The notes under the pieces: generated by a model
What the model was told of the DNA's origin: nothing
What the model saw: the letters and a program-made list of their open reading frames with translations, nothing else
Database searches by the model: none
Program-made: the position numbers and the translations under genes
Shown here: positions 1 to 64,000 of the stretch, one piece after another
Numbering within the stretch: the stretch's first letter is position 1
Layout: the number at the start of each line of letters is the position of its first letter
Origin: Monocercomonoides exilis PA203
Taxonomy: Eukaryota > Protista > Preaxostyla
Length of the DNA: 64,000 nt
Direction: 5' to 3'
Assembly: GCA_001643675.2 (NCBI GenBank)
Contig: LSRY02000021.1
Location: 1,178,001 to 1,242,000 of the forward strand

Positions 1-937
1 ATTGGGAGAGGCAAAGATAAGAATGTGAATGAAACGAATGCGATTTTTATTGAAATAATCACTGTTATCCGAAGCAATAGAAGATTTTGTACAGAATGAG
101 GCAGCTTCGAATGCCAGAAAAAGATAACTATGAACGATGACGGTAATGAGGGAGAAAAGCAGTTGAAGCATTTTGAAAGAAATGAAGGATCCAAAGGAGA
201 GAAATGTCAAATATTTTTGTTGAGACAGTACCACCTTCCAAAGAATCCCACTGAGAAAAAAGGAAAAGATGATGTAACAACAGATAATCCATCTATACAA
301 TATATGTATGACCTCCGACCTCATAAAGCATATACAAGTGCTGCGCGGCAGTCGAGTTGCTCGTAAAAGTTTTGTCAAGAAACATGCAATCTGCAAGCCA
401 GGAACTATGCTTCCGTTCAAAACAGTATTCCGTTGGGATTTCCCTAACATGCTGAAGATGGCAGAGGTATCTGAACTCGGTAGAAGACGAAAAATATTTA
501 TGCATCAGCGCACTCGGAGCAAAAGCAGAACAAGAGCAGTATGCGCTAAAGAAGCATCGCAACTGCCACTTGAAGTGTCAGACAACATTGCCAGCAACAC
601 ACATTGCTCACATGGCGTCTGAAGAGGCTTGTCAAACACACCCTCTCCTTCTGCTTTTTTCTTCCAATCTCCCACATTTATTATTATTTTTGTTGTTGCT
701 GCTGCATATAACCCATCGACACTTCAGCACTAGCATTCGCCCAACCCCTTTTATTCTTGCCTTCTCATTCACTCTATCAACAGGGAAAATGCAACTCTTT
801 GTGCCTGCTATTGATGGAGATGCAGGAGAAGCAGCTGAAGCACGAGGAAAAGAGGAAAATGATTAGAAGATATCTGACAAACCAGCGGCGTATCTGGCGG
901 ATGAGTACGGCACGAACGTAAAGACGAAACCGCACTG

Positions 938-1295
938 CCTTCTTCTTCTTCTTCTCCTCCTTCTCCTTCTCCTTCTCCTTCTCCTTCTCCTTCTCCTTCT
1001 CCTTCTCCTTCTCCTTCTCCTTCTCCTTCTCCTTCTCCTTCTCCTTCTCCTTCTCCTTCTCCTTCTCCTTCTCCTCCTCCTCCTCCTCCTCCTCCTCCTT
1101 CTTCTCTTTCTCCTTCTCTTCCTTCTTCTTCTGATCTAATCACTCAAACAACTGCTCAATCTTCTTCTTCTTCTTCTTCTTCTTCTTCTTCTTCTCCTCC
1201 TCCTTCTTCTTCTTCTTCTTCTCCTTCTTCTTCTTCTTCAAATTCTTCAAATTCTTCAAATTCTTCTTTTCTTTCTTTCTTTCTTCTTCTTCTTC
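938..1295. repeat. Microsatellite tract: (TCTCCT)n, (CCT)n and (CTT)n
   Basis: Directly visible pyrimidine tandem repeats; they produce the GEGEGE and poly-K/E ORFs. Confidence 0.95.
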
Positions 1296-1429
1296 AATAC
1301 CAACGTCGATGTCAACTTTATCTTTGGAGTATAAATTACCTTCATTTATTGAAGAGAGTAACGCAACAGATGCAAAAATTGCTAAAACCAAAACAAACAA
1401 AGGAGAAATCAAAGAAGAAGAAAACGGAA

Positions 1430-2330
1430 TACAAGATTGTTAGAATATTTTGCAACTCTGCACAAAGATGCATGGCGAAGAGAATAAAGAGTTGAGTGGA
1501 GCATCTGTGTGAGTGAATCAATCCTTATTCCTCTCATCACGTTCAATGCCCTTTATGTCCTTCTCCCAATTAACAATTTTCAACATTTCAACAGCATCAT
1601 CAGATTATTCACCTCCAACAACTACATCAACCCAAGCTACATGTGTGATTGGAAGCTACTCATTTTCATCGGTTTGTGATACATGTGAGGGCGGGGTTAT
1701 TCCCTTTCTGACTGCCTCAAACATTTCATTCATTGGATGCTATAGAACAAGGAAAGCGGAGGCGCTATTGAAGCCAAGGAGGCAAAGCATAAGTTTTGAT
1801 GGAGCAAATACTTTTATTTGGTGCGAATGGAACAGATCAAAGTCAACAGGAAACAATGATTCTTCAACCAACGGAACATTAAGCTGAGAGGTTATCTGCA
1901 TGTGCAACCAATCATTTGTCACTGTGTCTGTTTCGAATTGCTCTTTCAATGATTGAGGTGCTCATTATGATGGAGGAAAGCATATTCTGTTTTAGTCTCA
2001 AAACAATCGAAAGCGAAAACAACACATTCAATGCTTGCTTCACACAATCAGTTACAGACGTGGGATTTTTAGTCAATTATATTTCTTCATGCATTCGGAT
2101 AATCAAATATGAACATCAAAAACGAACAACATGAACTTTGTTTTGGAATTGAAACTTACATTGCATCAGGTTTCAGATGCAGGATGTATCGAAAAAGGAA
2201 CTGGAAAGGAGAAGAGAGCACATAAGTTTTGAATACTGTTTCTCTTCATGCTCAATTGATTATCATTGTCGCAGGGATTTGTTTCCAGAAAAGACTTTTG
2301 TGCCTTTTAATGACTATTTTTGTTTCGTTC
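1430..2330 (+). pseudogene. Decayed fragment of the Cys/Ser-rich (beta-helix-like) surface protein family
   Basis: FSSVCDTCEGG...ASNISFIGCYRT...NTFIWCEWN aligns to the 16784-18058 ORF (FSSVCDALDGG...ATNASFVGCYRT...NTFIWCEWN); broken by stops and frameshifts. Boundaries approximate. Confidence 0.7.
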
Positions 2331-2999
2331 GATTTTCTTCGGTTTGTACAAAAAAAAAGTTCAACTCATGATCATGACGCATTATATGTAGATAGAAACA
2401 ATCTATGCTTTCCCTTGAATAATTCTACCAAAACTATTGTTCGACTAACGAAGACAAGCATTCTGTTTTTAACGGATATTGAATCTGCAGCTGTGTATAT
2501 CAGTATATGGAAAGAATAGATTGGCTTCAGTGAAAGATAATTAATTGACTTGAAGCAGCGGTTTGATTCAGGCAAGTTTTTTGAAATAAAGTTTGATAAA
2601 CATGCAAAACAATATTAAGTGAAGTCAACCAGATCTCTGTACTCAGAGCGTCCCCATTCGCACTAATGAAAGGGAATCATCTTAGCGAAACTACAATTCT
2701 TGGGTTAGAAGAAAAGGAAACATCGTTAACAGCTCAGTGAAGTGAAAACAGTCCGATTGGAGAGAAACAACTTACTTCTTTTACAATGATATCACTCGGC
2801 ACATTGAGTTGAAAGATTGACATGGAGCATCCAAGGATAAATAACTGATTATGGGAAACCAAAATTTTAAAAGAAATTGAAATATCTGAAAAAAGTGGAG
2901 AACTTTTCTTTAAATTTCATTGATTTTTTCAAGTTTACCAGAAGAACATTTTATTTTTGCGTTTAAATATTTTGTTCATGGAGGACATTGACTTTGAGT

Positions 3000-3830
3000 T
3001 GCATAGAGAATAACCATTTGGCAATGACTGAACCACTTTTTGCTATATGATTATTTGTTGGATCAGCATCCGAAGAAAGTTGGTTATCGAAATGGACAAA
3101 ATGGAATGCAACTCTGATTGGAAGATATGGGATGGTTGTGGAAAAGAAAGTAGCAGAATTGGAAACATTTGCTGTGTGAAACATAGAAATCGAAGATTGT
3201 GAGTGTGTGAATGGAAGTTTCAGTGGAATGCAAGTTGATAATTATCACTTTAAAACATATCACGGAAAAGACTTCAAAAGCGATGAAAAGTGAAACAACA
3301 ATTTCCAACAAATGAAAAAGTGGAAAATACAGCAGAGGGATAACGTTACAAACGGCTGATAACTCTGATAACTACGTCATGGCGTTTGAAAATATTTTTG
3401 GTTATACTGCTTCGTTGAGTGACAACTATCTGTTTGTGAGCGGGAGCAATTCAGCGAGCTAGGCAATAACAACAGAAAAGCTGAATGTCCAGCATGACAA
3501 TTCCAAATACAATGAGCTGGTGGGATATGATCGGAGTGACACAACAATGGGGCTGTTCACATTGAATGTGTTTTTGGATGCCTTTTCAGGAGCAGCACAT
3601 GTGGGGAAGGGGAAGGATGGGCTGGGTGGATAGGACTAATAGTTTTGTGGGTTTGCTTATTATCCGTGTACAACCATCAATTACGATGTACAAGTGTGAA
3701 ATCCAAGAGCAAAAAAGAAAATTGAACTAAATTCGTGGTTTGAGTTAACAAAAGTGATTGTGCTGATAGATTCCTTTGAATGGGATGTGTTTAGAGCTAC
3801 AAAGGAAATAGAAGAAAGTGTTTAAGAAAA
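3000..3830 (+). pseudogene. Decayed fragment of a large surface-protein family gene
   Basis: Reads ELVGYDRSDTTMGLFTLNVFLD...AHVGKG...FCGFAYYPCTTI with several stops; the CG...PCxTI motif also occurs in the 6752-14590 ectodomain. Confidence 0.55.
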
Positions 3831-4004
3831 ATACATTTTGGATTCTTCCATCTTGATTGAGGCGATTCAGAGATGAAGATTCAAACTTAATATATCGTTG
3901 CTATCTGATTGAAAGAAAAACAACACAAGATAATGTTAATTGCAATATATTGCATCTACGTGAAATGAATATAAAACTGATCTGAAATTAGAGAAATAAT
4001 ATAT

Positions 4005-5945
4005 CTATGATGTGAACATTGATGAAGATCTTCTAACTTTTTGCCTTTCTGCATGAGCTCGATTGTTTATTTCCTTCAGCTTTTGTCTTTCAATTTCTCT
4101 TCTGCAGGAAAATTGTTTGGCCTGCATATTAAATATGGCATCTTCTTCTTCAAGTTCATGGTTCTCAATAACCATGTTAGTCAACCAGCAAGCAATCTTC
4201 GCATCTTCGGAGAATGTGTTCCTTCTTCCCGTGTACTTCTCGGCAAACCTCAGTCATAGCTTCTTCATCCTTCCGAAGAATTGCTCTACATATATTCTTT
4301 TTTTCGCCAGTTGTCTGTTATATTCCTCAATAAGCTTTTCTTCTTCTTCTTCGTCTTCTCCTTCTTCATCAGAATGTTCATCAACTTCTTTCACTTTTAC
4401 AACATCATCAATTATACACAATGAAGATGATTCACTTCCAGAATTATTCAAAGATGAATGCATATAACTTGGAGTATCGAAAGGAAAACAGAAATTTTGA
4501 GAAAAGTTCAAAGTGGGTGAATTTAATGAATTTGACTGCACATATGGAGAAGAGGCATTGGAGGAAGAGCCGAAGGAGGTTGTTGTTTCTAACGATGGAA
4601 TCATTGAATTGGTTGAATTCGAAGAACATATGTTTTGTTGTTGCCTATGATTATTGATGGATGAACAAAGTTTCTGTGATGAATTCGATTTGGATTCTTT
4701 CCAGATTTTCATAAGCATCATTCGAGATTCCGCGTTCTTTGGTGTGGTGTTTTTTTTGATAGGGGTTTACAAATCAATATCAGGGAATTGCCCTTGATAA
4801 CCCCTATCTCCCATTATGGACCAGCTTCCCTTTTCATCTTGCTCCGAAGATCGAAGAAGTTCTTCAGGTGTTTTTTTAAGATACTTCACGTATCTTTCAA
4901 CACCATTCTGATACAATTCAATATCATGAACTCCTCCTTCCACAGCATCCGACACAAACAAGGCTTTGTGCGGAAACCATGAACTGACTGCAACTTCAAA
5001 TTTCATGCAATAACAATAATGATGACCATCGAATAGCTTCTTCTTATCTTCGTAATCAATAACAGGAGTTGCAACCTTCACTGTTGTTGCGTCTACAAGG
5101 AGTGCTACATTTGAGAAAGGACCAGGAGCTGGAAGAGGAGGGCGAGGAGGAGATGAAAATCTTCTTTCCAACACATCAAGAAGAATCGGTCTAACTTCTG
5201 TTATGGCTTGGCAAGCCATTGTTTCAGTAATTTTCAATGAAGAAGCAATCTTCTTTAGAGTATCGGAGCTTGATATCCATTCCAAATATACTAATAGCTG
5301 ATCGTGCGGTGTCAATGTTCGGTGGGGACCTCTTTTGGGTGTTTGGACGATGCGCGAGCGAACAAGGTTTCCCAGTTGGATCAACGTGTTTATTGGAAGG
5401 TGTAAGTATTCATTCTGAGTTTTTTCCATCATAAAATCAAAAATGAATCCATATGATTCCTCTTCTTCTGATTCATTGATATCAACATCAACTGACTGTA
5501 TTTTTTTAATTTCATTTTTTCTTCTTTCCTCAAGTGAATTGATATCTATATGTTTTATCATTTTTTGTTGATGCTTTTTCCAATTCATATCGGTAATTTT
5601 TCTTTCAATGTCTCTCATGTTTTTCTTTTGTTTTGAGTTGGGTGAGGCTTTTGATGTTATTTCCTCTTCATCTTCATTTGGCTGATCATGTTTTAAAACT
5701 GAAACAGAATTTCTATGCTTGTCAAAAACATGTTTATCACAACTTTTAGTAACATTTTGGACTTGATCCACAAATTGAAGAGATGATGATAATAATATTG
5801 AATCATTAAGCAATTCAATATCAATTGCATTTTGTGACAGCTCGTTGTCTCTTTCGTTTCTTAATCGTTTCTCTGAAAGTTGTGAACTTAAAGAAAATAG
5901 AAATTGGTGATTTTTAATGAAATACACACATTGTATACGGATCAA
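4005..5945 (-). pseudogene. PIF/Harbinger-type (DDE_Tnp_4-like) transposase with two in-frame stops
   Basis: One reading frame with an HTH-like segment, LLVDATTVKV, HDIEL, IMGDRGYQG, TPIKK and RIYVEQFFGRMKKL; interrupted by TAA 4767-4769 and TGA 4254-4256; ends at TAG 4005-4007. 5' end uncertain; no TIR pair found. Confidence 0.8.
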
Positions 5946-6194
5946 TGATTTCTGAGCTATTTTTGAATAATCTCTTTTTAGGTAAAAAATTCGAAGGTTG
6001 CATATATTGACAAGTACTTGATAAATGATAAACTCAAAATAATTGGTTATGATAATTATTAATGTTGGTATTTGTGATATCTGTTCTTTTTCACGAATTT
6101 TTGTGTTACAGAAAAAAAAAACTGTGAGATAAAAAAAATATAAATAAAAAAAGTTATTTTTATTACAATTTTTTCTATACTCAATAAGACTGAC

Positions 6195-6300
6195 TTTTTT
6201 TCAAAAGAATTAGTAAAACTCAAAAAACCATTGCAAAACTCGAAATAAGTGGGTTATTTCAAAATAACTTCATTATTTCAAAATTTTCCAAATATTTCAC
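6195..6300. repeat. Phased array of TTCAAAA-like motifs, 19-20 bp period
   Basis: Motif C at 6202, 6221, 6241, 6260, 6279, 6298. Confidence 0.55.
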
Positions 6301-6751
6301 ATTTCATCTATTATTATTGAAAATTGTACAATTTGTTTTTTGCAATTTTGTGTTGCTTTCAAAATCGCTTTGTTTTTTCCACAATCTTCTTCATTTCCAA
6401 GCGCTAATGGACAACTCATTTCCAACCTTCGAATAAAAACAAAAATTTCTAGAAGGAATTGCAAGATTGGAAATTCAAATTTGACAATTAAACTGAAAAT
6501 CGTAGAAAAATGTTTTGCATATCCACGTATCCATCCATATTTGAGACAGACACTCACACATGCACACTCGTTCCATCTTCATCTATTCATCTTGCTTGGA
6601 ACATCAACTTTGATCATTGCTCATCTCCAAAGTCATCTGAAATGCATTCGATAAACATTTATCTCTTCTCCACACAATTCAGTTTCTGATCTCTTGACTG
6701 AGCAGCAATCCAATCGCTTCCATTCCAATTCCGTTAACGCCCACTCGATCC

Positions 6752-9700
6752 TCACTGCTCAATCAAGCTGCTGAAATTGCTCTCTTCACAGTCCCCTGTC
6801 TCATCATCAATGTCCACTGCATCAGAAACAGTCATCACAACCGCACCTGCTGGAAACCGCTGAATGAACTCTCGCTTCAGTATCACCAACGATGGACGCT
6901 CTGAAGGCGTTTGGAGCATGCAATTCTTCAAAACCCCTCCCAGTGTTGACTCCTCAGCCATCCCCATCTCTGGCCTCTCACCATTAACAATCTTCTTTCC
7001 TGCCACTTCTGCCTCGTACTCGCCAAACGGAATCTGCAACGTCAAGCACTCCCAAAGCATTATCCCAATGGAGAAGGAAACTGAGCTCTTCGTTGCTCCC
7101 ATATTCTTATTCATCATCAGTTCTGGCGCCTTCCACCGCATGCACTCCTTCCTGTTGTCGTCATCGTCCTCAAACGCCGATGAGGGCGGAGGCGATCCTC
7201 TGCCGTTCCCATTCGCACACGAGCAATCAGAGGAAGAGGTGGCAATAGTTGTGGTTGATGAGATAGATGATGAATCTGAATCATCTGACGAAGAGGAGCA
7301 GTCAGAGTGCATCACAATGCAAATGACCATGTGTTCTGAGAATAGCACAACGTGTGGACTGAGATTGGAAAGAGATTGAAGAGGGTTTTCCATTTCATCA
7401 AAGGAGCGGAGCGCAAGATTTGCCACCCAGAACAGGATCTGAGCAGCTGTCTGCTCCCTCTCCTGAAGAGTGCCTATCGCCATCTCTTTCTTCTCGTTCC
7501 TTCCATGCAGCAACATGAACATCGAATCCCTCAGATCCACAATGAGCTTCTCATGAGGCGATGAACAGGCCATTGCATCCACCAGATTCGACATCGACGA
7601 GGTGGTGGGGCACAGATCCTCTCCCCGAACAAAAGTGGATTCAGTGTCTGAAGTGTCTGTGGTTGAAGTGGATGAAATTGACGGAGATGGTGATCCCTTT
7701 CTAACTTCTTCTTCTTCCTCTTTCTCATCAACCTTTTCCAACATCCATTCAGGAATCTTGTCTGAATCTCTCCCAAGAATGTATTCAGTCGAGTCACTTT
7801 CACTCAACAAATGCTCAGATGACTCAGAGTGCCCCAAACTTTTCTCATACACCCTCTTCTTCATCCTCTCTTCGTTCTTCTTCTCTGCCTCCCTCTCTGC
7901 TCTCCTCCACTGATCTTCAGGCGACATCTCCATTGTCACCATCTCAATCAATTTCGGATCTTTTCTCACTGTGTCATTCACAATCTCTCTCAGATCTTTT
8001 GTCCTTCTCTTTTGTTTTCTCCATCGAACAATAAATGCAACTGCAATGATAAGAACAATCAACAATATAACCACAAGCACAATAACAATAATCGGCCATA
8101 TAGATTTTTCTTTCTTTCCTCCTTCAACAATCTTTTCATCTCCTTTTGGTTCAGATTCACTTTTGTTCTTCAGAACAAAAGGTTCTGTGGAAGATGGATT
8201 AGAAACATGTCCAAACAATATGCACACAGCCACTTCTGCTTCTGTTGGAGCAGAGCTTACCAAAGACGAACCTATCTTGCCCTGGACTTCTTCCTCAGAA
8301 ACAAACTCATCTTCCGCAAAAGCGTGAGTCTCGATTGAGCTGACATTGTTTATTTTTGACACAATCTGGAATCCCAGATTGCATGGCAGAAGAAGTGTCC
8401 CTCTGAAAGTCAGTTCAACTATATCCTCTTTTTGAGTTGTTTCAACTGACTTCAGTGTTGGAATGAAGAACTCGGATGATCTTTCAGCAGCAATCCCCAA
8501 CAGCTTGCATCCTTCATTCAAAATCCAAAGTGAAGTATTTCTTTCCCATCCATCTCCTCCTTTCAAATCAACAACATTGAGTGTTCCGCTGCCTGTGCAG
8601 AATACATTTCTTCTTGCAGACCTGTATCTTTCGATGCTTTTGCTGTTATTCTCAAACAAGCAGCTTTCGATAACAGCACTTCCACCACTGATCGACAGCC
8701 CGCCTTTTGAAGAGTTTGTGATCGATGTGTCCTTCATCTCCAGCAACCCTTCACACACATCAACAAGCGATCCAGTCCATTTGCACACATCCTCATCTGC
8801 TCCATTCTTTTCGCTCTGATGCTCATCCTCACATCCAATCAGTTCGCATGACTGCAGAGACAGAGATGCCCCAGATGATATTTCCACCAAGCTCCCTTTC
8901 TCTGAAGGTGTGAAGCATCTTTCAAACGAACAATTCAACAATTGGCTTCTTGTTTTTTCACACGCCGACTCAACCACATGGGAATTGCTGCTGCTGCTGT
9001 TGCTGCTGGTGATGTTTGAGAACGATGATATGCCCATCTGCAGAACAACCTTTTCTCCAGCATCTTTCTCACTCACATGCTGATTCTTCCCCTTTGCCAG
9101 AGAAATAAAGTTTTCCCCACACAGAACAACATCAGATGCAGCCAGCTGCATGATGTTCACTGATGCACTCGACTCAACAATCATTGCAGTTGCAGTTGTT
9201 TTTATTGTGGATATCTCGATCTGGTTCAGAGTGGCAGCTGACCCACTCTTGAAGAGGAACAATGGCTGAGCTGTGCCCATCACACATATCGAGCTCTTCT
9301 CCATCTCAAACACTCCTCCTTCAACCACAATAACACTCGAATTGAGAGTGGACTCAACAGATGATGACTGCAGAGTGCAGCCTGAAAATGCCAACGATCC
9401 ATTCAATTGCTTCATAATCGCTGTGTGCTCTGCTGAGAAATGCTCGTCAAACGAAAACAAGCAGTCTTCGACCAAACACTCGTTTTCAAACAACATGATC
9501 CACGATCCCTCAGACTCCTCTTCAATCGATGAATTGAAATGAATTGCTGATTGGTGTTTGGTGATCGACTTCAGCGTGAGATCGCTGACGACTGTCGGCT
9601 CAGCCACCACACTCGATGAGTCAACACATATCGCATTGAACAGCCCAGCCTGCACATGCCTCACTCCGTGTGACACGCTTCGGCAAGGATTGTCCTGCTT

Positions 9701-12700
9701 CCCACACTGGTTGCTGTCTTCAAACTCCATCGACACAAACACCTGCGGCGTGTACAGAAATGTGATCAGCGGGATGAGATCGATGTCTGAATGTGCTGAG
9801 TCGCTCCCACAGATCGATGTGTTCATGCGCAGCGAGGGCTGCGAAAAGTCAAGAGCGAAAAGTGTTTCGTTGATCTGCTCATCGATCGAATGGCAGTTGA
9901 TAAACACATCCTTCCCCATGAATGCACTGTTCATCATGAATTGAACACCCGCAATGTGAAGAAGGAGCGGTTTGGAAGGGGTTTGAAAGGGAGCATCTGG
10001 ATCGCAAAAGTCCAGCATCATCCCGCCTCCTCTCCCTGTGCTCTCAGAACAAGCACACAACACAAATGTGCAGTTTTTCACTCCCAGGCTCGACTCCTCA
10101 TTCTTCATGTGCATCATCAGCCCTCCTCCTCTGTTGCTTTGCCGGCTGAGGCAGTTCCAGAATGTGCAGTTCTCCATTCCGCACTTCAAACCAGCAAACT
10201 CATCCACACCCAAAAACACTGATCCTTCCTCAGTTCTCGACACATTCTCGACTGTGACAGATGTCATGTTCATTGATGGGCAATCCACTGGCAAATCAGG
10301 TGAATCTCCTAAAGCCAACTGATTTGAATGGAGTCCAGTGGGGAAAACTGATATGAAACTGTCAGAAGAAACAGACGAATTGATGAACGATGTGTTGTGC
10401 ATGTGCGCTGAATGGAAATTGGCTGACAGTCGCAGAAAAGGATTTGCCAGAGACAAAGTCACAAGTGCACAGTGCTCCAGGGAGACATCCCCTTCCGCAA
10501 TGTCAAGCACACACAAGGAAGAAGAAGAAGGAGACAAGGTGTCAGATGGAATGAACCTGCAAAGAGAGAAAGACACCGAATACACAGACCGGATGAATGA
10601 TTTGTGGAACTCATATCTGCTCGGAAGATCGATTATTAGGTTTGAAAAGGAAGCATTCACCGAGTTGGAGATCAGCGAGCCATCATCCGAGGAATCTCCA
10701 TCACCAGAAACGAACAAGTGCACAGCCTCATCACCTCCTTCAACTGAAATTAAAGGCCGGTTTTCATCAGACGGTTTGGAAGGCAGCAAGGATACTGAAT
10801 GTTTGAGCGAAGCCGATCCTTCCACTTTGATGATCGATTTCTCCAAAGCAACTGGAGAGAATCGCATTTTGATCATGTGGTCGATCGAGGAGCATGGCGC
10901 TTCTGAATATCCACATCCACTGAAGCCTCCTCCTTTCTCTTTCGAAACAAACCCTTTCCCACTCCAATTTGACCACAAATACACAACAAGCGGGATCTCA
11001 TATTCTTCTCCTGTTGTCATCCCTTCCCATCCACACAACTCATCCAGTGATTCCAACTCCTCTGAACTCATCTCCCATTTGAAATGATCCTTGTTCACAA
11101 CTTCTCTCAGATCCCATCCTGAAACAAACATATTCTTCCCTTTCCAGGCATTGCATCCCTCAAATGTCATTCCTTCCATCACAAATTTCTCTATTTCCTC
11201 TGGCAATGCAACAAACATTCCTCCTCCCATTCCCTTTCCTCCATCCACAACATCCTCTGATGGAACTTCACATTCAGACAAATTCACATTTTTCATTTCC
11301 AAACTCCCTCCACTTCCAATTAATATCATCATCCCTCCTCCTCTCAGTCCTTCTTCGTTTTTGCACTTTGATGATATGTTCGTGTTTTTGATCGATATGG
11401 TTCCTCCCCCACTCGTTTCCACTGTCATGCATCCACCACTTCCTCCCTCGTTTGCCATCTCTGTCAGCGTGCATCCCTCAACTGCCACTCGTGATGCTCC
11501 ATTCACATTGATTGGCGAAAGTGCTGTGAAAGTGATATCCTCAGAAACAACCAATCCTGTGAGCTCCAATTCACCTCCACTCACATGAATTAACGAAAAT
11601 GCCACAGAGCTTGCAAGAGAATCAGCTGAAAATGCAATCGAAATATTGCTCAAAGAGAGAAAGATTGATGACTGAATAATTGAAGACATTGAGGAAGGAA
11701 GAACACGAGGAAGAGCAAAAGAGAGAAAAGACAGAGAAAAGCTGCCAGAGCACTGAATAACATTGTGGCAGTCAGTGGAGATACTGTCAGTCAAGCCAAC
11801 ATTCACCAAGGGATATTGGCTCGAAGAAGATGATGCAGATGAAGAAGAAATTGATATTTGAGATGTTTGAAACAACGGCACAACAAACGGATTCTTGATC
11901 GATGCTGATGATATCACTTCCACCGAATTCACAAGCTCATTCACTCGCTCACGAACACAGAAGTCGATTGTTGAACAGCAGAAAACGGAATATCCACAAT
12001 GCGAATGATCTGCACCACTCCTTTCGTCAACTGATATGGGAGATTCAAAATCACACAAATACACACACAGTGGAATAACTGGCAACGATGTCCCATCCTC
12101 GCATCCACACAACTTCTCTTCATTATTCATGCAGTTTCCATCTTTGAAGAATCCAAAGGATGCTTGATCAATTATCTCATCCAACAAAAGCCCGCTTCCA
12201 CATTGAACAAACACATCACTTCCATGAAAAGCTTTGTTTGGGTTTTCTTCAGAAAATATCACAGATTCATAAATGGTGAAATCCGATTCAGTCGAATCAA
12301 CATTTATGAACAACCCTCCTCCTCTCCCCTTTTCCTCAAGACTTCCTGCACAACACCCCTCAAACATTGTTGTTCCATTCACAATCAACTCTCCTTTCCA
12401 TTCTCCTCTCATCCCCAGACCACCACCATCTTTTCCTGCTGATACATTCTCAAAAAGGCAGTTTTCAACAACAACACTCCCCGTGGATGCATCATTTCTC
12501 TCAATTATTCCTCCACTTCCTGATTCCCTTTGAATCGATGTGAAGTTTGTGTTCACCACGTGCAACACTGATCCAGACTGATTCACATTGAATGAAATCA
12601 AACTGTCAGAAATGAAATTCATGCCAGAAATTCCAACTCCTGACAATTCCACATTTCCTCCAAATATCTGCATGAAAGACACTTCAAGCAGCAATTTACT

Positions 12701-14590
12701 GTCAACTGATGATATTTCGCATTCCTCCATTGACAACGATCCATCGCCATCCATCACCACAAATGGCTTGCTTGTCCCACTCTCTGCATTCCCTTGCAGC
12801 ATTGTCACTTTCTGAACACAAAACGATCCAGATGCAACATTAATGACAGGCAATGACGATGATGCTGATTGCACAACACATTCATTCTTTGACAATCCAC
12901 AAACGCTGAATTCATTGGATGAAATTGATATTTGTTCTTCTTTGAACACACTTGGTCGCAGGATGAGAGTTTTGTTCGAATTGCTTGTTGATCTTCCGAG
13001 CGAATATTTGATAGAGCGACAAAAAGGGGCAAAACCACACTGCTCATGATCAATGCCAACTGAATAATCGGCTGTTATTTGATAATTGTTCTCATTGTTT
13101 CTCAGCCATGAACTCAGATCTGATAGATCGGTACACTTATAAGAACCATCATTGCATCTTGTGATCCTTGGAGAAGCACTTGATGAATAGCAATCAGAAA
13201 TGTTGTTTTTATCAATCGTCATCCACTGATGATAATATCCAATGTGAATATCATGTCCGTAAGCATTATTTTTTTCTGTATTGTTATGGAAAAGACAATA
13301 TTTAATGTTAATTGAAGGATTATTAATTTCTTCTTCTTCTGCGAAGAATATACAAGGAGCATAGTTACCACTCTTACAATTCTGCATCAAACAATTCGAA
13401 ATCAATATCAATGTGCTAACGTGCCAGATGTGTGTAATTGTTGAATACGCTTCTGAACTTGAGTTGTCGAAAACACATGAAACAACCACACATGGATTTC
13501 TTTGACTAATATCATAATAAAAACATGTTTTGCTATTCGAAGAACAATTTGACACAAAAGTTGAATTAATCATTCCCGAGTCAATATTAATAGATCTGAA
13601 AAAAGCTGTTTCTCCTGGAGACGAACATTCGTACACATTACAATCTTCAGAAACGAACATTCCATTTGAGTCAATCATTGAAACAGCTCCTGCGCAAGTT
13701 TTTGATGAACATTCCAAGAATGAACAACGGTGTAATATTATTGATGCATTTCCCTCAGCGTGCAGAGCACCACCCATTTCATCACTCTGAAAGTTGAATA
13801 TGTCATCGTCAAACACATTTTCTCCTTCTGTGAAAATTTGTCTTTTGTTATAAGTTGTGAAGCATTTCAAAAACGAACAATTTCCACTTCGAAAAGAGAT
13901 CATCGCAGGCGAAAGAATGCCTCCAGAATATGGACTTTCACAACCAATCATCTCCGTTCTTTCCACCAGAACTCTCTCAGAGCATCCATTTCCATTGTCG
14001 CACTTTTTCATTGATTTTGGCAAAGTGATATTTTCGAACAAAGAATCCGATACAGATATTGATGAAAGACAACTTGAAGAAAGAAATGGCTCATTTCCAC
14101 GAACTTCAAATGATGAAATCCTTGAAGAAGACAAGCACAATTCACCACAATGAGGAAGAACTTCCTTTGAATGATGTGCAATCAAAGATGATAATTGACG
14201 ATCATGAACCACAAAATTGAATGAAATATTTTTGAGACATATTCGGCCTGCAGAACAGCCAAGCAGATTTTTTGATTGTGGATGGACAGAAAACGAACAA
14301 CAGCAAATATCCAGTTTCGAATGTGAATCAACTGATGCAAAATGTTTCTCCACGTTCATGAAATATGAAAGTGCAGACAAGTTAATTGTTGAGTTCTGTA
14401 CAACAAAAAATGAATGGTCATTTTCCAATTCACCTTTTTTGCAGTTTTCTTTGCTTGTCTGCTCAAATGATAATCCTTGATTATCTGAACTCAAAATTGT
14501 TGTTGAACAACAACAAAATTCAATTCCATCAATGTTGTTTCCAGAAACCAACAAATAAAACGCGAGGCACCGCAGAATGAGCAGATTCAT
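6752..14590 (-). CDS. Large single-pass receptor-like protein: Cys/Ser-rich repetitive ectodomain, TM helix, degenerate TK/TKL-like kinase domain
   Basis: Uninterrupted ORF; probable ATG 14590 (MNLLILRCLAFYLLVSG, signal-like); GGG-hydrophobic beta-helix-type repeats; TM WPIIVIVLVVILLIVLIIAVAFIV followed by RWRK; kinase C-lobe RWKAPEL, SFSIGIMLWECLTLQIPF, ERPS. Confidence 0.85.
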   Translation of the reverse strand: MNLLILRCLAFYLLVSGNNIDGIEFCCCSTTILSSDNQGLSFEQTSKENCKKGELENDHSFFVVQNSTINLSALSYFMNVEKHFASVDSHSKLDICCCSFSVHPQSKNLLGCSAGRICLKNISFNFVVHDRQLSSLIAHHSKEVLPHCGELCLSSSRISSFEVRGNEPFLSSSCLSSISVSDSLFENITLPKSMKKCDNGNGCSERVLVERTEMIGCESPYSGGILSPAMISFRSGNCSFLKCFTTYNKRQIFTEGENVFDDDIFNFQSDEMGGALHAEGNASIILHRCSFLECSSKTCAGAVSMIDSNGMFVSEDCNVYECSSPGETAFFRSINIDSGMINSTFVSNCSSNSKTCFYYDISQRNPCVVVSCVFDNSSSEAYSTITHIWHVSTLILISNCLMQNCKSGNYAPCIFFAEEEEINNPSINIKYCLFHNNTEKNNAYGHDIHIGYYHQWMTIDKNNISDCYSSSASPRITRCNDGSYKCTDLSDLSSWLRNNENNYQITADYSVGIDHEQCGFAPFCRSIKYSLGRSTSNSNKTLILRPSVFKEEQISISSNEFSVCGLSKNECVVQSASSSLPVINVASGSFCVQKVTMLQGNAESGTSKPFVVMDGDGSLSMEECEISSVDSKLLLEVSFMQIFGGNVELSGVGISGMNFISDSLISFNVNQSGSVLHVVNTNFTSIQRESGSGGIIERNDASTGSVVVENCLFENVSAGKDGGGLGMRGEWKGELIVNGTTMFEGCCAGSLEEKGRGGGLFINVDSTESDFTIYESVIFSEENPNKAFHGSDVFVQCGSGLLLDEIIDQASFGFFKDGNCMNNEEKLCGCEDGTSLPVIPLCVYLCDFESPISVDERSGADHSHCGYSVFCCSTIDFCVRERVNELVNSVEVISSASIKNPFVVPLFQTSQISISSSSASSSSSQYPLVNVGLTDSISTDCHNVIQCSGSFSLSFLSFALPRVLPSSMSSIIQSSIFLSLSNISIAFSADSLASSVAFSLIHVSGGELELTGLVVSEDITFTALSPINVNGASRVAVEGCTLTEMANEGGSGGCMTVETSGGGTISIKNTNISSKCKNEEGLRGGGMMILIGSGGSLEMKNVNLSECEVPSEDVVDGGKGMGGGMFVALPEEIEKFVMEGMTFEGCNAWKGKNMFVSGWDLREVVNKDHFKWEMSSEELESLDELCGWEGMTTGEEYEIPLVVYLWSNWSGKGFVSKEKGGGFSGCGYSEAPCSSIDHMIKMRFSPVALEKSIIKVEGSASLKHSVSLLPSKPSDENRPLISVEGGDEAVHLFVSGDGDSSDDGSLISNSVNASFSNLIIDLPSRYEFHKSFIRSVYSVSFSLCRFIPSDTLSPSSSSLCVLDIAEGDVSLEHCALVTLSLANPFLRLSANFHSAHMHNTSFINSSVSSDSFISVFPTGLHSNQLALGDSPDLPVDCPSMNMTSVTVENVSRTEEGSVFLGVDEFAGLKCGMENCTFWNCLSRQSNRGGGLMMHMKNEESSLGVKNCTFVLCACSESTGRGGGMMLDFCDPDAPFQTPSKPLLLHIAGVQFMMNSAFMGKDVFINCHSIDEQINETLFALDFSQPSLRMNTSICGSDSAHSDIDLIPLITFLYTPQVFVSMEFEDSNQCGKQDNPCRSVSHGVRHVQAGLFNAICVDSSSVVAEPTVVSDLTLKSITKHQSAIHFNSSIEEESEGSWIMLFENECLVEDCLFSFDEHFSAEHTAIMKQLNGSLAFSGCTLQSSSVESTLNSSVIVVEGGVFEMEKSSICVMGTAQPLFLFKSGSAATLNQIEISTIKTTATAMIVESSASVNIMQLAASDVVLCGENFISLAKGKNQHVSEKDAGEKVVLQMGISSFSNITSSNSSSSNSHVVESACEKTRSQLLNCSFERCFTPSEKGSLVEISSGASLSLQSCELIGCEDEHQSEKNGADEDVCKWTGSLVDVCEGLLEMKDTSITNSSKGGLSISGGSAVIESCLFENNSKSIERYRSARRNVFCTGSGTLNVVDLKGGDGWERNTSLWILNEGCKLLGIAAERSSEFFIPTLKSVETTQKEDIVELTFRGTLLLPCNLGFQIVSKINNVSSIETHAFAEDEFVSEEEVQGKIGSSLVSSAPTEAEVAVCILFGHVSNPSSTEPFVLKNKSESEPKGDEKIVEGGKKEKSIWPIIVIVLVVILLIVLIIAVAFIVRWRKQKRRTKDLREIVNDTVRKDPKLIEMVTMEMSPEDQWRRAEREAEKKNEERMKKRVYEKSLGHSESSEHLLSESDSTEYILGRDSDKIPEWMLEKVDEKEEEEEVRKGSPSPSISSTSTTDTSDTESTFVRGEDLCPTTSSMSNLVDAMACSSPHEKLIVDLRDSMFMLLHGRNEKKEMAIGTLQEREQTAAQILFWVANLALRSFDEMENPLQSLSNLSPHVVLFSEHMVICIVMHSDCSSSSDDSDSSSISSTTTIATSSSDCSCANGNGRGSPPPSSAFEDDDDNRKECMRWKAPELMMNKNMGATKSSVSFSIGIMLWECLTLQIPFGEYEAEVAGKKIVNGERPEMGMAEESTLGGVLKNCMLQTPSERPSLVILKREFIQRFPAGAVVMTVSDAVDIDDETGDCEESNFSSLIEQ

Positions 14591-16783
14591 AGAATGCGAA
14601 TTCTCCTCAATTTTATTATGGTTCTGAAAGAATAATCTCAATTATGGTTTGTTTCAATAAAAAAGTCTTTTTCTTTCAAATCGAGAATTTGACAATCTCA
14701 GTCCAATTAGATTATGAGCAGTTGTAATCAAAGAAAAAGATAGATAATTATTCGACTGGAATTGGATTAATTGTGAAAATAACAATTCATCAATGATCCA
14801 AATGAAGAAATTCCAAACAATTCCTTCTGCACAAATCTGTATCTGTGAATTAACAAATAAATAATTGAATTCCGTTCAAAGAGCACTTCAAATTAATCTC
14901 TGTTGTGGTGGTAGAAAAACATTCCAAAAACCAGAAGACAAATTTTGTTTGTGAATATCTTCAGATGTTTCATAAATTAGTTTTGTTGGTTCAAGAAAAC
15001 GTTATCAACAGAATTTCACATGCATTAGAACCACATCTCCAAAAAAGTCGTTGAAGAAGAAAAGTTGAAAGAACATGGTAGCCGAATAAATGAATTAGAG
15101 AAAATGCGCTCACAAATGGAATACATCAGAAGTTCTGTGAATTCCTCATATGAGTTCAATTCGAGGCATTTTTTAATATTCATTAATATTTGCATTTCAA
15201 GAATATATTTTTCTGTTTTGATCATTTCTCATTATGAAAGTGTTGAATTTGAAAAATATTGAAATTGCCAAATGTGAGCAGCTGAAGTTTGTACTGTTTT
15301 AATAAAACTGAAAACATCTTCTTTTGTTGATTGGGCATCTTCGCAATCATGGTTTGGTGTGACTGGATTCATTCACCAACGAAAAGGATGAAATCTGAAA
15401 TAAAGCTTTCCTTTCTTTTCAATGGACAAATGATGCGTTTGTGATTTAGGTTTTTGTGCACGGAGATAAAGAAAGAGAGCTATGATTGAATTTTGAAACA
15501 GAAATGTTTGTTGCTTTCATGCTTCTTCAAAATTGTGAAAAGAATATCTCATTCACTCTGAGTAACGTTTTGATAAGGATCAAACAAATAATGGAAGTTG
15601 ACTTTCCAAACATGTGCCTCATGTGGATCAGCAATTATTCATTCAACTGAAAATTTGTGCAATGCTTCTTTGCTCAGAGTATTTGAGAGCCAGAATGATC
15701 AAATGCAGAAAGCAGAAAAAACAATCTGGAGGAAAACAAGTGTTGCAAAAGGCGAAACGATTCGTTATTGATTGAATGAAAGTGATTTTTTCCAGTTTGA
15801 ATTGAAGCTCATCAGTCGGATTGTGTTCTCTGAAAAGATTGTTGGCTAATGAAATGAATGTTTGAGATTGGTTGAGAAAAATAAAGGAAGCGTGGATTTG
15901 GAAGAAGGAGAGAAAAGAAAAGAAGTGAAGAGATGGAGGAAATGAGACAGCAAATATGAAGACGGCATTTCAGAAGCGATGAAAAAATAAAAAAGGTGCT
16001 CTCATAATCGATGAACGAACAAAATTGATGCGTCGTTTCAGTTCTGTTGAAAACTGTGAGAAATGTTCTTGATGATGTATTTTTTAATGTGATGTGCAAT
16101 GTGTGCTATTTTGAGAGCGCCGATGAATGAGAACTTTCAAATACGATCTCTTTTCAAATCCATCAAATGAGCAGGGAAAATTATGAGAAATCAGACCATT
16201 ACTGATGGCTTTTTGAATATTTTAACGGATTTTGAAAGAAAGACCGAACATGTGTGAAAAGCACTTTTTGTGAAGATATTTGATCTTGGATTTGAATTTT
16301 ATTTTCATTTTTCTTTCTTTCTTTCAGAAGATCATATGACACTTTAACTGACTGCCTTTTTGCCAACATATTTCCTTATATGCTTTGTTATTGAATCCAA
16401 AGCAGATGGAAAATGTTCAAAAATCCGTAAAAGAGGATTTGCCATTCATGATTTTCCCTTCAAAAGATGAGGATTTCTGTTCAGTGGAAGAAGATATGAA
16501 GAGAACAGCAAACATCGACCACAAACAAAGAGAAAGGAAGACGAAAAGTGCAAGTGAGAGATTTCATTATCTCTCAGAAATCCATTGGAAGCGGTTGCTT
16601 TTCTGAAGCGATTCAATGATGATAATAACAGATTTGTTCAGAACAAACAAACTATTTTGCGCCTGTTCAGCGAAAACAAATCAGCAACCAAATTCGAATG
16701 AAATAGCATAAATCCTGATTTCTGAACAGCTGTTATTACGTGTTCCATATGACAAAAAACTGAATGGAGAAATTTTGACTCTT

Positions 16784-18058
16784 TTACAAAACTGAATCGA
16801 AGGCTATAAATGGAATTTCCTTCTTCGCTCCATAATGAACGGTTTTTATTTTTAAACATTCAATTCCTCCTCCGCAGGAGTTTGCAGTGCAAGAGTTAAA
16901 TTTGCAAAAAGAAACTAATGATGTTCCTGAGGGCAAATTGCCCATCCAAATTGCGCTTCCACTTGAAGTTTCATCAATATCAAGTCCCCCATTTTCATTT
17001 GCCTTTGATCCATTCCATTCACACCAGATAAATGTATTTATCACTTCACTTGTCAAATTTTGCCTCCCTGGTTTTGAAGGGTTGCTTTCGTTTCCAATAA
17101 ATTCAGCATTTGTTGTACGATAACATCCAACAAATGATGCGTTTGTTGCCAAAAGAGATGACGATGGAGCATTGATCGATCGAACAATTCCTCCATCAAG
17201 TGCATCACAAACAGACGAAAACAAACAGCAGCTTATGATCGTGCTGCATTCTTTCACATCCTTAGAAATGCTCTGTTTTGATTTGAATGTTGAGGAAATA
17301 TTGAAGAACTCCAAATTGGAAAGTGTGGCTTTTTCAATGAATTTTGAAGACAAAAATGGTGCAGAAGAAACAGTGAACGAAGAAAAGAAAGAAGAACTCA
17401 CGAGCACGTTTCCCAATTTTGGAGAAATTGAAATGCACGATTTCCCCAAAATTAGTGGGGCTTGTTGAAACGAAGATGGATTCATGGAATGCAGCGTAAC
17501 ATTTGTTAACATTGCATCGCTGCAACTTAACTCAATTGGAGATGCAGTGATTTTTGTGCATATTCTGCATGCGCTGAGCACCATTGTGCTTTCACATTCA
17601 GCACAGAAAACTCGTCCGTTTGAACACTCTGCAAATGCCAAACTTTGAAGAATAACTGTTGAATTTGAAAACAGCAAGTATCCAAGAATCCCACTTTCGT
17701 AGAGTTTGTTTCCACTTATTTCATCTTTCAATTCGTTAGTATAACATTTTGGTTCGAAAAAAATAACTTGCCATTCTTTGACAATATTTCCCATGTTTTT
17801 CCTTTTCATTTTTACAAAATCTTGTTCGCTTGCTTCTGTTTCTTCATTTCTTCTGCCTGAATTCTCATAATTTTTTGAACATTTATTGTTTCTTCTATTT
17901 GTGAAGCAAAAATCATTGTTCTTCCTGATGCCTTCCAAAATAATTCCCTTTTCTTCTTTCTTCGTAATCTTCGTCTCATAATTCTCTTTGTTTGCAGCAC
18001 CTGCGATGATGCAAAGCACACATATGCACAAAGTCAAAAAACTTGCTCCATGTGTCAT
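16784..18058 (-). CDS. Secreted/surface Cys/Ser-rich protein family member, probably 3'-truncated or frameshifted
   Basis: 424-aa ORF with signal-like N-terminus, FIWCEWN and CGGGI motifs; family-like sequence stops near the C-terminus. Confidence 0.6.
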   Translation of the reverse strand: MTHGASFLTLCICVLCIIAGAANKENYETKITKKEEKGIILEGIRKNNDFCFTNRRNNKCSKNYENSGRRNEETEASEQDFVKMKRKNMGNIVKEWQVIFFEPKCYTNELKDEISGNKLYESGILGYLLFSNSTVILQSLAFAECSNGRVFCAECESTMVLSACRICTKITASPIELSCSDAMLTNVTLHSMNPSSFQQAPLILGKSCISISPKLGNVLVSSSFFSSFTVSSAPFLSSKFIEKATLSNLEFFNISSTFKSKQSISKDVKECSTIISCCLFSSVCDALDGGIVRSINAPSSSLLATNASFVGCYRTTNAEFIGNESNPSKPGRQNLTSEVINTFIWCEWNGSKANENGGLDIDETSSGSAIWMGNLPSGTSLVSFCKFNSCTANSCGGGIECLKIKTVHYGAKKEIPFIAFDSVL

Positions 18059-19535
18059 TTGATTTTCTCCCAGCTAAAACTCAATTTTAAAAACGAGAAA
18101 GTGTTTGCTTCTTCGATCTTTCGTTCCGCCCATTATTGATAACTGAATTGCGTTCAAAAACAAATAATTCAATTGATCTTCAATTTTCCTTCAGATGCGG
18201 GAAAATGAGGACAATGACCATTTTGAGTGTTATTCATTAATCTCAGTTGAATCAATCCAAAAATTCATTCACAAGTTCCGTTCAAAGCCAAAGCCGAATA
18301 AAAATAAATAAAATAATATTTCGTGATGAGCTTTAGATAAAAATACTGAATGATAAGTTGACATTGATAGTCCTTTTCCAAATAATTGTCGTGCTTCGAA
18401 ATAATGAATGTTCATTGATTTTTTTTTATGTTTCAATGCGTCGGCTTCAGATTTCGTGTATATTTTTATTCTCTGATATTTTTTTCGATTTTTTTTAAAT
18501 AAAGCATCAGTTATGTGAAATTGTCTTTTTTGAAAGTCTGGACAGTTTTTGGTGATCTGAAATGATACAAATCTTATCGATGCTTCAGTGTTGTTCGTGA
18601 AGATAAGTGCTTTTCATTCTTCTTTCTATTTTATTTCTTGTTCCGTTCGCCTTTCTTTTCCTATTTCGATCATCAGAAAACTCTCAAATCGATTCCTTTC
18701 TTCAAGATTTCATTCAACTCTAAATTGGCTCGCGTGCTTATCTTCTTTTCCGATAAACGTGAATTTTATGCTTTCATAACGCACTTTTCCAAAACCACTA
18801 TTTTTCTAGGCAGCTTTGCCTCATCAATTTTAGCCACTTTCTTCGATAATTCCTTGAAGACATTCCATTGTTATAAATTTTATAAAACATTTGAAAGTTG
18901 TAACGGTTGCATTCTCCCGCCTGAGTTGAAACAATATCCCACACAAAAAAGCATATGAATAAATGTAAATGGAGGAGAATAAATTTCAGCGGCTGCCCTT
19001 TTCTTGTATTTTTTTGCCCTTTGTTTTGAAGTTCAAGCATTTTTCGTAAAAAAGTGTCTCATTTTGAAGATTTTCCCGATTCCCACAAGCTCGCATAATG
19101 AACATCGAACTTTTCGTATTATTTCTCGGAATTCAGAACCTTTTTCATTCAGTATTCAAAACTCTGAGCTGTAATTGTATTCCATCTAATTTCGAACATT
19201 CCATTCGCATGAAGCTTGCGTTTGTCAAACAATTCAATTTTTTGAAAATGGTGAATTAGCAACTTTTGTTAAATGTTGATTTTTCCTTCAAATCACATGA
19301 AGCAGCCAAAAACAACTCAAAAAATTACAAATAATGGATAAATGAAGGATTTGACGTTCCAGTTTCTAATTGCTTTAAATGGAAAATTGAATGAAACGCA
19401 TACATTTTTGTGGAATGTGTTTGATTTTAAAAAATTATAATATGTGAAAGTCAATTTTTAAATCACTTTTTTCGAAAAAATAAAACGTTTTCATTAGAAG
19501 AAAAAATGAATTTACAAAATATAACAACAGTGTAA

Positions 19536-20384
19536 TCACTTTTTGCCTTTTTTCCCTTTTTTCCCTTTCTTTGCCTTCGGATCTTCTTTTGGTTTTGGAG
19601 CAGGTGGACTTATTGATTCTTGATATTTAAGCCAATTATATTTCTGTTCAGGAAGTAATGCTTGGATCTCTTCATAGTGAAGTGCATGAGCCCTGTGTTT
19701 AAATTTTATTGCAAAATATTTATCATGGAATTATGTGCTTGGACGCAATCAAGGAAAAAAAATCTCAAACCAGTACCAAGCAGTTTTTCCTCCGGAATCG
19801 ACTCTTTCAACATTTGCACCACGCGACAAAAGTTCCTGAACAACTAAAATGAAAATGTAGGTGAAATATAGTTGCAGATAAAGAATTAAAGGAAAACTTT
19901 TCAAATTTCCTTTCATTGTTGCAATGTGAAGTGGAGTTGCGCCATTTGAATCAGCAATATCAACATCAGCACCATTGTTTAATAGAAAAAGTGTAGCCTA
20001 AAATTTTTAAAAAAATTTACAATAATTGAGGATTTTCCATTCATAATGAATAAAGTTTTATACATCGTTAAAGCCAAGTTTTATTGAAATTAATAATGGA
20101 GTATTTCCTCCTGATTCTTTATCTTCTTGAGCATTAATATCGATTCCACGTTCAAGAAAAAACTTGATCAATGCCATGCTACCTTTTTCACATGCAGCAT
20201 GAAGACAGGTCATCCCATTTGTCCCTTTTTCGTTAACATCTGCTCCAAAATTAGTTATTAAATTTTCACATTCAACAAGATCTCCTTCTAGTGCAGCGCG
20301 AATTAGAAGTGTGTTGTATCGAGAAGGAATAGCTGAAGGCTCGGGCCTATCGCAAGTTGCAAGCACTTTTTCAACGATAGACAT
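19536..20384 (-). CDS. Ankyrin-repeat protein, 4 exons, basic KKGKKGKKGKK tail
   Basis: GMTCLHAAC, GNTPLLISI, GATPLHIAT and GKTAWYWA repeats joined in frame by three GT-AG introns (first 20063-19998); ATG 20384, TGA 19538-19536. Confidence 0.9.
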
Positions 20385-20871
20385 TAAAATATGGGTTTTT
20401 AATAGATTCAATTAACAATTGGGAAGAATTTTTTTGATTCATGAATTTTGTTCCACACAATCCTAACAAAGATTTTTCTCAACTTTTTTGTATTTCACTG
20501 TTTTTTTGCAAAAGAATATCAGGATTATTATTACGCGATTGCAGAATAAGTTTTGAACAAATCATTAATTTTATCTTAAATGCATGAATTTTGCCCCAAT
20601 TTAATCCTTGACAAAAAATGATTGGTAAAATATAACAATTCAAAATTAAAATGTATCAAAAATTCGAAAATTTTATTGAATAATCTACAAACTAGTAACT
20701 ATTTTCCTAAATTAACATGAAATAAATAATATTTTCCAAGGAAGTAGTTTTTTGTCATATATCGGATTTCTTAAACTTTTTCTTAGATAATAGCATTATT
20801 TTTTTAATTATGAGAAAAAAGATGAATAAAAGAAACTCTTTCAGAAATGTGATCAATCCCACCTTTTACAA
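20385..20871. promoter_or_regulatory. Putative bidirectional promoter region between the ankyrin and LeuRS-like genes
   Basis: 487-bp AT-rich gap between divergent start codons; inferred from position only. Confidence 0.4.
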
Positions 20872-22508
20872 ATGTCAGAGACAGAGGGTAGATCCTTTCC
20901 TCTTTCTCTGCGTGCCTCCCAATTAAAGTCCCAGCAAAAGTGGGAAATAGAAAATGTATTTACAGTGCATGAGAGTTCGGATCCGTATGCGGAAAAATAT
21001 TTTATAACCACTCCAATGCCATACACTGACTCACTAATGACTTTAAATCGGGGATATGCTCTTGTGAAGACGGATATTCGCGCAAGCTATCAGGTGCTAA
21101 GAAAGAAAAAAGTTTTATTTTCAATGTTTTTCCATTTTGGTGGAACAAGAATCCAGGTTTTCAAATCATTATCATTGTACCTTTGTACTGTAACCTATCA
21201 AAATTTTTTAGGCTCGCGCTAAAAAACTCAAGCAGGAGATTATCGGAATGGATAAAGAAGCTCCAAGGATGCTAATTGTATCTGATAGAACAACAGAAGC
21301 AATGTCTCGAAAGGAACCTGAAAAAACATCAATGAATGTAACCAAACTTTTGACGCGCTGTGGAGTTCCTGCTTCAGAAATCAAGTTATTTGTTGAACCT
21401 CACCATTGGTTGGAGTACTTTTCTGATCGTCATACGGTTGTTATTCATCAAATTTTGAAATTGTAATTTTTACAATATTATTTCTCAAAAATGTTCTTGT
21501 TCTTGTTTTTATTTATTTTCGAAGGAAACATTGGTTAAGCTAGGTCTTCGTGTTGACAAAAATAGAATACAGTTAATGACTAGAAATAATCCTTTCTTTC
21601 AATCCTTTATTGATTGGCAGTATCAGGTTTTATATCAAGAAGGGAGAATTAAAAAAAAAATTATACCTGTTATATGGTCCGAAGTGATGGAACAGCCGTG
21701 CCTCGACCACGACCGCCTACAAGGAGGTGATGCACATCCTAAGGAATATTGCTTATTGAAGCATCGGTTGCTCGAACTTCCTTCATCTATAAGCATTGGA
21801 AACAATAAATGGAGCCTTAAGCAGATTAACGAATGTCAAATCTATTGCGTGTCAGCTACAACGCGAGTGGAAACACTTTGGAACCAGATTGGTTTGTGGG
21901 TGCAGCCATCCTGCCAGCTGTATGGCCTTTGTGTGGACGAGGGATTTTTGTCAGAGAAAGCTTCTCGTGCCAATCGAAAGCATCAGAAAAACGATCAGTC
22001 TTCAACTGCCGCTTTGAAAGACGACAAAACAGCCTCACCGGAAGCGAAAGAGGGCTCGCCAAAGGACGCAAGCGCGGACTCCTCTCAGCAGGCGCCTGTG
22101 AAGCGGATACCACACACAGTGTTTATCTGCAACGAGCGCGGGGCAATGAACATATTCAACCAGCTGTGTGTGCGTGATGCCGAGAGAGGGCGCAAGTGGA
22201 AAGAGCGGGTGGTCTTCAAGGTGTCGAGCGACGATCTGTGCGGCTGCCGCATCGAGCCGGCCCTGTGGTCACACTGCATCCAGCACGCGCCTTCCACTCT
22301 GTCTTCGATCTTGGCCTCGGAATCTGATTTGGGATCTGCTTCTGGATCTGCTTCAGGCTCAGCTTCTAATTCTGATTCTGATTCTTCTTCTTCGGCATCA
22401 TCGCAATCATCCACACCAACATTAACAGCATCCGCAACTGCGACTGTCTCTTCTTCCACTACTTCTCCATCCAACTCTTCTTCTTCTTCCTCTTCTTCTT
22501 CTTCCTCT

Positions 22509-22540
<32 letters not shown>

Positions 22541-25500
22541 CTCACCATCTTCCCCTTCTCCTTCATCTTCTCCTTCATCTTCTCCTTCAATTGCCTCTGA
22601 TGCTGAGCTGAAGCGCATCCTCACTCGATATAACGGCCCCTTCCTTATTATGCCTGGTAAGTTTATTCTCTCCACAAAGGGGACAGCCTTTGTGGAGATG
22701 TGTCTGGGAGACAACTGCGACCAGCTGGCAGAGTGGAATGCGCGCGAAATAAAGAAGAAGAAGAAGCTGCAGAACGGACTACTTGCGAAGGAGGCTGGGC
22801 AGAAGCTGTCAATGAATATGAATATGAACATGAATATGACTCATTCACATCCACAATCGCATTCACATTCGCCTTTTGCTGTTTCTCCGCTGAGTCTGGT
22901 GAATGCAGATGACATGCTGGTTGGACTAAGGATACAAGAGAGAGAAGAAGCGTCAATGAATTCTGTGCCTTCTTTCAGTTCGATTGGTTCAGCTAGTCCT
23001 TTGAAGCCTATTAATTCAGCAGAGATCGAATCACAGGAGAAGAATGAGCAACCTTCTTCTTCTTCTTCTGTGAAATCAGATTCACACTCCGTTCCATCCA
23101 CTTCTCATCCGCTCAACCTTCCTCTGTCATACATCATTGAGAGAGAAAAAGAAGTGCTTGAAAAGCGTCTCCAGGAATTCAACTATGGCGCAGAACATTT
23201 AATTGACGCCTCAATCATCGTGCCTTCAGATGACCAGATTTCAAAGGCGTCTGTTGCAGCTACTGCTGCTGCCACTGCTGCTGCTGCTTCATCTGCCTCT
23301 TCGTCTGCCCCTCCTCGTTCTGTCTCTTCTACCATCTCCCCTTCGCCGACTCCTCTGCAGAGCACTCAGCAGAGCCGGCTGGCAGCGCCTGTGGTTGGCT
23401 CCTCTGCTTCGCCTGCTCCTTCAAATGGAGGTGTGGCTGCTGTTACTGCTGCAAATACTGTTGCTACAAATCAAAATATGGGAATGCCGGCAAATTCTAA
23501 TATGAATGTGAACATGAATGCGAATGTGAATGTTAATTCTAATACAACTGATGCTAATGTTGTTATGCTTGTTGGCATGGGTGATGCTAGTGGTGCCGCG
23601 AATGGAGTAGCAGCAAACAATGGAAGTGCAAATGTTGTGCAGGAAGATAACCACAGAGTAACATCTGAAATTGCTCCAGCTCCAATTCTGAAGCCATCCA
23701 AGTCAAATGAAGCATTGGATACAAAGTCATTCTCATCGCCTTATTCAAATATAAATTCTTCATCTTCCTCTTCTTCCTCTTCTTCTACTTCTACTTCCTC
23801 CTCCTCTTCTTCTTCCTCAAATCCATCTAATCCTGACCCTAATCCTAATGTCATCCCATCCATCACTAATGCCTCAGATGCCTGCACAACCATATTCATG
23901 CCCCGCCCAACCAATCCGATCTCTCCTTCTCTCGGCCCTCTCTACAGCCCCACCCCTCTTTCTTCTCCTCCTCCTCTCACCACTTCTGTTTTATCTTCTT
24001 CCTCTTCTTCTGCTTCCTCTTCTGCCTCTTCTGCCTCTTCTTCCTCCTCCATCCCTTGCCAATCAACCACATCTACCTCCACAAGCTCATCTAGCTCTGC
24101 TTGCCCAACAAACGCAGGCACCACAGCAACAGCAACATCAACATCAACAGCGACAGCTGCAGCCACTGCGATGGGAATACCTGCCCCTGTCTCTTCTCCT
24201 CTGACGACGCTGAATGCTCAGCTCATTTCGGTCTTTCAGCGGAAGCCGAACACGTTTTTGACTGCAGATTCGGCTTTGCGCCGTGCGCAGAAGAAGAAAG
24301 AGGCAGAAAAGTCAAAAGCAAAAGCAAAAGCGAATGCGGGGAAGGAGGAATTTGAGAGGGGAAGCAGAAATGAATATAATAACAGAAATAGAACAGGAAC
24401 TGGAGAAGAGAGAGAAAATTGCACAGACTCGAAAAGAATCAAACATGATTCATCTAATTCCAATCAAACAAATCTTTCTTCTTCTTCTTCAGGTGATCTG
24501 CCTGTGTCTTCACCACTTCATCTTGTTCACCCCAGTTCATCCTCCTCCCTCGATTCACCAACAACATCTCGTGTTTTCTCTGACTCTTCAATTCATTCAA
24601 CACCCAAAAATACTCTTTTGTCATCATCATCTTCTTCTTCTGATGTATTCACTTCATCTTCTGACGCCACCATCATTCCCCACCCTCTTCGATCAGAATC
24701 AAATGCTTCTTCTTCCTCTTCCTCTTCTTCTCCTCAGCCCTGCACCGACCACGAGTTTTACGCCAATCTCTATCGTTCTGTCGTCGAAGATGCAAAGTCC
24801 CTTCTCTTGCACCAGTCATATGAGCACGGCATTGTTGTGGGCGGGCCATGTGCTGGAATGAGTGTGAAGGACGCTCGCACATACACACGCAAGTACCTGT
24901 TGCCTGCACGTCCTATTTATAATTGTAATAATAATGGTAATAATAATAATAGAAGTAATAATAATAGTAATAATAACAGCCCTTCTGTTGGTGCTAATGG
25001 AGTATCAACCGATACACTGCATTCAGAAGGCAACCGTTTTGTGACTTCTTCCACTTCACCTTCTCCCTCATCTTCATCTTCGCCTTCGCCTTCTGTTTCG
25101 CCTTCTTCTTCTTCTTCTTCTTCTTCTTCTTCTTCTTCTTCCTCTTCATCTTCCTCATCCTCTTCCTCTTCCTCATCCTCATCCTCTTTTTCCTCTTCAT
25201 CATCCTCCATACGTGAACCTCCTCTTATGTATTACGAGCCCTCCCGCCGCACAGTCTCTATCACTGGTGACGAGTGTGTCGTTCGCTTGTCATCTGAATG
25301 GGTGCTGAGCTATTCAGACGACGACTGGAAAGAAAAGGCAATGACATGCTTAGCGCAAATGAACTTCCCTTCACCTGATTTGAGGCTGAGGCTGAGCACA
25401 TCGATATTGGCAATGAGGGACAGGCCGTTTACACACAGAATGGGGCTTGGGTGTGCGTTGAGGTTGAAACCTTCACAATATCTGGAGGAAGAGAGAAAGA

Positions 25501-28500
25501 GCAGAAAGGCAGGGGGAAATGAATGGAGGGATAATGAATATGAATGCGCCAATGCTAATGATGCTGTTGATGATGATGAGAAGAAGAAGAAGAAAGAGCA
25601 GAAGGATAAATCGCTTGATTCTTCTGGAGGGAAAGACAGTCAAATATCACCAAGTGCTAATGAAAGCTCTGTCAATGATTCAGATTTCTCTGCTTTTTCG
25701 TCTGATGATGACGAAGGTAACAGAAAGAATAAAAAACATATGTCTTCTCAAAATAACGGCAAGGATAATGATGACGATAATGACAGTAATAAAGATAAAT
25801 GCTCTGATTCGAAGCATTCACCATCCCCTTCTTCATCCCCTTCATCCTCCTCTTCATCTCAACCCTATCCAGTGATTGAGACGCTGAGTGACTCCACAGC
25901 CTATCCAGTGCTGTACACCATCACTCATCTCTTGAACAGGGGAATCTACACAGGCAATCCTTCCATGCCTGTCTTTCGCATCTTGCCTGAACACCTCACG
26001 TTTGAAGTGTGGGACCATTTGCTGAGAGACACGCCATTACCTGAGGGTTATTACGATGGCTCGTATTACAAGAAGCAGCAGCTGGAGAACATGAAGGAGA
26101 AGAAGCTGCTGATGATGAATGGAGAAGGTGTGAGTGAAAAAAGTGGAGGAGAAGAGAATGGGAAAAAAGAAGGCGTAGAAGAAGCAGAAAATGGAAAGGG
26201 TGAAATGACAAGCAACAGCTTTGGACAAGAAACACCAGGAAAACAGGACGAAATGTATCCAGACGCAAACGATGCAGTGCATTCAGCGCTGTCTTCCTCG
26301 ACACTTTCGTCTGTTTCCTCTCTTTCCTCTCCTTTCCCATCTCCAATTTCCACGTCAACATCTTCTGATCCAACCACATCATCGACATCATCATTATTCC
26401 CATCAGCTTCCTCACCGTATTCTCCATCGGCTAATGCCAGCAACGAGCCAATCGTTCTGCCTGAGCCTGTGATGGCGCTGCTGCGTGCGACAATACGATA
26501 CTGGCTCCCAATGGACATGGAAGTGATGGGGGTGCATCTGGTGAATAACCACTTCCTGTACACCCTTTTCAATCACTCGCTTCTGTTTCCTCCTTCTTTC
26601 TGGCCGTGTGGAATGGCGCCTGTGGCTGAGATGACAGCCGAAGGAAAAGACACGCACGTGACATCGATGTCATACACACCACTTTCTGTGGTGTTGGAGA
26701 GGAATGGGCCAGATGCAACGAGGCTGGCGATGATGCGGGCGAGGAGAGTGAGAAAGTCGGTGGCGAGGGAGTCGTGGCTGGCAGAGAGCATGCAAAAACC
26801 GAAGGACACGAAGCAAACAGGTGGGAAGAGCAGCAATGGAGGAGGAAGGAGCAAACAAGGAAGCGACAAAAACGAACACAAGAAGGAAGAAGACGAAGAT
26901 CCACACATGTCCAGTTCTTCCTCATCGTCTGGTCCATCGAAGGGCATCTCTTCTCTTCATACACCTCCAGTTCTGTCTTCTCAGGTAGGTTCATCATCAT
27001 CCTACTCATCATCCTCCTTTGTAGCGAACACAGAGCAGTACAACCTGTCATTCAGCGAGGAGATTGCGAAGGAGATGAACGAGATCCTGTCGAAAGAGCT
27101 GCGATGGATGGAAGAAATCTTCCGAGTAAACCAGCGCGTGCGAGTGACGACTCTCACACAGAGCGAGTTCGATGCGATTACACAGCAGAACTTGATCACC
27201 ACAGTCACAAAGCCATCGCAAGAGGTTGAAATGCAAATAGACAAGAATGTCTCAGACACATCAATGAACTCATTAAGAGCAGAAAAGTTGGATTCGCAGC
27301 AAGAGAATCTTTCAGCTAATGAGTCCGTTTCATCTTCTACTGAAACACACAAAAAGATCATGTCTATTTTCGAGCCACCGAAGGAATCGCAATCGCAATC
27401 GCAATCGAAGAAGTCGTCTACTTTCTCATCTTTGAACTTCAATTCACTCAATCCTGAGTTCTTACAAATCACTTCAAGCAATAATTCAGCATCTGATGAA
27501 GCAGTCAATTCATCTTCTTCCTCTTCATCTTCCTCTTCTTCGGATGCGCAAAGTCTGCTGTCTCCATCCGGAAGCACACCACCTCACTCGCCTGGAAGCA
27601 GCTACACTCCATCTTATCTATACAAGGATACCTCTCTCCCGGCTCTTGCTCCAAAGGCATCTGAATCAACACCTCGGCATCTGGCATCACTTCAGCTCCC
27701 GTCTAACTCTTCCTCCACTGTCCCTTCGCCAAACGTCTCCTCTCGCAAGCGCCTTATCCCAGCTCGCTCGCGCAACCAGCTCTTTTCGCAGAGGTCTCCA
27801 AGCGCTTCCTCGCGGATAATGCAAGCAGCATCCCTGGCATCCCCTTCTTCTCCTTCGGTCCTCTCCAACTTCTCGCGCACTGACTCGTCTCCTTCGATAC
27901 CCTCAATGTCGACTGATTGGTCAGCACATTCTTTTTCTGACGGCGAGTTTCTGTACGACGACTACGAAGAAGAAGAAGAAGAAGATAGCGAATTGATGAA
28001 TGTTGTGTCAGAGGAAGAGTTCACCGAAGACAGCGGGGCCAGTGAAGACAGCGAAGGCAGCGACAACAGCCGCTCAGACAGCAGAAGTGTTGCGTCTTTG
28101 TCTGATGCGCTTTTGAGTGAGTCGCCTTACTCGTCGCAGGAAGATGAGGACAAAGCGTCTGAGGGATATCGCAGCCGCAAGCATCCACACAGGAGCAAAG
28201 CATCATCCAGTCTGCCTCCCGAATCTGTGTTATCAACTCAAGCGCACTTAGATGCTGCTCAGGAAGGCGAGGCAAGTGGTGTGTGTGTGGCGAAGACTGC
28301 CAATGAGAGGACAGGTTCTTCGCTGTCGGTGAGCTACAAGCGGCAGCAGAGGAAGATGGAAGATGAGCTGATTGAGCAGCAGAAGATGTGGACGTCGCAC
28401 ATTATGAAGATTCTGCAGAACCCAGAAACGTTCGGAGAGCTGAAGCAGAGCATCCAGTTTTCAGAGAATGTGTTTGACGCGCAGATCAACTCGGCGCTGG

Positions 28501-30923
28501 GGACAGCAGAAAGATGCTACGACGAGAACAAAGAAGAAGAGGTGGTGGAGCTGATGCTGGGGCAGCTGCGGCGCTGGCGGGACGGCTATTTGAGGAGGTG
28601 CGAGGTGATTGAGAGGGAGATGAGGAGGATAGCTGTTGAGGTCATCATCACTGAGTGGAAGGTGTGGAATCAGCAGCAGCAACAGGCAGATACAGCAGGT
28701 ATGCCTGGCGAATCTGCTGCTCGTTCACTGCAGTCGCTTTCTCCCAGCCAAAAGGAATACCAAGCTACCACTTCACATTCGGCAACCGATTCAACTTCTG
28801 CTTCTTATCGGTATTCTTCTTATGCCTCTTCATTTTCTCCTTTTTCATCAACTAAGTCAAATAAAGATTCGTCTGAAACGCTTGAACTGATTAATGCGTT
28901 GATGTTTACTTTATCTCCACATCGTCACTTCCATCGTACACACCAAGAAAACTCTTCTTCCTCAAGCACTTCAATGGAATCTAGGCGTTCTCCGCTTACT
29001 CTTTTCTATGCTTCTTCTCCAGCAGATTCTCCATCTATCCGCCTTCCTTCCTGTTTGATTCGTCATCGCTCGTCCAAAGTCAAACTCACTTCACGCCCAA
29101 GCACAGAGTCCACTTCACCTCCTGTTTGCACGACTATCAATTCAACTGGCCTGCATTCATCGGAATCTCCCAACGGCTCTCTCTTCCACTCTTCCATTGC
29201 ACAGTCCCCATCTCGTTTCCCTGTTGTGATGCAGAAGGTGTCTATGCAGATGCCTGAAGAACTCAATTCCTCCATCAAAAAGATGCTGCATGTGCTCAAC
29301 CGGAGGCTTTTACGGAGGTACAGCTATGTGCTGAGTGTAGCGCTGAGCCCCATCTGCCCTCATTTCTGTGAGCATGTGTATTCCACCATTCTTCGCAGAA
29401 GAGGATCTGTTCGTACAACGAAGTGGCCAACAAACGCAGGACAGTTTGAAGATGTGCTGAGTAAAGACGATGCGTTGATGAGGACAGTTGAGGATATCAA
29501 AGAGAAACTGAGGAAGAGGGAAGCTGCATTGGGTGGAAGGAAAGGGAAGAAGGAGGCAAAAGTTAAAAGCAATGTGTCATCAAATGGTGGATTGAATTCT
29601 GAAAACAATGGAATTGAAAGTGCAGATTCTCAATGGGATAACACTCTTGTTCCGTCTAATCCAATGAATATCAATCCACCTTCGACTACATCAATCACTG
29701 TGGTTGTGTATGTGAGGGAATCGATGACAAGCGAAGAGAAAGAAATTCTCTCTGTGCTGGAGACAGTGTGGGCGGAGCATCCGTCTGCGGACGAGTGCGA
29801 GAAAGAAATGCGATACAGAATGCGAAGTTTGATTCCTGGATTGGTGGAGAAGAGAAAGGAAAGAGGAGCAAATGTGATTCAAGCAATGAAGGAGATGATG
29901 GAACAGGAGGAAAATAAGAGAAAGTTGGAAATGGAGAAAAACAAAGAAAATGCCAACGAGGAAATGCAAGCAGCATTGCAGAGACAAAACATGATATCAC
30001 AGACAGAGAAATCGAATAGTCTTTTTGTTGTTTATTCAAAGCCTAGTGTATCTTTCAGCACACATTCAGATTTGGTGAATCCTTCTCCTGTGAGTCTTCC
30101 CCCGAACTCTTCTTCTTCTTCTTCTTCTTCTATCTCTTCCCAGTTAGGTATTCCTCCTCCTTCTTCGTCTTCAATTCCTATCACATCAGCCTCTAATCTG
30201 CTTCCCTCTGACCAAACAATCCAGCAGACCAGCCAAGCAGAAGAAGCGATTGAAGAAGTTGCTCATACAAAAACGGAAGATGAGAAAAGGGAAGAAGAGA
30301 ATCTGTTCCGCGAGGTGATGCAGTTTGTGCGATGGGTGCTGTCGAACGATGGGCAGATTCTGATGGATGTGATGGAGCGTGGGAATTGGCAGAAGGAGGA
30401 AGGAAACACCATCGCAGATCATAAGCAACTGATTATGGGAAGCTGCAGAGAATGTATCATGTGCAGATGCAGGAAAAGGGAGTGGCTGAAGGAACAGTTT
30501 CAGAAAAGAGAGACGTTGCGCCTAGAAGTTGAAAAAGAGGAGAGCGAAATGGAACAGAAAAGCGCAGAAAACAAAGGAAATTTGGAAGAGTCAGCTGCAG
30601 AGAATGGAGCATCAGATGATTCTAGCCGTGTGAAAAAAGAGAAACAAAGAAAAGTTAAGAGGCTTATGAAGAAGATTGCGTATATCGATGGATTAAGGAG
30701 TGCTGGAGGCGCTTGGTGCGATACTTGCTGTGTTTCCCACCTATTTGTTCTGAACGACTCTATCACACTTCCCATTTGGCTGCAAACGAAGACAAAGATG
30801 AATTTGCTTCAACAGGAAACTCTGCGACCTCACCATCGTTTTGTTTCTGTCATAGAATGCACACCAGAAGAGATTTCACTCTTAACTGATTTGGAGGCAC
30901 ATTCACTTAGCAAGGCAGTATAA
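20872..30923 (+). CDS. Divergent cytosolic-type leucyl-tRNA synthetase paralogue (~3302 aa) with degenerate catalytic motifs
   Basis: Exons 20872-21156, 21212-21436, 21525-30923 joined in frame by GT-AG introns; collinear LeuRS blocks FITTPMPY, HWLEYF, NPFFQSFIDWQ, QPCLDHDR, ATTRVET, KGTA, YYEP...DECVV, GLG, IETLSDST, YWLPMD...LVNNH, GPDATRLA, LSPICPHFCEH...WP, separated by Ser/Asn-rich inserts. Confidence 0.9.
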
Positions 30924-31245
30924 ACATGACTGCTTCGTTGCTTATTCACATTTTAACTCATTTCACAGCATTCACTTCAATTTGAACATTCTAAAAATTA
31001 GTAACTTTCAATTGTTTGCGAGTCTAATGTTAACTAATTGCATTTCACCAAATTATCGATTTTTTATGTTTTGTCATTTTTTCAATTGCACCTATCAACA
31101 CAAAAACAATTCAAAATGAGAACTTTTGAAATCTAATTAATTATTTTTGTATTCAAAAAGAAAAAATTTTTTCTTACAAAATATTAATTTTTGCAAACGA
31201 AATAATGGGGAAGATAATTGGGTGATAACTTCAAAATCATAACTA

Positions 31246-33022
31246 GTTGGTAGATAACCCTTGTAAATTATTATTGATAGAAAACAGTTATTAAAAAAAG
31301 AAATAATGAAATGTTCAATGTGAATATATGAAAAAACTTAATCGAAAGTGAAAATTCTGCACTTCGAGTAATCAATCAAGTGGGTTTTGTTGATGGAAGC
31401 TTCGCAACCTTCAACAGGAGATGCTTCACTGAGGCATTTCAGGACAATTTCAAGATTTAAGGGCCAAATGCCAGAATCTCTGAAAGATGCTACGATGGTA
31501 GATGGTTTTAATGCTTCTGATAATGCTTCCTTAAATTTTATTGACGAAGTTGGATCTGTTTGATGATGCATTGCTTCCCACAAAGTCTGTTTCAGCAGTG
31601 TAAATAATTTTCTTTATGTTTGCATTGACATATTTATCTAATGGCTGGACGATGTGCCACGTGTGCGAAGGAGGAAATACAATATCGATCCTATTTTCCT
31701 TTGCCAGTAACAGAACATCTTTGTTCGTGTGGGTTGTGGCACCATCCACATGCAGGCATGCAGGAAAGTTAGATAATCCCATTTGTTTTCTTCTTCTTTC
31801 AATAGAATCAACAACAACATATTTGAATAGATCAAAGAATAAAGAAGAATCCATTCATTTCTTTGTGGTGGCAGTAAAAACAAAGTTGTTGGAGTTGGCC
31901 TGTGCATATTCCTGAGGAAAAAAGGTAGAATGGCTGATCACAGAAGTCTTGCAATGCTCCCCGTCAGCAGAAATAAGGAAAAGCAAAGAAATTGATGGAG
32001 GAAGAGGTGCTTCTTGAGAAATTGGGCTGGGACAATCCGGCAGTGTAACTATCTTCGTTGATTCAGTTGTGTCTCTTTTCATATAAGTTTCATCCAGATT
32101 AAATATTAATTGTGGAATATATTTCTTCTTCTTATATAATTCTTCCAAATGTCAAAATTTTTTTGAAAAGTTCCTTTTGTTTAATTTTCAAATAAAGAAA
32201 AAATTATATATTACGATCAAATTTCTATTCCCACTCACCAAATTTTGCTGTTATGAAAATAAAACCTTGACAATGTTATTATTTTTATTTTTTTGAAATT
32301 TCATGATTGGGAACAGAAATTTGATCGAAATATGAAGATTTCATTTTATTTGAACATTGAACAAAAGGAACTTTTCAAAAAATTTTTGACAAATCTTTAA
32401 AAAAAGGACGCAAAATGAGCCTTGTTGAGTGTTCGATTCTATTTATTGGAAGTTTTGTGGGCTTTTTTAATGAAGATCCTTTAATGTTGGAAATAAAAGA
32501 ATAACCCCACTTTTTATTCACAGCCTTTTTATTAACGCTTTCGTTCTTTTTTGAAGAAGAAATGAAACTAGCCTATTTATAATTAAAAAAAAATTAAATA
32601 ATTGAAATAACAAAATTCAAACTGTATTTGTGCATTGCTTTGCAGTTGTTCCTTTAAGATGGTGTAAATCATTTTTTATTTGCATTGATATTCCATCGCG
32701 ATACTTTTTTCTGATTTTCCAGGGTCTTCCATTTATTCCGACGTCTCTATGTTCATTTTTCGCCTTAACAGCTCTGTAGTACGCACTCTTCGAAATCAAT
32801 CCTGCCTTGAATACATCTGATGCTCTGAAACCTTCTTTTTCAATTATTTTCAGGATTCTTAGCTGCCTTGTTGAATACTTTCTATATTCAGACGAAGAAA
32901 GAAAACATATAAATCTGCGAAGGTTAAATTTCTCTCGTTGTTTTTTCATAACAACACATTAAGGGTGTGATCATAAAGAAAATTTCCCGGGTTGTCTACT
33001 TTTTCCCGGGTTATCAACCAAC
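31246..33022 (-). mobile_element. pogo/Fot1-like DD35D transposon (family A), inactivated
   Basis: TIR GTTGGT(A/T)GATAACCC with TA on both flanks; transposase from ATG 32949, intron 32622-32573, motifs FNLDET, HVDGATTH, QPLD; frameshifts and a MITE insertion. Confidence 0.8.
32151..32390. mobile_element. 240-bp MITE (family M240) inside the pogo A transposase
   Basis: TIR GTCAAAATTTTTTGAAAAGTTCCTTTTGTT; AAAT duplicated at 32147-32150 and 32391-32394; removing it restores ...LRPFFKDLEELY... Confidence 0.9.
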
Positions 33023-33198
33023 TAACTGTTTTTAGAAAGCCTGGATTTTTTCCGAGTTCAAAGTTATTCTAAATAGAGTTTTCCACGAAATGTTTTATTC
33101 ATTCAAATAATTAGGGCCAGTAATTTATCGGTGCCCAAAAAATTAATCGGTACCTTAATTTTCTGGCTCTCCAGAGCACTTTTAGAAAAAATGAAATA

Positions 33199-35411
33199 CA
33201 TTGAGTAAAAAACCCGTTACAAAGTGAAAAACCCAGTTTTTTTATTTAGCAACCGCATCTTCAATTTCTTTCAATTTTTATTCAAGTGATATGTTTTTTT
33301 ATAATGCTGAAAGTGATTATTAATAATCGTTAATAAAAAAGAAAAATTTAACTTAGCATACAAAGACAATTATCATGATTTTTCAACGAATCAAAAATTA
33401 TCATGTGAAATAACGTTTCTCAAATTTCTATAGTTATAGAAGCCATATCTTTGATATATGAAAATTGTTATGAACTTGGCTAAAGTAATTTACTGCCCAA
33501 CGCTCAGTCTTTTCCAACTATTGTTTATTCTGATATATGGGGGAAATATGGACTTTCAAGCTTTATATGCACAAAGCATGAAAAAATAGTTTCACTTATT
33601 TAATTATTAAACTTAGCCAGATTTCAAAATAAATATGATTTTCATATCTGTAAACAAACATCATTGATGTGATCACAAAATGTTTTGTGACCTCACATGT
33701 ATTTCAATAATTAAACCCATTTTTTTCAAATTTTTTGATCACAAAAAGTTCATCTAAGATGCATAATTTATATTTGATACTGCCTGAAGTCAAATATTTT
33801 GTCCCATATATGTATGAATTATGAAGGATAAATAAAACAATTATTAAATAGCATTCAATCCAAAATTAACAATTTATAAAAAGTCATATATGTAAATATC
33901 ATTCAAAAAAGAAGAAGAAAATTTTTGAATAAATAAGTATTTCCCAAACTTGTTAATGCTTACATCTTTTCGTTATCATCGTGTTGTATTTTGAATTTTT
34001 TGCTTCTTGACGGACAAGTTTCTTTTTTGCTTTCATTTTGCTTATCAATCCACCTTTCTTTTAATATAGCTTCATCGTCTTCATAAGTGCAGTCATCGTC
34101 GATTTTTTTCTTTCTTATTCGAGGGATTCTTTTTGATACTGATTTGTTTCTTGAAGGATGATCACGATCTTCGTCTGAGAAATTATCATCATCTGTCTTC
34201 ATGTATTCATCCCCACAGTGCTTTTCTTCAATTTTCATTTCATTTTGAACCTTTTTTTGTTGATTTAACTTTGCGCTTTGGGGAAAAAGAACCAAACAAT
34301 TCCTTATTAACTTCATCTGAAGAAATTGCTGAAGAAGATTTTGACGGTGATCCACTTATTTTTGATAGAACTTGCGAAGCTGCCAGTGACCAGATTCCTG
34401 TATTCAGAAAAGCAGTTTTAATTACAGATGGAGTGGTCGCTGCAGCGATGGCCTCTGGAAAGACCTCAGCAAGTGCCTTTCTATATGAAGAAGATGAACC
34501 ATCGATTGGAACTTTGAAATTATTGTATAATGTTCTTTTCAATCTGGCAAATATCACATTGTCACAGGGCTGGAGGAGATGGGTCATGTTAGGCGGAAAT
34601 GTTTTTGTGAAGACTCCGTTATTTTCAGCTTCCATAATGACTTCTGAACATGTATGGGTCGAATGGTTGTCAAGAAGAAGAAGAGCCTTTTTCGAAGATG
34701 TTGTATTTTTTGATGTGTGAGAGGAATCCAATTTTGAAGCATGATGATTTTTAAAATTTCAGTGGTAATCCATCCTGAAGGTACAGGAATATTATTTATA
34801 TTAAAAAATTTCAACAAGAAAACTCTTCAGGCATTTTATTCTTAGGATAAAAAAAATGAGGAAGGCAGGAACCATCAGAACATACGCAAACGCAAAGAGT
34901 TGAGTTGGCAGTTTTTCGAGGTTCTGGAGGAAAAGAAGGGATCTTTCCTTTCAAACAGATCACTAACTTTGACGAACTTTCTCCAATTTTCACGGAAGAT
35001 TCGTCAAAATTAAAAATATTGGAAACTTCGATATTGTTTCCTTCTACGATTTCTTTCACTTCTTTAAACCAATTCGTCACATTTTCAGGGCTCTGTGACC
35101 GAATTTTTGCAATTTCAAGCGGTCTTGCTAGGGCTGCCTTTAATATGAAGCTTCTTTGAACTAAATAATAAGATAATTTCGGATGGAGTTTCTCGTTTTC
35201 TTCTTCATTTGTTGATTCTGCGTCCAATGTTTAAATTGCCTATTGCAAAAAAGATAAAAAATAATCATATAAAAAAATGAAAACCATTTCCTGTGTGTGC
35301 TTCATTCGAACAACAACTCCTTCTGATAATAAAGACAAAACCTGATTTTCAATTTTTTCCAGTTGCTCAAAATTTTTAAGAGATGGTCTTCCTTTCTTTC
35401 CAACTATACCT
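33199..35411 (-). mobile_element. pogo-like DD35D transposon (family B), 5'-truncated and frameshifted
   Basis: TA + CATTGAGTAAAAAACCCG end at 33197-33240; ORF pieces with FNFDES, LLLDNHSTH, QPCD homologous to 36871-37992. Confidence 0.85.
33534..33810. mobile_element. ~280-bp MITE (family M280) nested in the 3' region of pogo B
   Basis: Imperfect TIRs TATATGGG...AAATAT..GACTT; inverted second copy at 61640-61917. Confidence 0.75.
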
Positions 35412-35906
35412 CTGTGACATGACAAGAGAAAATTGAAAAAATGACAAAATGACTGACAAGATATTTATGACTTGTCAAAAATTGTGATTAATTGCGATTT
35501 CTCAACTCTTTCTTGCTGCAACAATTAATTAGAAAATCTTCGATTAACAATTCTCATTATTTTGAAAAAATCTATTTTTCAATTTTGATGATCAGGTTCC
35601 CAATATTTATTTTATTTGACACGAAATGTGAGTTGAGGAATATTTTTGTCACAATTTGTCATTGACCTTCAATGACAAAAGGAGTATAGATTGAAATTTC
35701 AGATGCAGTCAACGAATATTTTCCAAAGTGCTTTATAAAGTCTAAAGAAGTTTCCTTTGTTGTTTGTTTTATTTTATTTTATTGTAACAAATTTTATTAT
35801 TTATTTATTTATTTATTTATTTATTGTTTTGTTTTGTTTTGTTTTGTTTTGTTTTGTTTTGTTTTGTTTTGTTTTGTTTTGTTTTGTTTTGTTTTGTTTT
35901 GTTTTG

Positions 35907-35937
<31 letters not shown>

Positions 35938-35976
35938 GGAGACAGACAAATGATTATTTAACTTTTAATGTCACAG
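35412..35976. mobile_element. Non-autonomous TIR element containing a (TTTTG)n microsatellite
   Basis: CTGTGACAT...ATGTCACAG ends; homologous partial copy at ~63052-63563; no clear TSD. Confidence 0.65.
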
Positions 35977-35993
35977 ATTGATATTTCTCATTA

Positions 35994-38481
35994 CAATGAG
36001 TAAAAAACCCGGGACATGGTAAAAAACCCGGACTTTTAAAAAAAAGAACTTTTTTCTTTCATTGAAACATTAGCTTGTTCAAACAAAATTTTGACCAATG
36101 AAACATTTGAAGTTGGAATGTTAAAACTATTCAAAATATACAATGTATTTCTTCTCTTCAAGTGTGGTTCACTTGATAGAATGATTGATTAATATTCTTT
36201 TTTTGTTGTTGAAAATTCAAGATAAAATTTAGCAAATATCTAGAAAAAAAAATTATCATTCCATCACTTGGACTGCCTTTTGTTTGTTTGATTGTATAGC
36301 CTTTCAAACAATATTTTTTCCATTTTGATCCTTCCCTTTTTTGTGATGGAAAAGAAATCCATTTCTTCAGAAGAACTTCAAAGGATTGCTGCTACAAGAG
36401 AATTCCGCACAATCCATTCCAGATCGAGGAAAATTTTTGAAATCAAGAAAACATATCCATTGACAGTGAACGTTGCTGTCAAAGCGAAAGCAATAACAAG
36501 GCAGGCTTGGTACAGTGGCAAAACAGCTGAAAAGGAAAACGGAGATGTTGGAAAAGAAGGAAGACCATCTCTTATAAATTCTGAAAAACTGGAAAAATTG
36601 AGAATCAGGTTTTGTCTTTATTATCAGAAGGAGTTGTAGTTCGAATGAAGCACACACAGGAAATGGTTTTCGTTTTTTTTTATGTAAATTTTTTTATCTT
36701 TGTTTTTTTAGGCAATTAACATTTTAAATACGGAATCAACAAATGAAGAAGAAAACGAGAAACTCCATCCGAAATTATCTTATTATTTAGTTCAAAGAAG
36801 CTTCATATTAAAGGCAGCCCTAGCAAGACCGCTTGAAATTGCAAAAATTCGGTCACAGAGCCCTGAAAGTGTGACGAATTGGTTTGAAGAAGTGAAAGAA
36901 ATCGTAGAAGGAAACAATATCGAAGTTTCCAATATTTTTAATTTCGATGAATCTTCTGTTCAAATCGGAGAAAGTTCGTCAAAGTTGGTCATCTGTTTGA
37001 AGGACCAAATCCCTCCTTCTCCTCCTGAGCCTCGAAAATCTTCAAACGCGACTTTATGTATTTGCGTGTGCTCAGATGGTTCTCATCTTCCTCATTTTTT
37101 GCTTTTTCCAAAGAAGAAAATACCAGAAGAATTTTCTAATTTAAAATTTTTTGATATTAACTATATTCCTGCACCTTCAGGATGGATTACCACTGAAATT
37201 TATAAAATCATCATGCTTCAAAATTGGATTCCTCTCATTCATCAAAAAATCCAATCGACATCTTCGAAAAAGGCTCTCCTTCTTCTTGATAACCATTCGA
37301 CCCATACATGCTCAGATGTCATTCGTGAAGCAGAAAAAAGCGGAATCTTCATCAAAAAGTTCCCTCCTAACATGACACATATCCTACAACCATGCGATAA
37401 CGTAATTTTCGCCAGATTGAAAAGAACGTTAAACAATAATTACAAAGTCCCTTCGGATGATTCATCTTCGTCTTACAGAAAGGCACTTGCTGAGGTTTTA
37501 CCAGACGCAATCTCCGCAGCAACCACTCCTTCAGTAATTAAAACTGCTTTTCTGAATACAGGAATCTGGTCACTGGCAGCTTCGCAAGTTCTATCAAAAA
37601 TAAGTGGATCACCGTCAAAATCTTCTTCCATAACTTCTTCAGATGAAGCAAAAAAGGAACTATTTGATTCTTTCTCACCAAAACGGAAAATCAAATCATC
37701 AAGAAAGTATAAAATGGATATTAAAATCGATGAAAAACATAGCATTGATGGATGCACACAAACGCAAGATAATTTATTCAATGACGAAGATCACCGTACC
37801 AATTCTGATAGTAGCAATTTTACCAAAAGAATCATCAGAACAAGAAAGAAAAAAATTGACAGCGACTTTATATATGAAGATGACGAAGATTATGAAAAAG
37901 ATGAATGGAAAAGTGAGCATAAGGAAAGCGCAGAAGACACAACTCAATTTGAAAGCAAAAAATTTAAAATACAGCATGATGATAACGAATAGATGGAAAT
38001 ATTAATTAGTTTGTTTAATAATTCTTTTTGTTGAAAATCATATCCAATTTTTTGCCCAACTTTTTAATATTTAGCTTGAAATTAATTGTTTGTCTTGTAT
38101 TGAATGTTTGATGTAATAATTTCTGTTATTCTTATTCACTGAATTCAGAAAAGACAAAGGATGGAATAAACCGAGCATCGGATTGGAAGAAACTTCCGTT
38201 GCGTCTGTATCAACTTTCATTTTATTTAAAAAAATATCACATCAACAATTTTGACAATTTGAGAAATACCATTTCACATTAACATCTATGAATTCGTTGA
38301 AATAATACAAAAATTGTATTTTTATGCAATTCTCAATTCAAAAAATCTCAAAATATTTATTAATTACTGAATAAAACATAAAACATATCGGTCAATTGAA
38401 CATATTTGAATGAAACAAAATGCAGTTGCAATATTCAAAAAGTCCGGGTTTTTTACCATGTCCCGGGTTTTTTACTCATTG
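35994..38481 (+). mobile_element. Full-length pogo-like DD35D transposon (family B), 2488 bp
   Basis: ~44-bp perfect TIRs CAATGAGTAAAAAACCCGGGACATGGTAAAAAACCCGGACTTTT; TA at 35992-35993 and 38482-38483. Confidence 0.95.
36346..37992 (+). CDS. pogo-family transposase (DDE_1-like, DD35D) with one 1-bp frameshift in exon 1
   Basis: ATG 36346, intron 36666-36711, FNFDES / LLLDNHSTH / QPCD with 35 residues between the last two Asp; A5 instead of A6 at ~36593-36597 relative to the sister copy. Confidence 0.85.
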
Positions 38482-38667
38482 TATCAATTTTATTCTTTTT
38501 TTTTTTCAAATGCTCATTTTTCTCGAAAAGTCTTGATATTCTTTGAAAAAACACTTTCATCAAATTTTCAAATCATTTTTCTTGTTTTCTCAAGTGAATG
38601 AGTGTTCAGCACAAAAAATAAATAAAAGAAAATATAAAAAGGTGAAGTGAATCTTGTTGCAGATAAA

Positions 38668-40305
38668 TTACGGATACACAAAATAATCTGTATAATTCCG
38701 AATCAAATGAAAATAGCCAAATAAACCTTCACAAATATAATGACACAACCTAATGATGCAATCTTCGTATCCTTCTTCTTCCATCTTGTCAAACATTTTC
38801 CTTTTCAGCTCTTTCCTTCCTTCTTCCTTTCTTTTCATTTCTTCCATTTCATTATCATCTTCTTCCATTTTCTTTCTTTCTCCTCCTCCTCTTATTTCAT
38901 TTCATGTTTCTTCTTTTCTTTTTTCAATCTTTCCAAAACATTCGCAAAAAATTTCACACATTCTTGTGTCACTTCTTCGTTCATCGTTGTTCTCTGAATC
39001 TCCTCCATAATCGCATCAATTGCTCCTTCTTTCATCAGTTCTTCATCTTTCACATTTCTATTTTCTAATGTTTTCTTAAAGATATTAACGCATTCCTTTC
39101 TAATTTCTATGTGGTTATCTTTTGATGCTCGATACATCTGAACAATGCTATCAATAAGCTCATCTAATTCCTCATTCCACAATGTGCAATCCTCTAAGAA
39201 ATAATCAATATCAAAGAGCCATCTATCGATAACAAGCACTTCATTCACTTCCCTTTCTCCTTTTCCCACTTTTTTTCTCGTCCAATCAACTCTTCGCATC
39301 AGTTCATCCAATTCGCTTGCTGCTTCTCTCGCGAAATGTTGCTCATTCACAATCATTCCTTCCATGCTTCTTTCATTGTTCAATCTGTCTGTCAAAAAAC
39401 GCCAAGCGGACTGATATGCAAGCCACGTAAGATTATGATGCTCTTGATGATACAGGATGATTTCTTTAATCTCATTGAAATACAATTCTTTATCCGTTTT
39501 CTTCGAAAAAAAAGACTATGTGATTTAAGAACATCAAAAATGGAGATTGAAATGTTCATACAACAAATTGTTTAATGTCGCTCAAAGCCAGCAAAGCTAT
39601 TTCAACTTCCTTCTGAGTTTCCTCATTTTCCTCTTTCTTCGATGCAACTTTCAGAAGGTAAGGAATACAGATTGAGAGCAATTCTGATGGGAAATACAAG
39701 CTCAAAGAAGCGTAGCATTCGCAAAGATCTACCAGTAGCTTTTCGTTCTTTTCTTCATTTTTCTTCTCATTTTCTTCACCAATCATCTCTTCAATTCTTT
39801 TGCTCAAAGAAGAATTAAAAAAGCTTCTTGTGAAAATTCTTCCCAAAACATTGCAATATCCGATATGCCTCAGCAACAAAACGGTATTTTCCAAAGTCAA
39901 TTTCTTTTCTTCAATCATTTTTAGAATTTTGTTGAATATTTCATTTTTGAAAACAAAACACAACTCAAAATTATTCATTTCATCGATAAATTCTTTCATT
40001 TCATCAATTTTCTGTTTCTGTTCGGCTTCAGTGAATTGTTCCAACTGAGAAAGTTTCTCTTATTAAAGTGCAAAATCAAAAGAGAAAAAATAAACATTTA
40101 TTTATTTAACTTTTCGTTTCTTTTAAAAATTTGCAAACCGAGAAATGTTTGTTTCGATGAAGGTGACTGCAAAATCGTAAAATTATTTAAAACAAATAAT
40201 AAATTCATTTTCGAAATATTCATAGTGCAATATAATCAAGAAATTAACAACACCAAATCAAAATTTTTTAAATAACATAGGATTCAAAACCTCGTTTGCC
40301 GTCAT
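38668..40305 (-). pseudogene. Helical multicopy family member (copy 1) with a premature TAA near the 3' end
   Basis: LLVDLCECY, KEVEIALLALS, LAYQSAW and EEEGYED shared with two other copies; in-frame TAA 38892-38894; start uncertain. Confidence 0.65.
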
Positions 40306-42066
40306 GATTTTTGCCTCAAAATAAGCAAATCAAAAAGAAGAAAAACAGATTATCAAATAAAACAAGTAAATAAGGGTTAACAAACCATAATTTTATAAGT
40401 GAAGATTTTTGATTGATGATATGCTGCGGATTGAGCAAATTTGAGCGTTTGTACGTAAGGCTACAGATGCAACCATGCAAGTTATGACACTTCAAAAGTT
40501 CAATAATTTTGCTTCCAGATGGAGGAGCGAGTGGCTGTTTTCCAATATTGCTTGCGAAAAGGAAATTGATGAGGGAAATTGCTTGAAATTTGAACTTAGC
40601 TGTATATTGCAAAATATATGATACAACATTGAGTGCAATATTTTGAATGAAAAATAACTCAAGCGAGATGCAGAAAAAAAGAGAGGAGAATATCAGAAAG
40701 ATTGAATTGAACCTCTTGTTCATTTCGAGGGAAATTCAGTGCACTCGGCATACCTTTTGCGCAGGATTTGTTATGCGTGATTATTTGGTGGAAGATTTTC
40801 TTTGTGGAAAAGGAAAGGAAATTGGGGGTTGGACAATGGAGGAAACGAGTTGAGCAAAACACTCAGTAGGCCTCAACAACAATCTCATTTGCATTTTGCA
40901 CTAAGCATGCTGGTATGCTGTCAGCAAAGACATGGTGTTGAATAAGTCATTGAAAAGGAGTTGATTTCTTGTTTATTTGGAGAATATTAATTTTCACTTG
41001 CATCATTATCGGTTTCATAAAGGATTTTCTGCTTTCGATGACGTTCTGCATTAGTCATTTATTGCCCAGTTGTCTGTTGTTTTATGTGGTGTGGGCAATT
41101 TTTGAGAACAAGAAAGCCAGCTGGATCGATAATTACCAATCCATTGGAGATGGGAAAGTATTTCAAGGCCAAAAAGATGGTTTGACATTTTTTATTTTGT
41201 TCATTTTTCTTTAATGGTGTTCTTTGAATAAATACAGATTAGTCGCGAACAGGAATGACACAGAAAGAAATCTTCTTTTCATTTCGCAAAAGAACCAGAA
41301 GTTTTGAGATTATTCATGTGCGGATTGCATTCAACGATGTCATTCGTGTCTTCTGCCATATGTCTTGTATGATGTATAACCAGACAATGCTTAAGATGAG
41401 CTTGATAGAGAGAAAAAGAAGTTTGTTTGGCTCATTTGTTGAGGGTATTTGGCAAAAGCAGCTCCTTCGTTAAAGATGATGATCTGGGTGAGCATTCACA
41501 TTCAGGGCACATTCAATTTTTTTTATTTTTTCTCTTTCACAACATGACTTGGAAAAGCTTATATCTTCCCTTCTTCTTCACCTTCCTTATCTTTCTCAAC
41601 AGTCTCAATTCAATAAAGGATGTTCATCGCCAGAATCGATTCATCAATCACATAATCAAAAAATTCTTTATTTTCTTCTCCTCGCCTTTGAAATTATTGC
41701 CATTGAAGTCAAGTTCTTCAATCATCAACGTCTTCTTCTATTTCGAATTCTTTTTTGCTAATATCCTCATTATGCATTAGGTTCGTTTGAATAACAAATA
41801 TCACTGGACAAACACAGTTATCCTTTTTCTGAGGGAAAAGCTGTTCAACCACGCAAAGGCAGTCGATGATTTGTGGACTTCCTTCTTCATCTGTTTGTAT
41901 CTCTCTCCCTTTCACCAATTTTGTGATTATGATTGTTTATTTTATCTGAAATCAACTCATCGAATGTAATGTTTTTGTCAATCGACATAACGCAAGTTAT
42001 TTTCAACATCTTTATAAAAAGGATTGCATTCGTTTCACAATTCTCAATTGCTCCACATTCATAGCC

Positions 42067-42720
42067 CTAATCATCTTTTGATTCTTCTTCCTCTTCTTCC
42101 TCTTCTTCACCTTCTTCACCTTCTTCACCTTCTTCACCTTCTTCCTCTTCTTCATCTTCTTCCTCTTCCTCTTTCTTCCTTTTTCTTTCTTCTTCTTCCC
42201 TCTTCCTTTGCTCTTCCTCTTCTTTCTTTTTCTTCTCTTCTCTTTCTCTTTTCTTTCTCTCTTTCTCTTCTTCCTTCAATCGCTTTTTTTCCGCCTCTTC
42301 TTCCACTTCTTCTTCCTTCACTTCTTCTTCTTCCACTTCTTCTTCTTCTTCTTCTTCTTCTTCCACTTCTTCTTCCTCTCTTTCCCCTTCTCGTTCTTCT
42401 TCTTCTTCTTCTTTTTCAAATAATTCAAAAAATTAAAAAAATCACCAAAAATAAATTCCCCCCTTCGGAGCCATTCCATTTTTTAAAGAGATAATTGCGC
42501 AACTCGGTTGAAAACAGACATGTCAATCAAAATGATATAAAACATGTCAAATTCTTCTTCTTTATTATCATCCATCTCAAATTCACCTTCGTTCATTTCA
42601 AATTCTTCTTCTCCTTCCATTTCATTTTCTCCTCTTCTTCTTTCTCTTCCTCTTCCTCTTTTTCCTTTATCTTCTGCTATTTCTTCCATCTTCTCTTCTT
42701 CTTCTTCCTCTTTCCCAATT
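42067..42720. repeat. Low-complexity (CTT)-rich tract
   Basis: Degenerate CTT/CTTCACCTT repeats. Confidence 0.8.
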
Positions 42721-43113
42721 TCAATTCTCTTTCATTTTCTTTTTAATTTTCATCCAGAACATTGAAACATTTGTTAGCACATTTTCATTCTTAAATTACT
42801 ATTGGAAAGAAAGACGAACGATATAATTAATAAAAAAATTTTTTTGATATTTTTGTTTGAGAAAAAACACCAAGAAAATAAAATTCAATATTGGTAAAAA
42901 GAATTCACTCTTTCAATTTTCATTATCCTTCAAATTAATCAGATAAAAAAAAAAAAGAATATTTCAGTAATTGTTATTCATTATTGATCAAATAAATATA
43001 ATAATTATTTAAAAGACATTTTTTTTTTTTTCGTTTGACATTTTTGCTGCTTATATTGCAGGACGAGTAGCGAAAACGAAGCGTTGAGCGGTAAAATAAG
43101 ATATACAACAGAT

Positions 43114-44553
43114 ATGCAAAAAACGAATTGTGATCCATTGAAAAGGGACGAGAATAGAAGAACAGAAGCAATGCGATGGATTGTTGAGAAAAAGACAGAT
43201 CCACCAGAATGGATGAGACACGATATTACAATAAAAGGAGGTATTTGGGAACAAACAATGGCCATGCTGTGGATCGAGAATGCAAAGACAGAACCGCCAT
43301 TCTGGATGAGACATTGCAATTTACTCAAAGACAAGAGTGGAAGGACAATGGCCATGCTGTGGATTCAATTTGTCCATTCAGAACCACCAGAATGGATGAG
43401 GCATGGCAATAAACTTGCGAGCAATAATGGATGGACAATGGCAATAAGATGGATTTATCATGTGAAGACAGACCCACCAGTGTGGATGAGACATGAAATT
43501 ACTCTTGCAGACAACAGGGGATGGACAATGGCTATGTTCTGGATTGAATGGGTTAAAACAGATCCTCCAGAGTGGATGAGACACGATAATGAACTTACAG
43601 ATAAAAACGGAAAAACGATGGCGATGCATTGGATTGAGGAGGTCAAAACAGATCCACCAGTGTGGATGAGACACGACAATGAGCTTGCAGACAACAAAAG
43701 AAAAACGATGGCGATGCATTGGATTGAAGAGGTCAAAACAGAGCCACAACTGTGGATGATAATGGATAGCACGCAAGACAACAAGGAAGGGAGGACATTG
43801 TCGATGAAGTGGATTGAAGAGAAAAAAACGGAACCGCCAGAGTGGATGAGACATAGAAATACTCTTGTCGATTCGAAAGGACAAACGATGGCTATGAAGT
43901 GGATTTATTACGTTAAAACAGAACCGCCAGAATGGATGATACATGATATTTCATTCACAGATAAAGATGGGCGTACATTGGCCATGAAGTGGATTTCCGA
44001 TGTCAAGACAGAACTACCAGTTGAAATAAGACACGACGTTACGATTGGGGATAATGACGGATGGACAATGGCTATGCTGTGGATTGGATGTGTTAAAACG
44101 GATCCCCCAGAGTGGATGAGACACGATGTAACACTTGCAAACTGTTATGGCTTGACGATGGCGATGAAGTGGATTCAAGAAGTCAAGACAGAGCCACCTG
44201 AGTGGATGAGGCATGACAACAAACTTTCCGATATGCCTGGGCGAACAATGGCGATGAAGTGGATTCAGTTTACTAGAACTGAACCTCCCGAATGGATGAG
44301 ACATGACAATCGGATCGCGAACAGGGATGGAAAAAGGATGGCAGATTATTGGGAAAGATATGTTGGGAATGAGATTCCAGAATGGATGAAGTACGATGAA
44401 TCAATTTCCTCTAATGAAATTGACAATGAATCCGATGATACCGTAGATGATGATGAAGAAATGATAAAGACAATAAATTTGATCAAAGAAAGTTTAAAGA
44501 AGCACCAGAACAAAAGTGAAAAGAAAATCCACTTAGCGATAAGGATCGAATAG
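43114..44553 (+). CDS. Tandem-repeat protein with 14 copies of a 30-aa Trp/Met/Pro-rich unit
   Basis: Intronless ORF from ATG 43114; consensus GxTMAMxWIxxVKT(D/E)PPEWMRHDxxLxDxx; acidic then basic tail. Confidence 0.85.
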   Translation: MQKTNCDPLKRDENRRTEAMRWIVEKKTDPPEWMRHDITIKGGIWEQTMAMLWIENAKTEPPFWMRHCNLLKDKSGRTMAMLWIQFVHSEPPEWMRHGNKLASNNGWTMAIRWIYHVKTDPPVWMRHEITLADNRGWTMAMFWIEWVKTDPPEWMRHDNELTDKNGKTMAMHWIEEVKTDPPVWMRHDNELADNKRKTMAMHWIEEVKTEPQLWMIMDSTQDNKEGRTLSMKWIEEKKTEPPEWMRHRNTLVDSKGQTMAMKWIYYVKTEPPEWMIHDISFTDKDGRTLAMKWISDVKTELPVEIRHDVTIGDNDGWTMAMLWIGCVKTDPPEWMRHDVTLANCYGLTMAMKWIQEVKTEPPEWMRHDNKLSDMPGRTMAMKWIQFTRTEPPEWMRHDNRIANRDGKRMADYWERYVGNEIPEWMKYDESISSNEIDNESDDTVDDDEEMIKTINLIKESLKKHQNKSEKKIHLAIRIE

Positions 44554-47500
44554 GGAAGAGAATAATGTGAATTTATTGGCTGAAATGAGATACGTTGCCA
44601 TAACGAGTGAAACAATGCATTACTGTTGGAGATGAAGATGAGATTGTGAGCGTTTTAGTTGTTGCGCCAGAAATGGAAGAAGAGTGATAATTCCGCAAGA
44701 AGTTTTGCTTCATTCGCACTGAAAGATATTATTTCTGAAGCATTGAACAAACGGACCAACAGATTTGCATGTGCGAAAATTAAGGCTGCTTTGCAACATT
44801 TCTTTAATTATGCATTTCTGTCTTTCTTTCTTTGAAGCTGCTTTTGCTCAATTGGCAGATGCTTGGGCATGCTTCAAACATATTTCATTTTGATCTCCTT
44901 TCTATTTGTCATTGATTGTTTTTTAATTTCACCAGAACAATTGAAGCTATTCATTTCAATGTTTTAATTTTTCAAAATGTTTTTTTAACCAGTTTTTATT
45001 TGATTTTGTAAATAGTCAAAGAAAATCTCAATTTAAATCATCTTCTTTTCTTTTTTTATCATTTGCCAATGTGACCAAAAGTTCACTTTGGCATTTTGAA
45101 AATGAAATGAGCATTTCTGTGATTCGAAGTTGAGATAATCAAAGAGAACAAATTGAATAAATAGACGAAAATGATGTGTCTGCGCTGATGAGGGAGATAT
45201 GTAGATTAATTTGATGTTTTCAAAGAGTGCAATAATACCAACTGCCTTTGAGGCAAATTGGTTTGAAAAAGGTTTTTGGGAATGAGTGCTATGAAAATTA
45301 GGGAAAAGTTTTCATTTCCAGCCTCGGAATCTCTGCCTTGGTTTTATTCCTGTACAGATCCTGCTCAATCACCTCTGATCTTCTTCATTTTCTTCGCCAA
45401 ACATCTTTTCGGTTTAGCTTCAACTTTTTGAATTTTCGTTTAAAATTTCCTTTTTCTTCTTTGCTTCACTCTTTTTTATTCTTTGCTTCTCTGCTTCTTC
45501 CTCTGCCTCTTCACGCTCCTCAAACTCAACCAGATCAATCATTTCATGTTAAAGAACTTCACATTTAATCCCCCATTCTCAGCCCTATATTCTACAGCCC
45601 CTTCTCCACAATCTTCCCCACTTTACACACTTCAACCCCTCTCTCCACCACTTCGTCGTCCAGCTTCACCACCATAAGCCTCGACTTCTGCTAAAAGGGA
45701 TACCAGCAGTACAACCTCAGATGGCAGCAGCGACGGGTCAAACAGATCGTAGATTGACTATTGCTCATTCATATCTGCCGCCGCAAAGATCCGCTTGCTC
45801 CTACTTCATGCTCGCAGACTCTGCAAGAGAAGGAAGGGGTTCCACAAGCGGATCAGAAACAATCTCGAAAAGAATCACATCGTACGCACACACAACACCA
45901 ACATGCTGCACACCCCACCACTCCGTAACATATCCCCACAGCGTCTGTTGCTCCCTCAGTAACGATTTCTTTTGATTTGCATCACCTTACCTTCTTCAGA
46001 TGAAATAACACTCAATCAACTCTTGATGCAGTCCATCGCAGATTCCGATGTGAATGAAGCCTCCACCTCCGAGGAATCCGAAGTACCAGTCACAAGTGTT
46101 GTGGATGATAAGAAGAAAAAAAAGAAGAAGAGGAGGAGGAGGAGCATGAAGGATTTGAAGAAGCAGATAAATTGCATCGTGGATAAAAGGAAAAATTTTA
46201 TAATTTTCTCATTTATGGGAAGAAAAAAATACTGAAAGAGTGGAACAAAAATGTGTAATTATTCTGATAAATCGGAACATTTTGTAAAAAAACAGAGGAA
46301 GAAGAAGAATTTTTTTGTTTTATTATTCTTTCATCAGCCCAAAAAACTCTAATAACAATGTTGTTTCCAACAATTGAAAACGGCAAAATGGCAAAAGAAA
46401 AATGTTTATAAGAAAACAGAACAAATGAACAAACTTTTTTGAAATGTATTTATCATATTCTTCTTTATTATTTGCCTGTTTTTCTTCATCTTTTTTCAAT
46501 CATTGTCTTCTTCTTATTTTCTCCTCCTCTTCCTCTTCTTCTCCTTCTTCTCCAAATCTCGTTTCGGTCGAAAGAATATTACCTTGAATGAACAAATCTT
46601 TTTTTGGCAACCATTGACGTGAATGTATTTCTTTCAATATTTCAGTTTCAACAAACTTGGGAATCTCGACCTGCAACAACAGAAAAGATATTCATGTTTT
46701 TCTTTGTGGAGCAATATTGTTGGGTAATTGAAGCATTAGACCTTGATACTTTGCTCGTCGACAAAGATGTTTCGATATTGAAGTTCATTTGTCTATTTAC
46801 ATTAACTGTCAGAATTTCATTTCTTTTCTTCTTTCACAACCCAATGGTCCATTGATAGATGAGCTCAAAATATAACAATTCACAAAATATGCCAAATCTT
46901 TAAGTTTCATCTGTTTTTGTTTTCAGACTCATTCTTCTCCACAAAAATACAAAAAACATCTTCCACTCACTCAATTTATATGCTCAATTTCTTTTTCTCT
47001 GCGCTTTAGTATTTGCAATTTATTTCATTCCGAAATCTGAAACGTGATTTTCAAAAATCATTTGAATTTTGAAAAAAAAATTCATTTTCAAATTAACAGT
47101 TGGATCCATAAAATAGAATATGAATGCTTCTTATTTTCAAGCGTTTTGCAACAAAATTCAGTTATTTTGTCGCACTTTCTTTCACACATCTTTTTTTTTT
47201 GGAAAAATTAATTATTTAAATGTGATCTTAAATGTTTGGTTAAGAATCTTCATTAGATACAATGCAGATTGGATCACATAATTCAAATTGAAAAAAAAAT
47301 TTAAAATTGTGGAGGTTATTTAAAAATACCCCTGTTTATTTAAATTAACTTGCTTATTTTTAAAATACACATGTGATTTTGAATTGAATGTGCAAAACAT
47401 GAAAAATGATTGTGTTAGATTATTCGCGTGAAAGATTGACATAAAATACTGAAGTTAATTTTGATTTTCTTTTTGTGAAAATTTTGATCTTTCAATAATC

Positions 47501-47989
47501 AACTTCGAAAAAATAGAATAATTCGATAATTCGTTTAAAATGCTATTCCAACTTATGTTATCGAAAACGCAAGTTATATAATGCGCGTATGTGTTGTTTT
47601 AACAATTAAAAATTCATTTTTCCCAATATACAAATCATAAAAGCTTCTGAAAACTTTTAGTATATTTCTTCGCAATTGCAAACTGTTTCTTTAAAAATGT
47701 AGCACCAACAACAACTTCTGTGCTATTTTGATCAGTTCTCATTAGGAAGTCACTGCTTTTTTTGTTTTAAGCAACAGCAATATTCAAACAATATTGTTTC
47801 ACATTTTTCGCCTTTTTGAAAAACAATATTATGAAATATTAACAAGAAATATTTAAAACACTGAACGCTTAAAGGTATATGTGGTTATTTTTCAAGATTT
47901 CGTTTTGAGTATTAAACATTTCTATTTTTAACAAATTTAACTTTTTCGATATTTATCTTCTTATTTAACCGATTATACGATTTTCTAAC

Positions 47990-50083
47990 ATGTTCCAAAT
48001 TCTATAAACCTTTTGTCTATTAATGCTCCATATTTTTAACTCTCTTCATCTCCAGGATTACTCGCAAATGAAATTCTTATTTCAATTGTGGCAAACATTT
48101 ATTCGCTCGTGTCCCCATCAACAGCTTTCGCTTCCAGCACGTTCAAAACACCATCAACTGTTCTATTGTCTCTTCTGTCAACAGTTCCGACACTTTTATC
48201 CTATCTTTAACACTTCTTTCTCCACCAAACACGCTCTTCACCAAATGCTCCTGTTGTTCATATTGGAACAGAATCTCAGCGAGAAACACCAGGAAGATTG
48301 GCTTCGTTTGATGAAAACAGTCATCGCTTTGAATGGTGCGAATGGAATGATTCAACTGGTGGATCTTCATCTGGTGGTGCACTTTATGTTAGTTGTACAA
48401 ATGCAAATCTTGCAATCACTTCTTGTTCATTCAATAATTGCTACTGCACAGGTAATGGTTATGGTGGAGCATTATATTGTGCATATTTACTGAATATCAA
48501 CATTGCAAAATCCAATTTCACAAGTTGTTCTGCTTTACATGGAGGAGCAAATTGTTTATCTACTCCACAATCAAATTCTGTTTGGACATTCTCAGATAAC
48601 AGAGTGGAAAGTTGCTCAATAACATACTGATGTGGAACTGGTTGGTATTTCTGGCTCAATAATATGACTTCAACTTGTCAATTCCTGTTTTCCAAATGCA
48701 AGTGCATTTCAAATTCTGGTGGCGATTCAACAGGTTCTTTAACATTTAATTGGCCTCCAAGCAACAAACCTTGTCAGTTTTCTATCAATGATTGTCAGTT
48801 CATCAACAACAATCTGACTTCCTCTGCCAATTATGGAGGAGCTGCCATTTATTTTCTTTCAACTTATTCCTGGATGAGCGGAAATAAATTCATCACATTC
48901 TGTTTCTTCGATGGCAACACTGCAACTAATGGCAGAGGAAATGATGTGTTCTTCAGTGGCAATGCCATCACCCAATCCCCGTTTGAGAATTGTGGATCAA
49001 CAACTCCATCAAAAAGAGTGTGGAATAACAATACAGCTGATAATACTGTGTACAATGGCTGGCTCCCCCTCATCAACCAGAACAAAATCGTTGCCAGCAA
49101 TTGAAGTGATGTCGATGCCTGTGGCAAAACACAGCAAAGCCCATGTTCCGACATCGATTATTCTTTCTCGATGACTTATTCTTTTTTCAAAGATTCCAAT
49201 CACATTTTCCTCATTTCAATATTTGTTCCTTCTCAAACTATTTATTTCATCGCGTTTGACTCAAAAATCACTGAAAATCACTGAAAATGGAACAACTGCT
49301 ACCATCATCGCATCCAGTGGCATTCCCCAGCCACCAACCTCACATTCACAGTCATCACAATCAGCATCATCATTTTCTTCATTTTCTTCATTATCAACAT
49401 CTTCTTCTTCACCAGATCCATCTGCCTCGTCTGCCCTCTTCCAACAGACCCAGGGCTCCCTCACAGTCTCTGCCCTCGCCATCGCCCACAACTCCACAAA
49501 CCAAATCACCCCCATCCTCTTCCACCTCTCCCAAAACTCCCCTTCCCTCAACCTCAACACGATCACCATCACTGGAACAACCCCATCTTCATCATCAATC
49601 ACCACATCCATCTTCTTCATCACTGCTGGCTCCCTCGCCCTCAACCACACAGCAATCACCAGTCTCGCCCTCAACAGCCAAAGCATCTTCCACCTCACCT
49701 CCCTCACAAACCCCCTCACCCTCAACTCCTCCAGCATCACCGACATCACCTCCATTGCCGCCACCACCAGCTGTGTCCTCTCCTCTGCCACCTCCCCTGC
49801 CCTCTCCCTCTCCCTCGCCAACTGCACCATCACCAACATCAACTCAGAACAGTTGAGCCAACAGACTGCCACCAATGGCGGATGCATCTCATTCGCCTCA
49901 TCTGCCCCTGCCAACACATTTTCGGTGAGGAACACAACCTTCTCCAGCTGCTCTGTGAGCGAAAGTGAAACGAGTGCTTTAGAAATAGAAGAGCTGATAA
50001 ATATAAAGAAAGAAAAATTCAATGGAAACAGAAGCAAAGGTGGAAGGAAGAATCCTTTCTTCTTTGAAAAGAAGCCTTCATAA
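47990..50083 (+). pseudogene. Truncated Cys/Ser/Thr-rich surface protein gene, left arm copy
   Basis: FEWCEWN, GGALY, GGAAIY, GRGNDVF, DACGK motifs; in-frame TGA at 48628 and 49102 plus frameshifts. Confidence 0.75.
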
Positions 50084-50657
50084 GAGATTTGTGGAGATGA
50101 AGAATGAAAAGGAAGAAAGAATTGATAACGAAAATATAGATGATGTGCAACGTGAAAAGAATGAGAAAATTAAAGAGAAAAAACATTTCAAAATTATGAG
50201 ATAACGACAAAAGAGATGATATGCGTGAAAATATGAAAGAACATTAAGAAAATGAAAAAGGAAAAAGAAATAGATTTACGATATTGCAACTTTAACATTA
50301 TATCCAATGAAAATATGATATTATATTCTGTAAAATAGAACACCAGAATGAAACAAATTTATTAATCAGAATTTAACAGAATATCGTTGTTTTCTTTTTT
50401 TATTTTAGTAAAAACGATAAAAATTATCTTCAAAGTGAATCATTCTTCACATAAAACTCAAAACAAATATTATTTTCATTTTATTAACAAATCATTTATT
50501 GAACATTTATTTAATTTAAGCGTGTGAACGAGCTTCCGTAGAATTATCAAGGTTTCTTTAATAAAACCTTCAAAAAAAGGTTTGATTTTTCTGTTATTTA
50601 CACTTTGTTTTTATAAGTGTTTTTTGTTTGTTTTATTTTCCTTTCCCACAATTATTA

Positions 50658-50865
50658 TTAATTTGAATGATCTTTTCTAATTTGAATTAGGATGGTGATT
50701 TTTAAATTTTGTGCTTTTATTTGAATTGAGTGGTATTAATTCAAATTAAAAGAGGTTTATTTAAAAAACCTATGTTAATTTGAATAAAGACCACTTAATT
50801 CAAATTAAAGGGCAAAAATTAAAAATCAACAGGAGATTTTAAATAAAAAAAGATCATTCAAATTA
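50658..50865. repeat. Central array of ~11 AATT(T/C)(G/A)AATT-like motifs at 19-20 bp period
   Basis: Motifs near 50660, 50679, 50699, 50718, 50738, 50758, 50777, 50797, 50816, 50836, 50855. Confidence 0.65.
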
Positions 50866-51440
50866 ATAATAATTGTGGGAAAGGAAAATAAAACAAACAA
50901 AAAACACTTATAAAAACAAAGTGTAAATAACAGAAAAATCAAACCTTTTTTTGAAGGTTTTATTAAAGAAACCTTGATAATTCTACGGAAGCTCGTTCAC
51001 ACGCTTAAATTAAATAAATGTTCAATAAATGATTTGTTAATAAAATGAAAATAATATTTGTTTTGAGTTTTATGTGAAGAATGATTCACTTTGAAGATAA
51101 TTTTTATCGTTTTTACTAAAATAAAAAAAGAAAACAACGATATTCTGTTAAATTCTGATTAATAAATTTGTTTCATTCTGGTGTTCTATTTTACAGAATA
51201 TAATATCATATTTTCATTGGATATAATGTTAAAGTTGCAATATCGTAAATCTATTTCTTTTTCCTTTTTCATTTTCTTAATGTTCTTTCATATTTTCACG
51301 CATATCATCTCTTTTGTCGTTATCTCATAATTTTGAAATGTTTTTTCTCTTTAATTTTCTCATTCTTTTCACGTTGCACATCATCTATATTTTCGTTATC
51401 AATTCTTTCTTCCTTTTCATTCTTCATCTCCACAAATCTC

Positions 51441-53440
51441 TTATGAAGGCTTCTTTTCAAAGAAGAAAGGATTCTTCCTTCCACCTTTGCTTCTGTTTCC
51501 ATTGAATTTTTCTTTCTTTATATTTATCAGCTCTTCTATTTCTAAAGCACTCGTTTCACTTTCGCTCGCACAGCAGCTGGAGAAGGTGGTTTTACTCACT
51601 GAAAACGAGTTGGCAGAGGCAGATGAGGCGAATGAGATGCATCCTCCATTTGTAGCAGTCTGTTGGTTTTGTGAAGCTGAATTGATGTTAATCATGGTGC
51701 AGTTGGTGAGGGAGAGGGAGAGGCCAGGGGAGGTGGCAGAGGAGAGGACACAGCTGGCGGGGGTGGCGGTGGAGGTGATGTGGGTGATGTTGGAGGAGTT
51801 GAGGGTGAGGGGAGCCGTGAGGGAGGTGAGGTGGAAGATGCTTTGGCTGTTGAGGGCGAGACTGGTGATTGCTGTGTGGTTGAGGGCGAGGGAGCCAGCA
51901 GTGAGGAAGAAGAGGGGTGTTTTTATTGTTATGGAGGTTGTTCCAGTGATGGTGGTTGTGTTGAGGTTGAGGGAAGGGGAGTTTTGGGAGAGGTGGAAGA
52001 GGATGGGGGTGATTTCATTTGTGGAGTTGTGGGCGATGGCGAGGGCAGACGAGGCAGATGGGTCAAGGGATGACAATAAAATGGAAGAAGAAGAAGAAGA
52101 TGGTTGAGGAATGCAATCTGAGGCGATGGTGGTGGTAGTTGTGCCATTGCCCATGATTTTTGTGTCAAAAGCAAAGAAGATTAGCGTCTGGACGGGTGTA
52201 AAGGTGGAGTTGAGGAGGATAAGTGAAGCATCTTGAAAGAGAGCGAAGCCAGCGAGAGCTTACTCGATGGTGGCACATGGGGTTTGTTGTGTTTTGCCAC
52301 AGGCATCGACATCACTTCCACCATTTGCAACAATTTTATTCTGGGCAACGAGAGGGAGCCAGCCATTGTACACGGTGTTATCAGCTTGGTTATTGTTCCA
52401 CACTCTTTTTGATGGAGTTGTTGATCCACAATTCTCAAACGGGGATTGGGTGATGGCATTGCCACTGAAGAACACATCATTTCCTCTGCCATTAGTTGCA
52501 GTGTTGCCATCGAAGAAACAGAATGTGATGAATTTATTTCCGCTCATCCAGTTATATGTTGCATAACAGTAAATGGCAGCACCTCCATATGTTGAAGAAG
52601 AGTTCAATTTGTTGTTTATGAATTGACACTCATTTACCAAAAACTGACTTGGTTTATTTTGTGGAGGATTATTGAATGTTAAAGAACCAGCAGCATCACC
52701 ACCTGAGTTTGAAATGCACTTGCATTTAGAAAACAGGAATTGACAAGTTGAAGTCATATTATTGAGCCAGAAATACCAACCAGTTCCACATCAGTATGTT
52801 ATTGAGCAACTTTCCACTCTGTTATCTGAGAATGTCCAAACAGAATTAGTTTGCGGATACCTGATGCAATTTGCTCCTCCATGAGCAGCTGAACAACTTG
52901 TGAAATTGGATTTTGTGATATCAATTTTTAACAAACTTTCACAATACAACGCACCACCATGGCCATTACCTGTGCATAAACAATTGTTGAATGAACAAGA
53001 AGTGATTGTGAGATTTGCATTTGTACAACTAACATAAAGTGCACCACCAGATGAAGATCCACCAGTTGAATCATTCCATTCGCACCATTCAAAGCGATGA
53101 CTGTTTTCATCAAACGAAGCCAATCTTCCTGGTGTTTCTCGCTGAGATTCTGTTCCAATATGAACAACAGGAGCATTTGGTGAAGAGCGTGTTTGGTGCA
53201 GGAAAGAGGAGTTGAAGGCGGAGAGAGAAGTGGATTGGCTGTTGAGGGAAGTAATGATTGATCATTTGATAGTGTTCTGAATGTGTCGGAAGAGAAATCT
53301 GTTGATGGGGACGCGCGAAAATAAATAAATGCGATCAAATTAATTATATATCTGTTTGCGAGTAATCCTGAGGATGAAGAGAGTTAAAAATATAAAGCAT
53401 CAAAAAATAAAAAGGTTTATAGAATTCGGAACACGAAAGA
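51441..53440 (-). pseudogene. Truncated Cys/Ser/Thr-rich surface protein gene, right arm copy
   Basis: Paralogous ORF pieces 52791-53123, 52260-52757, 51441-52154; same TGA (52791-52793) and same 3' junction as the left copy. Confidence 0.75.
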
Positions 53441-54230
53441 AAAATGTGTAATCGGCTAAATAATTAGATAAATATCGAAAAAGTTAAATTTGTTAAAAAT
53501 AGAAATGTTTAATATTCGATGCGAAATCTTGAAAAATAACCATACATACTTTTTAAAATTCAGTGTTTTATATATTTCTTGTTCATGATTTTAAACATTG
53601 TTTTTCAGCAAGGTGAAAAATGAAAAACAACATTGTTTGAAAATTGCAGTTGCTTAAAACAAAAAAAGCAGTAATTACCTTACGAGTGCTGAACAAAATA
53701 GCACAGAAGTTGTTGTTGATGTTACAGTTATTAAGAAACAGTTTGCAATTGCGAAGAAATAAACTAAAAATTTGATGAAGCATTTATGATTTGTATATTG
53801 GGAAAAATGAATTTTTAATTGTTAAAACCATACACACTCGTCTTATATAACTCATGTTTTCGATAACATAAGTTGGAATAGCATTTTAAACGAATTATCG
53901 AATTATTCAATTTTTTCGTAGCCGATTATTGAAAGATCAAAAATTTTGCAAAAAGAGAATCAAAATTACCAACAGTATTTTATATCAATCTTTAATGTTA
54001 ATTATTTAATGTTATCTATATTCATGTTTTGAACATTCAATTCAAAATAGGATGAAGATTTTAAAAATAAGCAAGTCAATTCAAATAAACAGGGGTTATT
54101 TTAAATAACCCCCACAATTTTAAATTATTTTTTCAATTTGAATAATTTGATTCAATCTGCATTGTATCTAATATTTTGTTATTTTCCAAGCTTTGCAGCT
54201 CGTTTTGAATATTTTTTAGCAACAAACAGA

Positions 54231-57200
54231 ATGACCTCATTTAATGCTGATGAGACTGTTGATGTGATTCCTGAGACGTCCGGAACAGTAAAGTTTTGTG
54301 GTATGTCAATATTCATTTGACTGTATGTTTGATGATCATCATTAAATCAGAAATGATAATTGAACTAGAAGATTGCAACGAGAACGTGCAGAAACAGAAA
54401 ATAGATGTCATTAGTGAATTACCATTGGTGGAAAACCCGGTAAGTAGTGGAAAACCCGGTAGTTGTAAGTCATTATTGTCAGTTTTTTCAACGTAAAAGT
54501 TGTCTCAATTCATTTTAAATACTTATATTTTCCTTTTAGTAAGATTTTTGTGGGTACAAAAATTTATGCTTGTAAAAAAATTGTGTGTGATTTGAATTAG
54601 AAAATTATTTTTAATATTTGATCATAACCATAAAGATGTAAAAAGCAAGCGGAAAGCTCAGCTACAGCTTAGGAGAGAGGTTTGTAATAAAATATTTCAA
54701 GTGGCTCTTGATTACATTTATATTTCTTTAGATTTGCAACAAGAATTTTTGAGACTATGCATGCATGGCATATATTCTGATTGTGGTGTGCTTTTTTTGC
54801 AGCAAGCTTTCCGGAAGAAAGATTACAGTTTGTTATTTTTTGTATTAAGTTTTTTTATTATTTTATGTTATAAATTATGTTTAAATACTTCAAAAATGAG
54901 GTTTTAACAGCACCGTTTGATACACATATTTTTTGAGTTTATTGTGTAAAATTCGTGCAATAAATGTATGACACTTTGTTTTTGTGTTATTAATGCTAAC
55001 TTCTAACTGCCATTAAAATTTTGATGTGCGTTAATGCTTATTCAATGAAAATTTTACAATATATCATTTATAATAATTTCTTCAATTCTTTTTGTTATAA
55101 ATTAATTATCTCCTATTTTTATAGTTTTCCTTGAATTTATACTCAATACATTAAGCACATTGATTTAATATCTTGAATTTTTTTTCACACATAAATATTT
55201 GAAAAATGTTTTTTAATGTTTTGAATGAATTTTTTAAGATTTTTTTTAATATTTGTTTATACGTTAGAATTTTATTGTCAATTATTTAATGAATGGTGAC
55301 TTTTTGGAAAATTGAAACTTTCTAATATCTAACAATTTGTTTTATTTCAAGAATATGGAGAAAACAAGATTATTAACAAAATTTATTATATTTTAAAACA
55401 ATTGAAATAAGGTGCAATTTTAAAGTTGAAATAACAACATATAATAACATAATAATAATAAAAAAATAAAAAAATAAAATATGCTGGTCATTTTTTCGTC
55501 AAACATTTAATATATAATAATAATAAACATGAAAAAACATTTTTCAAATATTTATGTGTGAAAAAAAAATTCAAGATATTAAATCAATGTGCTTAATGTA
55601 TTGAGTATAAATTCAAGGAAAACTATAAAAATAGGAGATAATTAATTTATAACAAAAAGAATTGAAGAAATTATTATAAATGATATATTGTAAAATTTTC
55701 ATTGAATAAGCATTAACGCACATCAAAATTTTAATGGCAGTTAGAAGTTAGCATTAATAACACAAAAACAAAGTGTCATACATTTATTGCACGAATTTTA
55801 CACAATAAACTCAAAAAATATGTGTATCAAACGGTGCTGTTAAAACCTCATTTTTGAAGTATTTAAACATAATTTATAACATAAAATAATAAAAAAACTT
55901 AATACAAAAAATAACAAACTGTAATCTTTCTTCCGGAAAGCTTGCTGCAAAAAAAGCACACCACAATCAGAATATATGCCATGCATGCATAGTCTCAAAA
56001 ATTCTTGTTGCAAATCTAAAGAAATATAAATGTAATCAAGAGCCACTTGAAATATTTTATTACAAACCTCTCTCCTAAGCTGTAGCTGAGCTTTCCGCTT
56101 GCTTTTTACATCTTTATGGTTATGATCAAATATTAAAAATAATTTTCTAATTCAAATCACACACAATTTTTTTACAAGCATAAATTTTTGTACCCACAAA
56201 AATCTTACTAAAAGGAAAATATAAGTATTTAAAATGAATTGAGACAACTTTTACGTTGAAAAAACTGACAATAATGACTTACAACTACCGGGTTTTCCAC
56301 TACTTACCGGGTTTTCCACCAATGGTAATGGAAGAAATGGATAATGTGCAATGCTATTCTATTTTGACAACAGATCTGTTCAACAGAATCAGCAAAATGA
56401 TTGAAGAAGAGAAAATGTCATTGGAAAATACCATTTCGTTATTGAAACATATGGGGTATTTCAATGCATTGAAAAAATACATGGAATCGAAACTTTGAAA
56501 ATTCTTCGTTATACAATGAATTAAGAAGGATGATATTCGATGAAAAGAGGGAAAAAGAAGGGAGAAATGAAAATCTTCTTGTTGGACTTTGTGAATGCTA
56601 TCTCATGTTACGTTATATATTTCAAAATTCGTCAAAAGAAATAACTTATGTATGCGTTCATCACCTTTTGAAATCTGCATTGAGCAAAATGGAAAACAAA
56701 GAAGCACAAAAGGAAGTGGAAACGGTTTTGCTTGCTTTGAGCAGCATTGGAGATAATGTGTGAGAATTTCGATTTCCTTTTTGTTGTAGTATTATTTATA
56801 ATCTATTTTATCAGAAAGTTCCAAAAGAACTGTATTTGGGCGCTATCAAAGAAATCATTGAATATCATCACGAAAATCACAATCTGACACATCTTGCCTA
56901 TCAATCAGCTTGGCAGTTTTTAATTGACAGGTTTTTCAGAGATAAAGACTTGGAAATAGTTATTGTGAATGAACTTCATTTTCCGAGAGAGGCTGCAACA
57001 GAACTGGAAGAGCTGTCAAAATTTGTGAATTGGAAGAAAAAAGAAAGAGAGAAAATAGGAAAAGAAACGAAAGAAGAATTGGTATTGATGAGATGGCTCG
57101 ATACATTGAAGATTTATTTTCACTGTTGTCCATTGCATCATGAAGAATTTATTGAGCTCATCAACAGCATTGCTCAGGTATATCGAGCAGCAAAAGTGAA

Positions 57201-57580
57201 TAATGAAGAAATTAGTTACAAGTGCATTTCCTCCTTGGGAAATGCAGCAGAAAATAGAGTTGTGGAAGTTGAAGACTTGTTGAAAAGTGGTGCTGTTGGT
57301 TCTGTTTTGGAGGAGATTCTGCATTTCACATTAAATCACTTTTTGATGTGTTATTGCTTGTTTTTTTTTTCAGACTATTCAAGAAAGACTGAAAGAAGAG
57401 GGGAAGGATGAAAATGAAGAAGCGGAAAGAAAGATAATGAAAATGGAGATATTTGAATGGATGGAAGAAGAAGGATATGAAGATATCATCACTAGCCTTC
57501 TTATAATATTTGACGTTCTAAACGATAGATATGACTGTGGATTACCATATAATATTTCTGAATATTTTGTGAATGTTTAG
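54231..57580 (+). pseudogene. Helical multicopy family member (copy 2) disrupted by a foldback element
   Basis: Removing 54422-56327 restores QKQKIDVISELMEEMDNV; further frameshifts near 56490 and 57365. Confidence 0.85.
54422..56325. mobile_element. Non-autonomous foldback element, 1904 bp, ~790-bp near-perfect TIRs, TA duplication
   Basis: CCATTGGTGGAAAACCCGG... ends; arms ~54422-55214 and ~55532-56325; TA at 54420-54421 and 56326-56327. Confidence 0.95.
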
Positions 57581-58305
57581 TGAATTAAAATGAGTTGAAT
57601 TTTGCAGTGCATATTTTTTCTTTTTCTATTTTCATCATTTCACAAAATGGAAAAAAAAAGAAAAGATCGAAATATCTATTGTTCTTTGTGAATTGATGAT
57701 GTTGTTCAATCGGAAAAAAAAATAATGAAAAACATATTTTTTTCAAAATACTTTATTCATCAAAAAAGAAGAGAAAGAAGAGATAGATGAGAAAGATAAT
57801 GAAGAAGACGAAGAAGACAAAGTTGAAAATTCAGGGTTGAGAAGTGAAAATCGGCCTGCAAATGAAGAAAAAATACTTCATTTCCATTTAACTTCGTATT
57901 CCTCCAAAAAATAAACTTTTTTCTCATTGAATTTAATTCTCTCTTCTTAAAGTTAAAAAAAAAGATCTAGCAGAAAAAAAGGAAAGAAGTCGGTGTTTCA
58001 AAAGGCTTCTCAAAAGATCAGAAAAGAGAATCAATAAGAGATGTAGAACAAACTTGCCTATATTTATTTCATTTTCATGAAACTGCTTTGAAGATGAAAC
58101 TCATATGGTGAAGAATTTAAAAAAAGATAAGAAGAAAATGGAGATCATTTTAATTCTATTTTTAAACTTCATTTCATCAAAAATGAAGTGGAATAAAAAA
58201 TTTAATATTTGACAAAAAAACAGAAAATTTTTTGTTGAATTGTGAAAAAAAATAAAAAAATAAAAAAACTAATTTGAATTACAATATTTGTAATATTATA
58301 ATTTG

Positions 58306-59712
58306 TTAGGTATTTACAAAATAATCTGAAACATCCAACGATAATGCACGTTGAAATCTTCTTCTTAGAAAACTAAAAACTTCATGAAGGCTTGCGATGA
58401 TATCTTCATATCCCTCTTCTTCCAACTTTTCAAACACTTTCCTTTTTGTTGTTTTTCTTTTCATTTCTTCCGTTTCATCTTTCTTCTTTTCTTTCAATCT
58501 TCTTGAAATATTCAAAAAGATAAGAGAGCTTTCACATGTAATATTGCCATCTATTGTTTGCCGCTGAATCTCCTCCAAAACTGCATCAACAGCTCCACTT
58601 TTCAGCAAGTCTTCAATTTCTGCAATCTTTCTGATCGATATCACTTTAAGTAAACAAATGCAAAAATTGCAAATATCTCTGTAATTGCTCCTTGATGCTC
58701 GATAAATCTGAACAATGCTACGAATAAGCCCAATAAATTCTTCATTCCACAATTGACAACAGCGAAAAAAAAGATTCAATACATGCAGCCATCTCAATGA
58801 AACAATCTCCTCTTCAATTTCTTTTCCTCTTTCCTCTCCTTCTTTTCTCTTCCAATCAATGCATCTTTTCGACTCTTCCAATTCTCTTGTTGCCTTTCTT
58901 GCAAAATGCAGTTCACTGACAATAATTTTTTCCAACGATCCATTGCTGTAAAGTCTGCTAATCAAAATTTGCCAAGCAGACTGATAAGCAAGCTGAGTCA
59001 GATTGCAATGCTCCTGATGATATTCGATGATTTCTTTGATCTCATTCAAATACAGATCTTTTTTGATAGACTGACAAAAAAAGATTGGGGAAAAACATTC
59101 AATCAAAAATGAAAATGAACTACTCATACGAGATATTCAAGATTACACAATGCCATCAAAGCCATTTCCACTTCTTTTCTAACTTTCCCATTTTCTTCTT
59201 TCTTCAATGCAACTTTCAGAAGGTTAGGAATACAAATTGAAGTCAAGTCAGGCGAGATGTGATTTGTTGTAGAAATATAGCATTCGCAGAGATCAACCAG
59301 GAGCTTTTCATCCTTTTCTTTTTTCTTCTCATTTTCATCAATAATCATCTTTTCGAATTTATCACGCAGAAAAGAAAAACGAAGAGCAATTTCGCTCGTA
59401 TCTCCTGTGAGTTCGTAATACATAATATACTTCAGCAACCAAATTGCGTTGTAAATCGACACTTTATCTTCTTCAATCATTTCGAGCATTTTGTTGAACA
59501 GTTCTGTTGTGAAAATGGATTCAAATTCTTCCATATTCATTTCATCAATTATTTCATTCATTTCAATGATTTTTTGTTTCTGACCAATTTTCGTGCAATG
59601 CTCCAGTTCGCAAAACAATTCTTTAATAAAAAATAGAAATAAATAATAGAAATAAATGAGAATTCAAATACAACAACGAATGCAAGCCTGTGAACTTTTT
59701 TATGTTGTCCAT
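58306..59712 (-). CDS. Helical multicopy family member (copy 3), apparently intact, 3 exons
   Basis: MDNIKKFT|ELFCELEHC..., intron 1 at 59687-59621 (GC-AG), GT-AG intron 2 near 59129-59071; family motifs LAYQSAW, EEEGYED. Confidence 0.75.
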
Positions 59713-61639
59713 CTCCTATAATTTCATTTTTTTAAAGAAAAAATGAACATGAATGACATGTCATTTTACCGTTTTTATCGAATAAGCATATATTTGGATA
59801 GAAGAAGTTTATGATAGATAAAAACTCAAAATGCCTTTAAAAATGTGCGTTCATACTGCATTTTTAAGCATTTATGTTTTTTACAAAGGATTATGGAGAA
59901 AACAACGCTTTATTATTAATCTTTATTTGTAATGGATTCAATGATCTTCAGATTTGAAAGAACGGAATTATCCATTCACAGAATGAGAAAACCGTGAGTG
60001 AACATTACCTGCCGAACAAGAAAAATTATTTCCTGTGATAACAACAAGAAATAGTGGAATACAATATTTTTGGAATTTTGCCTGATGATTTTAGTCAATT
60101 AGATGGCCAAGGGGAATGCAACAATTTCATCAATAACACAAAAAGGCATAATGTATGTAATTTTTATTGTTCAATTGATTGTGAAGATATTTCCGTCTGT
60201 ATCCTTTCGAAAGTGCAGGAATATGAGTTATTGTTGAAATGGCCAATCTCCGCTTTGGAGAGCAATACGATGAGAATGGAGCAGATTATTATATAGCCAT
60301 TGGGAAATAAATGAAGTTATGCAAGATGCATGATATTCATTTGGAACAAGAGATGAAAACAAATTCTACTGAAGTTTTATTGAATGAAGATTTATGGATG
60401 GAATTCTGTGAAGGACAAAATCTGCACAATGTTACATAGCATTTGGGAGCATAAGGCAGTGGAACAGTTTGTGGTATTTTTTTGGCAAGGAAAGTGGCTG
60501 GCAATATCAAGTGAAAGATATAATCACAAAAAATAGCAACAATTCAATGGAAAAAAGGAGAACCCCAAAATGTCAATTTTATTTTCAAAGTTCTCATGTT
60601 TCTGTGAATGCGCCAGGCAGACATGGAAAGCTACGAAATTCTATTTCTGATTCCGCTTTTGCTTCAAAAGAGTGGAGAAATGGCATCGAAGATACAAACA
60701 TATAATCGAATATTTGTTGGCAATCGAACAACATTCTGCCCGATTGCATCTGGATTTCATTCTTCGAAGGAACAGCCATTTTGAGTAAAAAAAAAAAAAA
60801 AAAGAAGAAGAAGAAGAAGAAGAAGAAGAAGAAATTATCATTCGAAGTTTGTTTTCAACGACGACTACAACAACAACATCCTCATCATCTTATCCCTCCC
60901 TCCTCCTCTCTTCCAAAAAAGCGGCTGTGAATGGCTGCTGACACCAAATGAAACATGCTCCACATTCAACCCAAATCGACTAGCTGTTAAGCAGCCCTGC
61001 AAACACTCCCAGAACCGTCATCTTCATTCAGACGAACATTTCGCTCAGTCAACTCGCCGAAGGAGAAGGGAGAAGATGAAAGAGAATGAAAAGGATGTGA
61101 TGGTGTTGGTGAAGGTGCTAGGTGAAGAAGAATTGGAAGATGAAGATGATGATGGAAAAAATGAGATAGAAGTGGAATGATATTAATAAAAGAGAAAGAA
61201 AGAAAGAAAGAAAGAAAGATGATGAAAATGAAATGAAAGAAATTGAATAAAATGGAATGAAGTTGAATGAAATCATATCCATTTGCAAATTGTGGAAGGA
61301 AAAGCCAACCAACAACATAATGAAGCTGGCTCAATGAAGTTTATTCTTTTTATTCTTCATCTTCTTTTTGTTAGTTTGTCTTCTTCTGGTGAATGTGAAT
61401 ATCTTCTTCATTCGCCCACTCATTTTCTAATTCCTCTCATTCCTCTCCTTTTCTTCTGGTTGTTGAAGAAAGTCAAATAATTATTTTTTTTTTTCACTTA
61501 ATTTCTATCCCTCTTTCTCTTTTCATTCCAAGCACATCTCCCAATTTTCATCTTTAAATTCATCCAATTATTCGTTCTTCCTTGACTTTTACTTTTTGCA
61601 ATAAAATACAAAAAATACAAAAATTCAATAAAATTATCC

Positions 61640-61917
61640 ATATGGGACAAAATATTTGACTTCAGGCATTTACATTGATAAATTATGCATTTTTCATTGA
61701 CTTTTTTGTAATCAAAAATTTAGAAAAAAAATGGGTTTATTTTTTGAAATACATGTGAAGTCACAAAACATTTTGTGATCACAACCATGATGTTTGTTTA
61801 CAGTTATGAAAATCAAAATTATTTTGTAATCTGGTAAAGTTTAATAATGTAATAAGTCAAAGAATTTTTTGGTGCATTGTGCATTAAAAGCTTGAAAGTC
61901 CATATTTTCCCCCATAT
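61640..61917. mobile_element. MITE M280, second copy
   Basis: Reverse-complement homology to 33534-33810 along its length. Confidence 0.75.
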
Positions 61918-62157
61918 GGGTAAATTTTTTTGAAAAGTTCCTTTCGTTTAATTTTCAAATACAGAAAAAATTTCATATTTTTTTCAAATTTCTGTTCTCT
62001 CTCTTGAAACTTAACAAAAATGGAAATAATGACACTCACAAGTTTTTTCTTTCATGACAGTGAAATTTGATGAATGGTAACAGAAATGTGATCGAAATAT
62101 GAAATTTTTATCTAATTTGAAAATTAAACAAAAGGAACTTTGCAAAAAAATTTAGAC
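61918..62157. mobile_element. MITE M240, second copy (240 bp)
   Basis: Same TIR family and length as 32151-32390; ATAT duplicated at 61914-61917 and 62158-62161. Confidence 0.85.
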
Positions 62158-62504
62158 ATATAGCCTTTCAAACCAATTTTGAATCCCTTTCCAATTTTAA
62201 TTCAAATGTTGATATCTGTTTCTCCAGAAAAACAATATTAATCAAAATATTCTCTTCATTCTTTCCATTTTCAACAGCAACAGAAAATTTTCAACAAATC
62301 TTATCTGCATTTTTTCAACTATCGTATAGGGAGAATCCAAACTTTTGTAAAAAATTCAAGACAATTTTTTTTTCCTATTCAATTGCATCAAATCGATCCA
62401 AACTTAGTGAATGCTTCTCCAAACATCCACCTGTCAAAAGTTATTCCATTATTTTCATCGGTGCAGAAGGTCATGACACTCAATGGCTCAACTCTAAATT
62501 AAAT

Positions 62505-62640
62505 GTCTATTTTTTTTTTTTGAAAAGTTTCTTTTGTTTGATTTTCAAATAGAATAAAAATTACTTATTTCGAACAAATATCTGTTTCCACTCACCAAAT
62601 TTCTCTGTCACGAAAACAAAAATCTCGAATGATATTCATT
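62505..62640. mobile_element. MITE M240, truncated third copy
   Basis: Homologous to the left half of 32151-32390. Confidence 0.7.
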
Positions 62641-62654
62641 TCTAAGAGAATTGT

Positions 62655-62881
62655 ATTTTCCTCAAAATATATCTCACCAATACAAACTCATTTGAAAAAC
62701 AATACTTCACTTCAGCTTTATTTGTGCTCAGAAAAAATTAATTTTTTAAAATCTCGGAGAAATAGGATTTTGAGTTTCTCCGAGATTTAAATAATATTTT
62801 ATTCTGAGCACAAATGAAACTCCTATGAAAGTTTCGTTTATCAGTTGAGTTTGTATTGGTGAGATATATTTTGAGGAAAAT
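62655..62881. mobile_element. Hairpin MITE-like palindrome (~227 bp)
   Basis: Perfect outer IR ATTTTCCTCAAAATATATCTCACCAATACAAACTCA with inner IRs GTGCTCAGAA and AAATCTCGGAGAAA. Confidence 0.75.
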
Positions 62882-63051
62882 CAACAGGATTATTCCTCTT
62901 GCGGTTATTGAGATATCGATCTTGTCCGGTATTTTGTGCGATGTCCGGTATTTTGTGCGATATCCGTATTTAAGTGAAATTTATAAACCGAAAATTATAA
63001 ATGAAAAAATTTGTTTTCAAAAATAATCACCCGCTTTGAATTATATTTGGC

Positions 63052-63563
63052 GTAACAATTCTTATTATAATGAAAAAATCAAAATTTCAAATTTGATGCT
63101 CTTGCTTTCAATATGTGTTTTTTTGACAGGAAATGTTAGTTGATATTTTTTTGTTACAATTTGTCATTGACAGTCATAGACCTTCAATGACAAAAGGAGT
63201 ATTGATTGATATTTCAGATGCAATCAACGAATATTTTCCAAAGTGCTTAATAAATCTTAAAAAGTTTTTTTTATCGTTGATTGAATTTATTTTTATTTTT
63301 ATTTTTATTTTTATTTTTATTTTTATTTTTATTTTTATTTTTATTTTTATTTTTATTTTTATTTTTATTTTTATTTTTATTTTTATTTTTATTTTTATTT
63401 TTATTTTTATTTTTATTTTTATTTTTATTTTTATTTTTATTTTTATTTTTATTTTTATTTTTATTTTTATTTTTATTTTTATTTTTATTTTTATTTTTAT
63501 TTTTATTTCAATTTAGTAATTTTTAGTGACAGACATATGATATTATTACTTGTCATGTCACCG
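63052..63563. mobile_element. Partial second copy of the 35412-35976 element, with a (TTTTTA)n microsatellite
   Basis: Shared GACCTTCAATGACAAAAGGAGTAT...CAACGAATATTTTCCAAAGTGCTT; end CTTGTCATGTCACCG mirrors CTGTGACATGACAAG. Confidence 0.75.
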
Positions 63564-64000
63564 AAGAATAATTTTTCTGTGGAATAAATTGCAAATGATG
63601 CAAAATCGTATTTGTTTGAACTTTGTTTCTCACTGATTTATACAATATTTATTTCATTTTTCTATAATTTTTGTTCTGCATTTTTTTGTCACATTACATC
63701 AGACTTATTGTGAATATGATAAAAGAAAAGGTTTGAAAATAATTGTTGTTTTTTCACAAATGCAAAAATAATGTGCCAAATAAAAGACAACGTTTCCATT
63801 AAGCGATGTTTTTCAAAAATACAACGATTCGTGGTTGCTTCATAACAGAAAAATATAAATAATAATTGGGTGATTATTTTTGTAATCATATATTTTCATT
63901 CAAAAATTTCGGTTCAAAAATTTCCCTTAAATATAAATTTATGATCATTGAAAAGTGAAAAGACTGATAAAAGACATCTTCATCTTTATATGGGTGATTT

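Follow-up and report, generated by a model that had tools for sequence, protein, structure and literature searches.

The window, a stretch of 64,000 nucleotides from Monocercomonoides exilis, a gut protist without a mitochondrion, holds on its forward strand a long gene that belongs to the leucyl-tRNA synthetase (LeuRS) family. The gene and its parts are as follows.

20872..30923, + strand: three-exon gene encoding 3,302 aa
20872..21156, + strand: exon 1 of 95 aa, encoding the N-terminal Rossmann half with the former HIGH loop inside it
21157..21211, + strand: intron 1, 55 nt, GT..AG, absent from the RNA contigs of four out of four runs
21212..21436, + strand: exon 2 (75 aa), the eukaryote-specific LSD1 region of cytosolic LeuRS
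21437..21524, + strand: intron 2, 88 nt, GT..AG, absent from the RNA contigs of four out of four runs
21525..30923, + strand: exon 3, 3132 codons and the stop, from HMM, phmmer and RNA contigs
22272..24767, + strand: longest profile-unaligned stretch (832 aa), within CP1, rich in Ser, Ala, Thr and Asn; transcribed, without canonical-end junctions
29301..29519, + strand: anticodon-binding helix bundle (Pfam Anticodon_1, PF08264, E 1e-6, exceeding the gathering score)
29694..30044, + strand: weakly conserved C-terminal domain, colinear with the tRNA-/RagD-binding domain of canonical LeuRS (profile positions ~927-1042, HMM domain 8)

A preliminary description had proposed a spliceable reading frame of about 3302 aa with no stop in a 9.4-kb exon, and both parts of this held: the model encodes 3302 aa and RNA contigs confirm its two junctions. 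Open reading frames on the + strand lie at 20872-21222 and 21531-30923, and the three-exon model is the sole frame-consistent GT..AG solution that preserves the LeuRS alignment. Exon 3 has no in-frame stop, whereas the other five frames contain 68-176 apiece, and from base composition the chance of a stop-free run of 3132 codons is about 1e-70. RNA contigs from four RNA-Seq runs of one study match both splice junctions exactly; their 5′ starts fall at 20863-20878, the exon 1 contigs end at the splice donor, and over 21524-26700 they show no mismatches, every break falling at a masked Ser-codon repeat. Junctions that appeared to lie within exon 3 (e.g., 23070->24621) were rejected as repeat artefacts, with anchors of 18-23 nt, non-canonical ends and Ser-codon repeats. 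At the RNA level, where the preliminary description had proposed to look for expression, the gene is transcribed and spliced in all four runs.

Homology searches were run exon by exon, with the joined 3302-aa model used only for the reading-frame test. The gene is a homologue of class Ia LeuRS of the archaeal/eukaryal type, with colinear catalytic, CP1, helix-bundle and C-terminal domains. When built from 36 canonical LeuRS sequences, a profile matched exon 1 (E 4e-18), exon 2 (E 4e-10, profile positions 138-182) and exon 3 (E 1e-89, profile positions 187-1042), and the three exons together span positions 14-1042 of 1067. Exon 1 aligns with residues 6-95 of human LARS1, exon 2 alone had no match in the PDB, and the best sequence match of exon 3 there was human cytosolic LeuRS, in five colinear phmmer blocks (E 2e-47). 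These blocks, along with the profile match in all three exons, bear out the proposed correct order of the cytosolic LeuRS blocks. Exon 3 contains the CP core, CP1, CP2, the second Rossmann half, LSD2, the SC-fold, the helix bundle and the C-terminal domain, broken up by ten inserts of 46-832 aa each. The LeuRS core accounts for roughly a quarter of the residues and the remainder is Ser-rich insert predicted to be disordered, though the 832-aa stretch in CP1 contains a small conserved editing-site island at 22677-22724. Structure prediction, also proposed earlier, agrees with the sequence matches: the core islands predicted by AF2 (pLDDT 85-96) match the fold of human LARS1 best (Z 13.3), with Z 12.9 for Pyrococcus horikoshii LeuRS and at most 7.9 for IleRS. 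An origin as a mitochondrial relic was rejected because there were no matches to bacterial-type LeuRS and the eukaryote-specific LSD1 (boundaries taken from PMC7229842) and LSD2 are both present. A Pfam search found no match to RBD_LARS1 in the M. exilis gene; the related protein P0002 of Blattamonas nauphoetae has a sub-threshold one (E 0.002).

The segments that correspond to the active, editing and leucine sites are listed below; human residue numbers come from printed alignments to human LARS1 and residue roles from PMC7229842.

21013..21051, + strand: former HIGH loop, PMPYTDSLMTLNR (canonical PYPYMNGRLHLGH), from the HMM/PDB alignment
21693..21716, + strand: QPCLDHDR of the CP core, His251 equivalent kept
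21852..21875, + strand: threonine-rich segment of the editing domain, SATTRVET, Thr293 and Thr298 equivalents kept
22677..22724, + strand: editing-site segment KGTAFVEMCLGDNCDQ, Asp399 equivalent = Gln (BLAST alignment to B. nauphoetae P0001)
25881..25919, + strand: TLSDSTAYPVLYT, Leu594 and Ser597 equivalents (leucine side-chain pocket) kept
26526..26552, + strand: MGVHLVNNH (canonical SGKDLxxNH), Lys675->Val and Asp676->His, turning GKD into GVH
26649..26663, + strand: DTHVT where KMSKS is expected, facing human Lys716-Ser720

The preliminary description had read TLNR at 21040-21051 in place of HIGH and DTHVT at 26649-26663 in place of KMSKS, and its coordinates were exact. In both the profile and PDB alignments TLNR faces human His60-Leu-Gly-His63, the loop having changed Tyr52 to Met, His60 to Thr, Gly62 to Asn and His63 to Arg while keeping the Tyr54 equivalent. 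Shifting the KMSKS position by one residue gives KDTHV, which is still not KMSKS, and the Asn-Gly that precedes it reads Val-Ala. Profile column 396, that of editing Asp399, is invariably D (100%) among canonical sequences, and each of the three Blattamonas proteins has Q there. Proper alignment did not bring the canonical motifs back; it added the GKD Asp, Asn-Gly and Asp399 to HxGH and KMSKS as hallmarks of an active LeuRS that the M. exilis protein lacks. As aligned, the ATP-holding residue groups of class I synthetases are all replaced, from HIGH and the GKD aspartate to Asn-Gly and KMSKS, and these replacements support the earlier suggestion that the protein would be unable to aminoacylate. 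Natural class I enzymes tolerate some variation in HIGH, the Bacillus TrpRS motif being TIGN.

The leucine pocket has fared differently from the nucleotide site. In human LARS1, His251 adjoins the bound leucine and Leu594 and Ser597 line the side-chain pocket (PMC7229842). Four of the five lining residues named in that paper are kept in M. exilis (Tyr54, His251, Leu594 and Ser597), and the fifth is the Tyr52->Met change. Since the leucine-site residues Phe50 and Tyr52 are both altered, leucine binding is uncertain.

The same derived motifs are found in three proteins of another oxymonad, B. nauphoetae (P0001, P0002 [KAK2953501.1] and P0152), and on a metagenome contig, L004. A search for homologues of giant length gave P0001 only and P0002 was added by an exhaustive search, in which the M. 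exilis protein had no match to itself and is seemingly absent from the protein collections searched. Scanning metagenomes with an N-terminal alignment of the family gave 13 loci, all ordinary HxGH class I synthetases. All relatives have S/T-x-N-R in place of HxGH, and the residue replacements are common to the M. exilis gene and the three Blattamonas proteins. The KMSKS loop is less uniform: the M. exilis loop around DTHVT, EMTAEGKDTHVTS, is conserved in P0002 and P0152 (EMTVEGRDPHMTS), with EMTxEG[KR]DxHxTS in common, and the replacement in P0001 differs from that of the other members. P0002 and P0152 also look closest to the M. exilis gene by score (311 bits versus 176 for P0001). The three-exon layout recurs in two Blattamonas genes, of which the first exons were checked, exon 2 of P0152 is again 75 aa, and on L004 each of the three exon peptides has a match, with their order preserved. 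The Blattamonas proteins are shorter (1760-2379 aa compared with 3302 aa) and less degenerate, with a detectable C-terminal domain.

The preliminary description was right to guess at a metamonad. The phylogeny check that it proposed placed the M. exilis gene, the Blattamonas proteins and L004 in one clade (support 1.0) whose stem measures 0.93 substitutions per site (FastTree). Terminal branches in the family are about 1 substitution per site, and the branching order within it has a support of 0.49.

Could these proteins nevertheless be working LeuRS enzymes with non-canonical motifs, possibly devoted to some condition or to one tRNA-Leu isoacceptor? The editing threonines are kept, as are Tyr54, His251, Leu594 and Ser597 of the pocket, every LeuRS domain is present, and the Blattamonas relatives carry the GenBank name 'putative Leucine--tRNA ligase'. 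We nonetheless regard this as very unlikely, given that His60, Gly62, His63, Lys675, Asp676, Asn-Gly and Lys716-Ser720 have all changed together, editing Asp399 is Gln, and the branches are very long. In addition, the M. exilis giant gene is not the sole LeuRS on record for the organism. A second LeuRS, a check proposed in the preliminary description, is recorded as MONOS_2389, 'leucyl-tRNA synthetase', in one table row of the supplement of PMC10703272, with E = 0.0 to Daphnia LeuRS. A value of 0.0 in that row is beyond the reach of the pseudo-LeuRS family because its members score 164-284 bits against canonical LeuRS. In our own searches no canonical oxymonad LeuRS was among the 120 matches listed for the Barthelona LeuRS query (P0025), nor did cluster look-ups of 20 matches reveal one.

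A different objection is that the gene is a decaying relic, a transcribed pseudogene in which stops have not yet accumulated. Low-complexity inserts make up three quarters of the protein, its C-terminal domain is scarcely recognisable, and the M. exilis copy has lost the Tyr (->Leu) and Arg (->Glu) of the YPxDLR segment, which P0002 and P0152 keep. Against this stand 3132 open codons where other frames have 68-176 stops, precise splicing, and derived residues conserved over about 1 substitution per site. Of all 15-aa windows in the family, conservation peaks at the former HIGH loop, where the M. exilis gene and Blattamonas are 83% identical, compared to 33% identity with the canonical consensus. 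Purifying selection was measured on the P0002/P0152 pair, the M. exilis gene having no close relative at hand. Synonymous sites in this pair are saturated, which made dS incomputable by both NG86 and YN00, so we give pS and pN: pS is 0.75, and pN rises from 0.19 in the core to 0.45 in the inserts. The relatives have saturated synonymous sites and few non-synonymous changes, and the family is under purifying selection after the loss of the catalytic residues. Because another oxymonad has the same replacements under purifying selection, we interpret the gene as a conserved pseudo-enzyme and not a broken gene; decay is strongly disfavoured, to the point of being extremely improbable. The earlier suggestion that the gene is maintained gains from the low pN of the Blattamonas core and from the derived residues being identical across four proteins.

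Taken together, we have good confidence that the gene descends from eukaryotic cytosolic LeuRS, is expressed and kept by selection, encodes a non-adenylating protein, and belongs to a family of giant pseudo-LeuRS proteins in oxymonads. Judging by its residues, such a protein would have lost leucyl-adenylate formation, tRNA charging and proofreading by the canonical mechanism, and translation would be served by a separate canonical LeuRS. The nucleotide subsite appears to have been rebuilt from Arg, His and Asp residues that form a new, conserved set, with Tyr52->Met a conservative change. Because four of the five pocket residues survive and the nucleotide subsite has this new conserved set, we suggest that the old active-site cleft may still bind a ligand and that the protein may function in binding, sensing or scaffolding. 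The likeliest ligand would be leucine or an amino acid related to it, and tRNA could possibly also be held through the retained helix-bundle and C-terminal domains; for the M. exilis protein, binding of leucine or tRNA is plausible from its residues and domains. A role as interaction or phosphorylation platforms is possible for the long, disordered Ser-rich inserts.

The conserved, rebuilt loop might in principle support unusual chemistry. The protein would then be a repurposed enzyme, like PoxA, GluQRS, MshC or the cyclodipeptide synthases, whose new cleft (Thr/Ser-x-Asn-Arg, Gly-Thr-Arg, Gly-Val-His and Glu-Gly-Lys/Arg-Asp-x-His) catalyses another reaction or uses another nucleotide or acceptor. 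This would fit a former HIGH loop that tops the conservation of the family, replacements that are specific and common to members, unlike random decay, and the gain of basic and acidic side chains in the cleft; many synthetase-like enzymes with new chemistry are covered in the review PMC9437257. However, the HIGH Gly is now Asn, neither lysine of KMSKS is left and the Asp that binds ribose is lost, which removes the usual class I nucleotide site, and the differing KMSKS-loop replacement of P0001 leaves no family-wide catalytic constellation there. The entire tRNA-synthetase architecture is also retained, which a small-molecule enzyme would not require. We consider a new enzymatic activity unlikely and return to the non-adenylating LeuRS descendant as the preferred reading.

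An extension of that reading, which we put forward tentatively and with considerable doubt, is that oxymonads moved the moonlighting ligand-sensing of LeuRS into dedicated giant genes. The leucine pocket and synthetase body would have been kept and the ATP subsite rebuilt (P-M-P-Y-T-D-S-L-M-S-x-N-R, G-V-H and E-G-K/R-D-x-H), giving leucine or tRNA-Leu sensors or regulators that act independently of translation. The family would offer a natural separation-of-function variant of LeuRS, an amino-acid site without adenylation, which bears on the debate over how LeuRS senses leucine apart from tRNA charging. It is also a multi-gene family kept between two oxymonad genera that public annotation describes as a working ligase. 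We found no report in the literature of a eukaryotic LeuRS-derived pseudo-enzyme or of this gene, and none of a LeuRS copy that lost its ATP site yet kept its leucine pocket.

Pseudo-enzymes derived from synthetases are a known kind. To our knowledge, none of HisZ, the HisRS-like domain of GCN2, insect SLIMP and the trypanosomatid TyrRS pseudo-dimer is derived from LeuRS, and none is a free-standing giant with its own rebuilt, conserved signature loop. What they have in common with the M. exilis protein is a synthetase fold kept by selection once catalytic residues were gone; in them it has taken on binding or regulatory roles, as it may have in M. exilis (PMC9437257 and general knowledge).

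Compared with human LARS1 (PDB 6KID/6LPF) and yeast Cdc60, the M. exilis protein has the Rossmann fold, LSD1, CP core, CP1, CP2, LSD2, SC-fold, helix bundle and C-terminal domain in the same order, as well as the same pocket residues (Tyr54, His251, Leu594 and Ser597) and editing Thr293 and Thr298. It differs from them in the replaced HIGH, GKD, Asn-Gly, KMSKS and editing Asp399, in its very long branch, in being three times longer because of the disordered Ser-rich inserts, and in co-existing with a conventional LeuRS, going by the MONOS_2389 table row. Closer in kind are LeuRS-I of Sulfolobaceae and LeuRS2 of haloarchaea, duplicated LeuRS proteins whose charging is lost or weak (Weitzel 2020 and Fang 2014, as described in PMC9437257). 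As summarised there, these are an extra LeuRS beside a working enzyme, as the M. exilis gene would also be, and in common with it they have a disrupted editing domain, a divergent C-terminus and a presumed role outside translation. LeuRS-I is described as still making leucyl-adenylate and binding tRNA-Leu with its ATP site intact, whereas the M. exilis ATP site appears erased; and by the same account the archaeal proteins are of normal size and single-copy, while the pseudo-LeuRS family is eukaryotic and has several paralogues.

When every GT..AG combination was tried for an open frame colinear with leucyl-tRNA synthetase (LeuRS), one sensible solution emerged, a three-exon gene (the giant gene) in a region where the plus strand carries ORFs of 116 aa (20872-21222) and 3130 aa (21531-30923).

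Gene model of the giant gene (GT..AG splice sites)
20872-21156, plus strand: exon 1
55 nt between exons 1 and 2, plus strand: intron 1, GT..AG
21212-21436, plus strand: exon 2
88 nt between exons 2 and 3, plus strand: intron 2, GT..AG
21525-30923, plus strand: exon 3

The product of 3302 aa equals the size in the preliminary description (~3302 aa), and the long exon reported there as free of stops has 0 stops in 3132 codons, with 68-176 in each of the other five frames (chance probability ~1e-70 from base composition). Homology and fold analyses were run exon by exon, the joined protein serving for frame testing only. RNA-seq had been named earlier as a check, and spliced RNA contigs were found in four runs from one 2024 study, in which 92% of sampled words from 20750-26700 were present. 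Each run gave a contig reading 20874-21154, 21210-21435 and 21524-22468 with zero mismatches, introns 1 and 2 being removed at the modelled GT..AG sites. More contigs cover exon 3 as far as 26700, broken only at masked Ser-codon repeats, and others, 5.7-6.0 kb long and starting at 25202, extend more than 4 kb beyond 26700, a length that would suffice to reach the stop codon. At the RNA level the giant gene is transcribed and spliced, though contig depth gives no ranking of expression level. Contigs start at 20863-20878, between 9 nt before and 6 nt after the ATG (20872). This points to a very short 5′ untranslated region, with the limit that contigs do not define transcript ends.

Human cytosolic LeuRS matched exon 3 in five blocks in the same order (E 2e-47), with Pyrococcus LeuRS matching more weakly, and exon 1 aligned to human residues 6-95. 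A canonical profile built on 36 full-length LeuRS, each with HxGH and KMSKS, matched exon 1 (E 4e-18), exon 2 (E 4e-10) and exon 3 (E 1e-89, positions 187-1042 of 1067, in order), so the correct block order noticed beforehand is borne out. Pfam found only the anticodon-binding domain above threshold. Exon 2 corresponds to LSD1 and exon-3 residues 1450-1525 to LSD2, both restricted to eukaryotes (PMC7229842), and from their presence we infer that the ancestor is a eukaryotic cytosolic LeuRS. A bacterial-type mitochondrial LeuRS as source is ruled out by these eukaryote-specific domains. The profile aligned 748 of 3132 exon-3 residues; the other 2384 form ten inserts of 46-832 aa each (24% serine), which belong to the mRNA. 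For exon-3 residues 1231-1740, an AlphaFold model built on a 34-sequence alignment gave pLDDT of 85-96 in the conserved islands and about 30 in inserts. The islands superposed on human LARS1 (Z 13.3, 194 residues, rmsd 4.1 Å) and Pyrococcus LeuRS (Z 12.9), with Z of at most 7.9 for IleRS. Past the last aligned residue lies a 292-aa C-terminal extension with two Cys-rich motifs, CRECIMCRCRKREW and WCDTCCVSH (30444-30485 and 30714-30740). Neither motif is conserved in the Blattamonas proteins; they might form a metal site.

Sites were mapped by printed PDB alignments and profile columns at least 94% conserved among canonical enzymes, with residue roles in human LeuRS from PMC7229842.

Active-site replacements in the giant gene (canonical, human LARS1 numbering, to giant gene)
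HIGH, 21040-21051: His60-Leu-Gly-His63 to Thr-Leu-Asn-Arg
Residues preceding HIGH: Met-Asn-Gly to Thr-Asp-Ser
TGMPI segment: TGMPI to GGTRI
GKD: Lys675, Asp676 to Val, His
Residues preceding KMSKS: Asn-Gly to Val-Ala
KMSKS, 26649-26663: Lys716-Ser720 to Asp-Thr-His-Val-Thr
Editing salt bridge: Asp399 to Gln

The earlier readings TLNR and DTHVT were exact; moving the KMSKS alignment one residue gives KDTHV, likewise no KMSKS. Compared with what was listed there, the loss goes further on the nucleotide side and less far on the amino-acid side. The leucine side-chain pocket is largely retained (Tyr54, His251, Leu594 and Ser597 kept; Tyr52 to Met and Phe50 to Thr changed), as are editing residues Thr293 and Thr298. 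It is unlikely that the product is a still active LeuRS. M. exilis MONOS_2389 is listed as 'leucyl-tRNA synthetase' with Daphnia LeuRS as best match at E = 0.0 (PMC10703272 supplement). Since the giant proteins reach 164-284 bits at most against canonical enzymes, MONOS_2389, on this one supplementary-table row, is probably a different, conventional gene. Protein-collection searches found no canonical oxymonad LeuRS sequence, and the M. exilis proteome seems missing from these collections because the exhaustive search gave no self-hit; the giant-gene protein was absent among matches of both this and the word-index search, and may be absent or mis-modelled in public M. exilis protein sets.

Exon-3 residues 1-260, searched exhaustively against the protein collections, gave three close matches only; the third Blattamonas paralogue came from another search.

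Relatives of the giant gene
P0002, Blattamonas nauphoetae, 1760 aa, named 'putative Leucine--tRNA ligase'
P0001, Blattamonas nauphoetae, 2379 aa, named 'putative Leucine--tRNA ligase'
P0003, metagenome fragment, 250 aa
P0152, third Blattamonas paralogue, 1800 aa, 61% identity to P0002

In 5 of 5 family sequences P-[ML]-P-Y-[TAS]-D-[SV]-L-M-[ST]-x-N-R-[GA] replaces PYPYMNGxLHLGH, and nearly all the listed substitutions are common to the four full-length proteins. These form a clade in a tree of 841 aligned columns (support 1.0, stem 0.93 substitutions per site), within which the branching order is not settled; terminal branches of the giant gene and P0001 are about 1.0-1.1 substitutions per site. 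Bit scores against the giant gene (311, against 176 for P0001) and the loop EMTxEG[KR]DxHxTS common to the giant gene, P0002 and P0152 point to the latter two as its nearest counterparts; P0152 also has the three-exon layout with a 75-aa exon 2. HIGH, KMSKS and the editing aspartate are missing from each of the three paralogous giant LeuRS-like genes of B. nauphoetae (L001, L005 and L006, GCA_033064195.1), yet these genes are annotated 'putative Leucine--tRNA ligase', product names that are probably misleading. The contig of P0003 (ENA ERZ28654170, scaffold_36096, spans 131-1329 and 1549-4059) carries exons 1 to 3 of a similar gene, again with the degenerate HIGH loop. Within exon 3 the frame stops after ~140 residues, and an ankyrin-repeat ORF of 837 aa comes next; the gene could be a truncated copy, have a further intron or result from chimeric assembly.

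Loss of the catalytic residues predates the Monocercomonoides/Blattamonas split, and the replacements have been held since. Of the 15-residue windows, the one at the former HIGH loop is best conserved across the family, with 83% identity between the giant gene and Blattamonas versus 33% to the canonical consensus. As proportions of differences between P0002 and P0152, pS was 0.75 in the columns homologous to LeuRS and 0.765 across the whole of exon 3, a saturated level; pN was 0.19 in the LeuRS-homologous columns and 0.45 in inserts. The dead core is under purifying selection in these Blattamonas relatives, in keeping with the earlier suggestion that the protein is maintained.

Elsewhere in the window, a second giant open frame (6752-14641, minus strand, 2629 aa) has a C-terminal protein kinase domain as its sole Pfam match (PF07714, E 2e-9) and may encode another inflated M. 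exilis protein. ORFs with transposase domains lie at 4767-5945 (minus; DDE_Tnp_4, Harbinger/PIF-like, E 5e-5, just below threshold) and 36871-37992 (plus; DDE_1, pogo-like, E 1e-16). A tRNA gene search of all 64,000 nt with ARAGORN was negative.

The best reading of the giant gene is a LeuRS derivative, predicted to be non-adenylating, that is expressed and kept by selection. Its nucleotide subsite would have been rebuilt and then strongly conserved, with the leucine subsite mostly kept and the whole synthetase body kept. Together these features argue for a candidate ligand- or RNA-binding role of the old cleft over plain decay, and a decaying relic is very unlikely. A new catalytic activity in the rebuilt, conserved subsite is possible, though less likely than the binding role. 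Literature searches found neither a eukaryotic LeuRS pseudo-enzyme nor oxymonad pseudo-LeuRS proteins described. Among cases already described, the closest are Sulfolobaceae LeuRS-I, which forms leucyl-adenylate and binds tRNA-Leu with no charging, and haloarchaeal LeuRS2, which charges weakly (PMC9437257). These two proteins come from archaea, have the usual size and retain their ATP site, whereas the giant gene is eukaryotic, giant and has its ATP site replaced.
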